DNA of 44,982 bases from a virus. Shown here one piece after another: positions 1-44,982 of the stretch; the stretch's first letter is position 1, and the number at the start of each line of letters is the position of its first letter. Both the position numbers and the translations under genes were made by a program. The DNA lies in the IMG/VR virus record IMGVR_UViG_3300045988_064885, positions 1 to 44,982 of that record; one strand, 5' to 3'. The notes beneath the pieces were generated by a model. The model made no database searches, was not told the origin of the DNA, and worked only from the letters and a program-made list of their open reading frames with translations.

Positions 1-94
1 ACTAGGAATTTTGAACGAAAATGAACGACCGTTGAACGAAAATGAACGACCGTTGAACGAAAATGAACGACCGTTGAACGAAAATGAACACACT
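1..94 (+). repeat. Terminal direct repeat, left copy (identical to 44889-44982)
   Basis: Base-by-base comparison of both window ends gives a 94/94 match. Confidence 0.95.
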
Positions 95-751
95 TTCTTT
101 TGTTCAAATAAATCATTTTCGTTCGTAAACTCGTTAATTTGTGATTTTGAATTGCTTGAATGTGATGACGAGTATTTTTGGTCTCCTAGTTTAATTCGCA
201 GACAAGAAGAGCGAAGAAGTAAATTTGAGAAAAAGCAGGAGCAACGTAGGCTCGCAGGCATTAAAAGTGGAGAAGCTCGCAGAAAAAAGGAACAAAATCG
301 AACGACCGTTCAACGAACTTCAACGGTCGTTGAACAAAACGAACAAAAGGAAAGGAAAGGAAAGGAAAGTAATAATATAGAGAGAGATACGCGCGTGCGT
401 GAAGATGAAAATCCTCTATCTATGTTTGACGATGATGAAATAAAAAATAAACCTATTTACGAATTGTATATGAAATCAATTGGAGTTGTATCACCTGCTA
501 TTAAAGAGCGGTTAGATGATCTAGTTGAATCATATGGTAAGGAACGAGTTATTGTTGCTATCAATACCACGGCCGATAACGGGGGTAATAGTATCAAGTA
601 TGTTGAAACTGTTACAGCAGGGAATTTAAAAAAGGAGGTGAATAAAGATTTTGGAACCACTAAACGTAACAGCAGCAATAGAGGCTCTTCGAGAAAAGAC
701 GAGCAAGTTGACTGGCAAGCAGAATATGAAAGAGTACACGGTAAAAAATGA
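2..751 (+). CDS. Replisome organiser / replication initiator (DnaD-domain type), 3' part of the gene that starts at 44701
   Basis: The frame is continuous with ATG 44701 through the duplicated 94 nt. The C-terminal stretch IYELYMKSIGVVSPAIKERLDDLVESYGKERVIVAINTTADNGGNSIKYVETV looks like a DnaD/DnaB_2-type domain. A helicase-loader gene lies immediately downstream. Confidence 0.6.
   Translation, partial: LGILNENERPLNENERPLNENERPLNENEHTFFCSNKSFSFVNSLICDFELLECDDEYFWSPSLIRRQEERRSKFEKKQEQRRLAGIKSGEARRKKEQNRTTVQRTSTVVEQNEQKERKGKESNNIERDTRVREDENPLSMFDDDEIKNKPIYELYMKSIGVVSPAIKERLDDLVESYGKERVIVAINTTADNGGNSIKYVETVTAGNLKKEVNKDFGTTKRNSSNRGSSRKDEQVDWQAEYERVHGKK
11..94 (+). repeat. 21-bp tandem iterons TTGAACGAAAATGAACGACCG (3 perfect copies plus 1 degenerate); putative replication origin repeats
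   Basis: Copies at 11-31, 32-52 and 53-73; 74-94 diverges in its last 5 nt. Each unit holds two GAACGA half-sites 10-11 bp apart. The repeats are translated in frame as NENERPL x4. Confidence 0.7.
301..331. repeat. Perfect 10-bp inverted repeat AACGACCGTT-N11-AACGGTCGTT that reuses the iteron core
   Basis: Arms at 301-310 and 322-331 are exact reverse complements. AACGACCGTT is also the junction sequence of the 21-bp iterons. An (AGGAA)x4 purine tract follows at about 348-368. Confidence 0.7.
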
Positions 752-1373
752 GTTCTTTTATCCAGTTTATGATAAACCAGTAGTCATTCAAACTAATGTT
801 AATACTACCTATGCTGCAGTTGGAATTCCTAAGCGCTATTATGAAATGGATTTTGAGTGGTTGCGCAAGCATGGTAGCTTTCCTAAAGAAAACGCTGAAG
901 CCTATGCTGTGGTTAAGGAGTACTCTCATAACCTAAAAGAAAATCTTGAGTCTGGCAAGGGCCTCATATTAAGGGGCCCAGCTGGTACGGGCAAGACATC
1001 TATTGCAGTTAGCCTTCTAAAAGAAGTTATGAGACTAGGTAAAGGGTGCTTAATGATTTCAATGCCAAATCTACTGGATAATATGCTTACGTTATCTAAG
1101 GGTGATAATGTAGCCTATCTGAGCTATGAGCAAAAACTTAGAAATATTCCCTTGTTATTGCTTGATGATTTTGGAGCAGAATATTCAAAGTCTGACTGGG
1201 TAGTATCTAAGGTTGAAAGCGTTATTATTGATCGCTACAACCGAATGAAGCCTATAATTCTTACGACGAATTATAGCGAGACCTGGACTGAAAAGAATTA
1301 TAGCCAAAGAGTATATGACCGGTTACGCGGCGAATATGCGGTGGCTATATTCAATGGAGAATCACACCGATGA
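651..1373 (+). CDS. DnaC/IstB-like AAA+ helicase loader
   Basis: Walker A is GPAGTGKTS and Walker B is LLLLDDFG. TTG 651 lies 11 nt after AAGGAGG; ATG 726 is an alternative start. Confidence 0.8.
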   Translation: MEPLNVTAAIEALREKTSKLTGKQNMKEYTVKNEFFYPVYDKPVVIQTNVNTTYAAVGIPKRYYEMDFEWLRKHGSFPKENAEAYAVVKEYSHNLKENLESGKGLILRGPAGTGKTSIAVSLLKEVMRLGKGCLMISMPNLLDNMLTLSKGDNVAYLSYEQKLRNIPLLLLDDFGAEYSKSDWVVSKVESVIIDRYNRMKPIILTTNYSETWTEKNYSQRVYDRLRGEYAVAIFNGESHR

Positions 1374-1768
1374 AGATTCTCCTGCGATGTCAGTTTAGGT
1401 TTAGAAAGAAAGCCCATAACCGATTCCCAACGTTAAATGAGTATATTGACTGTGAGCGTGGTTCGACTATAGCAGCCGCCGCTATGAAAAAGAAATGCAC
1501 CGAGCAAGTCAAAGAACAATGTCTATCACAACAGATAGAATCGGTTAAGGGTAAAGCAGACCTATTATTTGAATGGCACTCATCAACTAGGCATGATCCT
1601 GACAATGTAGCTTTTGCTAAGAAATTTATTCTTGATGGACTACAAGCTGCAGGAGTGCTAGAAAACGATAATAGGAAATTCATCGGGACTATGGCTGATG
1701 AGGTTGTAAATGACGATGATGATTTTGTGATTGTACATATCACAGAACATATGAGTATATTCCTATAG
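1370..1768 (+). CDS. RusA-like Holliday junction resolvase (putative)
   Basis: The HDPDNVAFAKKFILDGLQAAGVLENDN pattern resembles the RusA D-x-D-N...D...DD motif. It has an ATGA overlap with the upstream gene. Confidence 0.5.
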   Translation: MKILLRCQFRFRKKAHNRFPTLNEYIDCERGSTIAAAAMKKKCTEQVKEQCLSQQIESVKGKADLLFEWHSSTRHDPDNVAFAKKFILDGLQAAGVLENDNRKFIGTMADEVVNDDDDFVIVHITEHMSIFL

Positions 1769-1891
1769 TCGCTAATAGCCATAAAAATCAAAATTTCATA
1801 TGTATAAGAACGTTTTAATGCGTTAATGAGTGAATCTTCATGAAGTTGGAATAAAACACAATACGGACTAAAATAAAGCGTAAAGGGGGGG

Positions 1892-2428
1892 ATGCATTTG
1901 AATGAATGCGAAATTGAAAAAATCACTAGGTTGGCCACTGAGGTGGCTACTAAAACCTACTATGAATTAGCAAAGCAAGAAAATGCACAGCTGGGTCGTA
2001 AACTTCGACACAACACGATCAAGCTATTAAAGCATTATAGTCAGTTACAGTCATATGTAGACAATGCTATCATGGATTCGACACAAGCCGATGATATATG
2101 GCTCAATGAACTGTTGATTGATATGTTTGACGATAAGAGCATTGTGAAAGTGAATGCGATTGTTAAAAGCAAAGAAAAAACAGCATTGATGATGCGACAT
2201 GTAAATAACATGCTCGATATCTATGCTGAGAAGTGTAGCGACAAGCAATTCAAATATTGTGAATGCATGCGCAGGTATTATATTGATGGAGAAACCTTAG
2301 AAGAGATTGCTGAATCATTTCCTGAAAAGCCAGATGTTCGTACCATCAAACGTTACATCGCTAGAGGGATTGAAGAGTTATCTGTATTGCTATGGGGCGT
2401 TATTGGATTAAATACAAAGCTAGCCTGA
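1892..2428 (+). CDS. Putative late-gene transcriptional regulator (ArpU / sigma-region-4-like HTH or antiterminator)
   Basis: It is the last gene before the packaging module. The C-terminal HTH-like segment is ETLEEIAESFPEKPDVRTIKRYIARGIEEL. Confidence 0.45.
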   Translation: MHLNECEIEKITRLATEVATKTYYELAKQENAQLGRKLRHNTIKLLKHYSQLQSYVDNAIMDSTQADDIWLNELLIDMFDDKSIVKVNAIVKSKEKTALMMRHVNNMLDIYAEKCSDKQFKYCECMRRYYIDGETLEEIAESFPEKPDVRTIKRYIARGIEELSVLLWGVIGLNTKLA

Positions 2429-2433
2429 AAAAT

Positions 2434-2460
2434 TGTCCCAAAACTGTCCTAGACCTGTCC
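2434..2460 (+). repeat. Three direct TGTCC repeats phased exactly 11 bp apart (2434, 2445, 2456)
   Basis: The sequence reads ttGTCCcaaaacTGTCCtagaccTGTCC and overlaps the -35 region of the putative late promoter. Confidence 0.5.
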
Positions 2461-2478
2461 TTCTTGACAGTTTATAAT
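2450..2478 (+). promoter_or_regulatory. Putative late promoter (-35 TAGACC, 17-nt spacer, -10 TATAAT)
   Basis: Hexamers at 2450-2455 and 2473-2478, lying between the regulator gene and the late genes. Confidence 0.4.
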
Positions 2479-2552
2479 GATAGTGTGAGTTAATAGGGAA
2501 ACAAATACTATCTCTCTCAACGACACAGTGAATACCTAGAACACTAAAGCAA

Positions 2553-2588
2553 AAGACCACTTAATCCATATGGTTAGGTGGTCTTTTT
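2553..2588 (+). terminator. Intrinsic terminator about 70 nt downstream of the putative late promoter
   Basis: A 12-bp stem AAGACCACTTAA/TTAGGTGGTCTT (one G-U pair), a 9-nt loop, then TTTTT. Confidence 0.7.
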
Positions 2589-2616
2589 GCATACAAATTT
2601 TAAGGAAGCGAGGTGA

Positions 2617-2811
2617 ATGCGATTGACAGATGTGTATTGTGAAAAGAGGCGATGCCTCAATAATGTAAAAGGTTGGTGCAAGGCTAATGGAATTCATATT
2701 GATCACATGTGCAAATCGTATGCACCATCACATTCGTTAGTAAAGACAAAAACCGCAAAGGTTCATAAGGAATGCGGTAAATATAAGCAAAATAAAGGCG
2801 TATTAAGATAG
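2617..2811 (+). CDS. Small Cys-rich protein (DUF1540-like?), function unknown
   Basis: A 64-aa ORF with GAGGTGA 3 nt upstream. It contains spaced Cys/His residues: VYCEKRRCLNNVKGWCKANGIHIDHMC. Confidence 0.35.
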   Translation: MRLTDVYCEKRRCLNNVKGWCKANGIHIDHMCKSYAPSHSLVKTKTAKVHKECGKYKQNKGVLR

Positions 2812-3015
2812 CTTTTGGGGCAGTACCCGCGCTAAATAATAAAAAATAAATTAAAAAAATACACGTTTCGTTGAATTTTTGAGTAATTTTTTTTGGTAGG
2901 TTCTTCTGGGAAAAATTGAAAGCGTGCGGTGGCCGAGACCCCAAAAATTGCCTAGATTTTAATTTTTTTATGACCTTGCTAGTGATACAGGTAATGAAAG
3001 GAGGCTGATTGATAA

Positions 3016-3546
3016 GTGAAAATTACAGATGATTTGAAAACGGCAACGGCCTCGCAGTCAAACCTGGCAAAAGCACTTGGACTCTCGCGCCAACGTGTTT
3101 CACAACTGCTCCAAGAAGGGGTTTTAGCTACCGATGAAAAGAATAATATTCTGGTTATCAAATCCGTTATCAATTATGTCAAATATAAGGGGCAATCCTC
3201 TGCTGAAGAGGAAAGTAGTTCCGATGATGCGATATTTGAGGTTGAAAAGGCTAAAAATGAACGCGCAAAACGCAAGATCGCCGAGTTGAAACTAGCCAAA
3301 ATGAACGGCGAGGTGTACTCAGCAGATACTGTAGAACAGGTTATGACAGAAATGCTTGTTAATTTGCGTACACAATTGTTAGGATTGCCAACTAAATTGG
3401 CACCACAGCTACAAAATATAACAAAAGAAGAAGCATATAACCTGTTAACACAAGAAATAGAGGATAAATTGTCCGAATTAAGTGAATATACGCCATCATT
3501 ATTCATGGATAGCGATGAGTTAGACGATGATAAAGCGCCAAATTAG
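3016..3546 (+). CDS. terS: Terminase small subunit (lambda Nu1-like N-terminal HTH)
   Basis: The N-terminal segment SQSNLAKALGLSRQRVSQLLQEGV...VIKSVINYVKY resembles the Nu1 wHTH. The gene is directly upstream of a GpA-type TerL. It starts at GTG after AAAGGAGG. Confidence 0.65.
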   Translation: MKITDDLKTATASQSNLAKALGLSRQRVSQLLQEGVLATDEKNNILVIKSVINYVKYKGQSSAEEESSSDDAIFEVEKAKNERAKRKIAELKLAKMNGEVYSADTVEQVMTEMLVNLRTQLLGLPTKLAPQLQNITKEEAYNLLTQEIEDKLSELSEYTPSLFMDSDELDDDKAPN

Positions 3547-3556
3547 GCGCTTTTTT
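3534..3556 (+). terminator. Small hairpin plus T6 overlapping the terS stop (possible attenuator between terS and terL)
   Basis: AGCGCC-aaatta-GGCGCT followed by TTTTTT. The 6-bp stem is short. Confidence 0.3.
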
Positions 3557-3580
3557 AATGCAAAAAAAGGAGGTGATAGC

Positions 3581-6500
3581 ATGAAAACGGCAAAAGAATT
3601 GTGGCAATATGTTTCTAAAACGGGCCTGAAACCATTACCAAAAACGAGTGTTAGCCAATGGGCTGACGATTATCGCATGCTATCACAAGGCCTTTCTGCT
3701 GAACCAGGGCGTTGGAAAACGAGTAGAGCACCATATCAAAAAGATATTATGGATGCTTTCACGCAACCTGGTATCAATAGGGTAGTGGTTAAGTCAGCAT
3801 CGCAGGTCGGGAAGGCTCTTGATGTAGAAACACCAATTATGACAACTACAGGATGGAAACGCATGGGCGACTTAACCATTAATGATCAAGTTTTTGATGA
3901 AAATGGTAATCCTGTTCGAGTCTTAGCAGTTAGTGAAGTGTGGAATAACAGACCTTGTTATGAAATTCGCTTTTCAGACGGAGCAGTTATTATCGCTGAT
4001 GAAAACCATGAGTGGTGCGTAGATACTGATAAAAAGCAAGGCATAATTATTGATACGCATACCATTAGTCAAACATATAAAAGTGGTAATCGTAATACAT
4101 ATGCTATTCAGATTGCTAAGGCGTTAGATTTCCGTAGTAATGTTCGATTACTTGTGGACCCATATACATTAGGGGCTTGGCTAGGCGATGGGAATAGTAT
4201 GTCTGCTCAGATTACAACTCATATAAAGGATGTTGCGATTATCAAGAAGATTGAGGAAAACGGAGTTCGTGTAAATATCCGCCAAAAATCTACCAATGTT
4301 TTAAATACACAACTTGAACCGCTAGAGCTTGACGAAAATATTTGTCGTCGAGGCCATGATATGCGTGTCACCGGCAGAAATAGTGTTGGAAGATGTGCAG
4401 AATGTGCACGTCAAAGTGCTTTAAAATCCAAATGGAAGGGTGTTAAAGATATTAAAGTAGACCCAGTTATAAAACATTGGGATACGATGCGGAATAAGTT
4501 AGTATCTCTTGGTGTACTTGGTAATAAACATATACCAGTATCGTACTTGGAGGCATCAGTAGATGACAGATGGGCTCTTTTGCAAGGCCTAATGGATACT
4601 GATGGTTTCTGCTCAACTAATGGTATTTGTGAAATAACGCAAAAAAACAAACATTTAGCAAATGATATATTCGACTTAGTGACCTCGTTAGGATTGAAAC
4701 CTACTATACATACGAAATGTGCAGTGGCTACAAATGGAAAAGCAGGGAATACTAGCACAGTTTATCGGATTACATTTACAGCATATGCAGATTCTCCTGT
4801 ATTCGCTTTGAAACGTAAACAGGACAGATTGATTAGTAGATCTATTGCTACACGTAAGAGTGAATCAAAACGTCGTAGGATTATTTCTGTTAAACGTGTA
4901 GAAAATCGCGAAACAGTGTGTATCGAAGTCGATAGTCCAACACATTTATTCCTAGCTGGCCGTAATCTTATTCCTACTCATAACTCAGACATAATGAATA
5001 ATGTGCTAGGGCGATACGCTCATCTTGACCCATGTGCGGTTATGATGATTCAACCGACTATCGAATTGGCTCAAGATTATTCAAAATCTCGTATTTCTCC
5101 AATGATCCGTGATACAAAAGTACTATCACAGGTATTCTATGAAACGAAATCTGAAGACGGTGCCAAAACAAGAGATGGTAAGAACACAATCTTATCTAAG
5201 TTATTCCCTGGTGGTCGTCTTATTATGTGTGGGGCGAACAGTCCGGCAGGATTGGCATCACGTCCTGTGCGTGTGCTACTTGCGGACGAAGTAGACCGAT
5301 TCCCAGATAGTGCCGGTACAGAAGGTGACCCAGTAGACCTTGCTGCCAAACGTATGACAACATTCTGGAATAGAGTTATGGGGCTATTCTCCACGCCAAC
5401 TAATGAAGGTAGCTCACGAATCGATGTAGAGTATCAAACAGGTACGCAAGAAGAGTGGCAACATGAGTGTCCTAATTGTGGTGAGTATCATTTGATACGA
5501 CATACTGAGATGGAATGTGAGACAGAGGAACATAAGGACACTAAAGGCCGGAAGATTGTAGTAGTTAGTGATGTGAAATGGCGGTGTCCAGATTGCGGAT
5601 CTACATTCTCTGAAGACGAAATGCGGAAAGTCCCTCAAAAGTACATATCGAAAAACCCAGCTGCGTTGCATAATGGCATACGCAGTTTTTTTGTGAATGG
5701 ATTCACGTCTCCGTGGCTCACATGGAATGACATAATGAGGGAATGGCTAGAGGCAAAAGGTGACCCTACACGTGAAAAAGTAGTTATGAATACTCGTTTT
5801 GGTGAATCATATGCGCAACAAGGTGCATTCGAAGACTATCAACAATTCATTAGGCGCCGTGAGAAGTACGGCGCAGACCTTCCGGACGGTGTGTTACTGC
5901 TAACTGGTGCCGTCGATACACAAGACAACCGGTTAGAGTATGAAATCACCGGTTGGGGGTACGGTGAAGAATGTTGGGGGATCTGTAAGGGTGTTATCTT
6001 AGGAGAACCTGATAATAAAGCGACATGGGATGCACTTGATGCGGTACTTGATAAGGTGTACCGATTTAAGAACGGAACAGGGCTTAAAGTAGCACGTGCT
6101 TTCATTGACTCCGGCGGTCACTACACGTCAAAAGTATATGAATACTGTGAAAAGAACTTCAGCAAGCAACGATTTGCCATCAAAGGTACGGCCGGAACAC
6201 CTGGCATACCGTTAAATTATAAGATTGGTAAAGCATCTGGAAGCAAGATTCCACTTGTCATGCTAGGTGTAGACGATGGGAAACAACAGGTAATGAACCG
6301 ATTGGCCATCGATGAACCTGGCGATAAGTACTTTCATTTCCCTTTGGATGAAGAATTCCTAGGAACTAGAGGGTATGACGAGTTGTATTTCAAAGGGATC
6401 ATTTCGGAACACAAGAAGAAAGTAAAACGTAAGGGCGTTATCCATGAAATATGGGAACCTACTGCAGGGGTTCGTAATGAACCTTTGGACTTACGTGTAT

Positions 6501-6655
6501 ATAACCTAGCGTGTATGAACTCAATACATCCTGATTGGGATAGATTGGCGGAAGTAGTTAAAGGTGGAGGCCATTCCACTACAGCAGTAACTACTCAACG
6601 AAAGAAACCAATGCGGAAACGTGTTCGCAGAGCTAGTAAAGCAGCAGATATTTAG
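3581..6655 (+). CDS. terL: Terminase large subunit, lambda GpA family, interrupted by an intein
   Basis: ATG 3581 follows AAAGGAGG. The N-terminal segment WADDYRMLSQGLSAEPGRWKTSRAPYQKDIMDAF is GpA-like. The P-loop KSASQVGK|S is split by a 390-aa insert. The C-terminal nuclease-region size and context fit a TerL. Confidence 0.9.
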   Translation: MKTAKELWQYVSKTGLKPLPKTSVSQWADDYRMLSQGLSAEPGRWKTSRAPYQKDIMDAFTQPGINRVVVKSASQVGKALDVETPIMTTTGWKRMGDLTINDQVFDENGNPVRVLAVSEVWNNRPCYEIRFSDGAVIIADENHEWCVDTDKKQGIIIDTHTISQTYKSGNRNTYAIQIAKALDFRSNVRLLVDPYTLGAWLGDGNSMSAQITTHIKDVAIIKKIEENGVRVNIRQKSTNVLNTQLEPLELDENICRRGHDMRVTGRNSVGRCAECARQSALKSKWKGVKDIKVDPVIKHWDTMRNKLVSLGVLGNKHIPVSYLEASVDDRWALLQGLMDTDGFCSTNGICEITQKNKHLANDIFDLVTSLGLKPTIHTKCAVATNGKAGNTSTVYRITFTAYADSPVFALKRKQDRLISRSIATRKSESKRRRIISVKRVENRETVCIEVDSPTHLFLAGRNLIPTHNSDIMNNVLGRYAHLDPCAVMMIQPTIELAQDYSKSRISPMIRDTKVLSQVFYETKSEDGAKTRDGKNTILSKLFPGGRLIMCGANSPAGLASRPVRVLLADEVDRFPDSAGTEGDPVDLAAKRMTTFWNRVMGLFSTPTNEGSSRIDVEYQTGTQEEWQHECPNCGEYHLIRHTEMECETEEHKDTKGRKIVVVSDVKWRCPDCGSTFSEDEMRKVPQKYISKNPAALHNGIRSFFVNGFTSPWLTWNDIMREWLEAKGDPTREKVVMNTRFGESYAQQGAFEDYQQFIRRREKYGADLPDGVLLLTGAVDTQDNRLEYEITGWGYGEECWGICKGVILGEPDNKATWDALDAVLDKVYRFKNGTGLKVARAFIDSGGHYTSKVYEYCEKNFSKQRFAIKGTAGTPGIPLNYKIGKASGSKIPLVMLGVDDGKQQVMNRLAIDEPGDKYFHFPLDEEFLGTRGYDELYFKGIISEHKKKVKRKGVIHEIWEPTAGVRNEPLDLRVYNLACMNSIHPDWDRLAEVVKGGGHSTTAVTTQRKKPMRKRVRRASKAADI
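3815..4984 (+). mobile_element. Intein (390 aa) with a LAGLIDADG homing-endonuclease domain; class-3-like (Ala1, Trp-Cys-Thr motif)
   Basis: It starts ALDVETPIMTTTGWKRMGDL (block A, with Ala instead of Cys/Ser). Block B is ADENHEW. LAGLIDADG-like motifs are LGAWLGDGN and LLQGLMDTDGF. Block F is VCIEVDSPTHLFLAG. Block G is LIPTHN, followed by Ser at +1. Removing the insert restores GKS. Confidence 0.8.
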
Positions 6656-6663
6656 GAGGATGT

Positions 6664-6909
6664 ATGGCAACTAGTTATTCAAGTAAGCCAAGGCTAATTG
6701 ATGTCCGGTTAGAGTGGTACGTCAAGGCTGAGGAAGCAATATTGACTGGCCAAAGCTATACAATCGGAAATCGGACTCTTACAAGGGCAAATTTAGCAGA
6801 GGTAAGAAAAATGATTGATGATTTAGTGGCAAGAGGCGCCAAATTACCTGGTATGGATACCGATAATGGACGTGGAAACCGGTCAAAAAGGGTAGTTTTT
6901 AGAGATTAG
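6664..6909 (+). CDS. Head-tail joining protein (lambda gpW-like, by position and size)
   Basis: An 81-aa ORF between the GpA-type terminase and the portal, as in the lambda order A-W-B. Confidence 0.45.
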   Translation: MATSYSSKPRLIDVRLEWYVKAEEAILTGQSYTIGNRTLTRANLAEVRKMIDDLVARGAKLPGMDTDNGRGNRSKRVVFRD

Positions 6910-6918
6910 GAGACTAAA

Positions 6919-8526
6919 ATGGCGAGAAAAAACAAGAAATTTAGCGCTAAAATAGGCACTCCGAGGGCTAAAAATAGCGGATATAGTGAGGGAGGAGCCT
7001 CTCATAATAACAAATCATTGAAGGGATATAACCCTAGAAAACTGGGTTATAAGGCTGATATTGGTGCAAATCTATCAACTTTACGTGACAGATCCGCAGA
7101 TTTAGCCATCAATACACCAGTCGGAACGGCTGCAATCAATACGAGTACTACTCATACAGTAGGTGCAGGTCTCAACGTGTTCCCTAGACCTAAGTTTCAA
7201 ATCTTGGGAATCAGTGCAGAGGAGGCTAGAGCATGGGCTCGTAAGGTTCGCGCTGAGTTTGACTTATGGGCAGAGTCAAAAGACTGTGATATTTATCGAA
7301 AAAACAATTTATATGATATGCAAAGCATAGCATATCAAGGATATCTCACAGATGGTGATAGTTTTGCGGTATTTAGACGTAAGCCGACAACACCAGATAT
7401 GCCGTATACGTTGCGCCTTCAATTAATTGAAGGTAATCGTGTAAGTAATCCGCTTACTGATTCCACATATGTTACAGGCGACCCAACTGGCGTTGAAGCG
7501 CTTAACCAAGATAATGGGAACCGCATATTGAATGGTGTAGAAATCGATACTGACGGTGCTATTGTAGCCTACTGGGTATCTAATCAAGTACCTGGCGAAC
7601 CGGTTTCAAGCCTGTTAACTACGTGGGCAAGGGTTGAGGCATACGGAAAGCGTACAAGTATTCCTAATGTGCTTCAAATTAGTAATGATACTAGACCGGA
7701 GCAATATAGAGGGGTGCCTTATTTAGCCCCAGTCATTGAAACACTAAAGCAAGTGTATCGGTACACAAATGCAGAACTTACATCTGCGATTATTAAGTCC
7801 TACTTTGCTTTATTCTTTACTGAAGCCGTTACAAACTCCGGTTCGTTAAATGATATGTTGGCCGACAATGGGGTTGATGATCCAACGGAACCAGTAGTTG
7901 ATGTATCAGAATACAATTTAGGACCTGGTACATTAAACGCCTTACCGAAAGGTGTAGACGTAAAGAGTGTTGATGCTTCCAACGCTCAATCTACTTTTGA
8001 AGTATTTAGTACTCAACTCATCAAACAAGTAGGTGCTGCACTTAACCAGCCTTACGAAGTATTGATGAAGAACTTCAACTCCTCGTATTCTGCAAGCCGC
8101 GCAGCAATGTTACAGGCTTGGGAAGAATATAAACTACGGCGTAAGTGGTTCGCTCGTGATTTCTGTCAGCCTATCTATGAAGTGTGGTTAATGGAAGCCG
8201 TAGCGAATGGACGAATAGAGGCACCTGGTTTCTTTGATGATCCATTAATTCGAAAAGCATGGTGCAATGCTGATTGGTTTGGACCGACTATGTCCATCCT
8301 TGACCCAGTTAAGGATATGAATGGCAGTACACTTCGCGTTGAAAATGGAGTTTCCACTCGCGAACGTGAAGCGGCTGAAATGACAGGGACAGACCTTGAA
8401 GAAAACATTGCACAACTTGCATTTGAAAAGCAACTCATGGAGAAATACGGCATGGGGCTAGCTGATGCGGGTAATCCTTCCGTTGGCTCTAAATCTGAAG
8501 CGAAAGGAGGTGAAGAGGATGAATAA
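6919..8526 (+). CDS. Portal protein (lambda gpB-type)
   Basis: 535 aa, placed after TerL/gpW and before the head protease, with an acidic C-terminus. Confidence 0.75.
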   Translation: MARKNKKFSAKIGTPRAKNSGYSEGGASHNNKSLKGYNPRKLGYKADIGANLSTLRDRSADLAINTPVGTAAINTSTTHTVGAGLNVFPRPKFQILGISAEEARAWARKVRAEFDLWAESKDCDIYRKNNLYDMQSIAYQGYLTDGDSFAVFRRKPTTPDMPYTLRLQLIEGNRVSNPLTDSTYVTGDPTGVEALNQDNGNRILNGVEIDTDGAIVAYWVSNQVPGEPVSSLLTTWARVEAYGKRTSIPNVLQISNDTRPEQYRGVPYLAPVIETLKQVYRYTNAELTSAIIKSYFALFFTEAVTNSGSLNDMLADNGVDDPTEPVVDVSEYNLGPGTLNALPKGVDVKSVDASNAQSTFEVFSTQLIKQVGAALNQPYEVLMKNFNSSYSASRAAMLQAWEEYKLRRKWFARDFCQPIYEVWLMEAVANGRIEAPGFFDDPLIRKAWCNADWFGPTMSILDPVKDMNGSTLRVENGVSTREREAAEMTGTDLEENIAQLAFEKQLMEKYGMGLADAGNPSVGSKSEAKGGEEDE

Positions 8527-9601
8527 ATTTTGGTCTGTTAAGAATTTTGTAAATCAAAATGGTACTGGCCAATCTGAGTTGATTTTATATGGTGATATTT
8601 CTGAGACTTCTTGGTGGGGCGATGAAATTACACCACGTGAATTTGCAAGTGACTTAGCTAGTTGTAATGGTAATGAATTAACAATGCGCATCAACTCTGG
8701 AGGTGGTGACGTATTCGCGGCACAAGCTATCCACAATATGATCAAAGCCTATACTGGAAAAGTAACAGCACACATTGATGGCTTATGCGCGAGTGCAGCT
8801 ACAATTATCGCATGTGCGGCTGATAAGGTAATCATGCCAAGCAATGCTCTGTACATGATTCATAATCCATCTGTATTTTTAGGCGACAGCTTTGATGCGG
8901 ACGGACTAACTAAAATGGCGAATTATTTGGAGAGTGTTAAACAAACCATTGCAAATGTTTATCTAAGTCGTAGTGATGTTTTGACGCCCGAGCAGATAAA
9001 TACACTTATGGATGACGAAACGTGGCTTACAGCGGATGAGGCGAAGTCCTACGGCCTAATTGATGAAGTAGACACGGCGATTACTGATAAGGCTGTTATG
9101 AATGATGGGATGGTTATCGTTAACAAAGTATCTTGCAAATATTCGGCCAAAAATGAAGCCAAAATCAAACAATTTTTAAAACATAAGGAGAAACCTATGA
9201 CTGAAAACCAATTCATGGCAAGCTTAAAAGGTTTGCTCGGTATTTCTACAAACGAGCCCGCGGAAAATGCAGCAGTAACAGCAGAACGCGAACGCGTTGA
9301 AACCTTAAACGCACTAAAAGGGAACAATGAAGTTATCAATCGTTTAGTAGATGTGGCTGTTAAAGAAGGTAAAACTGTAGATGAAGTAACACCTTTCATC
9401 TCCGCCGTATCCGATATTCCTGTAACTGATAACAAAGTAGTCGACCAAATTCGACAATTGGTTATCGATCAAATGGAATCCGGTGCGGATGAAGTGGCAC
9501 CTCAAGGTGCATCTACACCAGAAACCAATGATGCAGTAGCTAAAGCTAGTGCAATTGATGAAGTTGTAGCATATGCAAATGCTAAGAAAGGCGGTAAATA
9601 A
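8519..9601 (+). CDS. Head maturation protease (ClpP/S49 family) fused to a scaffold-like C-terminal region
   Basis: ATG 8519 follows AAAGGAGG and overlaps the portal stop. Protease-like motifs are INSGGGDVFAAQAIHNMI and GLCASAATIIACAADKVIMP. The C-terminal half is helical and acidic. Confidence 0.75.
   Translation: MNKFWSVKNFVNQNGTGQSELILYGDISETSWWGDEITPREFASDLASCNGNELTMRINSGGGDVFAAQAIHNMIKAYTGKVTAHIDGLCASAATIIACAADKVIMPSNALYMIHNPSVFLGDSFDADGLTKMANYLESVKQTIANVYLSRSDVLTPEQINTLMDDETWLTADEAKSYGLIDEVDTAITDKAVMNDGMVIVNKVSCKYSAKNEAKIKQFLKHKEKPMTENQFMASLKGLLGISTNEPAENAAVTAERERVETLNALKGNNEVINRLVDVAVKEGKTVDEVTPFISAVSDIPVTDNKVVDQIRQLVIDQMESGADEVAPQGASTPETNDAVAKASAIDEVVAYANAKKGGK
9197..9601 (+). CDS. 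Nested in-frame scaffolding protein (lambda Nu3-like arrangement), putative
   Basis: An internal in-frame ATG 9197 is preceded by AAGGAG at 7-nt spacing. It would encode the C-terminal 134 aa of the protease ORF. Confidence 0.4.
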   Translation: MTENQFMASLKGLLGISTNEPAENAAVTAERERVETLNALKGNNEVINRLVDVAVKEGKTVDEVTPFISAVSDIPVTDNKVVDQIRQLVIDQMESGADEVAPQGASTPETNDAVAKASAIDEVVAYANAKKGGK

Positions 9602-9939
9602 TGGCGTATTTCGAACAAGTAAATGGCGTCGCAGCTGATTACCTATTAGGTGGTGGCGGTGTGCCTGTATTAACTCAAAATGTAAAAGCAGCAGTTGGTG
9701 AATATAAACGCGGCCAAGTTCTTGAAAATAACTCTGGTACGTTCCAAAAAATTGCAAGTGGTAAACCTGCAGGTATCGTGGTATCCGACACTACTACAAC
9801 TACTGATCACAATGTAGTGACTGTATATGTCTCTGGTCGCTTTAATCGAGAAGTATTGGTAGTTGACAAAGCTTACAAAATTAATGAACATGAAGCGGAT
9901 TTTAAAGACGCTCACTTATTCTTAACTAGCATTAAATAG
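9601..9939 (+). CDS. Head decoration protein (lambda gpD-like, by position and size)
   Basis: A 112-aa ORF immediately upstream of the gpE-type capsid gene. Confidence 0.5.
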   Translation: MAYFEQVNGVAADYLLGGGGVPVLTQNVKAAVGEYKRGQVLENNSGTFQKIASGKPAGIVVSDTTTTTDHNVVTVYVSGRFNREVLVVDKAYKINEHEADFKDAHLFLTSIK

Positions 9940-9952
9940 GGGGAACTATATA

Positions 9953-11002
9953 ATGGCAATTGATTTCAAAGATACATTATCTTTAATGCAAGCTGTAGAA
10001 CGAATGAAAACTCCGGCAAGTTTCTTGCTTGATACTTTCTTCCCACAAGTTCCGGCAGTTGCAACTTCTAAAAAAATCGCAGTAGAAACTCGTAAACGTG
10101 GTCGCACTCTAGCACCTTTTGTATCTCGTGGCGCATCTGGTGTAAATGTTAAACGTGCCGGCTCTAAAATTGCTTTATATGAAGCGCCTATGATGGGCCC
10201 TCGTACAGTAATTGATCCTGAGCAACTTGACCAACGTGCATTTGCGGAAAATATTGTATCTACAATGACACCTGCGCAACGTGCGGCACAAATGCAAGCT
10301 GAAGATTTGTCTTATTTGCAAGGCACAATCATCAATCGTAAAAATAAAATGGCGGCCGATTTGCTTACCACTGGTAAATGCAAAATCGAAGGTTATGCTG
10401 ATGACGGTGCGACTGTTCTAACTGATGAAATTGATTTTGAATTTGAACAAGACATCACACCTACTACTGCATGGGACCAAGCTGGTGCCGATATTTATGG
10501 CGACTTGAAAATGGCGTCCGAAAAAATTCAGGAAAACGCAGGAATCGTACCAACTGTATTAGTTGTCGGTAAGAATGTTGAAAAATATATTCTTGATAAC
10601 GCATCTATCAACAAGATGTTGGCTATTCCTAATCGTGAAAACATGACAATGTTTAACTTTGCGCCTGAATACTTATCTCCACAAGTTCGATATGTTGGCC
10701 GTATCATGTCCTTAAACATTGATGTGTATGCATATCTTGAAACATATCAAGATGATGAAGGCAAGGTAAAATCCTTTATCGGTGATGATGCTGCGGTATT
10801 AGGTGTTCCTGGCCGTGGCCGTCAACAACATGCAGCAGTAACATTGCTTAACGATGACAACCAATTCACAACATATGCAGGTATTTATGTACCTTATTAC
10901 TATGCTAATAAAGCTACACAAGAATTAACATTATCTGTATACTCCCGTTGTGTATTGATTCCTGAAACTATCGATGATTGGGCTACTATTAAGACTAAAT
11001 AG
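9953..11002 (+). CDS. Major capsid protein (lambda gpE family)
   Basis: 349 aa, following the protease/scaffold/decoration genes; the position and size match the gpE family. Confidence 0.75.
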   Translation: MAIDFKDTLSLMQAVERMKTPASFLLDTFFPQVPAVATSKKIAVETRKRGRTLAPFVSRGASGVNVKRAGSKIALYEAPMMGPRTVIDPEQLDQRAFAENIVSTMTPAQRAAQMQAEDLSYLQGTIINRKNKMAADLLTTGKCKIEGYADDGATVLTDEIDFEFEQDITPTTAWDQAGADIYGDLKMASEKIQENAGIVPTVLVVGKNVEKYILDNASINKMLAIPNRENMTMFNFAPEYLSPQVRYVGRIMSLNIDVYAYLETYQDDEGKVKSFIGDDAAVLGVPGRGRQQHAAVTLLNDDNQFTTYAGIYVPYYYANKATQELTLSVYSRCVLIPETIDDWATIKTK

Positions 11003-11016
11003 GGGGTAACCTACTT

Positions 11017-11253
11017 ATGAAAATCAGAGTATTAAAGGGTTATTTAGCACACGAAGGCGAGATGTATGGTAAGGGCGAAGTAGTCGATATCAAAAAGAAA
11101 GCAGTCGCGTTGTCCTTGCTTGAATCTGATAAGTTTGAATCTGCTGAAGATGATCCTATTGAAGCGCCGAAGCCATTGGAAGTCGTTCCAGATGAACCGG
11201 AAGAAGAAATGGAATTACCTGAAGTTGATGCGGAAGTTACGGTGAAAAAATAA
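11017..11253 (+). CDS. Small acidic virion-module protein, unknown function
   Basis: A 78-aa ORF in the head-tail joining region with an acidic PE-rich C-terminus. Confidence 0.45.
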   Translation: MKIRVLKGYLAHEGEMYGKGEVVDIKKKAVALSLLESDKFESAEDDPIEAPKPLEVVPDEPEEEMELPEVDAEVTVKK

Positions 11254-11606
11254 TGCGATTTAGAGATTACCTAGAAAGCGATATTGACGATGTATTCCTA
11301 AATGAGGACGAATTCGCCGAAGGGCATGATCTAAATGGCACAGTAGCTAAAGCGGTTATTCAATCGCCAACGGCGAGAGAGTCATTCTTGTCGAATGGCT
11401 CTCACGTATCAAATGACGGATTGCACGGGGTGTCTGTATTTGTGCATTGCAAATTAAAGGACATCCCTGAAATTCCATCACAGGGGAACGTATTCCGATT
11501 AGACGGAGACGTTTACGTCGTTCAAAGTGCAATGGAAGAAGATGGGTTAGTATCCATTGAATTAAGAGCAGAAGCTAGAGGCGGTGTTGACGGATGGTTG
11601 AGCTAG
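11253..11606 (+). CDS. Head-tail connector/adaptor candidate, unknown family
   Basis: A 117-aa ORF, translationally coupled (TAATG) to the previous gene. Confidence 0.45.
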   Translation: MRFRDYLESDIDDVFLNEDEFAEGHDLNGTVAKAVIQSPTARESFLSNGSHVSNDGLHGVSVFVHCKLKDIPEIPSQGNVFRLDGDVYVVQSAMEEDGLVSIELRAEARGGVDGWLS

Positions 11607-12127
11607 AACTTGATAAAAGTGCAGTGGCAACAATTGAAAAAGCACTGGAAACGTTAAAAGAAGATAGAGTTCGACGTGTCTGCCAAGCCGCATCAAAGCG
11701 TGCAGCAACAACTGCAAGAAAAGCAGGCACGCAAGCACTACGCAATATCTATGCTATCAAAGGTGTATCGGTTGTAAAGTCCGGTGTATCTATCAATAAA
11801 TTGAATGATGGCACAGAAATGCGTATCAAAGGTGGCTATACTAGCGCTCAAAAGTACTTCAAAATTAAATCACTTAAGCGAAAAGGTGTGTTTGTATCGA
11901 TTAAAAAAGCTACAGAAACAAAGGTACCAAACGGCTTTGTTAGTGCATCCGGTATCTTTATGAAACGCCAAGGCAAGGACAGATATCCGTTAAAGGGAAT
12001 ATATGGGCCAGCCTTACCGCAAATGTTTGGTAATGAAACTGTTATGAATGCCATGCAAAAGGAAGGCATGGAAATGTATGAAAAGCGCTTATATCACGAA
12101 TTAGAGCGCGCGTTAGGAGGTAACTAA
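11594..12127 (+). CDS. Head/tail completion protein candidate
   Basis: A 177-aa basic ORF in the neck-gene position, overlapping its neighbours. Confidence 0.45.
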   Translation: MVELELDKSAVATIEKALETLKEDRVRRVCQAASKRAATTARKAGTQALRNIYAIKGVSVVKSGVSINKLNDGTEMRIKGGYTSAQKYFKIKSLKRKGVFVSIKKATETKVPNGFVSASGIFMKRQGKDRYPLKGIYGPALPQMFGNETVMNAMQKEGMEMYEKRLYHELERALGGN

Positions 12128-12606
12128 TGACGCCATTAGATGTATCAGATGGTATTGCTAAATATCTCATGAATGAGTTACGAAAGCTGAATGAAAACAG
12201 TGATGTTACCGAAAGACCTATTCGAGTATGGAGCGGTTTCTTACCAAGAGTGGACAAGAATGAAGACAAGCGCAAATTATGCCCGGCCGTAGTAGTGCAT
12301 CCGTACTCTGTTAGTGATGCAGATAGTTCGACGGTAGGTATTACTGTATTGGTAACTACTTATGATGAAGCCTTAACTGAAGGCCATGTCGGACTATATC
12401 ACCTATTAGAGGTAGTGCGTGAGCGGTTGTTATCTGATAATCCGGTAGCACTTAAATATGAAATTAAGGAGAATACCATTAATACAACAATTCCTGATGA
12501 TCAACCATACCCTCAATGGGTTGGGTATCTTGAATTTGAAGTGTATATTCCTGTTATTCGTAGGAATCTAAATAAGATATTCACGGATAACAAAGTAATT
12601 GAATAG
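12127..12606 (+). CDS. Tail completion / neck protein candidate
   Basis: A 159-aa ORF coupled to the upstream gene, lying before the sheath gene. Confidence 0.45.
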   Translation: MTPLDVSDGIAKYLMNELRKLNENSDVTERPIRVWSGFLPRVDKNEDKRKLCPAVVVHPYSVSDADSSTVGITVLVTTYDEALTEGHVGLYHLLEVVRERLLSDNPVALKYEIKENTINTTIPDDQPYPQWVGYLEFEVYIPVIRRNLNKIFTDNKVIE

Positions 12607-12615
12607 GAGACAACG

Positions 12616-12843
12616 ATGAACCCTGTTGTATATGTTGGGCCTTCGTTCCGCAGTAGCCGGCTAAACCAATTCATGGTTTTTAGCGACGGTGCACCACTGC
12701 CGGAAGCGGAAGACCCTATTTTTATGCATTTATTCGTGCCTTTAGGTGAGCTTAATCAGGCAATGATTGACGTCAAAACACAAGGGACACAATTAAATGT
12801 ATTTTATGTAAACGCATTGAAAAATTATAAAGGAGTGAAGTAA
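12616..12843 (+). CDS. Small virion-module protein, unknown function
   Basis: A 75-aa ORF after a GGAGA RBS, directly before the sheath gene. Confidence 0.4.
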   Translation: MNPVVYVGPSFRSSRLNQFMVFSDGAPLPEAEDPIFMHLFVPLGELNQAMIDVKTQGTQLNVFYVNALKNYKGVK

Positions 12844-14283
12844 ATGGCCTTTTATCATGGCGTCAAAACAAGTGAGCAAGCTACCTCTGTAATTGCTCCT
12901 ATCCAAACTACTGCCGGCCTTCCTGTTGTGTTCGGTACTGCACCTGTACACCTTACAGAAGACCCTAGTGCGGTAGTCAACAAGCCAATCATCTGCTACA
13001 GCTGGGAAGAAGCTGTTCAACAACTTGGCTACTCTGAAGATTGGGCACATTTCACATTATGTGAAGCGATGTACGCACAATTCAAATTGTATGGTGTAGC
13101 TCCAATTGTATTTGTTAATGTATTGGATCCTGCTAAGCACAAGAAATCCACTACAACAACTGCTACATTGGCAGAAAAGAAATGTGTAGTAAAAGCAGCA
13201 GTATTGCTTAATACATTAAAAGTATCTAGTGCTGGCCAAGCGGGTGTAGCTAACACAGATTACACGGCAGCTTTTGATGACAAAAATCAATTGGTTATCT
13301 CCGTTGTAAAAGGTGGAAAATTTGATACAGCTACTACATTGAACCTTACTTATGATGAACTTGATGTAGAAAACTTTGATTATAGAAATGTAATCGGCGG
13401 GGTGGATAGCAACGATAAAGCAACCGGCTTTGAATTGATTGATACAATTTATCATCATTTCGGCATTGTGCCAGGGCTTATTGCTGCGCCGGGCTTCTCT
13501 CAAAATCCTACAGTAGCATCCGTTATGAAGGCAAAATCTCGTGTCATTAACAACTTATTTAGAGCGACAACATTAGTTGATATCGATACTACGCAAGTTG
13601 TTAAATACACTGATGCTTATGAATGGAAGAAAGGTAATAGCTATACGGGCGAATCCGAAGTCGTATGTTGGCCAAAAGTTCGTAATGGCGACTATGTGTT
13701 CCATATGTCTACACACATTATGGGCATTATGGGTAAATGCGATGCGTCTAATAGCGATATTCCTACGCTATCCCCTTCTAATAAATCTATGAACATCACA
13801 GGTTTATGTTTGGCTAATGGCAAGGAAGTTATGCTTACGCATTCTCAAGCGAACTTATTGAACTCTCAAGGTATTATGACGGCCGTTAACATCAACGGTT
13901 GGGTATCTTGGGGCAACTATACAGGTGCATATCCTGGCACAACTGATGTTAAGGATACATTCATTTGTGTACGTCGTTTCAATGATTGGGATGACCAAAC
14001 ATTCATCTTAACGTATTGGCAAAAAGTGGATATGCCTATCTTGCCACGTAATATCAAAACAATTCTTGATAGTGAAACAATTCGTCTTAACGGGCTTTCT
14101 TCTCGTGGCTTTATTTTGGGCGGTCGTATTGAATTTAAAGAAGCAGAAAACCCTACAACAGACTTGTTGAATGGTATTATTCGCTTCCATAAATACCGTA
14201 CACCACCAATTCCAGCGCAAGAAATTGAAAGCATTTCTGAATACGATGTTTCCTATTTCAAAACATTATTTCAAACAGTATAG
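12844..14283 (+). CDS. Contractile tail sheath protein
   Basis: 479 aa, immediately upstream of the tube and chaperone genes, in a P2/Mu-type order. Confidence 0.8.
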   Translation: MAFYHGVKTSEQATSVIAPIQTTAGLPVVFGTAPVHLTEDPSAVVNKPIICYSWEEAVQQLGYSEDWAHFTLCEAMYAQFKLYGVAPIVFVNVLDPAKHKKSTTTTATLAEKKCVVKAAVLLNTLKVSSAGQAGVANTDYTAAFDDKNQLVISVVKGGKFDTATTLNLTYDELDVENFDYRNVIGGVDSNDKATGFELIDTIYHHFGIVPGLIAAPGFSQNPTVASVMKAKSRVINNLFRATTLVDIDTTQVVKYTDAYEWKKGNSYTGESEVVCWPKVRNGDYVFHMSTHIMGIMGKCDASNSDIPTLSPSNKSMNITGLCLANGKEVMLTHSQANLLNSQGIMTAVNINGWVSWGNYTGAYPGTTDVKDTFICVRRFNDWDDQTFILTYWQKVDMPILPRNIKTILDSETIRLNGLSSRGFILGGRIEFKEAENPTTDLLNGIIRFHKYRTPPIPAQEIESISEYDVSYFKTLFQTV

Positions 14284-14299
14284 AAAGGGGTAATTAATC

Positions 14300-14833
14300 A
14301 TGGCATCTATCAACCAAGTGCCGGAAGTGCTTAATGACTTCCGTGTATATGAAGAAGGTTCTGACAACTGTTTAGGTGTTGCCAAAGTAGAATTACCTAG
14401 TGAATCTGTAATGACTCAAACTGTAAAAGGTGTGGGCATAGCAGGTGAAGTAGAAGCGCCAGTTATTGGGCACTACTCTTCTATGGAAACTAAACTTACT
14501 TGGAACACTCCAACAGAAACTACACACCGCCTTACAGGTGGACGCGGCGTGCGCTTAGAAGTACGCGGCGCTATCCAATGTTGGGATAGTGGTAAAGATA
14601 AATATGTAATTGTGCCTACACGTGCTGTTATTCGTGGCCGTGCTAAATCTAAAGAAAACGGCACATATGAATCTGGCAATACTATTGATGCAACGAACAC
14701 AATCGAAACCACATATTTGAAATTAGAACAAAACGGTAAGGTAGTTCGTGAAATCGATAAATACGCATATAAGGATTCTATTTCTGATGGTACGGACTTC
14801 CTTGGCGATGTTCGTGCTGCACTCGGTATTTAG
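14300..14833 (+). CDS. Tail tube protein
   Basis: 177 aa, between the sheath gene and the frameshifted chaperone pair. Confidence 0.75.
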   Translation: MASINQVPEVLNDFRVYEEGSDNCLGVAKVELPSESVMTQTVKGVGIAGEVEAPVIGHYSSMETKLTWNTPTETTHRLTGGRGVRLEVRGAIQCWDSGKDKYVIVPTRAVIRGRAKSKENGTYESGNTIDATNTIETTYLKLEQNGKVVREIDKYAYKDSISDGTDFLGDVRAALGI

Positions 14834-14855
14834 TCTGTAGAAAGGACGATCACTA

Positions 14856-15143
14856 ATGAGTAAACAAAGTACTATGAACGAAACAACTGGTATTGAATTA
14901 GTAAAAGCAGGTCATTCCTTACAATTTGAAGGAATCAGCGGTTATACATTAATTAAATGTGAGAAGTCTGCAAAGAATGAAGATAGAACTATCACAGTTC
15001 CTGCATTATCCATGACGTATCAAGCACATGTAGCAGCTGCTGCATGTGCTTGTAAAGTGGATGATATTTATAGTCTTCCGGCTGCTGATTTTACTAGAGT
15101 GTGCTTAGAGGTACAGAATTTTTTGCTCAATTCCGAAAAATAA
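14856..15143 (+). CDS. Tail assembly chaperone (P2 gpE-like), zero-frame product
   Basis: A 95-aa ORF before the tape measure gene, carrying the slippery heptamer T_TTT_TTG near its 3' end. Confidence 0.7.
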   Translation: MSKQSTMNETTGIELVKAGHSLQFEGISGYTLIKCEKSAKNEDRTITVPALSMTYQAHVAAAACACKVDDIYSLPAADFTRVCLEVQNFLLNSEK

Positions 15144-15313
15144 CTGACCTAGAAAGGTATTTTACAGAGTGTGCGATTACGTGTAGTAAATACACAAGCA
15201 CGCCAATGGATTACTTTGTTCGAGAGCTAGACGTGGATGAGTTCATAGTCCACGTTCAGCTCATTAGTGATGGTATCGAGCGTGAGAATAAAGCGATGAA
15301 AGGGAGAAAATAA
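14856..15313 (+). CDS. Tail assembly chaperone, -1 frameshift fusion product (P2 gpE+E'-like)
   Basis: The -1 frame is open from the slip site to 15313, which abuts the tape-measure ATG. The ORF 15101..15313 has no credible RBS or start of its own. Confidence 0.6.
15119..15125 (+). promoter_or_regulatory. Programmed -1 ribosomal frameshift slippery heptamer T_TTT_TTG
   Basis: The zero-frame codons are aaT TTT TTG, which fits the X_XXY_YYZ pattern. Confidence 0.6.
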
Positions 15314-17649
15314 TGGCCAATAAAGTCTTAGAAATGGCGATTGCCATTAAAGGTAAACTCGACGGCGGGTTATCTTCCTCTGTATCAAAAGCATCTCAGG
15401 AACTCAACAAACTATCAAACGTAATCAAGGAACAACAGGCACAATACAGAAAACTGCAAGCTGTCTCACAAAAGTCGGGGAATGTTAGTGACAGGAATGC
15501 GGCTATTGCCGCTGAGCAAAAACTGAATTCTATGTTACAAAGACAGGCCCAGTTGAGGTCTAATATTGCAAGTCAGACTGCGCATCAAAATGCAATCAGC
15601 AAAATGGGAGGTGCAAGCCCTTTAGCAGGGGCAGCATCCGCCGCACAAGGTGCAAGTGCCGCAGTAAGCGGTGTTACAGGAAAGCTCGCAAATTTTGCTA
15701 TGGTCGCAGCCGGAGGTTTTGGTATTGGTGCCATTATAGATAACGTTGTAAATGCGGGCGAGGCACTATATCAACTGTCTAATAAACTGCACATGACGAC
15801 TGCCGAGACGTCACAATTTAAGAAGATTATGACGTTAAGTGGTGTTGATGTAGAAGCGGCGGCTAAGTCATTCGCTAAAATGGATAAGACTTTAGTTAGT
15901 GGTGGTAAAAGTGCCGAAGCGTTGCAAGGATACCTCAGTCAATTTGGAGTATCTTTAACCGATGCAAACGGCAAGTTGTTGCCTATGAACCAACAATTGG
16001 ACGCAATGGCTAAAGGTTACCAAAATGCGGTAGCACAAGGCCGCGGGCAAGAATTCATGCTTGAAACACTAGGTGCCAAAGGCATGGAGCTTACTAAAGT
16101 ATTTGAAAACTATGCAGATGCACAAGCGGCCGCATCACAAATAAAGGGTGTTGGAATAGATCCTAAATCATTGCATGAAATATGGCTACAGATGAATATC
16201 CTGAAAGCGGAAGCTACGCAGGTTGCATTAGGCTTGGCACAGGCATTTATACCGATTGCCCAGCAAATATTACCGGCATTGATACCGGTATTACAAACCG
16301 TTGTAACGTTCATGAAAGATAATAAGGAAGCTATTGCAGCCGTAGTAACTAACGGATTGAAATTAGCCTTACTATATGGTATTGCTACAAAATTGGCATC
16401 TGGTATTACTACAATCACTGCAGCTTTTAAAGGTGTAGAAACGGCCACGAGTGCCTTTAAAGCCGCTGGCGCATTAATAGGAGGACCATGGGTAATTGCT
16501 ATCATGGCGATTATTGCAGCGATATACCTATTAGTAACTAACTGGGATACGATTTGTTCTACATTAACATCTGTTTGGGATAGCGTATGCTCCGGACTAA
16601 GTTCGATATGGGATAGTGTGTGTTCTGCTTTAAGTTCTGCATGGAGTGTCATTATATCAGGTATTATGACTGTGATAAATGGCCTATTATCAATAGGATT
16701 AAGCGTATTTAATGCGTTGAAAGCGGCAATAATTACCTATGTAAATCTATGGTTAAATCTACCAACATATATTGGTATGGCTGTAGGATTTATTATAGGC
16801 ATTATTTTGCGATTGCCTGCGATTATGGTACAAGTTGGTACTGCTGTTATATCTGCCGTTGTATCATTCGCCACAGAGTGTTATACCTTTGCGGTTACCA
16901 CTTTTGGGGCTATGGTTGATGGGATTTATAACTTCTTAATTAATTTACCTACCTACATGATTACATTGGGCGCTGAATTTGTAGCGGCGGTTATCTCGTT
17001 TGCTTCTGAAGCGTATGCTACGGCTACTTCTTGGATTAGTAATTTAGTTAATGATGTTATTAATTTCCTTGTGAACTTACCTAGTGCCTGTGCAGAAGCC
17101 GGAGCGGCGTTTGTAGCAGCTGCAGAGCAATGGGCAAGTGATGCCTATAATGCTGTGGTAAACTGGGTAAGTCAAATTCCGAGTGCGGTATCTAACGCAA
17201 TTGCAGGGGCGTGGGCAAGTATTAAGGCCCAATTTAGCGGAGGTTTCACAGTTGGTGTTTCCGCAGCTGGAGGTAATGCGTATGCTAATGGTGGCGTAAT
17301 TACATCTCCAGAAGTTGCATTGATTGGTGAAGCCGGATATCCTGAAGTCATTGTCCCTATTGATGGTAGTGCTAATGCGATGAATTTATGGCAAACGGCT
17401 GGGCGGATGCTAGGTGTGAGTGGGGCACAGACTGCTGCAGCACCTACTGTATCTCTAGCCCCTAGCTTACCTAAGACTTCAGCTAGTAGTAATAGCGGAG
17501 CGCCTGTTCAAATCACATTCGCACCTGTCATTAACGCGGGTAATAGTTCAACAGATGATATTATGTCAGCATTAGATGCAAAAATGCGTGAATTTGAACA
17601 AATGATGCGTAGCTATACCACTGGGCAACGGAGGTTGAGTTATGACTAG
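15313..17649 (+). CDS. Tail tape measure protein
   Basis: 778 aa with a helical, Ala-rich sequence and a hydrophobic central region, placed after the chaperone pair. Confidence 0.85.
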   Translation: MANKVLEMAIAIKGKLDGGLSSSVSKASQELNKLSNVIKEQQAQYRKLQAVSQKSGNVSDRNAAIAAEQKLNSMLQRQAQLRSNIASQTAHQNAISKMGGASPLAGAASAAQGASAAVSGVTGKLANFAMVAAGGFGIGAIIDNVVNAGEALYQLSNKLHMTTAETSQFKKIMTLSGVDVEAAAKSFAKMDKTLVSGGKSAEALQGYLSQFGVSLTDANGKLLPMNQQLDAMAKGYQNAVAQGRGQEFMLETLGAKGMELTKVFENYADAQAAASQIKGVGIDPKSLHEIWLQMNILKAEATQVALGLAQAFIPIAQQILPALIPVLQTVVTFMKDNKEAIAAVVTNGLKLALLYGIATKLASGITTITAAFKGVETATSAFKAAGALIGGPWVIAIMAIIAAIYLLVTNWDTICSTLTSVWDSVCSGLSSIWDSVCSALSSAWSVIISGIMTVINGLLSIGLSVFNALKAAIITYVNLWLNLPTYIGMAVGFIIGIILRLPAIMVQVGTAVISAVVSFATECYTFAVTTFGAMVDGIYNFLINLPTYMITLGAEFVAAVISFASEAYATATSWISNLVNDVINFLVNLPSACAEAGAAFVAAAEQWASDAYNAVVNWVSQIPSAVSNAIAGAWASIKAQFSGGFTVGVSAAGGNAYANGGVITSPEVALIGEAGYPEVIVPIDGSANAMNLWQTAGRMLGVSGAQTAAAPTVSLAPSLPKTSASSNSGAPVQITFAPVINAGNSSTDDIMSALDAKMREFEQMMRSYTTGQRRLSYD

Positions 17650-17845
17650 TTATACAACAATACAAGGGGATATGTGGGACTTAATCGCCTATAAGGTGTA
17701 TGGTAACGAACGATACATCAATTTATTGTTAGAAGCCAATCAAAAGCACCGTAATACGGCAATATTTTCCGCAGGTGTTGTGTTAACATGCCCAGATGTT
17801 CCTCCTGATTCCTTACCTGAATTCTTACCACCATGGAGGCGATAG
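17642..17845 (+). CDS. Tail protein X (LysM-like, P2 gpX type)
   Basis: 67 aa. YTTIQGDMWDLIAYKVYGNE is LysM-like. It lies between the tape measure and the gpD-like gene. Confidence 0.65.
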   Translation: MTSYTTIQGDMWDLIAYKVYGNERYINLLLEANQKHRNTAIFSAGVVLTCPDVPPDSLPEFLPPWRR

Positions 17846-17848
17846 TAC

Positions 17849-19009
17849 ATGAGCTTACAAAAGAGCCTAGCTAAGGTCCAAAAATGGAAGAAGGATTTAA
17901 CGCCACAAACGAAGTTAGCACGGCGGGCATGGTGTACGATTGGCTACCAACATTGGGGGAGTAAGGAATCAAAGGACATCACCGACGATATTAGTAAATA
18001 CCTTCTTGATGTAACTTTCACAGATAACCTTTCAGGAACTGTAGATGATGTGGCTATTTCATTAGAGGATAGGGGTCGTCTATGGGTCGGTGATTGGTAT
18101 CCTGTGAAAGGATCATTACTAGAAGTCGCCATTAATACAGTAGCATGGGAGAAATTAGGGGATGAACAATTTACGTTACCAATCGGCAAATTTGAAATTG
18201 ATGAATTCGAAGGAAGTAGCCTTCCGGATGTAGTCAAAATCAAAGGTGTTGCTATTATCGGTAGCACTGACTTACGGGAGAAAAAGAAAGACAAATCGTG
18301 GAAAGATACAACGCTTAAAGCGATTGCTACCGAGAAAGCGAAAGATAATAAGTTAAAGCTATTGTGGGATGCAGATTTTGACCCACCGTTAAAAGATGCC
18401 TCTCAAAGTGCTGAATCAGACCTCGCATTTTTGCAAAAACTTTGCAATGATGCGGGGTTTTCTCTTAAGGTATCCACTGAACAGTTGATTATATTCGATG
18501 ATTACAAATACGAAAATGTAAAGCCTAAAGTCATTATTCGTAGACCAGGTGGTCAATATCAACCTGTACAAACTAAAGAAGGTGAACAACCGCCTTTGAT
18601 CATTACTAGGGCAATATCTTATTCGTACAAGAGTAAAACTCGTGAAGTATATCGAGCATGCCATGTGAAATATACAGATAAGGATAAGAAAACTGTGATT
18701 GAGGATACGTTTGAAGATCCTGACCGTAAGGGGCATACGTACCTTGCCGTGTTGGAAGTTAATGAGCAGGTAAAAGACAAGGCCGAGGCAACTAGACTTG
18801 CTAAGAAGAAGCTTAGAGAAGCTAATAAAGAAGCGGATACAATGTCTTTTAGTTTCCCTGGGAACCCTCTTATTATGGCATCGGTTACTGTTAAGCTCGA
18901 AGGTTTTGGGGTGTTCGATGGTAATTATTTAATTACGAAAGCGACACATACATTAGGGGCCAATTATTCAACGTCGATTGATGTAAGGAGGTGTTTAAAT
19001 GGCTACTGA
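17849..19009 (+). CDS. Baseplate hub / late control D-like tail protein
   Basis: 386 aa, in a P2 gpD / Mu gp44-like position. Confidence 0.7.
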   Translation: MSLQKSLAKVQKWKKDLTPQTKLARRAWCTIGYQHWGSKESKDITDDISKYLLDVTFTDNLSGTVDDVAISLEDRGRLWVGDWYPVKGSLLEVAINTVAWEKLGDEQFTLPIGKFEIDEFEGSSLPDVVKIKGVAIIGSTDLREKKKDKSWKDTTLKAIATEKAKDNKLKLLWDADFDPPLKDASQSAESDLAFLQKLCNDAGFSLKVSTEQLIIFDDYKYENVKPKVIIRRPGGQYQPVQTKEGEQPPLIITRAISYSYKSKTREVYRACHVKYTDKDKKTVIEDTFEDPDRKGHTYLAVLEVNEQVKDKAEATRLAKKKLREANKEADTMSFSFPGNPLIMASVTVKLEGFGVFDGNYLITKATHTLGANYSTSIDVRRCLNGY

Positions 19010-19463
19010 TATATTATCTGCATTAGCAGATATGATATTCATTGGAAATGTTTCAAGTACAATTCCTGAAGAAGGAAAAGCCGTTGTTACACGCCTTGAT
19101 AGAGAAGGTGTTGTAACGGCGCCGTTATCTGTCATTAATCGAGGTGCAGCACACGATAAGGACTATTGGATGCCAGCTATTGACGACCAGGTATTATGCA
19201 TTATGCTACCAAATCGGTCTGGTCGTGGCTTTTCTGATGGATTCATTATTGGAACATTCTTTAGTAGTGCGGATCCAACTCCAGGTGGAGCAGATAATGG
19301 TAAACGTATGCTCACTGTTCCTGGAGATATGACACTCAATGTTGGTGGCACTTTATCAATCAATGCAAGTAGTGGTGATGTAGTGGTTAATGGTATTTCC
19401 TTAGTTCATCATGTGCATGGCGGTGTAGTGTCTGGCGGTTCTACAACAGCCGGACCAAAATAG
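18999..19463 (+). CDS. Baseplate spike protein (gpV / Mu gp45-like)
   Basis: 154 aa, following the hub gene, with a Gly-rich C-terminus: VHHVHGGVVSGGSTTAGP. Confidence 0.6.
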   Translation: MATDILSALADMIFIGNVSSTIPEEGKAVVTRLDREGVVTAPLSVINRGAAHDKDYWMPAIDDQVLCIMLPNRSGRGFSDGFIIGTFFSSADPTPGGADNGKRMLTVPGDMTLNVGGTLSINASSGDVVVNGISLVHHVHGGVVSGGSTTAGPK

Positions 19464-19472
19464 GAGGTATAG

Positions 19473-19949
19473 ATGTATATCGGATATTTAGCGGATATAG
19501 TATTCTATACCGCATTAGACAATGTTCTCACTGTATCTGACGTAACGCGTTCAGGTAGTGCTAGATGGGAGAAGCACAATCTGATGTTAGAAAAGCCTGT
19601 TAAACAATTTAGTGGGCCGGATGTAGAACAAATCACTTGTAAAATTCTTATTTCTGCATCGCTTGGACAATCTCCGGATAGTACTGTTAAGAAGTTGCGA
19701 AATTATCGCGATACAGGAGCTGTATTGCCGTTTATTATTGGCGGTAAGCCTGTTAGCCAAAACTACTTTGTAATCATGTCCCTGAGTGAAGATAGTTTAT
19801 TTACGGATGCATATGGCAAGACACAATCTATTGAGGTATCGCTAACTCTTGAGGAATATCCAGATAAAAATACAGTAGAAGAAAAGTCGCTTCTTAATAA
19901 ATATGGTAATACATTTAATCAAGTTAATACGATATTACGGAGGTTCTAG
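19473..19949 (+). CDS. Tail protein, P2 gpU-like
   Basis: 158 aa. The pattern ...SARWEKH...FSGPDVEQI...IGGKPV...YFVIMSLSE...IEVSLTLEEY parallels gpU. Confidence 0.5.
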   Translation: MYIGYLADIVFYTALDNVLTVSDVTRSGSARWEKHNLMLEKPVKQFSGPDVEQITCKILISASLGQSPDSTVKKLRNYRDTGAVLPFIIGGKPVSQNYFVIMSLSEDSLFTDAYGKTQSIEVSLTLEEYPDKNTVEEKSLLNKYGNTFNQVNTILRRF

Positions 19950-19951
19950 CC

Positions 19952-20263
19952 ATGCCAGCAACGTATGAAATTAAACCAGTTACGGACAATAGGATATCGC
20001 TAGCACCTGAAAGTGAAGTTGCTGAGATTTTGCAGAATGTGCAAACGATTATTTCTACTGTTCGTGGTAGTGTGCCACTAGATAGGGAGTTTGGTATTGA
20101 TGGCCGTATTATTGATATGCCTATCCATCAAGCTCAAGCGCATCTATCTAATGACATATTCCAACAAATTAAACGGTACGAACCGCGTGCCAAAATTAGT
20201 GATATATCGTTTACCGCCACACATAATGGGGCGTTGATTCCGAAAGTAATGGTGACTATATGA
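19952..20263 (+). CDS. Baseplate wedge protein (gpW / T4 gp25-like)
   Basis: 103 aa, directly upstream of the gpJ-like gene. It contains RGSVPLDREFG and the IKRYEPR motif typical of the GPW_gp25 family. Confidence 0.75.
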   Translation: MPATYEIKPVTDNRISLAPESEVAEILQNVQTIISTVRGSVPLDREFGIDGRIIDMPIHQAQAHLSNDIFQQIKRYEPRAKISDISFTATHNGALIPKVMVTI

Positions 20264-21381
20264 GATTATCTGATTTACCTAATGTTGAATTCTTTAACAC
20301 AGATAAAGAACACGTTCAACAAAAGGTATTTGATATTTACACAACAATAACAGGGCGAACCTTGGGAGAGGGCGACCCTGTTACTTTATTTTTAAATGTA
20401 ATTTCGGAAATTATTATCCGATTATTAAACGATGCCAATTATGCAGCGAAACAAAATCTGTTAGCATATGCAGAAGGTGATAATTTAGATCACGTTGGAG
20501 CTGTTCCTGCTGCCGTTGAGCGATTGCGGGCAACAAAAGCAACTACGACTATCCAAGCTACCTTGTCAGCAGTGCGTACGAACTCTGTTATTATTCCAAA
20601 AGGTACAAAAATATCCACAGCAGGTGGCGAATATTTTGTTACTGTTGAGAATTTGGTAATTCTACCAGGTCAACTCAATGGGTCCGTAAAAGCAGAAGCA
20701 CAACGTACAGGCGCACAAGGTAATGGGTTTAAACCAGGTGAAATAAGTACAATTATTGACCCTATAGCATTTGTGGATACGATGAGTAACACCACATTGT
20801 CTGAAGGTGGCTCTGATACAGAGGATGACGAAGCCTATCGTGAACGTATTCATGAGTCTCCTGAATCATTCTCCGTGGCAGGCCCTGAAGGTGCCTATGA
20901 GTATTTTACAAAATCTGCATCACACCTCGTGGCCGATGTAGGTGTATCCTCTCCACATCCTGGGGAAGTTAATATCTATCCATTACTATCTGGCGGTGGT
21001 ATTCCAGGGCAAGAATTGCTTAAGACTATTACGGATTATTTGTCTGATAAGAAACGTAGACCGTTAACAGATAAGCTAACTGTATTAGCCCCTACTACTA
21101 CGCAATATAACATCGATGCTAAGTACTACATTGAAAAAGGTGCCGATGCCACAGTGGTAAAAGCTAAGGCAGATAAAGCCGTCAATGACTATGTAATTTG
21201 GCAAAAATCTAAATTAGGCCGTGATATAGTGCCTAGTCGATTGGTGCAAATGCTCATGGATGTATCTGGAATTAAACGCGTTGAAGTGACTGCCCCTGTA
21301 TTTACTCCGATTGCAGAACAAAGTGGAGTAGCAGTAGCTAATACAATCGCTGTGGTATTAGCAGGAAGTGAGGAAGAATGA
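20260..21381 (+). CDS. Baseplate J-like protein
   Basis: 373 aa, in the W-J-I order and overlapping its neighbours. Confidence 0.8.
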   Translation: MRLSDLPNVEFFNTDKEHVQQKVFDIYTTITGRTLGEGDPVTLFLNVISEIIIRLLNDANYAAKQNLLAYAEGDNLDHVGAVPAAVERLRATKATTTIQATLSAVRTNSVIIPKGTKISTAGGEYFVTVENLVILPGQLNGSVKAEAQRTGAQGNGFKPGEISTIIDPIAFVDTMSNTTLSEGGSDTEDDEAYRERIHESPESFSVAGPEGAYEYFTKSASHLVADVGVSSPHPGEVNIYPLLSGGGIPGQELLKTITDYLSDKKRRPLTDKLTVLAPTTTQYNIDAKYYIEKGADATVVKAKADKAVNDYVIWQKSKLGRDIVPSRLVQMLMDVSGIKRVEVTAPVFTPIAEQSGVAVANTIAVVLAGSEEE

Positions 21382-22037
21382 TACTTGATAGTAAGTATAC
21401 TAGTGCGGATCATCTTCCGTCCTCAATCGATAAGGAACCAATTAAGCCCCTTGCTAAAACTTGGGACGATATGCTGGCCGAATTTATGAATACATCTACC
21501 CTACTATTATGGTCGTCTATTGATACTGAATCAGAGAGTGTAATTGATCATTTAGCATATCAATTACACGTGGATGACTATGACAGCGGGCTACCGATAG
21601 AGACTAAACGCGAAATGGTGAAGAATTCAATTGATATTCACCGCCATAAAGGCACGCCATATGCTGTTGAAAAAGCCGTACAGACTATATATTCAGATTC
21701 GAAAATAGCAGAATGGTTCGATTATGGAGGTAAGCCTTATTATTTTAAGGTTACGCTCATTACAGCGCCATTAACCGGCAAATCGGATATTGTTAAGCTT
21801 ATACGCGCTATCAATGCCGCCAAGAATGTACGGTCCTGGTTAGATGGTATTGAATTCATTCGACGAATTAATTTCAATAAGTATTTCGCTGGGTGGTGCG
21901 GTGTGTCTAAGAAAGTGAATATCAAGTGTGATTTTACGAATGCATGGCGCATTAATTTGAATACCCATGTAACGTCTTACACAGTTGAATCAAAGAAAAC
22001 GAAGATTAATGTAGCGCTAGATAATAGCGTTAGATAG
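21378..22037 (+). CDS. Baseplate/tail protein I-like
   Basis: 219 aa. It contains the HRHKGTPYAVEKAV motif typical of P2 gpI-type proteins and lies upstream of the fibre gene. Confidence 0.65.
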   Translation: MILDSKYTSADHLPSSIDKEPIKPLAKTWDDMLAEFMNTSTLLLWSSIDTESESVIDHLAYQLHVDDYDSGLPIETKREMVKNSIDIHRHKGTPYAVEKAVQTIYSDSKIAEWFDYGGKPYYFKVTLITAPLTGKSDIVKLIRAINAAKNVRSWLDGIEFIRRINFNKYFAGWCGVSKKVNIKCDFTNAWRINLNTHVTSYTVESKKTKINVALDNSVR

Positions 22038-22046
22038 GAGGAATAT

Positions 22047-22943
22047 ATGGCAGAATGGTCAAATGCAACCATGACTGATGTTGGTGCTGCTTTGCAAGCA
22101 AAGGTAAATGCGGGCAAGACTAAACTGACATTCACGAAAATCAAAGTCGGTAGTGGTGTTAATGCAACGAATCCATTGGCATTAACTGATGTAATCTCCT
22201 CTAAATGGGAGACTACTAATTTTGTAGTTAAGCTAGAAGGTAAAATTGTAAGCGTTGATACATTTATAACTAATACTGGCATACATGAAGCTTTTCGAAT
22301 GTCTGAAATTGGGTTATTTGCGCAAGATCCTGATAAGGGCGAAATATTGTATGCATACCTTACGGACCCTGAACCGGACAGAATGCCGGCAGAAAGTGGC
22401 TCAGTAGTTGTATCTCAAGAATTAACCATCGGAATGGTATTTAGTAATACAGGAAATGTATCGCTAACTGTTAATATAGGTGCGTTGATAACACGTGAGC
22501 AGTTAACAGAAGCAGTTAAACAACATAACACAGATATTTCATCTCACCCTCCTATTACAGACCAAATTAAAGCAATCCTTGGTAGTTCTAACTGGAAAGA
22601 CTCTCCGGCGAGTACGCTTGTTACAATTAAAAGCTTATTAGGGCAAGGCGCTATCGTGGCATCTAAGCTCGACGCTAATGCGGGGTTTGTTAAATTTGCA
22701 AATGGTTTCACTATCCAGTGGGGAATAGGAGGGCAGGATAACGTGACCAAAAGTGAAGTAAGATTCCCAATCAAATTCACAACGCTATTTATGGCCAACG
22801 CTATTGATGCATACTGGTCAGGTTCTGACACGCCTAGGTATTTCGCTAACTCCGTGTCGGAGAGCAACTCCACTAAAGCCGTATTTTCGGCAAGCGATAG
22901 ATACGCTGCTTCTTATTACTGGTTTGCTCTAGGGATTATCTAG
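22047..22943 (+). CDS. Tail fibre protein, currently expressing C-terminal variant A
   Basis: The N-terminal tail-collar-like segment is MTDVGAALQAKVNAGKTKLTFTKIKVGSG. The C-terminal receptor-binding-type domain starts at FTIQWG and ends YYWFALGII. Confidence 0.8.
   Translation: MAEWSNATMTDVGAALQAKVNAGKTKLTFTKIKVGSGVNATNPLALTDVISSKWETTNFVVKLEGKIVSVDTFITNTGIHEAFRMSEIGLFAQDPDKGEILYAYLTDPEPDRMPAESGSVVVSQELTIGMVFSNTGNVSLTVNIGALITREQLTEAVKQHNTDISSHPPITDQIKAILGSSNWKDSPASTLVTIKSLLGQGAIVASKLDANAGFVKFANGFTIQWGIGGQDNVTKSEVRFPIKFTTLFMANAIDAYWSGSDTPRYFANSVSESNSTKAVFSASDRYAASYYWFALGII
22712..22727 (+). repeat. Recombination site inside the fibre gene (TATCCAGTGGGGAATA)
   Basis: 22715-22727 is the exact reverse complement of 23403-23415. 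22712-22722 is the exact reverse complement of 23164-23174. Confidence 0.8.
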
Positions 22944-23173
22944 TTACCTATGATAATGAACATAATCTGATCACCAACGCCTTGCTGTCCTCTATAGTCA
23001 CTATCCTTATATGTTAGCTGATTTCTAGAAGTCGATAAAATGATTTCAGAAAATGAATAATCACCGTTATATCTTGCGGTAGAAACGGCGATAGTCTTGT
23101 TACTGAACTCTACCGGGTAGCGCACAGTCCAAGGCTTAGGTTGATTATAGGCGTTAAATAATACCCACTGGAT
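22940..23173 (-). other. Silent inverted tail-fibre C-terminal cassette B (77 codons, no start codon or RBS)
   Basis: The minus strand reads IQWVLFNAYNQPKPWTVRYPVEFSNKTIAVSTARYNGDYSFSEIILSTSRNQLTYKDSDYRGQQGVGDQIMFIIIGN*. This matches the architecture of the expressed C-terminus (IQW...F/YP..F...W/F.IG). It ends tail-to-tail with the fibre gene in a shared CTAG. Confidence 0.75.
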
Positions 23174-23174
23174 A
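23164..23174 (-). repeat. Inverted recombination site B (TATCCAGTGGG on the minus strand)
   Basis: An 11-bp exact inverted match to 22712-22722, in the same codon phase (ATC CAG TGG). Confidence 0.75.
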
Positions 23175-23414
23175 TTAATTCTTCCCTATGGCCATCCAAA
23201 CGAAACTGCCTGTGTCCGCTCTGTTGGTTAAGAATCGGATGGTGGTTCTATTAGACTGAGAGAACCCACTGTTCCAAGTAATAAAGCATTGTGCACCAGA
23301 AGTTTCAACACTGACAGAGTCATCGGTAGCTAAGGCTATTAGTACGGTGCTGCTAATCGGTAGGGAAATATCCTTATAGTACTTATTAGTATCAAACCAA
23401 GTTATTCCCCACTG
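23175..23414 (-). other. Silent inverted tail-fibre C-terminal cassette C (79 codons, no start codon or RBS)
   Basis: The minus strand reads QWGITWFDTNKYYKDISLPISSTVLIALATDDSVSVETSGAQCFITWNSGFSQSNRTTIRFLTNRADTGSFVWMAIGKN*. It ends with the WxAIG-type motif typical of fibre tips. Confidence 0.75.
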
Positions 23415-23415
23415 G
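23403..23415 (-). repeat. Inverted recombination site C (CCAGTGGGGAATA on the minus strand)
   Basis: A 13-bp exact inverted match to 22715-22727, in the same codon phase (CAG TGG GGA ATA). It lies 5 nt from the recombinase stop codon. Confidence 0.8.
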
Positions 23416-23419
23416 GGAG

Positions 23420-24271
23420 TTACTTTAATAATTCTATGGACTTGCGTAGCTCACGAATGGTCTTATGCGTGTATACCCTAGTAGTGATATCGCCTTGTTT
23501 ATGCCCTAACAAAGAGCGTAAAGCATTGGGCGGGGCAACCGCATCAAGCAGACTGGCGAATGTGTGCCGGGTATCATGGATAGTATGCTTACAGTTAAGC
23601 TGCTTCAAGACATCCTGGAAATGCTTACGAAATGTTGTGTAGCTGATAGGAAATAGATAATTGTCTGTAGAATTGTATACCTGCTCAATTAATGGCGCGA
23701 TGCGGTGATGTATAGGAATAATACGACCTTCACCGGCTTTAGTTTTGGCGTGTTTTACAATAAGGTATGATGATCGTCTATTGATATCTTGCCTGCGTAA
23801 ATTAAGTAGCTCACCGATACGTAGTCCGGTGTAAAGCAGTATTAAAATCATGCGAGAGTAAGAAGTATCTATTGCCCATAATTTGTTGATTTGTTGGCGA
23901 GTGAATACTCTCCTTTTAATCGTCGGCTTATTGGGCCCTAGATTTAGATGCTGGGCATAATTAGTGATAGGGTAATCTTTAATGATTGCGTAATTAAATA
24001 ATTGATTAAGTAGTGTACGGACTTTCTTACAAGATGAGTAGGAAAGTTCTTTTACGTGCATGGAATTAATCACGTTCTGAAGGTGCTGAAAATGAATATC
24101 CGTGATAGACATATCCGATATGTTGGATATGTGTTTAAAAGCGATGTGATAAGACTTAACAGCACTATTAGTAATAGACTGAGAGTGAATAGGCAGCCAC
24201 TCGTTAAATAGTTGCCTTAATGTAATGGTATTGCGTTGTCTACGTTTTAATATAATAGCGTAACGGCGCAT
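23420..24271 (-). CDS. Small tyrosine recombinase (XerC/D / Rci-like); putative tail-fibre invertase
   Basis: 283 aa. The Arg-I region is LLYTGLRIGELLNLRRQDI, box II is HDTRHTFASLL, and LLGH...RVYTH carries the catalytic Tyr. It is the only minus-strand gene in the late operon and abuts the inverted cassettes. Confidence 0.85.
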   Translation of the reverse strand: MRRYAIILKRRQRNTITLRQLFNEWLPIHSQSITNSAVKSYHIAFKHISNISDMSITDIHFQHLQNVINSMHVKELSYSSCKKVRTLLNQLFNYAIIKDYPITNYAQHLNLGPNKPTIKRRVFTRQQINKLWAIDTSYSRMILILLYTGLRIGELLNLRRQDINRRSSYLIVKHAKTKAGEGRIIPIHHRIAPLIEQVYNSTDNYLFPISYTTFRKHFQDVLKQLNCKHTIHDTRHTFASLLDAVAPPNALRSLLGHKQGDITTRVYTHKTIRELRKSIELLK

Positions 24272-24297
24272 AATTTCACCTCCGAAAGGATACGACT

Positions 24298-24687
24298 ATG
24301 AATCAATATGTATTTATTTTAAATGAAAAAGGGGAACGAATTACATCCCTGTGTGATAACACGTTGAGCCGTGAAACTATTATGGCGCAAGCTGAACACG
24401 ATTACCCAAATGCGCAATATGTGTATTCTGCAGATGGTGACGCAATGCTTGATGAATTTATGAGCGGTAAAGCGTATGTAGACGGAAAATTCGTTGCGCC
24501 TGATCCGTATGTTCCTACAAAGGAAGATAAAATTAACGCGATTAAATCTGAATACGAGCCGCGCTTCAAATCCTTAGAAGAGGCTCAGCGCAGATTGTTA
24601 TTAATGGGAAAACCTACTACGGCTATTAGCGCACAATATATTAAATTAAATGACGAAATGGTAACACGTATTAAGGAGGTGCGATAA
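24298..24687 (+). CDS. Hypothetical protein; possible tail-fibre assembly/chaperone-like protein
   Basis: A 129-aa ORF downstream of the fibre locus. The functional call rests on position and a loose C-terminal resemblance only. Confidence 0.4.
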   Translation: MNQYVFILNEKGERITSLCDNTLSRETIMAQAEHDYPNAQYVYSADGDAMLDEFMSGKAYVDGKFVAPDPYVPTKEDKINAIKSEYEPRFKSLEEAQRRLLLMGKPTTAISAQYIKLNDEMVTRIKEVR

Positions 24688-24688
24688 T

Positions 24689-24853
24689 ATGCCTAAATTT
24701 ATTGGAGACAGCAAAGTACCAGTTATGGAATTCTGTGAGTATTGTTGGGAAGTGCTTAATGAAGATGGTACTTGCCCTACACCAGGGTGTATCCATAATG
24801 ATCTAATGGACGAGGAGCACAAAGATGAAACTACCGGTTCTACACAACCTTGA
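24689..24853 (+). CDS. Small Cys4 zinc-ribbon-like protein (54 aa), unknown function
   Basis: ATG follows AAGGAGG at 7-nt spacing. Cys pairs occur in CEYC and CPTPGC. The ORF is absent from the supplied track because it is under 60 aa. Confidence 0.45.
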   Translation: MPKFIGDSKVPVMEFCEYCWEVLNEDGTCPTPGCIHNDLMDEEHKDETTGSTQP

Positions 24854-25163
24854 TGCAATCAAAGGGGAAGTGATTTCTCTAAATATTGGGTATAACAATC
24901 TTGTTGAAGAGGCAAATCTCTTTGCTTGTGTTCGTAAGTGTCCATACGACGAAGAATATAAAGTGAAGTTTAGTATCGACGTCTCTACTGATGCTTTGAA
25001 AGACGATGAAGCTTGTAAAATCACTCTTTCTTTAGATACAAATATGCTCGAAGCTGGTAAATACCAATGGGATTTGTTCTTATGGAACGGCGACCGGCCT
25101 ATTAAATGCCTTGTTAAGGGTCAAGTTAATGTAATCGAAGGTATCAGTAATAGGGGGAAATGA
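24825..25163 (+). CDS. Hypothetical virion-associated protein
   Basis: A 112-aa ORF overlapping the preceding small ORF and coupled to the collagen-like gene. Confidence 0.5.
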   Translation: MKLPVLHNLDAIKGEVISLNIGYNNLVEEANLFACVRKCPYDEEYKVKFSIDVSTDALKDDEACKITLSLDTNMLEAGKYQWDLFLWNGDRPIKCLVKGQVNVIEGISNRGK

Positions 25164-25164
25164 T

Positions 25165-26457
25165 ATGAGCGAAGAAAACGTGTATTTGAAACCTTCTCCT
25201 GTTGATAGCATCCGCATCAAAGACAGTGTTGAAAATATTAAAGTCAAAGACAATATGCAGCTTGTTAAGTTACAAGGCCCTAAAGGCGACCCTGGTCCTA
25301 AAGGTGAACCTGGTAAAGATGGAAAGCCTTTTACTTATGATATGTTCACCGCTGAGCAATTAGCATCACTTAAAGGTCCTAAAGGCGACCCAGGCCCTCC
25401 TGGACCTCCAGGTTCTGGTGGTGGCACTGGTGGAGGAAATGTCGATTTATCGGCTTACGCTACTAAAAAAGAGTTAGATAATTATTTATCTAGAACAGAC
25501 GCCAATAACCATTATGCTCAAAAGGGCTGGGCGTCTCAAACGTTTGCTTATAAAAATGATTTAGGTAGTTTTATTAGAAAAAACGAGATTGGGCAATATG
25601 CGTTAACGCCTGGCGATGCGGCTAGCCGTTATGTTAACAAAATAGAGGGGCGATCCTTTGTTAAGTATTCCAATTTAAATGACTATGTAAAGAAATCTGA
25701 AATAAGTCAGTATATATCAAGGGTACCTGCAGAAACTGCATATCGTACCTTGTTAAGCGGAAATATATGGTGTGATAGTGCTAACGTTGATGATGTACTT
25801 ACTGCTTTAATTGGCAATATGGGTAAGCCATTTCCTCGGACTGAATTTAAGCCATTGACTATTCCAAGCGTAACCAAAGGTCAACAGGTGGTAACAGTAA
25901 CAGGTGAACCTCATTACAGTGTTAAGGTAGTTGGTAACGACACACCTTTCACGCTAGACAGTACTGGAGCTTGCACTATTACAATTCCACCTCTAGGCGA
26001 AGATGATATAAAACTCACTTATCACAATTTCACAGGTGCAAAAGTTGCAGAATACAAAATTGCTGGTGTTCAAACTGATGCAGTTGCTGATGAAGAATAT
26101 ACCGAAAATGGCATTGTATACAAACGCTATGGGGATATCTTGAAAATGAATATTTCAAATAATACAGTTAGAGGCAATTTCAAAGATAACCCTAAGAATT
26201 GGAATGTTACGAAAAAGGTAATTTATGCCAATAGACCAGCAACGCTTAATTTAGGCGATAACTGGAACAGCTACGGCCCTTATTATATTGAAACGCCTGA
26301 AAATATAACATTTAAAGGATTTAACAACCTTATGCGGCTAACAGTCACTACAGCAACACAGGGGGCACAAACGATGGCCTTTAATTTGAATACCATTGAA
26401 TGGGATGCGGCTAACAGTCACTACAGCAACACAGGGGACTACAACACTGGATTATAA
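25165..26457 (+). CDS. Collagen-like repeat protein; probable second tail fibre / side fibre
   Basis: Gly-X-Y tracts are QGPKGDPGPKGEPGKDGKP and KGPKGDPGPPGPPGSGGG, followed by a roughly 330-aa globular region. Confidence 0.75.
   Translation: MSEENVYLKPSPVDSIRIKDSVENIKVKDNMQLVKLQGPKGDPGPKGEPGKDGKPFTYDMFTAEQLASLKGPKGDPGPPGPPGSGGGTGGGNVDLSAYATKKELDNYLSRTDANNHYAQKGWASQTFAYKNDLGSFIRKNEIGQYALTPGDAASRYVNKIEGRSFVKYSNLNDYVKKSEISQYISRVPAETAYRTLLSGNIWCDSANVDDVLTALIGNMGKPFPRTEFKPLTIPSVTKGQQVVTVTGEPHYSVKVVGNDTPFTLDSTGACTITIPPLGEDDIKLTYHNFTGAKVAEYKIAGVQTDAVADEEYTENGIVYKRYGDILKMNISNNTVRGNFKDNPKNWNVTKKVIYANRPATLNLGDNWNSYGPYYIETPENITFKGFNNLMRLTVTTATQGAQTMAFNLNTIEWDAANSHYSNTGDYNTGL
26332..26364 (+). repeat. 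33-bp perfect direct repeat, copy 1 (ATGCGGCTAACAGTCACTACAGCAACACAGGGG)
   Basis: Identical to 26405-26437. The offset is 73 bp, so the two copies are read in different frames of the same ORF. Confidence 0.9.
26405..26437 (+). repeat. 33-bp perfect direct repeat, copy 2
   Basis: Identical to 26332-26364. Confidence 0.9.
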
Positions 26458-26656
26458 TTAACCAAACCACAAGGGGGAACACATGCAAGAATTAACTGAT
26501 TTTACGGAAACAGAGTAAGGGGGTGCATATCTCATCTGGACATGGCAGTTTCAATTAGATGATATTTTAACTACGCTTACGATCGTAGGTGTAGTTGCGG
26601 GGGCGGGGTACAGACTACTGATTATCCCGCTACTCGAAAAACTGGACCTTCAAAGG

Positions 26657-26872
26657 ATGCAAGATAATTTGATGTTTCAGGAAAAAATGGGCGTGCTTAC
26701 CGATACGTTGAAAGACTTAAAAGATGAAATTAAGCTATCACGTGAACAACGCACAAAAGCCTATACTGAACACGTGAAGCTAACATCTCGTGTCGATGGC
26801 ATCGAAGCCCGTGTTGATGATATTAAGGAGGAGTTACATGAACATACCACCAAATCTCATCAATACAGTTAA
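26657..26872 (+). CDS. XhlA-like coiled-coil lysis-associated protein (putative)
   Basis: The coiled-coil segment LKDLKDEIKLSREQRTKAYTEHVKLTSRVDGIEARVDDIKEEL sits directly upstream of the holin and amidase, as in PBSX xhlA-xhlB-xlyA. The in-frame upstream region encodes a TM-like helix but has no canonical start. Confidence 0.45.
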   Translation: MQDNLMFQEKMGVLTDTLKDLKDEIKLSREQRTKAYTEHVKLTSRVDGIEARVDDIKEELHEHTTKSHQYS

Positions 26873-27170
26873 AAAATCATACCAATCTGTAAGGGTGGCT
26901 AACATCCGCCCTACAGGCGTATTCGCTACACGGGCGCTAGTATTTATTATGCTAGTGCCTATTTTATTGGTAATAACTCAGTATGTTATGTCATTTGTTA
27001 GCGGGTACGTATCTGACGAGGCGAACAAGCTGATTAATGTAGGGCTTAATATCATAGATCATATATTCGTCCCTAGCGTATTAATGGCTGTTGTAGGCTT
27101 CTTAGGGCTTTGGCTAGACAAGAACAATAATGGCATTCCAGATAAATTAGAAGAGGAGGATAAACGATGA
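26838..27170 (+). CDS. Holin (two predicted TM helices, charged C-terminus)
   Basis: ATG 26838 follows AAGGAGGAG. TM-like segments are ALVFIMLVPILLVITQYVMSFV and FVPSVLMAVVGFLGLWL. The C-terminus is DKLEEEDKR. It overlaps the amidase start. Confidence 0.6.
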   Translation: MNIPPNLINTVKKSYQSVRVANIRPTGVFATRALVFIMLVPILLVITQYVMSFVSGYVSDEANKLINVGLNIIDHIFVPSVLMAVVGFLGLWLDKNNNGIPDKLEEEDKR

Positions 27171-27685
27171 AAGTTTTTATTAATCCCGGACATGATATTA
27201 ATTTAGATAGTGGCGCGGTTAACCCTGTATATGGTACTCGTGAATGTGATGTGGCCCGTGATGCGGGCAAAATGTTAGCTCGCTATTTGGAAACAGCAGG
27301 ATGTGAAGTCCGTACTCTACAAGATGATGATTTAGGTCTAGTATGTTCTGAATCTGATTCTTGGGGCGCAGATATCTTCGTATCGCTTCATTGTAATGCG
27401 TTTAACACGGAAGCTCGAGGAACTGAAACACTGTATAAGTCCTTTAATGGTCAACGATTGGCCAATGATATTCAAAGCCAAATCATCCGAAGCATTAATA
27501 CAGTTGATCGTGGTGTTAAAAAACGCGATGACCTTTGGGTACTAAATGGTACGGATGCAACTGCAGTATTGGTTGAAATGGCATTCATTGATAACGAAGA
27601 TGACCATGCTATGTTGACTAATGATTTAGCCACTATCGTTCGTGCCATTGCTAGGGGAATTACTGACTACGCAGGAGGGGTATAA
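27167..27685 (+). CDS. Endolysin: N-acetylmuramoyl-L-alanine amidase (Amidase_3 type)
   Basis: The series INPGHD...DSGAV...E...FVSLHCNA...GTE...VLVEMAFIDNEDD is characteristic of Amidase_3 zinc amidases. Confidence 0.85.
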   Translation: MKVFINPGHDINLDSGAVNPVYGTRECDVARDAGKMLARYLETAGCEVRTLQDDDLGLVCSESDSWGADIFVSLHCNAFNTEARGTETLYKSFNGQRLANDIQSQIIRSINTVDRGVKKRDDLWVLNGTDATAVLVEMAFIDNEDDHAMLTNDLATIVRAIARGITDYAGGV

Positions 27686-28086
27686 TGTATGACAAAATCA
27701 AAGTTTTACTTACTAACCCTACTTACCGCTATTTTATTATCGGTGGTATTGGGGTCCTCATCTGCCTTTGCCTCGGATATATCTTCTATCAGCCAAGCGG
27801 AACCGACTATCAGCGTACCCTTAACACAGTGGAACGAATTGAAAGCCAACAACGGGAAAGCCTTGAGCATAATCGAAGCGTCCAACGTTCCATTGACAGA
27901 AGCGCAGACTATAGCCGTGAAGCAAAAGAACGAGTTGACCGAAGCACACAATACAATCAACAAATTGGAGAGCGAATTGATGCAAGCCAAGCTTCAATCA
28001 ATGAAGCAAGAGGTTACCTTGAACGAAATGCAGAACTCTTTGACCGAATTGAAAGGGCAAATAGAGAACGACAAGAAAACCATTAA
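27685..28086 (+). CDS. i-spanin-like protein (N-terminal TM plus coiled coil), frame A
   Basis: ATG 27685 lies 6 nt after GGAGG. The TM segment is YRYFIIGGIGVLICLCLGYIFY, followed by an R/E/Q-rich helical region. It comes immediately after the endolysin. Confidence 0.5.
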   Translation: MYDKIKVLLTNPTYRYFIIGGIGVLICLCLGYIFYQPSGTDYQRTLNTVERIESQQRESLEHNRSVQRSIDRSADYSREAKERVDRSTQYNQQIGERIDASQASINEARGYLERNAELFDRIERANRERQENH

Positions 28087-28162
28087 ACGCTTGCGGATGC
28101 AACGCAACTTTTCTCAAATGTTAGGTGGCGGTGCAATTATAGGGGTAGCTTTTAAACATTAA
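27689..28162 (+). CDS. Secreted coiled-coil protein with a C-terminal hydrophobic tail, frame B (alternative or additional spanin-like product)
   Basis: ATG 27689 lies 10 nt after the same GGAGG. The signal-peptide-like segment is LLTLLTAILLSVVLGSSSAFA|SD. A coiled coil follows, and the C-terminus is MLGGGAIIGVAFKH. There is no lipobox Cys. Confidence 0.4.
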   Translation: MTKSKFYLLTLLTAILLSVVLGSSSAFASDISSISQAEPTISVPLTQWNELKANNGKALSIIEASNVPLTEAQTIAVKQKNELTEAHNTINKLESELMQAKLQSMKQEVTLNEMQNSLTELKGQIENDKKTIKRLRMQRNFSQMLGGGAIIGVAFKH

Positions 28163-28276
28163 GGAAGTGATCCATACATCTCCATAGCGTGTAATGGTGG
28201 ATACACGCAACTATCAACTATTAGTTGTCAGTTGTCAGTTGTAAAGTTCTTATTTATAACTTAATAGCATAATAAA

Positions 28277-28325
28277 GGCCTATCAGCTTAGAATAATATC
28301 TAGGTTGATAGGCTGTTTTTATTTT
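28277..28325 (+). terminator. Intrinsic terminator closing the late/lysis operon (T1)
   Basis: The stem is GGCCTATCAGC...GTTGATAGGCT with a conserved loop CTTAGAATAATATCTAGG, followed by TTTTTATTTTT. Confidence 0.65.
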
Positions 28326-28352
28326 TATTATGAAAGTTTAAAAATTGTTTAT

Positions 28353-28381
28353 TTGACTTATGCGAGTGCAAAATATATTAT
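28353..28381 (+). promoter_or_regulatory. Putative promoter of accessory cassette A (-35 TTGACT, 17 nt, -10 TATTAT)
   Basis: Hexamers at 28353-28358 and 28376-28381. Confidence 0.45.
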
Positions 28382-28410
28382 ATATGCAAGGGCATAAGTG
28401 AGGTGATAAG

Positions 28411-28584
28411 ATGGAAAAACGAATGGGTCGCCCACCCAAGCAAACTCAATCAAGAAATAAAAGCCTAAATATTAGACTAACTGATGCGGAGTTGAATATG
28501 ATTAATGGATGTGCTCAGCGATTAGGTATAAGTCGAACAGATGCTATTATTAAAGGAATTGAGTTGATTGAGCAAAAAAAATAA
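28411..28584 (+). CDS. Ribbon-helix-helix (CopG/Arc-like) small DNA-binding protein, 57 aa
   Basis: ATG follows GAGGTGA. SLNIRLTDAELNMINGCAQRLGISRTDAIIKGIELIEQ fits a beta-alpha-alpha RHH pattern. The ORF is absent from the supplied track because it is under 60 aa. Confidence 0.55.
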   Translation: MEKRMGRPPKQTQSRNKSLNIRLTDAELNMINGCAQRLGISRTDAIIKGIELIEQKK

Positions 28585-28695
28585 GACACAGCCACCGTGG
28601 AAAGTTACTGTGTCTTACAAGAGCGAGAACAATGTTCTCTATGAAATATTATATCATGAGTGCATTGTTCCTTTAAAGACTAAGGAGCTAAAATC

Positions 28696-29580
28696 ATGAA
28701 ACAATTAGTAGTAATTAATAATAATCAAATTGTTGTATCTAGTAAAGACCTAGCAGAACATTTTGGAAAACAACATAAGCATGTTATAGAAAATATAAGA
28801 GATATTTTATCAGCCGAAAATTCGGCCAATGAATTTTTCCATGAAGAATCATATTCTTACAATGGTAGACGGTTGCCAATGTATTTAATGAACCGTGATG
28901 GCTTTTCACTATTAGCCATGGGATTTACAGGCAAGAAAGCATTGCAATGGAAGTTAAAATATATTGAAGCTTTCAATGAAATGGAAGAAACATTAAAACA
29001 AGGCTATTTAGAAGAGCCTGTAAACACAAGTGAACTACATTGCAAGACATATAAAGGTGTACCTGTCATAACCATTGGTGATTTTGCAGAAATAGTAAAG
29101 AGAAATAGAACAAGTATTCTATGGCATTTAAAAGATAAAGGCTTGTCATATCAACTATTGGAAAAGGAAGAAGTAACTGCTTATAAGGAAGAAAATAACA
29201 TTCCTTTACATAGTGCTATTTCCAAACTAATTGTATTCACAGAATCTACGGCATATAAACTAACTTGTATTATGTACAATAATGCAGATCCTATTAATTT
29301 AGAAATTGCTAAATATTTTAATAGACAACCTGTAGCACCAGTTAAGTCTGTAGTAGCCATTGAAGAAAAAATAGGCATTGATTATGAAAGTGTTAAAGAA
29401 TACATAGAAGAAATGGAAACAAATATATCATTGATGAGAGGTATGGTGAAACATTTAACAGAGTTTAAACGTACAAGAGAAGAACAAACTTATCAAATGA
29501 AACTAATCCGTGAAATAGGGTTTAATATTTTTGATAATACGAGTGCGTTAGAAAGAGAAGTTATGAGTATTCTTAAGTAA
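28696..29580 (+). CDS. Rha-family phage regulatory protein (N-terminal Rha/KilA-N-like DNA-binding domain plus an unknown C-terminal domain)
   Basis: The N-terminal segment ISSKDLAEHFGKQHKHVIENIRDI...GRRLPMYLMNRDGFSLLAMGFTGKKALQWKLKYIEAFNEME is typical of the Phage_pRha domain. Confidence 0.7.
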   Translation: MKQLVVINNNQIVVSSKDLAEHFGKQHKHVIENIRDILSAENSANEFFHEESYSYNGRRLPMYLMNRDGFSLLAMGFTGKKALQWKLKYIEAFNEMEETLKQGYLEEPVNTSELHCKTYKGVPVITIGDFAEIVKRNRTSILWHLKDKGLSYQLLEKEEVTAYKEENNIPLHSAISKLIVFTESTAYKLTCIMYNNADPINLEIAKYFNRQPVAPVKSVVAIEEKIGIDYESVKEYIEEMETNISLMRGMVKHLTEFKRTREEQTYQMKLIREIGFNIFDNTSALEREVMSILK

Positions 29581-29610
29581 TAAAATAATTATTTACAACT
29601 GAAAAGCAAA

Positions 29611-29656
29611 AGAGCCTACTAACTTAGAAAATATCTAGGTTGGTAGGCTCTTTTTT
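29611..29656 (+). terminator. Intrinsic terminator T2, a paralogue of T1
   Basis: A 13-bp stem AGAGCCTACTAAC/GTTGGTAGGCTCT, the loop TTAGAAAATATCTAG, then TTTTTT. It is about 85% identical to T1 and carries a compensatory stem change. Confidence 0.7.
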
Positions 29657-29680
29657 GTTTGTAAAAATCAAAATAAATAC

Positions 29681-29709
29681 TTGACTTTATACACGATAAA
29701 GGGTATAAT
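29681..29709 (+). promoter_or_regulatory. Near-consensus promoter of accessory cassette B (-35 TTGACT, 17 nt, -10 TATAAT)
   Basis: Hexamers at 29681-29686 and 29704-29709. Confidence 0.6.
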
Positions 29710-29732
29710 ATAATTGTAAGGAGGTGATGATA

Positions 29733-29825
29733 GTGGACATAATAGAAAAGCTAACAAGTTTAGCAAATGCGCTGACGCCACTGGTACTGGCACTAGCAAT
29801 ACTAAAACTTGTTAGCAAGGAGTAG
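29733..29825 (+). CDS. Small hydrophobic peptide (30 aa), candidate membrane toxin/holin-like peptide
   Basis: GTG follows AAGGAGG at 8 nt; ATG 29727 is an in-frame alternative start. The product is VDIIEKLTSLANALTPLVLALAILKLVSKE. A GGCGGG/CCCGCC hairpin follows. Confidence 0.35.
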   Translation: MDIIEKLTSLANALTPLVLALAILKLVSKE

Positions 29826-29890
29826 TAAAAAGCAGGCGGGTGAAAGCCCCGCCACCTTTTCAACATCATTGTAAATCAACGAGGTGAATT

Positions 29891-29971
29891 ATGCAATATA
29901 TAGAATGGTTGATTAATATAGTAACTATTATTGTTTTGATATTAGCTGTTAAACGTTTAGTTAGAAGGTGA
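29891..29971 (+). CDS. Small hydrophobic peptide (26 aa), candidate type-I-toxin-like membrane peptide
   Basis: ATG follows GAGGTGA. The product is MQYIEWLINIVTIIVLILAVKRLVRR, a single TM with a basic tail. Its stop overlaps the next start (TGATG). Confidence 0.4.
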   Translation: MQYIEWLINIVTIIVLILAVKRLVRR

Positions 29972-30183
29972 TGAAATTGAAATTTGAATTAGATGATATA
30001 ATGACTACACAAGAAGCTGCAGAACGTTGGAATGTTACTGCTGATTCTCTTAAACAAAACTGTAGAGGTCGTGTGAAGAACGGATTTAAAGAAGGCGAGT
30101 TTAAGAAGTCGGGGAAAATGTGGCTAGTTACACGTCAAGGAATGGAAAGACTATACGGTGAAGAAGTGGATCGTTCTATATAA
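29971..30183 (+). CDS. Small helix-turn-helix DNA-binding protein adjacent to attP (possible excisionase/regulator)
   Basis: MTTQEAAERWNVTADSLKQN...KMWLVTRQGMERLYG resembles MerR/excisionase-type wHTH proteins. The track start GTG 29968 is also possible. Confidence 0.5.
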   Translation: MKLKFELDDIMTTQEAAERWNVTADSLKQNCRGRVKNGFKEGEFKKSGKMWLVTRQGMERLYGEEVDRSI

Positions 30184-30198
30184 TGGATATATTATATA

Positions 30199-30217
30199 TG
30201 ACATCATTTTGACATCA
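30199..30217 (+). repeat. Two direct TGACATCA repeats 11 bp apart (putative integrase arm-type sites, left arm of attP)
   Basis: Copies at 30199-30206 and 30210-30217. Confidence 0.5.
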
Positions 30218-30335
30218 ATTTATATAAAAATATAGTAAAATATACAACTATATATATATTAATAAAGTAGGTAACTACCGCATTTGTTGGTTTTGTAAAC
30301 GTGTTTTAAATGCCACGCCATCTTGAGGGGGTGGT

Positions 30336-30377
30336 GAGCGTATGCTCGTGAGGGTTCAAGTCCCTCCAACCGCACCA
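30336..30377 (+). tRNA. 3'-terminal fragment of a class II (long variable arm) tRNA ending in CCA; putative attP core
   Basis: Variable-arm hairpin GAGC-gtat-GCTC. T arm GAGGG-TTCAAGT-CCCTC. Acceptor 3' strand CAACCGC, discriminator A, then CCA. No matching 5' acceptor strand (GCGGTTG) occurs upstream, so this is not a complete gene. Confidence 0.6.
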
Positions 30378-30387
30378 AGCTGATTAA

Positions 30388-30425
30388 ATAAGGGCTTACA
30401 GGTAATTCTGTAAGCCCTTATTTTT
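30388..30425 (+). terminator. Intrinsic terminator directly after the tRNA fragment
   Basis: A 13-bp stem ATAAGGGCTTACA/TGTAAGCCCTTAT, an 8-nt loop, then a T-run. Confidence 0.65.
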
Positions 30426-30428
30426 ATT

Positions 30429-30472
30429 TGACATCATAAAGTCTTGCGTGGTTTGACATCATTTTGACATCA
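30429..30472 (+). repeat. Three direct TGACATCA repeats (putative integrase arm-type sites, right arm of attP)
   Basis: Copies at 30429-30436, 30454-30461 and 30465-30472. The last two are 11 bp apart, and the last one overlaps the int stop codon. Confidence 0.5.
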
Positions 30473-31543
30473 GAATATTTTAGAAATACGTTCTACGATG
30501 TCATCTTCCATTTTAGGTGTCACATGTGAGTAAGTATCCATCGTTTCTTGGAATGAAGCATGCCCTAGACGTTCCTGTATGGCTTTCATATTGGCCCCAT
30601 TTTCAATGAGAAGGGTGGCGTGGGTATGTCTAGTACCGTGCATGGTAAAAGAAGGCTTACCAATTAAATTGGCGTATTTCTTACATAGTTTGCTGACTTC
30701 ATCGGGACAACGAGGAGCGCCTTTTATACCAGGGAATACAAGGTTATTATTAATCCAGTTCAAGGTTTTAATTCTGCGTTTGTCTATGACTGTTTTATGC
30801 TTCATGAGTTCCTGGAGTGTTTCCGTATCAATGGCAATTATCCGTTTTGAGGATGTGGTTTTAGTTGTATTGGATATAACTGCAGTAGATCCGATTTTGA
30901 GGGCAGTTTGTGAAATGGATATAGTTGATTTCTTGAAATCGATATCCGACCATCGTAAGCCTAATAATTCAGACCGACGCATACCTGTTGCAAATGCTAA
31001 TTTAAATAGAGCATGATGTTCTGTATTTGATATATTAGATAAGAAATCTTTTACTTCATCTGCAGATAACGTTACCATATGACGGACTTTAACCTGTTTT
31101 GGTCGGTCTATGTTTTTCATATAGTTTTTAGGGATGATGTCATCTTTTACCGCCTGCTCTAATATGGAGCCTAGAATTGTCATGGTGTAGGATATAGTCC
31201 TTGATGATAATCCATCCATTGATTCAAAAACATACCGTAATGTATTAGGTTTAATTTCAGCTAACTTTACACAGCCGATTTTATCTCTGATATAGCGATT
31301 GATAATGCCTGTATAGCTTTGATATGTGGCAGGGGTTATAGTCTTTTCCTTTAGTTGTAACCATATATTAATCCAGGTGTTTAATGAAATTGTATCATCG
31401 AAATTAGCACATGCTTGATTTGTATTTACGTATTTCTCCATGGCTTCTATGGCAGCTTTCTTGGTAGTGCCATAAAAGTATTTACGCTTACCGTTTATCA
31501 TCTTTGATACCTGGTAGCGCCCATCTGCTCGTTTTTTTGGCAT
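30470..31543 (-). CDS. int: Tyrosine integrase (phage integrase family)
   Basis: 357 aa. The N-terminal Arm/SAM-like region begins RADGRYQV. Other motifs are FATGMRRSELLGLRWSDI, HGTRHTHATLL and LGHASFQETMDTYSH. It lies adjacent to the tRNA-fragment attP. Confidence 0.9.
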   Translation of the reverse strand: MPKKRADGRYQVSKMINGKRKYFYGTTKKAAIEAMEKYVNTNQACANFDDTISLNTWINIWLQLKEKTITPATYQSYTGIINRYIRDKIGCVKLAEIKPNTLRYVFESMDGLSSRTISYTMTILGSILEQAVKDDIIPKNYMKNIDRPKQVKVRHMVTLSADEVKDFLSNISNTEHHALFKLAFATGMRRSELLGLRWSDIDFKKSTISISQTALKIGSTAVISNTTKTTSSKRIIAIDTETLQELMKHKTVIDKRRIKTLNWINNNLVFPGIKGAPRCPDEVSKLCKKYANLIGKPSFTMHGTRHTHATLLIENGANMKAIQERLGHASFQETMDTYSHVTPKMEDDIVERISKIF

Positions 31544-31557
31544 AGCTCATCTCCTCG

Positions 31558-32832
31558 TTACTCGACTGATGTGTAACTATCGAATATAAAATCAATAGTC
31601 GCTCTAATTGAAGGGTTGGCTCCTTTTATTTTGATTAATTTAAACGCTTTTATGCCTACACTTCTTATTGGTGTAACCAGTAACGCCGCAAGAAAACTGT
31701 GAGTGGCGGTTTTAACATTAGAAAAATCTAATACGACAGTTTGGCCTTTTGCTAAAGCCGGTAGAATCTGTTTGTCTCGCCTATTAATAGCTTCATATTT
31801 GACTTCGCAATTTTCTCCACAATAGTTATTCATATCTATCGTTATTTCTACTTCTGTAGGCTTATTATTGCGAGCCTCTACTTCTTGTTTGGCTTTAGCT
31901 CGTAAGTCTTCTAGTTCTTTACTAAAATTAAACGATCTAAATTTATCAAAACCTATTGTCATGTAGACGAATGTACCCGGCCACGCACGTCGTAAAGTAT
32001 CTGAAGTGATGTCCGTTGGAGAGATGTGCAAAAGCCCTGTGCCAGAAACTATATAGGTATCGGCTTCCAGTTTTTTACCTAAATTTGATGACAAGAATAG
32101 CCCCATGCCAGCGTTATTTTGTGCGCTATAAGGGCCCTTTGGAGCACCAAATGTTCCCGATATTTCCGGTTTTATAGCTTCTTCTAAAGCTGTTGTATCG
32201 GAAGAAAATGGAGGATATGTTTGTTCTAAGTGGCTTTTAATACCCACGCCTAAATCCGCTACGATAAACGATAATTGGTTTTTATCACGGTACCAGTTGA
32301 ATTGTAGTAAAGAAGGAATTTGTGGATTATATCCGTGTTCTAAAGTGTTATATAATAGCTCGGAAACAATATACCGTAAAGTATCTTCGTGTCCGGATAT
32401 GAGATCCATATCAATTTGTGAAGTATATTGTAGTATTTTGCCAATAGCCGAAGATACGTCTGTTGTTTGATTTCTAATGGCAAACATAGGCTTGTCGTAA
32501 ACGGTGTTGAAGTTTTCATTACTATCTTCTAATACTTTATAGCAACCACTTCCGCCGATACGCTGCCACATTTTTCGTAATGCTGTATTCCCATCAATGT
32601 TAAAGTATATATAGGTTCCTTTGCTTTTTAAAAACCATAGATACTGGATGAGTAGGGATAGCGCTTGATAATTGGCACTGATACACGCGCGGCCGTCAAT
32701 GATTATAGAAGGTCCTTCGAAATTCCAATCAAAGATGGATAGATAGGCATTGAAGTCAACAATATTATTATTTTTAAAAGATAAAGTTCTAGGTAATTTT
32801 ATAATTGGCACGCCTTTTCTAGTTGTTCTCAA
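31558..32832 (-). CDS. GHKL (histidine-kinase-like) ATPase protein with a C-terminal STAS-like (DUF4325-type) domain; function unknown
   Basis: TTG start 8 nt after AGGAGG. The N-box-like segment is ELLYNTLEHG, G1-like is ADLGVGI and G2-like is NNAGMGLF. The C-terminal segment GQTVVLDFSNVKTATHSFLAALL...IKIKGANPSIRATIDFIF resembles a DUF4325 STAS-like fold. It sits between the ImmA-like gene and int. Confidence 0.75.
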   Translation of the reverse strand: MRTTRKGVPIIKLPRTLSFKNNNIVDFNAYLSIFDWNFEGPSIIIDGRACISANYQALSLLIQYLWFLKSKGTYIYFNIDGNTALRKMWQRIGGSGCYKVLEDSNENFNTVYDKPMFAIRNQTTDVSSAIGKILQYTSQIDMDLISGHEDTLRYIVSELLYNTLEHGYNPQIPSLLQFNWYRDKNQLSFIVADLGVGIKSHLEQTYPPFSSDTTALEEAIKPEISGTFGAPKGPYSAQNNAGMGLFLSSNLGKKLEADTYIVSGTGLLHISPTDITSDTLRRAWPGTFVYMTIGFDKFRSFNFSKELEDLRAKAKQEVEARNNKPTEVEITIDMNNYCGENCEVKYEAINRRDKQILPALAKGQTVVLDFSNVKTATHSFLAALLVTPIRSVGIKAFKLIKIKGANPSIRATIDFIFDSYTSVE

Positions 32833-32853
32833 TCTTGATTCCTCCTATTTCCG

Positions 32854-32883
32854 TTGACACGGATGACAAGTATTTGGTATACT
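32854..32883 (+). promoter_or_regulatory. Strong plus-strand promoter antisense to the lysogeny operon (-35 TTGACA, 18 nt, extended -10 TGgTATACT)
   Basis: TTGACA at 32854-32859, TG at 32875-32876 and TATACT at 32878-32883. Confidence 0.55.
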
Positions 32884-32889
32884 CGACTT

Positions 32890-33014
32890 GTAAACATAAT
32901 AAATGCGTAGAGACATAATCGTGAACGGAATGTTCGTCTCTCAGAAAAGAATTAAAGGAAATTATATTTTCCCCCTACATAGACCCTCACTTATAAGTGA
33001 GGGTCTTTTCCTTT
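32890..33014 (+). ncRNA. Candidate ~125-nt antisense small RNA (promoter to first terminator)
   Basis: No RBS-preceded ORF is present. There is an internal bulged hairpin GAGAC...GAAC-ggaat-GTTC-GTCTC. It ends at a perfect 13-bp palindromic hairpin plus a T-rich tail. Confidence 0.35.
32981..33014 (+). terminator. Plus-strand intrinsic terminator 1 (AGACCCTCACTTA/TAAGTGAGGGTCT followed by TTTTCCTTT)
   Basis: A perfect 26-nt palindrome followed by a T-rich tract on the plus strand only. Confidence 0.6.
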
Positions 33015-33022
33015 ATCACAAA

Positions 33023-33057
33023 GCCTCTTATCCCATAGTAGGGTAGGAGGCCTTTTT
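33023..33057 (+). terminator. Plus-strand intrinsic terminator 2 (may also act on the minus-strand ImmA-like transcript)
   Basis: GCCTCTTATCCC-atagta-GGGTAGGAGGC (one bulge, one G-U pair), then CTTTTT. Confidence 0.5.
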
Positions 33058-33065
33058 ATAATCCC

Positions 33066-33341
33066 TTATAACACTGATACATAATGATGGTAGAAATCTA
33101 TATTCTCCAGTTCGGTATCATCAATACATGTTCGACGGACCATTTGCTCTACTAGATTAACGTGATGGTCTAAATAGAAGTCGTCATTAATAATATGCAT
33201 TAATTCATGTTTAATTTCCTCTCTCATGCGATCATGAGGGAGGTTTTTGTTTATATAGATATTATGAGTATCTATATCTTCACATTCCTCTGACACTGCA
33301 TTGGCATGTGGCAAGTCGCAGTAAATCAAATTTACAACCAA
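33066..33341 (-). CDS. ImmA/IrrE-like zinc metallopeptidase (short form)
   Basis: It carries the HEXXH motif HELMHI and lies immediately downstream of, and co-oriented with, the XRE repressor. The length is 91 aa. Confidence 0.55.
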   Translation of the reverse strand: MVVNLIYCDLPHANAVSEECEDIDTHNIYINKNLPHDRMREEIKHELMHIINDDFYLDHHVNLVEQMVRRTCIDDTELENIDFYHHYVSVL

Positions 33342-33362
33342 TATAACACTCTCCCTTGTGTA

Positions 33363-33740
33363 TTATTTGTTTTTTAACTTTAAAAGCTCAATATATTCGA
33401 CAGCTTTTTCTAAATCCTCCTTGCTTATATCTTTAGCGGCAGAGAAGAGCATACGAGCCCCTGGACGTGTGCGTAGGTACTCGGCAAATTCGGCCGCTTC
33501 ACGGTCGGTGTAATAGCCGTCAGTATATTTCTCTACTAGTTCAGATTTAGGAACGCCAAAATAGTTTGCCAATAGTTCAATTTTATCGATCCTGGGATAT
33601 GTATTTCCCTTTACCCAATCGGTAAACGTAGTATACTTCAAACCTAAATCAGCGCATATTCTATTGCGATCAATTCCGCGACTATCCATTAGTCGTTGAA
33701 TATTCTCAGCCATAATAGCCTTGTTACCTAAATCACTCAT
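33363..33740 (-). CDS. CI-like XRE-family repressor
   Basis: The HTH segment is RNRICADLGLKYTTFTDWVKGNTYPRIDKIELLANYFGV. It is divergent from a Cro-like gene across an operator-rich region. Confidence 0.8.
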   Translation of the reverse strand: MSDLGNKAIMAENIQRLMDSRGIDRNRICADLGLKYTTFTDWVKGNTYPRIDKIELLANYFGVPKSELVEKYTDGYYTDREAAEFAEYLRTRPGARMLFSAAKDISKEDLEKAVEYIELLKLKNK

Positions 33741-33782
33741 AAGAACCTCTCAAAACTAGAATATATTAATTAATACACCTAT

Positions 33783-33811
33783 ATATTACGATATTTTCGT
33801 AACAAAATCAA
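33783..33811 (-). promoter_or_regulatory. Putative repressor-gene promoter (minus strand: -35 TTGATT, 17 nt, -10 TAATAT)
   Basis: The plus-strand complements are AATCAA at 33806-33811 and ATATTA at 33783-33788. Operator O1 fills the spacer and the -10. Confidence 0.4.
33786..33802. promoter_or_regulatory. Operator-like palindrome O1: TTACGA-tattt-TCGTAA
   Basis: Perfect 6-bp inverted arms with a 5-bp spacer. Confidence 0.55.
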
Positions 33812-33850
33812 TATTTTACGGAAATTTTACGATAGTTTATGTTTGGTTTA

Positions 33851-33879
33851 TAGACATTACGGATAAACCGTAGTAGAAT
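33851..33879 (+). promoter_or_regulatory. Putative early (Cro) promoter (-35 TAGACA, 17 nt, -10 TAGAAT)
   Basis: Hexamers at 33851-33856 and 33874-33879. Operator O3 occupies the spacer exactly. Confidence 0.45.
33857..33873. promoter_or_regulatory. Operator-like site O3: TTACGG-ataaa-CCGTAG
   Basis: It has the same 6-5-6 architecture as O1, with 5 of 6 arm positions symmetric. Confidence 0.5.
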
Positions 33880-33923
33880 GATGACTGTAAACAAGATGTG
33901 AGTATCGAGAAAGGAGGTAGCTT

Positions 33924-34112
33924 ATGAAGTACACATTAAAGATGTTAAGGGCTTCAAAAAATTGGTCTCAACTTACGGCATCTAAAGCGATTGGAGTGTC
34001 TGTTGATACTTGGGGAAATTGGGAGCGCAAACGCTCTTACCCTGATGTTCCTCACATAAAAAAGATACAAGAAGTATTTGACGTAGCGTATGACGACATT
34101 ATTTTTTTATAG
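33924..34112 (+). CDS. Cro-like XRE-family HTH protein
   Basis: 62 aa. The HTH segment is WSQLTASKAIGVSVDTWGNWERKRSYPDVPHIKKIQEVF. ATG follows AAAGGAGG. Confidence 0.7.
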   Translation: MKYTLKMLRASKNWSQLTASKAIGVSVDTWGNWERKRSYPDVPHIKKIQEVFDVAYDDIIFL

Positions 34113-34116
34113 TTAG

Positions 34117-34133
34117 TTACGGTTAAACCGTTA
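34117..34133. promoter_or_regulatory. Operator-like site O4: TTACGG-ttaaa-CCGTTA, just downstream of cro
   Basis: It has the same 6-5-6 architecture. The inner ACGG/CCGT is perfectly symmetric. Confidence 0.4.
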
Positions 34134-34146
34134 CGGAGGACAGGTT

Positions 34147-34371
34147 ATGAAAGAATTCGTAAAAGATGAAAGACAAGGGAATATGAACAGTAGAAAAGAA
34201 TACACCATAAAAATAAAAGTAGATACATACGAATTAGATGACGCGATCAAAAAGCTAAAAAGGCTTAATAAGTTAGCAAAAAAAAAATTGCCACGTGTAA
34301 CATTTAGCACACATGGCAATTTAAACGAAAAGGAATTTATTGAGCTTCTAGGCAAGTACCAATGGAAATAG
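34147..34371 (+). CDS. Hypothetical basic protein (74 aa)
   Basis: ATG follows GGAGGA. Its 3' end overlaps the convergent minus-strand gene by 35 nt. Confidence 0.45.
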   Translation: MKEFVKDERQGNMNSRKEYTIKIKVDTYELDDAIKKLKRLNKLAKKKLPRVTFSTHGNLNEKEFIELLGKYQWK

Positions 34372-34693
34372 CAATTACTGATGATGTATCTAAAAGCAAT
34401 GAACCAAGTTCTTGAACTGATCCAGATGAGATTAATTTAACATCCTTTAGTAGCAATGAATTCTCATCAAACAATAGATGCCTTTCAGAATTTGGGACAT
34501 AATTTTTATTTAACGCTTTTTCTGTACTTTTTAGGCATTGATAGAGCAGCTTGGATTGAATATCAGACTCATCACTATATACAGGAAGCGCAGACAATAG
34601 ACCAGCATTAGTAAGTAATATAAGCCGATTGCCATTTAATTCATTAGCTTCTAAAGAAACAGCAAATGCAATGATTTTCTTATGCATATCCAT
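34337..34693 (-). CDS. Hypothetical protein (118 aa), transcribed against the early operon
   Basis: ATG 34693 follows AAAGGAGG at 7 nt. The TTG start in the track lies inside the RBS and is unlikely. Confidence 0.5.
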   Translation of the reverse strand: MDMHKKIIAFAVSLEANELNGNRLILLTNAGLLSALPVYSDESDIQSKLLYQCLKSTEKALNKNYVPNSERHLLFDENSLLLKDVKLISSGSVQELGSLLLDTSSVIAISIGTCLEAQ

Positions 34694-34790
34694 ATAATCA
34701 CCTCCTTTCAAGGTGATTATACAAACAATAAATAAAATTTATTAATGAATATACAAAATATACATGAATAATTTGTAAAAGGAGGTAGTT

Positions 34791-34913
34791 ATGAATAAAG
34801 AATCACTCTATGAATTATGTTCGATATGCTTATGGATTTTAGCATTAGGTATATCCTCCAGCATAAGCATATTCATCTTAGTATGGATGTTCCGATTGGC
34901 ATGTGGTTGCTAG
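34791..34913 (+). CDS. Small hydrophobic membrane peptide (40 aa)
   Basis: ATG follows AAAGGAGG. The product is MNKESLYELCSICLWILALGISSSISIFILVWMFRLACGC. Its stop TAG forms part of the next gene's RBS (TAGGAGG). Confidence 0.45.
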   Translation: MNKESLYELCSICLWILALGISSSISIFILVWMFRLACGC

Positions 34914-34922
34914 GAGGTCTCC

Positions 34923-35117
34923 ATGAACAAGATGTGTATCACAGTAGCGGAAGCTGCGGAGCTTGCCAGCGTACCGCAAGCCGTTATCCGAGAATGGGCG
35001 CAAGATTTTGACTTCCCGTCCATGAAAATCGGTAAACGTGGAGGTAAACGCCTTATCCACGTTGAGTCGTTTAATGCTTGGCTAGCGAAACGTTGCCAGG
35101 CACGAATAGGAGAGTAA
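34923..35117 (+). CDS. Excisionase-family / AlpA-like wHTH DNA-binding protein
   Basis: ITVAEAAELASVPQAVIREWAQDFDFPSMKIGKRGGKRLIHVESFNAWL matches the excisionase-type HTH pattern. Confidence 0.65.
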   Translation: MNKMCITVAEAAELASVPQAVIREWAQDFDFPSMKIGKRGGKRLIHVESFNAWLAKRCQARIGE

Positions 35118-35119
35118 AC

Positions 35120-35314
35120 ATGTTGAAATTAGTTTATGCACTTCGCATTATCGCAGCTGTATTAGCTGTTGGCGCCATGGGGAGCCTACAAATTGATGTA
35201 ATCGACTTTTGGACTTGGTTTTGTCAAACCATGCTTGGTGTTACATTATGGATTTTAGCTGGATATTGGTTAGAAGATATCCACGAATTGGAAAAAGAAA
35301 AAGCCCGCTGGTGA
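35120..35314 (+). CDS. Small two-TM membrane protein (64 aa)
   Basis: ATG 35120 follows AGGAGAG. TM-like segments are LVYALRIIAAVLAVGAMGSL and FCQTMLGVTLWILAGYWL. Confidence 0.5.
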   Translation: MLKLVYALRIIAAVLAVGAMGSLQIDVIDFWTWFCQTMLGVTLWILAGYWLEDIHELEKEKARW

Positions 35315-35402
35315 AAAGTTAGAAGAAATTTCAGCGGACTTGGTAGAGTGATGATCTAATAATACTCTACCTGTATTGTACAAAATATAGGAGATAAACA
35401 CA

Positions 35403-36926
35403 ATGAACAAAACAGTATTAATGACAGCAACAATCGCATCTTTAGCAGTAAACGTAATGGCTGCTAATAACAATACTTTGGTAGGCACGGACAATAACAT
35501 TACAGCTACTTCTCATAGCTCTTTGGTATCTGGGTACCAAAATACAATAAACGCTAACAACGCACTAGCATTTGGTACTAACAATACCGTTACTGGTGAA
35601 AACGGATTCGCAGGTGGCAATAATGCTACTGCTGCAGGACGTAATAGCTTTGCATTCGGTTCTCATGCCGAAAGTTTGGTAGAGTACACAGTAGCCATCG
35701 GTAATCAAGCTCGTGTGTCTAGTTATGACAGTGTAGCTATCGGCAACGGCGCCTTCGTATCCGGTGAATCTAGTGTGGCTCTAGGTCGTACCAACAACGT
35801 GACTGGCGAAAACTCCGTAGCAATCGGTGCTAACAATGGCACAGTAGCAGGCGGACAAAGTGCCGTTGTAGGGTACAACAATAAAATCGGTGCTGACAAA
35901 GAGCAGTTAGTATTTGGTTCTAACTCCGAATCTAGTGGCCAAGGAGCCCTAGTATTTGGTACACACTCCAAAGCCGTAGCAATGGACGCCGTTGCATTCG
36001 GTAACAACACGATTGCGGACAAATCGAATGCAGTTGCCATCGGTACAAATTCTGTTACCGATGATGCGGTAGGCGTTGAAGGCATTACCATTAATGGCAC
36101 GAAACACGTATTTGCAGGGGAGCAACCTGCTAGCGTAGTAAGTTTTGGCGCTAAAGCCCGTGCAGGTGCAGGCGGGGTAACTCAATACAACCGCCAACTC
36201 ACGAATGTGAGCGCTGGTCAAATCTCCGCTGATTCATTAGACGCTGTGAACGGCTCCCAGTTGTTCGCTGCAATTGATGAAATCGAAACAAACGCTAAAC
36301 AAATTAACAAAAACAAGCAAAACATTAAAGATGTGGCAATCGGTTTGAACATGTTAGGCGATGTGGTGAATGATCATGAACAAGCTATTGCAGGTAATAC
36401 TACTGCAATCACCAACAACACCAACCGCATCAATGGTAATACAAATGCGATTAATTCCCTTGGCCAAAACGTAGCTACTAATACAGCTGATATCCGTGTA
36501 CTTGAAAAGGTAGCGGATAACCACGAAGGGCGCATTACTGATTTGGAACATCGTTCTACCAGCATGGCTAATGACATTAACAACAAAGTCAACAATCTTG
36601 GCCAACGTGTTAACAAGTTAGGCGCAAGTTCCGCAGCACTAGCAGGTCTGCACCCCCTTGAATATAACAAGAATGACAAAGGTAGTTTTGCTATTAGCTA
36701 TGGTCGTTACCGTAACGCTAACGCAATTGCACTTGGCGCATTCTATAGCCCTAACGAAAAAGTACGCTTAGGATTCGGCATCACTTTAGGTGGTGAAACT
36801 CAATTCAATATTAATGCTGCATTCCGCACTGGTAGAGGCTCTGAATATGAACCACAAGCTAAGAATGGTGAGCTCGAACAACTTCGCCAGGAAGTAGAAA
36901 CACTTAAAGCGTTAGTTAATAAATAA
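35403..36926 (+). CDS. Trimeric autotransporter adhesin (YadA/Hag-like): signal peptide, head repeats, stalk, YadA-type membrane anchor and a C-terminal coiled-coil extension
   Basis: The signal peptide is MNKTVLMTATIASLAVNVMA. There are repeated S(V/A)A(I/F)G..A.....SVA(I/L)G head motifs. The neck is SLDAVNGSQLFA. The anchor is ALAGLHPLEYNKNDKGSFAISYGRYRNANAIALGAFYSPNEKVRLGFGITLGGETQFNINAAFR. A further ~30 aa follows: ELEQLRQEVETLKALVNK. Confidence 0.85.
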   Translation: MNKTVLMTATIASLAVNVMAANNNTLVGTDNNITATSHSSLVSGYQNTINANNALAFGTNNTVTGENGFAGGNNATAAGRNSFAFGSHAESLVEYTVAIGNQARVSSYDSVAIGNGAFVSGESSVALGRTNNVTGENSVAIGANNGTVAGGQSAVVGYNNKIGADKEQLVFGSNSESSGQGALVFGTHSKAVAMDAVAFGNNTIADKSNAVAIGTNSVTDDAVGVEGITINGTKHVFAGEQPASVVSFGAKARAGAGGVTQYNRQLTNVSAGQISADSLDAVNGSQLFAAIDEIETNAKQINKNKQNIKDVAIGLNMLGDVVNDHEQAIAGNTTAITNNTNRINGNTNAINSLGQNVATNTADIRVLEKVADNHEGRITDLEHRSTSMANDINNKVNNLGQRVNKLGASSAALAGLHPLEYNKNDKGSFAISYGRYRNANAIALGAFYSPNEKVRLGFGITLGGETQFNINAAFRTGRGSEYEPQAKNGELEQLRQEVETLKALVNK

Positions 36927-36936
36927 GGAGGTTACT

Positions 36937-37326
36937 ATGCCGGAATTAACATCTAAAAAGGTGATGCCCACGATTAATACATTTGACTTTGATTTCTTTG
37001 CTGACAACAAAGGTAAAAGAAATGCAGCTCAAAAAGTATCAATTATTACAACTAATAGTTACATTAAACTTTCGCTAGCTGCATATAGAAAACTAAATGG
37101 ACCTGAGTATTTTAGAGTTGGGATAGATATTGATAATAAAGCAATTTGTGTAGCACCAGCGTTATCTACAGAGACTTATATATTTAAGCCAACAGCAACA
37201 CAAATCGAAAGAAATACTATTTATATATCTAAAAGTCGCAGTGTAATCAAAAGGCTTCGTGAACTTGGCATTCCAAAGATTGTAGAAGGTCGCTTAGTTG
37301 ATGATGAATTGTTGTTTAAATTCTAA
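36937..37326 (+). CDS. Hypothetical early protein (129 aa)
   Basis: An ORF with AAGGAGG upstream; no motif was recognised. Confidence 0.5.
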   Translation: MPELTSKKVMPTINTFDFDFFADNKGKRNAAQKVSIITTNSYIKLSLAAYRKLNGPEYFRVGIDIDNKAICVAPALSTETYIFKPTATQIERNTIYISKSRSVIKRLRELGIPKIVEGRLVDDELLFKF

Positions 37327-37339
37327 AGGAGAAACTATC

Positions 37340-37927
37340 ATGGAAAATCAAAATATCTTAACTATTAAATTCAATACATTAGATGATCTAGCGGTGCAAG
37401 TGGCAGATTGGAACGAACGATTAAATCATCAGTGCTGCGGTAATTGCTCTAATATTGAAGCGCCTACAGTACCAGTTGGCGAGACTATTGATGTTGAAGT
37501 AGCGGCGTCTGAAGTTGCAAAAAAAGTAGATGTAAAACAACAACCTGAACCTGTTGAAGTTGAGCCAGCGCAAAAGGATGTTCCTGTAACCGATTTTGAA
37601 GGTAAGTTAGTAACAGATAAAAAAGAAGAAAAGGTTGAACAGGCAGAAGAACCTGTATCAGAACCTACTCCAGCTGAAACACCGACGGAAGAATCAACTC
37701 CAACAGAAACGCCAGACCAAGATGCAACATTAGATGTAACTGCTGAACCAGTAGATAAAAAAGCATTTTATGCTGAAATCCGTAATTGGATGGGTACGGA
37801 TAAGGTTCGTGCCGGTAAAGTTCTTACAGTATTTAAAAAGCATGGCGTCGTAGGGAAAGTTTCTAGTGATGCTTTAACTGATGATATCATCACTGATTTG
37901 AAAACAGTAATGGCAGGGGAGGAATAA
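37340..37927 (+). CDS. Hypothetical acidic early protein with a PT/E-rich linker (195 aa)
   Basis: ATG 37340 follows AAAGGAGA. It has an N-terminal CCGNCS motif and a low-complexity acidic middle. Confidence 0.5.
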   Translation: MENQNILTIKFNTLDDLAVQVADWNERLNHQCCGNCSNIEAPTVPVGETIDVEVAASEVAKKVDVKQQPEPVEVEPAQKDVPVTDFEGKLVTDKKEEKVEQAEEPVSEPTPAETPTEESTPTETPDQDATLDVTAEPVDKKAFYAEIRNWMGTDKVRAGKVLTVFKKHGVVGKVSSDALTDDIITDLKTVMAGEE

Positions 37928-37928
37928 T

Positions 37929-38300
37929 ATGGCAAAGCAACAATTCAAAGCGCAAGCTGATATATGTAAAAAGTCGTTAGATGTATTACATAAGGCAATT
38001 GAACTCGATCCTGATAATACGGAAGAATACAACGCAGGTATCGCATACACAGAAAACGTTATGAAAGCCTCTAATGCCATTGTAAAAGCTTTTGATGTGG
38101 TTGAGCCTCCTAAGGCAGCTACGCCTAAAGAAAAAACGGAAGATGCGGCAAAGGAAGAAAAGCCAAAGCGTACCCGTAAGTCTAAAACAGCTAAAGAATC
38201 TACGCCAGTTGATAATGAACCTGCTACAGCCGAAACACAGCCAACGGTTGAGCCTAGTGTAGAAGATAACGCTGACCTCTTTGCTATGTTCGGCGACTAA
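37929..38300 (+). CDS. Hypothetical early protein (123 aa)
   Basis: An ORF coupled to the upstream gene, with a lysine/acidic-rich C-terminal half. Confidence 0.5.
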   Translation: MAKQQFKAQADICKKSLDVLHKAIELDPDNTEEYNAGIAYTENVMKASNAIVKAFDVVEPPKAATPKEKTEDAAKEEKPKRTRKSKTAKESTPVDNEPATAETQPTVEPSVEDNADLFAMFGD

Positions 38301-38315
38301 AAGGAGGTATTCACT

Positions 38316-39965
38316 GTGGAGATTGTATCCAGTACCTATATTCACAAAATGTTCGATAGCGTAATTCTAGAGGCTCCTTATGGAGCAGAATACACAACTG
38401 TCCACCATATCGACTGTGGGTTTACGTTTGGGGGTAGCTGGCAGCGTAAATATTCATATCATAATGGATATGTTACCGGTGCCAAATACTACACCTGTCC
38501 AAACTGCCAAACATCTTCCAATCCTTGTGATCATAAAATTTACTATTCCATTAGTGATGAGAAAGTATATCCTGTGACCGCTTATGTGGAGGTTATTAAT
38601 TACAAACATTTCTTAGATTTAAAAATTAGATACCAAGGCATACAGCTTTTCTTTGACGGTAGAAAAAACGACCACGGAATGTGTACGGAAACGTTGCGAT
38701 TCGACTTTAAGAAACGCAAGGCTATCTTCATTGATAGATTTAGAATCCGTTATGAATTGACTGTTGATTACATTCGTGAAAATGAGATTATGCCTATACT
38801 TAAATTCTTTGGTGATTCATACGCAATGACAGACTTTAACAGAAAATTTTTAAACAAAACATTCAAAGCATTAAGGTCTATGTTTGAAAAACGATTAAAG
38901 GAAACATATGGGTATGGCGCTAAGGATGTATATGTAGCTCCTGGTGCCACTGAAGACAACGGCTATCATTTTACGATGCTGCTTAATATGATTTTAAAAT
39001 TATCGGCACCGGATATGCCTAGTATTGTTAGCTTGATGAGACAGTATGTGCACTGGACTAATGCTTACTGCTTATATCGATATACAAATATTCCGTTTGA
39101 AGACGATGTATTGGCGGCTACAAGAAAGGGTATGAATTTTCAAGAAGCACTTAGACAATCATATAAGGCTCCCAATAGTAGAGCCTTGCGGAAGTGTATG
39201 GTTAATGATCCATTAAGCGTATATATGTCTGATGTTCTTAATCTCTTTGGTGATGAAAATTGTAGACGTACTATTCTAACGCTACAAAGAAGCTATGAAA
39301 GTGCTTGCCCTTATACAGGTAAGCTTCATAACGCTAATGATTTTCGTAAGGCGATGAAGTTAAATACACCTCACTCTAAGGACATGTGGCAGGAGCTAAT
39401 TAAGCGATGTGGTGAGCCAGCGGTATTGCGCTGGATGTTATCCGAAGACATTCGTGATATCGAAGATTGTGTAGATATGTACACAAAACTCGATGCAAAA
39501 TACCAAGATGTATTATGGACAAAACGATTCAAACTGAAGAACTTTCATGATGAAGTTATCAAAATCTTCAATAGGCAAGAGTACGGCGACGTAATGCTTC
39601 CGGAGGTTCCTCAATTACAAGCGGATGTAAACGGAATGCATTTTATGGTCCCAAGAACTGCAGCAGATTTAATGACTGCTGGTAAACGGTTAAAAAATTG
39701 TGTTGGCTCATACCGAGATAGAGTCATGAAAGGAACTACGGCAATAGTGCTAGTTACTGATGATGCTATGAAGCCGGTTGCATGCCTAGAATTGGCCAAT
39801 AAGGGTAAGAAGAAAGGTCGTCAAATATTTGACTTAGTACAGGCTAAGCTCTTTGCTAATGAAATGCTTAAAAAGAATGCTCATATTAATTCGACGGTTA
39901 TGCAATGGGCCAATCAATTAAAGATTGAACCGCATACCATCGATGTGGATGCCACTGTTGTATAG
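38316..39965 (+). CDS. PcfJ-like protein (putative), N-terminal Zn-ribbon-like motif
   Basis: GTG follows AAGGAGG. The C-terminal segment GKRLKNCVGSYRDRVMKGTTAIVLV resembles the PcfJ-like domain core. A YTCPNCQ motif lies near the N-terminus. Confidence 0.5.
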   Translation: MEIVSSTYIHKMFDSVILEAPYGAEYTTVHHIDCGFTFGGSWQRKYSYHNGYVTGAKYYTCPNCQTSSNPCDHKIYYSISDEKVYPVTAYVEVINYKHFLDLKIRYQGIQLFFDGRKNDHGMCTETLRFDFKKRKAIFIDRFRIRYELTVDYIRENEIMPILKFFGDSYAMTDFNRKFLNKTFKALRSMFEKRLKETYGYGAKDVYVAPGATEDNGYHFTMLLNMILKLSAPDMPSIVSLMRQYVHWTNAYCLYRYTNIPFEDDVLAATRKGMNFQEALRQSYKAPNSRALRKCMVNDPLSVYMSDVLNLFGDENCRRTILTLQRSYESACPYTGKLHNANDFRKAMKLNTPHSKDMWQELIKRCGEPAVLRWMLSEDIRDIEDCVDMYTKLDAKYQDVLWTKRFKLKNFHDEVIKIFNRQEYGDVMLPEVPQLQADVNGMHFMVPRTAADLMTAGKRLKNCVGSYRDRVMKGTTAIVLVTDDAMKPVACLELANKGKKKGRQIFDLVQAKLFANEMLKKNAHINSTVMQWANQLKIEPHTIDVDATVV

Positions 39966-39974
39966 GAGATCACT

Positions 39975-41882
39975 ATGAAACTCACAAAATTAGAATTACT
40001 AAATTTTAAAGGGCTAAAGTCATTTACCATAAATCTTAATGGCGATGTCGTAATCCGTGGTGATAATGCTACTGGTAAAACAACTGTATTTGACTCTGTG
40101 TGCTGGTTACTATTTGGCAAAGATAGCCTAGATAGGGCTGACTTTGAAATCAAAACATTGGATGGAGGAGAACCCATTCATAAAGTCAATCATGAAGTAA
40201 CAGGTACCTTTACTTTAGATGAAGGTGGCACAGTAGAACTCAAACGTGTGTATCGTGAAAAGTATTCATCCCCTCGTGGTGGTGAAGTAACTATGACAGG
40301 CCACACGACAGATTATTTTGTTGATGGTGTTCCTAAAAAAGAAAAAGAATACAAAGAAATGGTTAGTTCACTTGTCGATGAAAGCATCTTCAAATTAATT
40401 ACAAATCCATTGTATTTTAACGAAACGTACTCCTGGCAAAATCGTCGCAAGTTACTTTTGGAAATGTGCGGGGATATCTCAGACGAAGATGTTATCGCAA
40501 GCCATGATGAATTAAGACGATTGGCTGGACTGTTAGAGGGGAGAACAGTAGATGATCATCGTAAGGTGGTCGCAGCTAAGAAGACCGCCATAAATAAAGA
40601 GCTGGATATGATTCCAGTTCGCATTGATGAAGCTATGCGTAATAAACCTGAAATTACATCTGATAAAGCAAAACTCATTCGTGATATTGAAACCTTATCC
40701 GCTGGTATAGATGAAGTTGAAAAGCAAAAGGCAATTATTCAAAACGGGTTTAGTTCTACTGAAAAGGAATCTAAAATCCGTGATATTAACCGACAGTTAG
40801 AGGGGCAAAGCTCTAAAGTACTATCTGACTATCATAAACAAAAACAACGCTTGCGCGATGAATATGAAGCCTCTTTAACCAAACTAAAAATGGTGGAAGT
40901 AGACAGAGATAGATGTGCTGATAGACGAGATGAGCTCAATAAAGAAATTGAACGTGAGTCTAAACGCATTATAACCTTACAATCTGAATTTGATACGTTT
41001 AACGCACAACAATTCAATAAAGAATCTTGCCCTACTTGTGGCCAAGCACTACCCGCGGATAAGCAAGAGATTCTCGAGGCAGAGTTTAACACCAATAAAT
41101 CTAAGAAGCTTGAGGAGTGGAAAGGGCTTATTGAAAGTGCAGTAAAGCTTAAAGCAAACTATGAAGAGCAACAAGAAATTATGGTGTCAAAGATTGATAG
41201 TTTAACTACTGAGGCATCTCAATATAATGATGCTTACAATGTTAAATTTAAAGAATATGAGGCATACTCTGAGCCTAATCTTGAAGATGATCCAGTCTAT
41301 GCTGATTTGAAGGCTCAATTATTCTTACTAGAGATTGACGATGAACCAGGAGCTGATACTGAAAAACTTACTAAACTTGACGAAGAGTTGAGCTCTATGA
41401 AGTCTAAAAAAGCAGAGCTTGAGACTGAATTAAATAAATTTAAGCTTATTGATGATATTAACCATCGAATCTTTGAGTTAGAAAACCAACAAGAAAAGTT
41501 AGTGGCAGAAAAGAACGCACTTGATGAAGCGTCCTTCTTAATGGATGAATTCATTAAAGCAAAGGTCAACATGTTGGAAGAAAGCATTAATGCAAGGTTT
41601 AAACTAGCTCGATTCAAAATGTTTAATGTCATGTTGAATGGCAATGTAGAAGAATGTTGTGAAACTACCTATGAAGGAGTTCCATACCGCAGTATGAATA
41701 ATGCAGCACGTATTAATGTAGGGTTAGATATCATTAATGCACTAACAAGTTATTACAAAGTGAATGCTCCGGTATTCATCGATAATGCAGAAGCAGTAAC
41801 TGAATTCGTTCCAGTTAATAGTCAAACGATTAAGTTGATCGTTGATGAATCGAAACCGCAATTAACTGTTGAGGAGGTGTAG
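39975..41882 (+). CDS. SMC/Rad50/SbcC-like AAA ATPase with a coiled coil and a CxxC zinc hook
   Basis: Walker A is GDNATGKTT. A long coiled coil has a central CPTCGQ. The Walker B / D-loop region is APVFIDNAEAV. Confidence 0.75.
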   Translation: MKLTKLELLNFKGLKSFTINLNGDVVIRGDNATGKTTVFDSVCWLLFGKDSLDRADFEIKTLDGGEPIHKVNHEVTGTFTLDEGGTVELKRVYREKYSSPRGGEVTMTGHTTDYFVDGVPKKEKEYKEMVSSLVDESIFKLITNPLYFNETYSWQNRRKLLLEMCGDISDEDVIASHDELRRLAGLLEGRTVDDHRKVVAAKKTAINKELDMIPVRIDEAMRNKPEITSDKAKLIRDIETLSAGIDEVEKQKAIIQNGFSSTEKESKIRDINRQLEGQSSKVLSDYHKQKQRLRDEYEASLTKLKMVEVDRDRCADRRDELNKEIERESKRIITLQSEFDTFNAQQFNKESCPTCGQALPADKQEILEAEFNTNKSKKLEEWKGLIESAVKLKANYEEQQEIMVSKIDSLTTEASQYNDAYNVKFKEYEAYSEPNLEDDPVYADLKAQLFLLEIDDEPGADTEKLTKLDEELSSMKSKKAELETELNKFKLIDDINHRIFELENQQEKLVAEKNALDEASFLMDEFIKAKVNMLEESINARFKLARFKMFNVMLNGNVEECCETTYEGVPYRSMNNAARINVGLDIINALTSYYKVNAPVFIDNAEAVTEFVPVNSQTIKLIVDESKPQLTVEEV

Positions 41883-41884
41883 AT

Positions 41885-42655
41885 ATGAATGATTTACAGA
41901 TTTTTAAGAACGATACATTTGGCCAAGTTCGTATTTTAGAAAAAGATAATGAATTATGGTTTGTTGCAAAGGACGTCGCTGATACTCTCGGGTACCAAAA
42001 CGGTAGTCGAGATGTAAATCGACATACTGATGAAGAAGATAGAACAAAGACAATGGTGTTTGATGGTAATCAAAATAAAGAAACGATTTTAATTAATGAA
42101 AGCGGACTTTATTCCCTGGTACTATCCAGTAAACTACCAACGGCGAAACAATTTAAACGATGGGTTACGTCGGAAGTGATCCCACAAATTCGTAAGACTG
42201 GTGCGTATAGCATGAATATTCCCAAGTCATTGCCTGAAGCGTTAAGAGCCTATGCTAATGAAGTTGAGTTACACAATGCTACTAAAGCTATCGTGGCCCA
42301 ACAGGAGCAGCAGATTGCTGAATTTAAACCAGTAAAAGATTATGTAGATAAAATCTTATCTAGTAAATCCTGCTTGACTATCACTCAGATTGCCGCTGAC
42401 TACGGTATGAGCGCTCAAGAATTAAATAAAATCTTACATGAAGCTGGTTTACAACGTAAGGTCGGTGATCAATGGATTCTCTACAAGCAGCATATGTCTA
42501 AAGGGTTTACAAAATCCGAAACCTTTACGTTCTGCAGAAGTGATGGTCGCTTAGACTCTAAAATTACTACTAAATGGACCCAAAAGGGTCGTTTAGAAAT
42601 TCATAATATTTTATCTAAATTAGATATCCACGCTGTATGCGAAAACGTGGCATAG
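41885..42655 (+). CDS. Antirepressor-type protein (BRO-N domain plus KilAC/ANT C-terminal domain)
   Basis: The N-terminal segment LQIFKNDTFGQVRILEKDNELWFVAKDVADTLGY is BRO-N-like. The C-terminal segment LTITQIAADYGMSAQELNKILHEAGLQ is KilAC-like. Confidence 0.75.
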   Translation: MNDLQIFKNDTFGQVRILEKDNELWFVAKDVADTLGYQNGSRDVNRHTDEEDRTKTMVFDGNQNKETILINESGLYSLVLSSKLPTAKQFKRWVTSEVIPQIRKTGAYSMNIPKSLPEALRAYANEVELHNATKAIVAQQEQQIAEFKPVKDYVDKILSSKSCLTITQIAADYGMSAQELNKILHEAGLQRKVGDQWILYKQHMSKGFTKSETFTFCRSDGRLDSKITTKWTQKGRLEIHNILSKLDIHAVCENVA

Positions 42656-42665
42656 GAGGTACATA

Positions 42666-43538
42666 ATGGGTGAAGTAACAAAAGCACAAACTCAAACACC
42701 ATCGCTTAAAACTATGGTGTCTAGTGAGTCGGTAAAGAAACGTTTTAATGAAATCTTGGGTAAAAAATCAGCGGCCTTTGTGTCCAGCTTGATTTCTGTA
42801 TCTAATAATAATGAACTTTTATCAAAAGCAGACCCTACTACAGTTATTACTGCAGGTGTGATGGCAGCCACTTTAGATCTTCCAATCAACCAAAACCTTG
42901 GGTTTGCTTATATTGTTCCTTTCTACAATAGCAAGAAGAAAATTAATGAAGCTCAATTTCAAATGGGTTACAAAGGGTATATCCAGTTGGCCATGCGCAC
43001 AGGTCAATATAAGACCATTAATGCTAGTGAAATCTATGAAGGCGAAATTAAACACCATAATAAACTTACAGGCGAATTCGAATTGGGTGAGCGAACTGGT
43101 GATAATGTAGTTGGCTACATCGCTTATTTCAAACTAATTAATGGTTTTGAAAAGTATTTATATATGTCTAAAGAAGACGCTGAAGCACACGCTATAAAGT
43201 ATTCTCAAACATACAAAAAGGGTTTTGGCCTTTGGAAAACTGACTTTGACGCAATGGCTATCAAAACGGTACTCAAACGTTTGTTAAGTAAATATGGCAT
43301 TCTATCAGTAGAAATGCAGAGCATGGCTAATGCAATCTCTGTAGATGGCGCCGTCATTCGTGATAATAATGGCGAACTCACCCCTGATTTTGAAGGTGAA
43401 ACTATCGATGTTCAATCAGATGTGGCAGAAACCATTGCTAATAATGCAAATTCTGAAGCCATTGACATAGAACCTAGTCCTGCCAATGAGTTTGTTAATC
43501 CTGAAACTGGCGAAGCAGTTAATATGTTTGGTGATTAA
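42666..43538 (+). CDS. recT: RecT-family single-strand annealing recombinase
   Basis: DLPINQNLGFAYIVPF...QFQMGYKGYIQLAMRTGQYKTI is the characteristic RecT core. Confidence 0.8.
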   Translation: MGEVTKAQTQTPSLKTMVSSESVKKRFNEILGKKSAAFVSSLISVSNNNELLSKADPTTVITAGVMAATLDLPINQNLGFAYIVPFYNSKKKINEAQFQMGYKGYIQLAMRTGQYKTINASEIYEGEIKHHNKLTGEFELGERTGDNVVGYIAYFKLINGFEKYLYMSKEDAEAHAIKYSQTYKKGFGLWKTDFDAMAIKTVLKRLLSKYGILSVEMQSMANAISVDGAVIRDNNGELTPDFEGETIDVQSDVAETIANNANSEAIDIEPSPANEFVNPETGEAVNMFGD

Positions 43539-43540
43539 TT

Positions 43541-44263
43541 GTGATTAGCATTCAAGCATTCGGTAGTAGCTCCAAAGGGAATTGCTACCGAATCAAAACT
43601 TCAACCAATGGTGATGAACTGCTACTGGATGCAGGGCTATCCTTTAAAGAAATCCAACGGTATTGTAGATTTAACTTCTTGCATCTGTGTGGCGTATTAG
43701 TTACTCATGAACACGGGGATCATAGCAAAGCTGTCCACGATTTATTAAAGCTTGGCCACCGTGTATATATGTTAAAAGATACTGCGGATGCGTTATATGT
43801 AGCAGGACATCACAAAGCCATCTATATTACCCCAAAAGTTCAATTTACGATAGGTAATTTTAGTATTCTACCTTTTGAATTAGAACATGATGTTCCTAAT
43901 GTTGGATTTTTAATTTCTGACGGTGAAGATAAACTCTTATATATTACCGACACCTATTATTGTCGGTACACATTTAAAGATGTGAATCACATTATGGTCG
44001 AGTGTAATCATTCTTATGAAATCCTGAACCAACGTGTTGACGATGGATGCCTACATGAGAAACGCATGGAACGATTAATTCAATCCCATTTTTCGTTAGA
44101 GAATGTTATTAAATTTCTAAAGTCTATGGACCTTACTAAGTGCCAAGACATTCGACTACTTCATTTATCTGATGAAAACTCTGATGCAGCTATGTTTAAG
44201 CAAGCTGTTGAAGCTGCCACCGGTAAATATGTAGTCGTAGAACAAGAAAGGTGTCCATTATGA
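43541..44263 (+). CDS. Metallo-beta-lactamase-fold hydrolase (probable nuclease partner of RecT)
   Basis: It carries the HxHxDH motif THEHGDH and lies immediately after recT. Confidence 0.7.
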   Translation: MISIQAFGSSSKGNCYRIKTSTNGDELLLDAGLSFKEIQRYCRFNFLHLCGVLVTHEHGDHSKAVHDLLKLGHRVYMLKDTADALYVAGHHKAIYITPKVQFTIGNFSILPFELEHDVPNVGFLISDGEDKLLYITDTYYCRYTFKDVNHIMVECNHSYEILNQRVDDGCLHEKRMERLIQSHFSLENVIKFLKSMDLTKCQDIRLLHLSDENSDAAMFKQAVEAATGKYVVVEQERCPL

Positions 44264-44697
44264 TTGTTAAATCTATTCAAATTACAGATAACGATATCAA
44301 TATCGCCTATCAGAAACCATCTGCTACAGGCTTGACCGATGTCTTTACCATTAAATCTAAAGATGATCCACGACCTGAACTCATGCAAGCCTTCAGCCGA
44401 CTACAGGCTATTATGAAAAAGAACTTTGAATTCCTGGAAGAGTTTAATATCCCGTTTGTCGTAAGACAATTCAAGTTTAAATATGGCGTTATCGATGACG
44501 TGGTGGAGAAAGTCAGCGTTGAAGGCATTATACAAGATGCAACCTCAACTGATGAACTGAAGTTTAAGACCGATTGGTTACCGGTAGAATATGCAGACCG
44601 TACATTCGCTATTTCAGTACAAGACTTGATTGATGAATGCATTAAGTTTATTATGGGACGTCGAGCCCAGGATAGTTTATTTGTAGATGAGGAATGA
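44260..44697 (+). CDS. Hypothetical protein (145 aa)
   Basis: ATG 44260 has an ATGA overlap with the upstream stop; no motif was recognised. Confidence 0.5.
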   Translation: MIVKSIQITDNDINIAYQKPSATGLTDVFTIKSKDDPRPELMQAFSRLQAIMKKNFEFLEEFNIPFVVRQFKFKYGVIDDVVEKVSVEGIIQDATSTDELKFKTDWLPVEYADRTFAISVQDLIDECIKFIMGRRAQDSLFVDEE

Positions 44698-44700
44698 TGA

Positions 44701-44982
44701 ATGGCCAAGGATGTATATTACTTCAGCCACGATGTTAATGCGAGCAATGATCCTAAAATCGTGGCAATGGAGTCAGAGTTTGGGGTTATTTCATATGCCT
44801 GGTGGTGGAAATTAATTGAAAAACTAGCTTCATCTGAGGACTACAGACTGCCTTTTAAAAAATACACATTTATAGCTCTCGATAAAGAACTAGGAATTTT
44901 GAACGAAAATGAACGACCGTTGAACGAAAATGAACGACCGTTGAACGAAAATGAACGACCGTTGAACGAAAATGAACACACT
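44701..44982 (+). CDS. Replisome organiser, 5' part (DUF4373/Lin1244-like N-terminus); continues at nt 2..751 across the circular junction
   Basis: ATG 44701. The segment YYFSHDVNASNDPKIVAMESEFGVISYAWWWKLIEKL is typical of phage replisome-organiser N-termini. The frame enters the iteron repeat without a stop. Confidence 0.6.
   Translation, partial: MAKDVYYFSHDVNASNDPKIVAMESEFGVISYAWWWKLIEKLASSEDYRLPFKKYTFIALDKELGILNENERPLNENERPLNENERPLNENEHT
44889..44982 (+). repeat. Terminal direct repeat, right copy (identical to 1-94)
   Basis: Base-by-base comparison of both window ends gives a 94/94 match. Confidence 0.95.

Follow-up and report, generated by a model that had tools for sequence, protein, structure and literature searches.

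The window analysed here, the whole 44,982-bp stretch of DNA, is a ~45-kb temperate phage of Veillonella. Its tail-fibre gene lies behind genes matching Pfam Baseplate_J (20260–21381) and then Tail_P2_I (21378–22037), and is followed by a 476-bp interval and a tyrosine recombinase gene on the opposite strand. The features of this locus are:

22047–22943, plus strand: expressed tail-fibre gene (ORF of 298 aa)
22047–22721, plus strand: constant part of the fibre, 225 codons up to W225, ending I223-Q224-W225
22710–22727, plus strand: site S1, in the fibre gene, ACTATCCAGTGGGGAATA, found as inverted repeats, with the core CCAGTGGG at 22715–22722
22713–22943, plus strand: tip A, the C-terminal receptor-binding domain, IQWGIGG...FALGII and stop (Pfam Gp53-like_C, E = 3.1e-10)
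22940–23173, minus strand: silent cassette B, family 'c', IQWVLFN...MFIIIGN and stop (translation; Pfam Gp53-like_C)
23159–23174, minus strand: site S2, minus-strand TATCCAGTGGGTATTA, whose left flank TTAATAT holds the stop codon of cassette C
23175–23414, minus strand: silent cassette C, family 'b', QWGITWF...FVWMAIGKN and stop (translation; Gp53-like_C below the cut-off)
23403–23420, minus strand: site S3, adjoining the recombinase, minus-strand ACTCCCCAGTGGGGAATA (inverted repeat)
23420–24271, minus strand: putative shufflon invertase, a tyrosine recombinase of 283 aa (Pfam Phage_integrase, E = 6.7e-22)

The N-terminus of the fibre (aa 6–144) matched Pfam Phage_tail_fib and aa 216–296 matched Gp53-like_C (E = 1e-8), its PHROG matches were tail-fibre families, and the tip that it now carries is tip A, of cassette family 'a'. 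A PDB sequence search with the fibre returned no matches, nor did megablast of positions 20000–27000 against 50,697 GenBank phage records. Several statements of a preliminary description of this DNA were confirmed for the interval behind the fibre gene, namely that it has no plus-strand gene (no ORF of at least 40 aa within 22944–23419), that its cassettes lack start codons (neither B nor C has one at its head; an internal GTG in B gives rise to a mechanical 61-aa ORF) and that cassette B and the expressed gene share a CTAG, a palindrome at 22940–22943 in which the stop codons of tip A and cassette B overlap tail-to-tail. The 476 bp between fibre and recombinase hold two cassettes and nothing else, each encoding only a tip in ~230 bp. 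A promoter and terminator scan of 21800–25300 gave counts not above those of shuffled sequence and was uninformative on transcription of the recombinase or of the downstream late genes.

The cassettes were also said to share the architecture of the expressed tip, which profiles and models bore out. Cassette B matched Gp53-like_C over its whole length (E = 1.2e-5; 26.2 bits against a cut-off of 24.9), and cassette C did so over its whole length yet under the cut-off (E = 0.012); thus, by profile, all three tips belong to this Pfam family, with cassette C sub-cut-off. Structure prediction of the tips, which had been proposed as a check, gave an all-beta fold for tip A (AlphaFold2, pLDDT 82.6) and the same strand order for cassette C (pLDDT 73.7). 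The best Foldseek matches of tip A were the C-terminal domains of the R2/R1 pyocin fibres, the Pam1 tailspike receptor-binding domain and H-type lectins, and the top matches common to tip A and cassette C were the R2 pyocin fibre (6ct8/6cl6) and the Pam1 domain (7eea); cassette C reached a TMq of 0.61 against 6ct8, although the Foldseek E-values were weak (6e-3 and 0.3). Tip A and cassette C therefore model as one beta-sandwich, resembling the feet of R-pyocin fibres.

The 8-mer CCAGTGGG occurred three times on both strands of the window, solely at the three tip starts, as expected from the earlier claim that inverted copies of a fibre sequence begin each cassette (0.34 copies expected from shuffles; three were reached in 0 of 100). 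The claimed common codon phase also held for all three cores, which read (ATC/CCC) CAG TGG. The positions 22710–22727 and 23403–23420 form an 18-nt inverted repeat (89%), and 22712–22727 and 23159–23174 one of 16 nt (88%). The distal site had been placed 5 nt from the recombinase stop codon; it is indeed adjacent, but the exact 13-nt repeat lies 4 nt away rather than 5, and the extended 18-nt repeat overlaps the stop codon, which leaves the proximity but not the 5-nt gap. S3 is a near-perfect dyad, ACTCCCCA-G-TGGGGAaT, whose left arm overlaps that stop codon. In the tip domain, the core codes for the conserved Q-W-G motif, and the DNA repeat could partly reflect protein conservation.

The adjacent protein is a tyrosine recombinase, as had been reported, with PF00589 and a SAM-like core-binding domain, no arm-binding domain, candidate catalytic residues R151, K176/178, H232-x-x-R235, H257 and Y267, and 16 residues beyond Y267. 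It is distinct, again as reported, from the second recombinase of the window, the phage integrase (357 aa, 30470–31543), to which it is 24% identical and onto whose residue 50 its own residue 14 aligns. Its NCBIfam matches were all sub-threshold, to Xer-type or integron integrase models, and its best PDB matches were the XerC-like 4a8e and XerA (5hxy). Against phage records, tblastn found only integrases, 26–34% identical; the nearest relatives in isolated phages (30–34% identity) were ordinary integrases in lysogeny modules. phiHugo, phiRgPS_6 and Idris were rejected as shufflon relatives, the three contexts inspected being ordinary lysogeny modules without fibre cassettes, and tblastn against plasmids gave generic integrases, with the inspected Escherichia coli match belonging to an IncY phage-plasmid and not to Rci. 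No Bifidobacterium record stood among the phage matches at E ≤ 1e-10, a weak negative.

Recombinases at least 85% identical to that of the window were found on 129 viral contigs and on 8 contigs of Veillonella genomes. A full-length recombinase gene adjoined the cassette array in 87 of 88 related loci (80 viral, 8 genomic), which were fetched with the recombinase as query so that its presence there is given; in the remaining locus, L088, the recombinase match was partial only. Searching with profiles of the seven tip families described below recovered mostly short ORF calls of silent Veillonella cassettes, together with one Acidaminococcus protein whose locus is a decayed relative with a truncated recombinase and a split fibre gene.

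Comparison with homologous prophages for alternative orientations, which had been suggested at the outset, gave a clear outcome. Parsing of 66 related prophage loci (recombinase at least 85% identical) and the window, 67 in total, revealed 2–4 sites per locus, 7 tip families and 28 arrangements. Three variants had been described, which is correct within the window; the family, however, has at least seven tip types. The expressed slot was occupied by family a in 35 loci, b in 13, c in 6, d in 6, e in 6 and f in 1; thus, family 'b' (cassette C) is expressed in 13 related loci and family 'c' (cassette B) is fused to the constant part in six (L008, L015, L050, L081, L012 and L020). A 516-bp block, identical at 516/516 positions, was inverted between cores in the chromosome of V. 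parvula UTDB1-3 (L083; NZ_CP019721) relative to a V. parvula metagenome-assembled genome (L084), with collinear flanks of 99–99.8% identity. One set of four cassettes was found in at least six permutations on backbones mostly at least 99% identical (a few flank segments 97–98%), and clean core-ended inversions separated prophages that were 99–100% identical. Every permutation kept all cassettes in frame, 196 of 201 cassettes were intact, and the dN/dS of silent-position copies (0.07–0.14) indicates that silent cassettes are under purifying selection. Contig ends fell inside the shufflon in 24 of the 80 viral contigs, compared with 9 in the next 2.9 kb, a pile-up that fits mixed orientations within samples. 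At least one contig (L070) was chimeric, joining two different phages through shared cassettes.

The sites themselves followed a positional rule in the parsed loci. The first site was on the plus strand in 67/67 loci (window counted) and kept its left flank TGGTTTCACTAT whatever cassette followed; the last was on the minus strand in 67/67, with left flank TAAA(G/A)TAACTCC; internal sites varied in orientation and had a conserved left flank TTAATAy. Because the left flank is thus fixed to position and the right flank moves with the cassette, crossover would take place inside CCAGTGGG(G/T)A. The 201 parsed sites were found by searching for the 7-mer CCAGTGG, whose seven bases are therefore invariant by construction; the following base was G in 98% of sites, and flanks were partly conserved (T in 100% at core −3; A in 90% at −5 and +2). 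The core is nearly palindromic (CCA-G-TGG), which leaves orientation control to very little asymmetry. When viral contigs were scanned for exact copies of the 15-mer ACTCCCCAGTGGGGA, 64 of 76 newly fetched stretches had it within 40 nt of a recombinase homologue and the other 12 were without such a homologue; the scan thus returned the same Veillonella family and the 12 recombinase-less stretches, and no distant relatives.

Overall, we consider it very probable that the locus is a phage-encoded multiple-inversion shufflon, by which a temperate Veillonella phage varies the receptor-binding tip of the fibre on its baseplate. The preliminary reading of a shufflon-like, tip-only, in-frame switch is upheld by the permuted, near-identical prophages with breakpoints in the repeats, and gains support from the occurrence of all six main tip families in the expressed slot, from purifying selection on intact silent cassettes, from the domain family and predicted fold that the tips have in common, and from contig breaks in the locus. 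In the mechanism we propose, a constant 5' part of 225 codons ending ...I-Q-W would be followed by an array of Gp53-like_C tips of ~75–80 codons, each without its own promoter or start codon, and with the core CCAGTGGG standing ahead of each in a common reading phase. The armless tyrosine recombinase would pair the site within the gene with any oppositely oriented site and exchange strands within the shared 8-bp core, the likely overlap being the 7-bp CCAGTGG at the centre of the dyad. The segment between the sites would be inverted, bringing a different tip in frame behind the constant part, and inversions between two internal sites would reshuffle cassette order. Because inversion would put alternative tips in frame, one prophage lineage could yield different tips within one virion population, whose targets are presumably different surface glycans or LPS of Veillonella.

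That the adjacent 283-aa recombinase catalyses the inversions is suggested by linkage. Real inversions could instead be the work of another enzyme, namely the phage integrase or an invertase that acts in trans, from the host or co-resident with the phage, leaving the 283-aa protein to dimer resolution or secondary integration, for example. The closest relatives of the recombinase in characterised phages are integrases, and trans-acting invertases such as Mpi occur in gut bacteria (PMC6109161). However, the recombinase gene always abuts the cassette array and extends with its stop codon into the last site, ACTCCCCAGTGGGGA lay next to a recombinase homologue in the 64 of 76 new stretches noted above, the arm-binding N-terminus of the integrase is missing from the protein, as it is from the Rin invertase, and in the decayed Acidaminococcus relative a truncated recombinase accompanies the split fibre gene. 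We therefore regard the involvement of another enzyme as improbable.

An active shufflon also has to be weighed against a frozen one, in which the window's copy would be a relic of duplication and recombination and the permutations elsewhere would be old, lineage-fixed events. Of six contigs with an identical recombinase, two have the window's arrangement and the others were reported as similar, with no alternative orientation found among them, which favours a relic, and this arrangement (a> c< b<) is the commonest of all (10 loci). The inversions must nevertheless be recent because the backbones that carry them are 99–100% identical. The window's recombinase ORF and three cassettes are intact and its sites match the family consensus, and the selection on silent cassettes and the concentration of contig breaks likewise speak against a relic, which we consider highly improbable; judging by its family, the window's own copy is probably active. 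Many of the loci were assembled from metagenomes, with at least one chimeric contig (L070) among them, and permutations might thus be assembly artefacts at short inverted repeats. This is hardly credible: an exact inversion sets the complete isolate chromosome NZ_CP019721 (L083) apart from other genomes, all cassettes stay in frame throughout, and a repeat of 8–10 bp is far below assembler k-mer sizes, and therefore no misjoins would be expected from it.

In addition to inverting DNA, the same recombinase and core might excise and capture tip cassettes and swap them between phage genomes, which would be integron-like or like recombinase-mediated cassette exchange. We regard this extension of the shufflon as unlikely, but three hints point toward it. 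The core is near-palindromic; two 99% identical backbones differ by one 235-bp cassette and one site, with endpoints in directly repeated cores; and the S1–S2 block of the window, 463 bp with tip A and cassette B, matches those of L025 and L001 at 100% identity, whereas the DNA on either side is 87–95% identical, with the nearest mismatches 1–15 nt outside the sites. A survey for further pairs with identical cassettes and diverged constant regions used ungapped identity, which is unreliable under indels, and only the gapped alignment of the window with L001 and L025 was used.

Members of Veillonella abound as commensals of the mouth and gut; to our knowledge, almost none of their phages have been characterised. 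The prophage family is common in human metagenomes (it was present on the 129 viral contigs and also in several genomes of V. parvula and V. dispar) and offers, on one scaffold, a ready-made panel of at least seven interchangeable receptor-binding tips. It amounts to a natural experiment, in a diderm Firmicute, on the host range of phages. A compact module of ~0.5–1 kb plus an 852-bp gene may be of use in engineering switchable or swappable fibre tips. In practice, caution is needed with this locus, at which metagenome assemblies break and whose silent cassettes end up annotated as small hypothetical genes.

Several known systems resemble this locus. In the R64/IncI shufflon (Rci, sfx, pilV), as here, a tyrosine recombinase gene adjoins the array, short sites allow multiple segments to invert singly or jointly, two C-terminal cassettes lie tail-to-tail on some of the segments, and a constant N-terminus receives variable tips. 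In R64, however, inversion acts on pilV, which encodes an adhesin of a conjugative type IV pilus, rather than on a phage fibre gene. Rci has ~384 aa, including a C-terminal extension; with 283 aa and 16 residues after Y267, the recombinase here has no extension of the type described for Rci, and no Rci-type match to it was found in NCBIfam models or by tblastn against a plasmid collection lacking the R64 record. For sfx sites a single conserved arm has been described, whereas the recombinase-proximal site here is nearly symmetric. Mu Gin, P1 Cin, e14 Pin and p15B Min likewise swap fibre C-termini by DNA inversion, which changes phage host range, Min being the multi-segment version. These are serine recombinases (with Fis and an enhancer) whose segments carry fibre-assembly chaperone genes, whereas only tyrosine-recombinase domains (PF00589) and two tip cassettes were found here.

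The preliminary description called a tyrosine-recombinase tip switch in a phage fibre unusual, which is an overstatement. The same architecture is known from the Rin tyrosine-invertase shufflon of receptor-binding protein (RBP) genes in prophages of Bifidobacterium breve and B. longum (Mavrich et al. 2018, PMC6109161) and in Eggerthella lenta prophages (PMC8778435, 2022). Both Rin and the Veillonella locus combine a constant 5' part of the RBP gene (Rc) with an array of C-terminal cassettes that are short, highly divergent and promoterless (Rv; 6–30% identity in Rin, 9–30% here), a short repeat ahead of each cassette (~11 bp in Rin), a tyrosine recombinase, armless and Xer-like, that lies at the array's distal end and is distinct from the phage integrase, and inversions between related prophages. 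In E. lenta the cassettes encode H-type lectin domains, which the modelled tip A also matches. The two differ in host (an Actinobacterium for Rin; a diderm Firmicute of the Negativicutes here), in fibre (the RBP of a TP901-1-like siphovirus; here a P2-type baseplate with Baseplate_J, Tail_P2_I and Phage_tail_fib) and in site (rix, TTCCCTAACCC; here CCAGTGGG within a dyad). An active tail-fibre shufflon, with 10-bp directional motifs and all configurations present in read data, is described for BV01-like phages of Phocaeicola vulgatus in a 2026 preprint (PMC13596623). It too has a recombinase-flanked multi-cassette array over the 3' end of a carbohydrate-binding fibre gene, but in another host phylum and with the motif TGGGAGAACT; no relationship to these phages was detected at megablast level among GenBank phage records. 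We found no published description of a Veillonella fibre-tip shufflon. With this locus, tyrosine-invertase RBP shufflons would be known from a third independent host clade, a spread that points to a strategy in general use among human-associated temperate phages. It counts as a known kind of system, and what is new here is the Negativicutes host and the fibre of a P2-type baseplate.

The anatomy of the locus agrees with the preliminary description of a tip-switching region in its ORFs, translations, repeats and core counts. The features concerned are as follows.

22047-22943, plus strand: fibre ORF (298 aa), ending in the expressed tip A
22710-22727: crossover site S1, within the fibre gene
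23173 down to 22940, minus strand: silent cassette B (IQWVLFNAYNQ...MFIIIGN, then stop)
23159-23174: crossover site S2
23414 down to 23175, minus strand: silent cassette C (QWGITWFDTNK...FVWMAIGKN, then stop)
23403-23420: crossover site S3
23420-24271, minus strand: recombinase ORF (283 aa)

The 476 bp between fibre and recombinase had been said to lack a plus-strand gene, and the window ORF scan found no plus-strand ORF of at least 40 aa there. Translation likewise agreed that two minus-strand frames in this gap are built like the expressed C-terminus (FTIQWGIGGQ...YYWFALGII, then stop); both are open but have no start codon at their beginning, and an internal GTG in cassette B yields a mechanical 61-aa ORF. 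A repeat search recovered the inverted repeats claimed for the start of each cassette, one pairing 22710-22727 with 23403-23420 and the other 22712-22727 with 23159-23174. Their common 8-nt core, CCAGTGGG, has exactly three copies in the 45-kb window, both strands counted, all of them at the repeat sites, against a mean of 0.34 in shuffled sequences, in which three copies were never attained; the codon phase, CAG-TGG (Q-W), is as described common to all three. The stop codons of tip A and cassette B overlap in CTAG at 22940-22943, the tail-to-tail arrangement reported earlier. The distal repeat does adjoin the recombinase stop codon, but the gap from the end of the 13-nt repeat is 4 nt rather than 5.

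Domain searches matched Phage_tail_fib at the fibre N-terminus and Gp53-like_C at residues 216-296, and the swappable part of the fibre is exactly the Gp53-like_C domain; the fibre gene follows Baseplate_J and Tail_P2_I genes. When each segment was scanned singly and end to end against Gp53-like_C, tip A (E 3.1e-10) and cassette B (E 1.2e-5) scored above the Pfam cut-off and cassette C (E 0.012) below it. AlphaFold2 models, made with an alignment of 70 diverse tips, predicted an all-beta domain for tip A (pLDDT 82.6) and the same strand order for cassette C (pLDDT 73.7). For both models the best PDB neighbour was the C-terminal part of the R2-type pyocin fibre (6ct8/6cl6; TMq 0.55 and 0.61), with the receptor-binding domain of the cyanophage Pam1 tailspike also a best-neighbour match and H-type lectins additionally matching tip A. 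Because the Foldseek E-values were weak (6e-3 and 0.3), the predicted structures fit a glycan-binding fibre tip but do not prove it.

The recombinase comprises SAM-like core-binding and Phage_integrase catalytic domains and is 24% identical to the phage's separate 357-aa integrase (30470-31543). Candidate catalytic residues are R151, K176/178, H232, R235, H257 and Y267; its NCBIfam matches were to Xer or integron-integrase models, all sub-threshold, and its nearest solved structures are XerC-like and XerA proteins. Since its N-terminus aligns at integrase residue 50, the enzyme lacks the arm-binding N-terminus of that protein.

The constant part, tip A, cassette B, cassette C and the recombinase were blasted separately against 80 viral loci, in which these pieces recur in many orders and orientations. 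Parsing of 66 loci and the window by the core motif gave two, three or four sites per locus, of which the first is always on the plus strand within the fibre gene, the last always on the minus strand abutting the recombinase stop codon, and the internal ones in either orientation. The same set contains 28 distinct arrangements of 7 cassette families (defined at 60% identity; 9-30% identical to one another), six of which occupy the expressed slot (a 35, b 13, c 6, d 6, e 6, f 1). The three receptor-binding variants originally proposed therefore hold for the window (tip A, family a; cassette B, family c; cassette C, family b), but not for these loci as a whole. Intact cassettes numbered 196 of 201, and copies in silent positions had a dN/dS of 0.07-0.14.

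A clean inversion separates the near-identical prophages of V. parvula UTDB1-3 (L083, complete chromosome) and of a MAG of the same species (L084): their flanks are collinear and 99-99.8% identical, and the segment running from one core to the other is exactly inverted, with 516/516 bases identical. For one four-cassette set (e, b, c, a), at least six permutations were counted; the backbones that carry them are mostly at least 99% identical, and a few flank segments fall to 97-98%. These permutations and clean inversions among related prophages support reading the locus as a shufflon, a multiple-inversion cassette array. In addition, the shufflon contains an end of 24 of the 80 viral contigs (for 11, no more than 100 nt from the recombinase stop), compared to only 9 contig ends in the next 2.9 kb, a pile-up that fits the assembly-graph effect expected of mixed orientations within a sample. 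The locus family is evidently well populated and active. Among six contigs read that have an identical recombinase, the two places shown carry the window's arrangement (the rest being reported as similar), and thus we infer switching by the window's own copy from the family. A further contig, L070 (IMGVR_UViG_3300007123_000146), folds back via shared cassettes and bears two recombinase genes, which come from different lineages and are oppositely oriented; here the shufflon has given rise to a chimeric assembly.

Left of the core, the sequence is tied to position (TGGTTTCACTAT at the first site, TTAATAy at internal sites and TAAAGTAACTCC at the last), and right of it to the cassette, with one and the same cassette joined to every kind of left flank. 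This pattern places the crossover inside CCAGTGGG(G/T)A, or inside CCAGTGGG where family c takes part, an interval that fits the overlap region of typically 6-8 bp used by tyrosine recombinases. The site has dyad symmetry, its recombinase-proximal copy being ACTCCCCA-G-TGGGGAnT, and beside cassette b the symmetry of that copy reaches 10/12 positions per arm. The left arm includes the stop codon of the upstream gene (the recombinase at S3, the preceding cassette at S2), and the candidate 7-bp overlap, CCAGTGG, is palindromic but for its central base pair. In the best-supported model, the adjacent recombinase would invert the DNA between S1 and any oppositely oriented site, inversion at S1 would fuse a new tip in frame after W225, and secondary inversions among internal sites would reorder the silent cassettes.

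Two loci with 99% identical backbones (L012 and L015) differ by exactly 235 bp, made up of a family e cassette and a single site, and the difference starts and stops within directly repeated cores, CCCCACTGGG; either a cassette was captured or one was removed by site-specific deletion, and direct-repeat recombination does seem to occur at the sites over evolutionary time. The S1-S2 block of the window (22712-23174; tip A and cassette B) matches two other loci (L025 and L001) at 463/463 positions, and these loci are otherwise 87-89% (constant part), 89.5% (cassette C) and 90-95% (recombinase) identical to the window, the nearest mismatches lying at 22711 and 23189. Such identity amid diverged flanks suggests that phage lineages exchange whole modules, with the ends of the exchange at the sites or close to them. 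In another locus (L039), cassette B is the only part shared at 100%, with one boundary away from any site, and general recombination thus also contributes. Loss, gain and exchange of cassettes at the sites are hints only, worth testing, and as natural data the Veillonella shufflon family is unusually clean.

The window appears to be a complete temperate phage of ~45 kb, circularly permuted, with modules for replication (DnaC-like loader), head (gpA-type terminase, lambda-type portal, ClpP protease, major capsid protein), tail (gpD hub, baseplate, fibre, shufflon), lysis and lysogeny (endolysin, antirepressor, integrase) and early functions (RecT, Bro/KilAC and related genes); small ORFs and a collagen-like 430-aa protein follow the shufflon. 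Its host is Veillonella: the recombinase search returned 8 genome contigs with 85-90% identity, from V. parvula, V. dispar and Veillonella sp., among them the complete UTDB1-3 chromosome. It also recovered 129 IMG/VR contigs, most with sample-id numbering that we take to be associated with Human Microbiome Project sets. Many related contigs of ~40 kb end 3.1-3.9 kb past the recombinase start (~window 27400-28200), directly beyond the lysis genes; in those assemblies, permuted differently from the window, the genome or prophage probably ends at this point. Other genes were also observed.

3527-6655, plus strand: large terminase, 1042 aa
24298-25163: small ORFs of no known family, between recombinase and collagen-like gene
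25165-26457, plus strand: 430-aa protein with collagen-like G-X-Y repeats (aa ~35-95), downstream of the shufflon
31558-32832, minus strand: 424-aa protein with histidine-kinase-like ATPase and DUF4325 (STAS-like) domains, adjoining the integrase
35403-36926, plus strand: YadA-like trimeric autotransporter adhesin (head repeats, stalk, membrane anchor), between lysogeny module and early genes

The terminase has LAGLIDADG_3 and Hom_end matches at ~aa 344-418, probably an intein or homing-endonuclease insertion, upstream of the best stretch (aa 487-700) of a GpA_ATPase domain matched in two stretches and followed by the nuclease domain. The collagen-like protein, which matches PHROG tail-fibre families only via its repeat, is probably a second fibre, the 424-aa protein could be a defence or accessory gene, and the adhesin may be a lysogenic-conversion gene.

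Full-text literature searches found no description of the Veillonella system. Nearest to it is the Rin shufflon of Bifidobacterium prophages, whose invertase was presented as the first of the tyrosine family to be encoded by a phage; the layout is Rc - Rv cassettes - rin, with 11-bp rix sites (PMC6109161). Eggerthella lenta prophages have been reported to contain the same system, with H-type lectin domains as cassettes (PMC8778435), and a 2026 preprint shows that BV01-like Phocaeicola phages have a tail-fibre shufflon that is active (PMC13596623). Given these precedents, a compact tip-only fibre switch driven by a tyrosine recombinase is less unusual than first supposed, although the Veillonella version is itself undescribed. 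In a systematic survey, programmed inversions were enriched for tail-fibre genes, 'phage tail protein I' and tyrosine recombinases (PMC9881135). The Veillonella locus differs from Rin in host phylum, in its P2-type baseplate fibre with gp53-like tips and in its core, which is different from rix and nearly symmetric. A related locus in another Negativicute, Acidaminococcus timonensis (JAXYHE010000001, L094, 3000-4900), has a CAGTGGG core and three gp53-like tips, with the fibre gene split into three ORFs and the recombinase truncated to its N-terminal 173 aa, and is a decayed relative. The Rci/sfx shufflon works in the same way, but membership of that family was ruled out by its other target and by a C-terminal extension absent from the Veillonella recombinase; the serine invertases Gin/Cin/Pin/Min serve the same purpose, but the Veillonella system is not one of them. 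The Veillonella locus, not described before, belongs to a kind whose first publication dates from 2018.

What the first reader, a model, noticed from the sequence alone, without database searches (positions are those of the whole stretch)
31558..32832. GHKL-ATPase / STAS-like fusion protein inserted into the lysogeny operon between the ImmA-like protease gene and the integrase
What the sequence shows:
- The 424-aa ORF has a TTG start with an ideal AGGAGG RBS.
- It carries histidine-kinase-like ATPase motifs: N-box ELLYNTLEHG, G1 DLGVGI and G2 GMGLF.
- It has no recognisable histidine phosphotransfer (HisKA-type) domain and no TM segments.
- Its C-terminus resembles the STAS-like DUF4325 fold (VVLDFSNVKTATHSFLAALL...).
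- The N-terminal ~120 aa may be a second STAS-like module (IIIDGRACISANYQALSLLIQYLWFLKSKG). That assignment is weak.
- The gene order is cI-like repressor, ImmA-like protease, this gene, int, all co-oriented. It should therefore be expressed in the lysogen.

Background: RsbW/SpoIIAB-type GHKL kinases act on STAS partners in partner-switching circuits.

Inference: a single polypeptide combining both modules, at a classic moron or immunity position, has two candidate roles.
- It could be a prophage-encoded anti-phage or superinfection-exclusion factor.
- It could be a sensor feeding into ImmA-mediated repressor cleavage.

I cannot name a characterised defence system with this architecture.
Basis: partly seen in the sequence, partly recalled or inferred. 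Interest (0 to 1): 0.75.

Follow-up and report, generated by a model that had tools for sequence, protein, structure and literature searches.

The report
Fused kinase–STAS switch in prophage defence slot
A Veillonella prophage carries a single protein that fuses a recently described DNA-damage-sensing kinase (VapK type) to its own STAS-domain substrate (VapS type) but has no toxin partner; it sits, with a small structured RNA, in a slot where sister phages carry known anti-phage genes, so it is probably a new, effector-less variant of a known immune signalling module.

Summary
ORF 31558-32832 (minus strand, 424 aa, TTG start, AGGAGG RBS) is real and highly conserved. It has three domains: an N-terminal STAS-like fold, a SpoIIAB-type GHKL kinase with intact ATP motifs, and a C-terminal DUF4325 STAS-like domain with a near-universal Ser379 at the phospho-acceptor position.

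A characterised relative now exists. VapK (STAS-GHKL kinase activated by single-stranded DNA) and VapS (DUF4325 STAS antitoxin) form the VapKSC system (Chambers et al., EMBO J 2026), a relative of CapK/CapS. The window protein is a VapK-VapS fusion. It lacks the VapC toxin, the VapS inhibitory tail and any DNA-binding domain.

It is the cargo of a ~1.5 kb cassette inserted exactly between the ImmA-like gene and int. In 80 sister prophages the same slot holds AbiD, a MazF-like protein, SoFic, an OLD-type ATPase, lipoproteins, or nothing. Homologues elsewhere are solitary genes scattered across many phyla.

Best reading: a prophage-borne defence or abortive-infection phospho-switch whose output is unknown. 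A role in ImmA-mediated induction is unlikely. Novelty: new variant of a known kind. Interest 0.6.

The parts
31558..32832 (-). Gene X: 424-aa STAS-like / GHKL kinase / DUF4325 fusion (VapK-VapS-like), TTG start, stop codon included
   Evidence: ORF listing. Pfam, PHROG and PADLOC scans: phrog_5816 matches the full length at E 1e-102. Homologues. AF2 model with pLDDT 83 and pTM 0.70.
32841..32846 (-). Ribosome-binding site AGGAGG, 8 nt upstream of the TTG start
   Evidence: Read directly from the sequence.
32473..32832 (-). N-terminal STAS-like domain (residues ~1-120). The loop C50-I-S-A-N-Y55-Q56 corresponds to the VapK loop that carries the ssDNA-stacking F54.
   Evidence: AF2 domain model plus Foldseek STAS hits. 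hhalign to VapK covers this region. VapK numbering taken from the paper's AF3 file. W36, Y55, Q56, W66 and W89 are invariant.
31933..32460 (-). GHKL ATPase/kinase domain (residues ~125-300): N-box E158/N162/H166, G1 D193-G195-G197, lid insert with invariant S225-G-T-F228, G2 G242-G244-L245
   Evidence: Pfam HATPase_c_2 and HATPase_c. NCBIfam anti-sigma F factor. PDB sequence and fold matches to SpoIIAB. Conservation.
31561..31860 (-). C-terminal DUF4325 STAS-like domain (residues ~325-424)
   Evidence: Pfam DUF4325 E 1.3e-9. VapS is itself DUF4325, E 2.7e-17. Phage DUF4325 proteins match by fold.
31696..31701 (-). Codons for His378-Ser379, at the N-terminus of STAS helix alpha2: the predicted phospho-acceptor site
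   Evidence: Invariant in the 31-sequence alignment. [H/Q]-S is present in about 97% of 174 near-full-length homologues. Ser379 aligns with the CapS phosphosite S54. His378 aligns with the VapS phosphosite S48.
32854..32883 (+). Strong divergent promoter TTGACA-N18-TATACT with TG extension (11 of 12 consensus positions), abutting the X ribosome-binding site
   Evidence: Promoter scan. Both hexamers are conserved while the spacer varies in 12 Veillonella X loci. The same arrangement is present in L001.
32890..33016 (+). About 125-nt small RNA: 5' conserved hairpin HP1 (covariance-model match 32892-32961), a second hairpin, and the intrinsic terminator 32981-33006 plus T run
   Evidence: The fold has z -4.4 against shuffles. 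The alignment fold shows compensatory changes in 6 of 12 pairs. Covariance model R1 hits. No Rfam family matches.
33023..33051 (+). Second terminator-like hairpin just downstream of the ImmA-like stop codon. It probably also closes the cI-ImmA transcript.
   Evidence: Terminator scan.
31545..33065 (.). Variable cassette (sRNA module plus X) bounded by the ImmA-like stop codon and the int start codon
   Evidence: blastn against sister prophages: homology stops at about 33051-33083 and resumes at 31544. The sRNA module 33065-32841 is shared with a MazF-like cassette in L131.
33066..33341 (-). ImmA/IrrE-like (Peptidase_M78) short metalloprotease gene, with an HELMH motif
   Evidence: Pfam E 2e-5, above cut-off. 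phrog_20936.
33363..33740 (-). cI-like HTH repressor without an S24 domain (CapH-like)
   Evidence: Pfam HTH_26 and HTH_3. PADLOC capH E 5e-6.
30470..31543 (-). Tyrosine integrase; its start codon lies 14 nt after the X stop codon
   Evidence: Pfam Phage_integrase E 5e-31.

Best explanation
What it is (shown by computation):
- Gene X encodes a single-chain relative of the VapK kinase plus its VapS substrate.
- It has an N-terminal STAS-like sensor domain and a SpoIIAB-type GHKL serine kinase, which together are VapK-like.
- A long helix tethers these to a DUF4325 STAS-like domain, which is VapS-like. That domain has a near-universal Ser379 at the position phosphorylated in SpoIIAA and CapS, adjacent to the residue (His378) that aligns with the VapS phosphosite.
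- It is the cargo of a ~1.5 kb cassette that also carries a divergently transcribed ~125-nt structured sRNA.
- The cassette occupies the defence-cargo slot between the ImmA-like gene and int of a Veillonella prophage.

How it most likely works (inferred from CapK/CapS, VapKSC and SpoIIAB/SpoIIAA):
- In the resting lysogen the unphosphorylated C-terminal STAS domain is engaged. It is either docked on the kinase or holding a partner.
- A nucleic-acid cue produced by an infecting phage or by DNA damage activates the kinase. By analogy with CapK and VapK, this cue would be single-stranded DNA bound in the groove between the N-terminal STAS and GHKL domains.
- The kinase phosphorylates Ser379, in cis or across a dimer, and breaks that interface.
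- The freed surface then acts on a target that is not encoded next to the gene. The result would be growth arrest or a block to the incoming phage, that is, abortive infection or superinfection exclusion.
- The adjacent sRNA promoter overlaps the X translation-start region. The sRNA probably keeps X expression or activity low.

The effector step is unknown.
For: Identity:
- Pfam DUF4325 and HATPase_c_2 hits.
- SpoIIAB is the best match in the PDB by sequence and by fold (prob 1.0).
- The N-terminal domain has a STAS fold.
- hhalign of the family against VapK gives 92% probability, E 5e-7, over 249 columns covering both STAS and GHKL.
- VapK and X residues 10-299 hit the same PHROG family, phrog_3364 (E 5e-33 and E 5e-27).
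- VapS is a DUF4325 protein (E 2.7e-17).
- A PIN-family survey had already noted VapC-like genes coupled to DUF4325 genes (PMC5499597).
- Catalytic motifs and the [H/Q]-Ser motif are conserved in about 97% of 174 homologues.

Mechanistic precedent (PMC13373217):
- CapK and VapK are activated by ssDNA.
- They phosphorylate a conserved STAS serine.
- Phosphorylation breaks a STAS-mediated interface.
- VapKSC protects against a phage.

Defence context:
- 80 sister prophages have an integrase >=94% identical.
- The same slot holds Abi_2/AbiD in 20, a MazF-like protein in 17, SoFic in 3, an AAA_15/21 ATPase in 4, PDC-S02-like proteins, X in 8 plus one deletion remnant, or nothing in 4.
- Cassette limits were mapped by blastn.
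- In Calothrix and Nostoc, X lies in an operon with a type I methyltransferase, specificity subunits, HerA and a protein kinase.
- A PADLOC DrmA profile carries an X-like N-terminal region.
- Other prophage contexts are known. A split version lies between cI and int in Francisella phage KIRK.

Distribution:
- The family is patchy: 74 of about 185,000 species genomes, across many phyla.
- The gene is mostly solitary.
Against: - No experiment exists for any member of the fused family.
- PADLOC v2 has no model for it apart from the partial DrmA match.
- There is no effector domain and no conserved partner gene, so the killing or blocking step is a guess.
- About 8 Acidobacteria loci have the gene inside a housekeeping operon, between an acyl-CoA dehydrogenase gene and MeaB. 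That is not a defence-island context.
- The residue that aligns with the VapS phosphosite is His378, not Ser379. The Ser assignment rests on the CapS register.
- The ssDNA-stacking aromatic residue of VapK/CapK has no unambiguous counterpart.
- Expression in the lysogen is not shown. No clear sigma-70 promoter for X was found.
Confidence: 0.5

Rival explanations
1. RNA-controlled toxin-antitoxin or addiction-like cassette. The kinase is intrinsically toxic when derepressed. The divergent sRNA is its antidote or repressor. The pair mainly stabilises itself or the prophage, and any phage protection is a by-product.
For: - The sRNA accompanies X in every Veillonella and Lachnospiraceae locus across X clades 57-100% identical and three unrelated genomic contexts.
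- The sRNA hairpin shows compensatory changes.
- Its promoter overlaps the X ribosome-binding site or start codon.
- One sister phage carries an internal deletion of X with the sRNA kept, as expected for a costly gene.
- VapKSC itself is a toxin-antitoxin system.
Against: - No consistent complementarity was found between the sRNA and the X translation-start region.
- The sRNA also sits next to a MazF-like protein or p127+AbiD cargo, so it is not specific to X.
- No sRNA match was found in the more distant X loci, although the covariance model is narrow.
- No toxicity data exist.
Confidence: 0.17
2. Lysogeny-switch regulator. X senses DNA damage and feeds into prophage induction, for example by acting on the cI-like repressor, the ImmA-like protease or integrase/excision control. 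This would parallel the way CapK/CapS derepress operons after DNA damage.
For: - X lies between the ImmA-like gene and int and is tightly coupled to int by a 14-nt spacer.
- CapK/CapS and CapH/CapP are DNA-damage-responsive regulators.
- The window repressor hits the PADLOC capH model.
Against: - Only 8 of 80 sister prophages with the same cI, ImmA-like gene and int carry X. The others have unrelated defence cargo or an empty slot.
- Close homologues sit beside an S24-type cI or in non-prophage chromosomal loci.
- X has no DNA-binding domain.
Confidence: 0.1
3. Classical partner-switching anti-sigma factor. After auto-phosphorylation releases the tethered STAS domain, the SpoIIAB-like domain sequesters a host or phage sigma factor and reprogrammes transcription.
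For: - SpoIIAB is the closest solved relative, and the N-box resembles it closely (SELLYNTLEHG against SEAVTNAIIHG).
- The STAS partner domains match RsbS, RsbV and SpoIIAA by fold.
Against: - No sigma factor or PP2C phosphatase gene is linked in any of the 68 full-length non-redundant loci.
- The nearer homologues VapK and CapK do not act on sigma factors.
Confidence: 0.1
4. Counter-defence decoy. A phage-encoded VapK/VapS mimic soaks up ssDNA or phosphate flux so that host ssDNA-sensing immune regulators (CapK, CapP, VapKSC) stay silent.
For: - The gene is phage-borne.
- It lacks any effector.
- It retains the sensor and substrate modules of host immune regulators.
Against: - It sits in the lysogeny-side slot together with bona fide defence genes.
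- It is also found in chromosomes, in a restriction-modification/HerA operon and fused to DrmA-like proteins.
- Its catalytic residues are fully conserved.
- It is absent from 50,697 sequenced phage genomes by tblastn.
Confidence: 0.06

Closest known systems
VapKSC toxin-antitoxin/defence system (VapK kinase, VapS STAS antitoxin, VapC PIN toxin; Chambers et al., EMBO J 2026, PMC13373217)
   Same: - X residues ~20-300 are homologous to VapK across both the STAS and GHKL domains: hhalign 92% probability, and a shared PHROG family, phrog_3364.
- The X C-terminal domain belongs to the same Pfam family as VapS (DUF4325).
- A hydroxyl residue at the start of STAS helix alpha2 is conserved.
- The system is found on mobile elements and near defence genes.
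   Different: - The kinase and STAS substrate are one polypeptide.
- There is no VapC/PIN gene in the window or in 76 non-redundant loci.
- The VapS C-terminal helix that blocks VapC is absent.
- The residue aligned with VapS Ser48 is His378, and the conserved Ser is one position later.
- A divergent sRNA is attached.
CapK/CapS DNA-damage-responsive regulators of immune operons (same paper)
   Same: - The same logic applies: a STAS-GHKL kinase plus a STAS substrate with a phospho-serine immediately before an aromatic residue (CapS S54-F55, X S379-F380).
- The family's GHKL domain aligns with CapK (hhalign E 2e-4).
   Different: - The kinase part has no N-terminal HTH.
- The STAS part has no winged-helix DNA-binding domain.
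- X is not placed upstream of an immune operon.
- CapS is not a DUF4325 member, and it shows no detectable profile similarity to X.
SpoIIAB/SpoIIAA and RsbW/RsbV partner-switching modules
   Same: - They are the best solved structural relatives of the kinase domain.
- STAS antagonists match both flanking domains by fold.
- The N-box, G1 and G2 motifs are of the Ser-kinase anti-sigma type.
   Different: - No sigma factor or PP2C phosphatase partner is present.
- The kinase carries two tethered STAS-like domains.
- The ATP lid carries a ~12-residue insert with an invariant SGTF motif.
Prophage and satellite defence hotspots (for example the P2/P4 hotspots, lambda rexAB/sieB positions)
   Same: - The flanks (ImmA-like gene and int) are conserved.
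- The cargo is interchangeable and includes AbiD, SoFic, a MazF-like protein and ATPase genes in sister phages.
   Different: - This is a Veillonella (Negativicutes) phage lineage.
- The slot lies directly upstream of int, so the cargo is probably transcriptionally coupled to int.
DISARM DrmA (PADLOC model PDLC02567)
   Same: Profile positions 47-383 of this 1750-position model align with X residues 56-411 (E 6.5e-9). Some DrmA-like proteins therefore carry an X-like N-terminal module.
   Different: X has no helicase or DUF1998-associated region, and no other DISARM genes are nearby.

Membership tests
VapKSC | Kinase with an N-terminal STAS domain followed by a GHKL domain (VapK) | tested here: met
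   hhalign of the X family against VapK: 92% probability, E 5e-7, X columns 38-312 against VapK 16-286. Both hit phrog_3364. STAS fold of the N-terminal domain.
VapKSC | Separate small STAS (DUF4325) protein with a conserved Ser/Thr and a C-terminal helix that inhibits VapC (VapS) | tested here: not met
   A DUF4325 domain is present but fused to the kinase. The protein ends 3 residues after the last STAS helix (H407-421 of 424), so there is no inhibitory tail. Ser379 is conserved, but the residue aligned with VapS S48 is His378.
VapKSC | Adjacent VapC-like PIN nuclease toxin | tested here: not met
   tblastn of VapC against the window gave only chance hits (E 0.47). Against 76 non-redundant X loci there were no hits at E<=0.01. 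No conserved neighbour family exists.
VapKSC | Kinase activated by single-stranded DNA through an aromatic residue in the STAS/GHKL groove (VapK F54, CapK W68) | not testable with these tools
   VapK F54 lies in the loop HCRF54LRPN. The aligned X loop C50-I-S-A-N-Y55-Q56 has an invariant Tyr55 three residues away. Confirmation needs AF3 modelling with ssDNA or biochemistry.
CapK/CapS | HTH on the kinase and a winged HTH on the STAS substrate; transcriptional repressor upstream of an immune operon | tested here: not met
   No HTH or wHTH domain in Pfam. The downstream gene is int. CapS shows no profile similarity. CapK aligns over the GHKL domain only, at 49% probability.
SpoIIAB/RsbW-type anti-sigma Ser kinases with STAS antagonists | GHKL fold with N-box Glu/Asn and G1 and G2 boxes; STAS partner with a phosphorylatable Ser at the start of helix alpha2 | tested here: met
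   (SpoIIAB prob 1.0; RsbS, RsbV and SpoIIAA prob 0.95-0.99). Invariant residues. Ser379 conservation.
SpoIIAB/RsbW-type anti-sigma Ser kinases with STAS antagonists | Cognate sigma factor and PP2C phosphatase in the module | tested here: inconclusive
   No conserved neighbour of any kind in 68 full-length non-redundant loci. The window was not scanned protein by protein for sigma factor or PP2C genes.
Two-component sensor histidine kinases | HisKA/DHp phospho-transfer domain with a conserved His upstream of the HATPase domain | tested here: not met
   No HisKA family in Pfam at E<=1. Histidine-kinase structures align only over the ATPase domain, with rmsd ~16 A over the whole chain.
DISARM DrmA | Large helicase protein with DrmB, DrmC and a methyltransferase nearby | tested here: not met
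   Only profile positions 47-383 of 1750 match. The protein is 424 aa. The neighbours are the ImmA-like gene and int.
Prophage defence-hotspot cargo | Optional gene between conserved flanks that in sister elements hold known defence systems | tested here: met
   80 sister prophages. Census of the slot. Cargo identified as AbiD, SoFic, PemK-like, AAA_15/21 and PDC-S02. Junctions mapped.

The most novel reading that the evidence does not exclude
X is a self-contained, one-protein immune switch with no classical effector domain.
- The nucleic-acid-activated kinase and its tethered STAS substrate are themselves the output. This could be toxic phosphorylation, or sequestration of a core host factor.
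- X is held in check by a dedicated, divergently transcribed structured sRNA.
- This sRNA module is a portable control head that can also be joined to other toxic cargo (MazF-like, AbiD) in prophage defence slots.
- Together these would be a new RNA-plus-kinase class of abortive-infection cassette.
Probability: 0.18. Interest if true: 0.8.

Novelty: new variant of a known kind. Interest (0 to 1): 0.6.

Why it matters
- The GHKL-kinase/STAS-substrate pair entered the anti-phage literature only in 2026 (CapK/CapS, VapKSC). There its output is obvious: a repressor or a PIN toxin.
- The family found here has the sensor, the kinase and the substrate in one chain and nothing else. Even so, it is conserved across many phyla and sits in a bona fide prophage defence hotspot.
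- If it protects cells, its output must be of a different kind. A 1.5-kb, single-gene cassette is an easy system in which to find out.
- It gives a first functional lead for Pfam DUF4325 and for PHROG families 5816, 3364 and 9989.
- It defines a rich, previously undescribed defence-cargo slot in phages of Veillonella, a major human oral and gut genus.
- It points to a new structured sRNA linked to toxic cargo.

Tried and rejected
- megablast of 30400-34200 against 50,697 phage records found no match.
- tblastn of X against the same phage records found no match. Against 72,556 plasmids there was one weak partial hit, in Phaeobacter. The family is therefore not in cultured phage or plasmid collections at this sensitivity.
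- The PADLOC scan gave no defence model other than a partial DrmA match.
- A PDB sequence search with the N-terminal domain profile found nothing. Only fold comparison revealed STAS.
- VapC/PIN partner: none in the window or in related loci.
- Conserved neighbour search by all-against-all BLAST over 76 non-redundant loci: only integrase (10 loci), a lineage-specific Acidobacteria operon, and HTH repressors. No partner gene emerged.
- CapS against the X family by hhalign: no similarity, so the C-terminal domain is VapS-like rather than CapS-like.
- sRNA as an antisense regulator of the cargo translation-start region: duplex energies were not consistently better than shuffles (z from +1.4 to -3.0 across 7 loci). 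Not supported.
- Rfam search of 29500-34500 found no family for the sRNA.
- A canonical sigma-70 promoter for X in the 140 nt upstream: none by regex in 10 loci. The only candidate is a weak 9/12 match at 32925-32896.
- His378 as a histidine-kinase-style phospho-acceptor was considered and set aside, because the position is Gln in the wider fused family while the Ser is kept.
- The inverted repeat HP1 as a protein operator rather than RNA was considered less likely, because the stems covary instead of keeping their sequence.
Full report
**1. The observation**

The ORF is at 31558..32832 on the minus strand. It is 424 aa and starts at the first possible start codon, TTG at 32832-32830. AGGAGG lies at 32846-32841, 8 nt upstream.

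Pfam finds DUF4325 ("STAS-like") at residues 355-409 (E 1.3e-9, 38 bits against a cut-off of 23). HATPase_c_2 at 149-257 scores E 3.6e-6, exactly at its cut-off. No HisKA domain is found. NCBIfam's best hit is the anti-sigma F factor SpoIIAB model, far below its cut-off.

The gene is real. The closest cluster scores E 1e-279 at 97% identity. 370 proteins score E<=1e-3 in the word-indexed database. An exhaustive search of the 50%-identity representatives finds 696 at E<=1e-3, 167 at 1e-10 and 37 at 1e-30.

- N-box: E158, N162, H166, G167.
- G1: D193, G195, G197.
- G2: G242, G244, L245.
- Also invariant: S225-G-T-F228 in the ATP lid, and H378-S379 in the C-terminal domain.

The flanking genes are as described:
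- a cI-like HTH protein (33363-33740), which also hits the PADLOC capH model;
- a 91-aa Peptidase_M78/ImmA-like protein with HELMH (33066-33341);
- a tyrosine integrase (30470-31543).

The window is a Veillonella prophage. X is 99% identical to a copy in an uncultured Veillonella genome.

**2. Fold**

AlphaFold2 with the 31-sequence alignment gives pLDDT 83 and pTM 0.70. Only the ATP-lid segment 226-241 is of low confidence.
- Foldseek against the PDB puts SpoIIAB first (prob 1.0, TM 0.58-0.66 on the target). It also returns the STAS proteins RsbS, RsbV and SpoIIAA at prob 0.95-0.99.
- A profile search of PDB sequences also gives SpoIIAB first (E 0.002).
- I modelled residues 1-128 separately (pLDDT 83). 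The hit list consists almost wholly of STAS domains: anti-sigma antagonists 3lkl (prob 0.95, rmsd 2.8 A) and 3oiz (0.93), and SLC26 STAS 5da0 (0.98).

The protein is STAS-like / GHKL / long helix (303-322) / STAS-like.

**3. What it is related to**

"DUF4325" appears in only three papers in the searchable full-text library.
- The genome table of Francisella phage KIRK shows a 293-aa hypothetical protein followed by a 112-aa DUF4325 protein between cI and int.

Searching for STAS plus anti-phage retrieved the key paper, Chambers et al., EMBO J 2026 (PMC13373217).
[quoted passage not shown] It phosphorylates Ser54 of CapS (STAS-wHTH), which breaks the CapS dimer and derepresses immune operons.
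- In the related VapKSC system, VapK (STAS-GHKL) is proposed to phosphorylate Ser48 of VapS (STAS plus a short tail). This releases the PIN toxin VapC. The operon protects against a phage.

I took the protein sequences from the paper's Appendix and tested them.
- VapS is a DUF4325 protein (E 2.7e-17).
- VapK hits phrog_3364 at E 4.9e-33. X residues 10-299 hit the same PHROG family at E 5.2e-27.
- hhalign of the X family against VapK gives 92% probability, E 5e-7, over 249 columns spanning both the STAS and GHKL domains.
- CapK aligns only over the GHKL domain (49% probability). CapS does not align at all.

X is therefore a fusion of a VapK-like kinase and a VapS-like STAS domain. The whole fused protein matches phrog_5816 (E 1e-102), a family of unknown function.

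**4. The phospho-acceptor**

The invariant H378-S379 pair lies at the N-terminus of helix 378-399. This is where SpoIIAA Ser58, CapS Ser54 and VapS Ser48 lie.
- In alignments that include the wider fused family (GHKL plus DUF4325 with other or divergent N-termini), the motif is [H/Q]-S-[F/Y/W/L].
- It is present in about 97% of 174 near-full-length homologues.
- CapS S54-F55 aligns with S379-F380. VapS S48 aligns with His378.

Because His is replaced by Gln in distant members while Ser is kept, Ser379 is the likely acceptor. This is an inference. Two natural S379N variants exist.

The N-terminal STAS-like domain has Asn54-Tyr55-Gln56 at the equivalent position, so it is not a substrate-type STAS. 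VapK Phe54, the ssDNA-stacking residue, lies in the loop HCRF54LRPN. That loop aligns with the X loop C50-I-S-A-N-Y55-Q56. The invariant Tyr55 may play this role, but I could not test it.

**5. What is missing**

- There is no VapC. tblastn finds nothing in the window or in 76 non-redundant X loci.
- The protein ends right after the last STAS helix, so the VapS tail that blocks VapC is absent.
- There is no HTH or wHTH domain.
- All-against-all comparison of the five genes on each side of X in 76 non-redundant loci finds no common partner. The most frequent neighbour is an integrase (10 loci).
- Only 19 of 68 full-length loci have a tightly linked co-oriented downstream gene, and these genes are unrelated to each other.

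X is a solitary gene.

**6. Context: a defence hotspot**

I fetched 80 viral contigs whose integrase is >=94% identical to the window's and classified what lies between the ImmA-like gene and int.

| Content of the slot | Loci (of 80) |
|---|---|
| Abi_2/AbiD, three variants | 20 |
| PemK/MazF-like 248-aa protein | 17 |
| Lipoproteins only | 14 |
| SWIM-like 368-aa protein (two of these also with SoFic) | 9 |
| X | 8 |
| X with an internal deletion | 1 |
| AAA_15/AAA_21 ATPase | 4 |
| Empty (about 280-340 nt) | 4 |
| SoFic alone | 1 |
| PDC-S02 or a related protein | 2 |

The identifications rest on Pfam and PADLOC:
- AbiD: E 1.6e-36 to 9e-60.
- SoFic: E 1e-111.
- PemK: E 1.6e-10.
- PDC-S02: E 1e-25.
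- The ATPase hits the PtuA, GajA and AriA models.

blastn shows that homology between the window and its sisters stops at 33051-33083 (the ImmA-like stop codon) and resumes at 31544 (the int start codon). X is therefore optional cargo in a slot that otherwise holds recognised anti-phage genes.

Other contexts point the same way:
- 71%-identical copies lie between an S24-type cI and int in a different phage.
- An Acinetobacter prophage carries a copy at its end, next to umuDC.
- In Calothrix and Nostoc the gene sits in an operon with a type I methyltransferase, specificity subunits, HerA and a protein kinase.
- A PADLOC DrmA profile has an X-like N-terminal region.

Contexts that do not fit a defence island:
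- 57%-identical copies lie in a small Veillonella chromosomal island between ileS and the leu operon.
- About 8 Acidobacteria loci place X between an acyl-CoA dehydrogenase gene and MeaB.

The family occurs in only 74 of about 185,000 species genomes, yet these span Negativicutes, Cyanobacteria, Acidobacteria, Proteobacteria, Nitrospirota, Verrucomicrobia, Leptospiraceae and others. This patchy pattern is that of a horizontally moving accessory gene.

**7. A small RNA belongs to the cassette**

The gap between the ImmA-like gene and X carries, on the plus strand:
- a near-consensus promoter, TTGACA-N18-TGnTATACT at 32854-32883, which abuts the X ribosome-binding site;
- two intrinsic terminators, at 32981-33006 and 33023-33051.

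The same arrangement stands next to the 71%-identical X of another phage and next to every Veillonella X examined, prophage or chromosomal. The hexamers are conserved and the spacers are variable.

The transcript starts with a conserved hairpin (outer stem GAGAC/GUCUC, inner 5-bp stem). Six of its 12 pairs show compensatory changes, for example GGGGC/GCCCC in L006. The 127-nt RNA folds with z = -4.4 against shuffles. It has no Rfam match.

I built a covariance model (R1) and searched with it.
- Among the 80 sister prophages it finds the hairpin only in the X-bearing loci, including the deletion remnant.
- It finds the hairpin in all X loci of the 57-72% identity clades and, weakly, next to a Lachnospiraceae X.
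- An exact-pattern scan of viral contigs, confirmed by covariance model R1, found five viral loci that have the RNA without X. In four the neighbouring cargo could be read: a MazF-like protein or p127+AbiD. The fifth lies at a contig end.
- In L131, identity to the window (98%) ends at 32841, exactly at the X ribosome-binding site. Cargo replacement probably left the RNA behind.

I found no consistent complementarity between the RNA and the cargo start regions, and no clear promoter for X itself. The RNA's role is open. Possibilities are promoter interference, an insulator against cI-operon read-through, or an RNA ligand or antidote for X.

**8. Mechanism**

Shown by computation:
- the three-domain architecture;
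- intact ATP-binding and catalytic motifs;
- a conserved Ser at the STAS phosphosite;
- homology to VapK plus VapS;
- cassette structure and hotspot position.

Inferred by analogy with CapK/CapS, VapKSC and SpoIIAB/SpoIIAA:
- A nucleic-acid cue, most likely ssDNA from phage replication or DNA damage, activates the kinase.
- Ser379 of the tethered STAS domain is phosphorylated.
- A STAS-mediated interface is broken, and a surface is released that acts on an unlinked target.

The final effector step is unknown. That is the main weakness and also the main point of interest.

I rate "prophage-borne defence/abortive-infection phospho-switch" at 0.5. The identity claim alone (VapK-VapS fusion) is about 0.85. 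The rivals are:
- an RNA-controlled toxin-antitoxin or addiction cassette (0.17);
- a lysogeny-switch regulator (0.10, disfavoured because the cassette is optional among phages with identical switch genes);
- a true anti-sigma factor (0.10);
- a counter-defence decoy (0.06).

**9. Novelty and score**

The kind is known since 2026: a GHKL kinase with a STAS substrate in bacterial immunity. This is a new variant. It is a single-chain fusion without a toxin or DNA-binding output. It is a solitary gene, it occupies a prophage hotspot, and it has an associated sRNA. The fused family has not been described in the searchable literature. Interest 0.6.

Noticed in passing
window 32854-33058 (+): A divergent near-consensus promoter, a ~125-nt structured small RNA and two terminators lie between the ImmA-like gene and X. 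The hairpin covaries. The RNA is present beside every Veillonella-type X locus and, in five viral loci, beside other cargo. It has no Rfam match.
   Followed up: partly
L138-L217 (sister prophages), slot equivalent to window 31545-33065: The slot between the ImmA-like gene and int is a rich defence hotspot in Veillonella phages. It holds AbiD (three variants), a MazF-like protein, SoFic, an AAA_15/21 ATPase, PDC-S02, lipoproteins, or nothing. A 368-aa SWIM-like protein (9 of 80 loci) and a 127-aa partner of AbiD have no Pfam or PADLOC hit. Both are candidate unknown defence genes.
   Followed up: partly
L143 / L133 (same contig), equivalent to window 31652-32801: One sister prophage carries an internal 1.15-kb deletion of X. 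It leaves the first ~10 and last ~31 codons, and the sRNA is intact. This suggests the gene is dispensable or costly.
   Followed up: yes
window 30350-30366 (+) and hairpin 30386-30423: A weak Rfam match (E 0.13) to the 3' end of tmRNA lies just downstream of int, followed by a strong terminator hairpin. Sister prophage contigs end about 150-250 nt past int. The attP core therefore probably targets the host ssrA gene.
   Followed up: no
L053, L056, L061, L062, L101, L105, L110 (Acidobacteria); L077 4448-9281 (Lysobacteraceae): In Acidobacteria, X lies between an acyl-CoA dehydrogenase gene and a MeaB GTPase gene, followed by an epimerase gene. In a Lysobacteraceae genome it overlaps the end of an IcmF-like MeaB-mutase fusion gene. 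This is a repeated, unexplained adjacency to MeaB-type genes in two phyla.
   Followed up: partly
L012 1582-21269 (Calothrix; also L050, L109): X is embedded in a long co-oriented operon. The operon has a type I methyltransferase, two specificity subunits (which also hit the MADS mad2 and mad5 models), HerA (mad8-like), a Ser/Thr protein kinase, and several large proteins with no Pfam or PADLOC hit, including a 1445-aa protein directly downstream of X.
   Followed up: partly
PADLOC model PDLC02567 (DrmA), profile positions 47-383: The N-terminal part of one DISARM DrmA profile aligns with almost the whole of X (residues 56-411, E 6.5e-9). This implies helicase proteins with an X-like module fused at the N-terminus. 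I did not retrieve such proteins.
   Followed up: no
proteins P0035 and P0060 (Veillonella chromosomal clade): Two natural variants have Asn instead of the otherwise conserved Ser379 (motif THNF). They could be phospho-dead alleles.
   Followed up: no
Francisella phage KIRK, genes Fhv_0046 and Fhv_0047 (PMC7924643): A 293-aa hypothetical protein followed by a 112-aa DUF4325 protein lies between the cI repressor and the integrase. This may be a split version of X at the same position in an unrelated phage. It is seen only in the paper's table and is too distant for tblastn.
   Followed up: no
window 35403-36926 (+): A 507-aa ORF lies in the early region of the phage. By eye, it has repeated NSVAIG-type motifs and a C-terminal anchor-like segment, reminiscent of YadA-type trimeric autotransporter adhesins. 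It may be a lysogenic-conversion gene. No tool was run on it.
   Followed up: no
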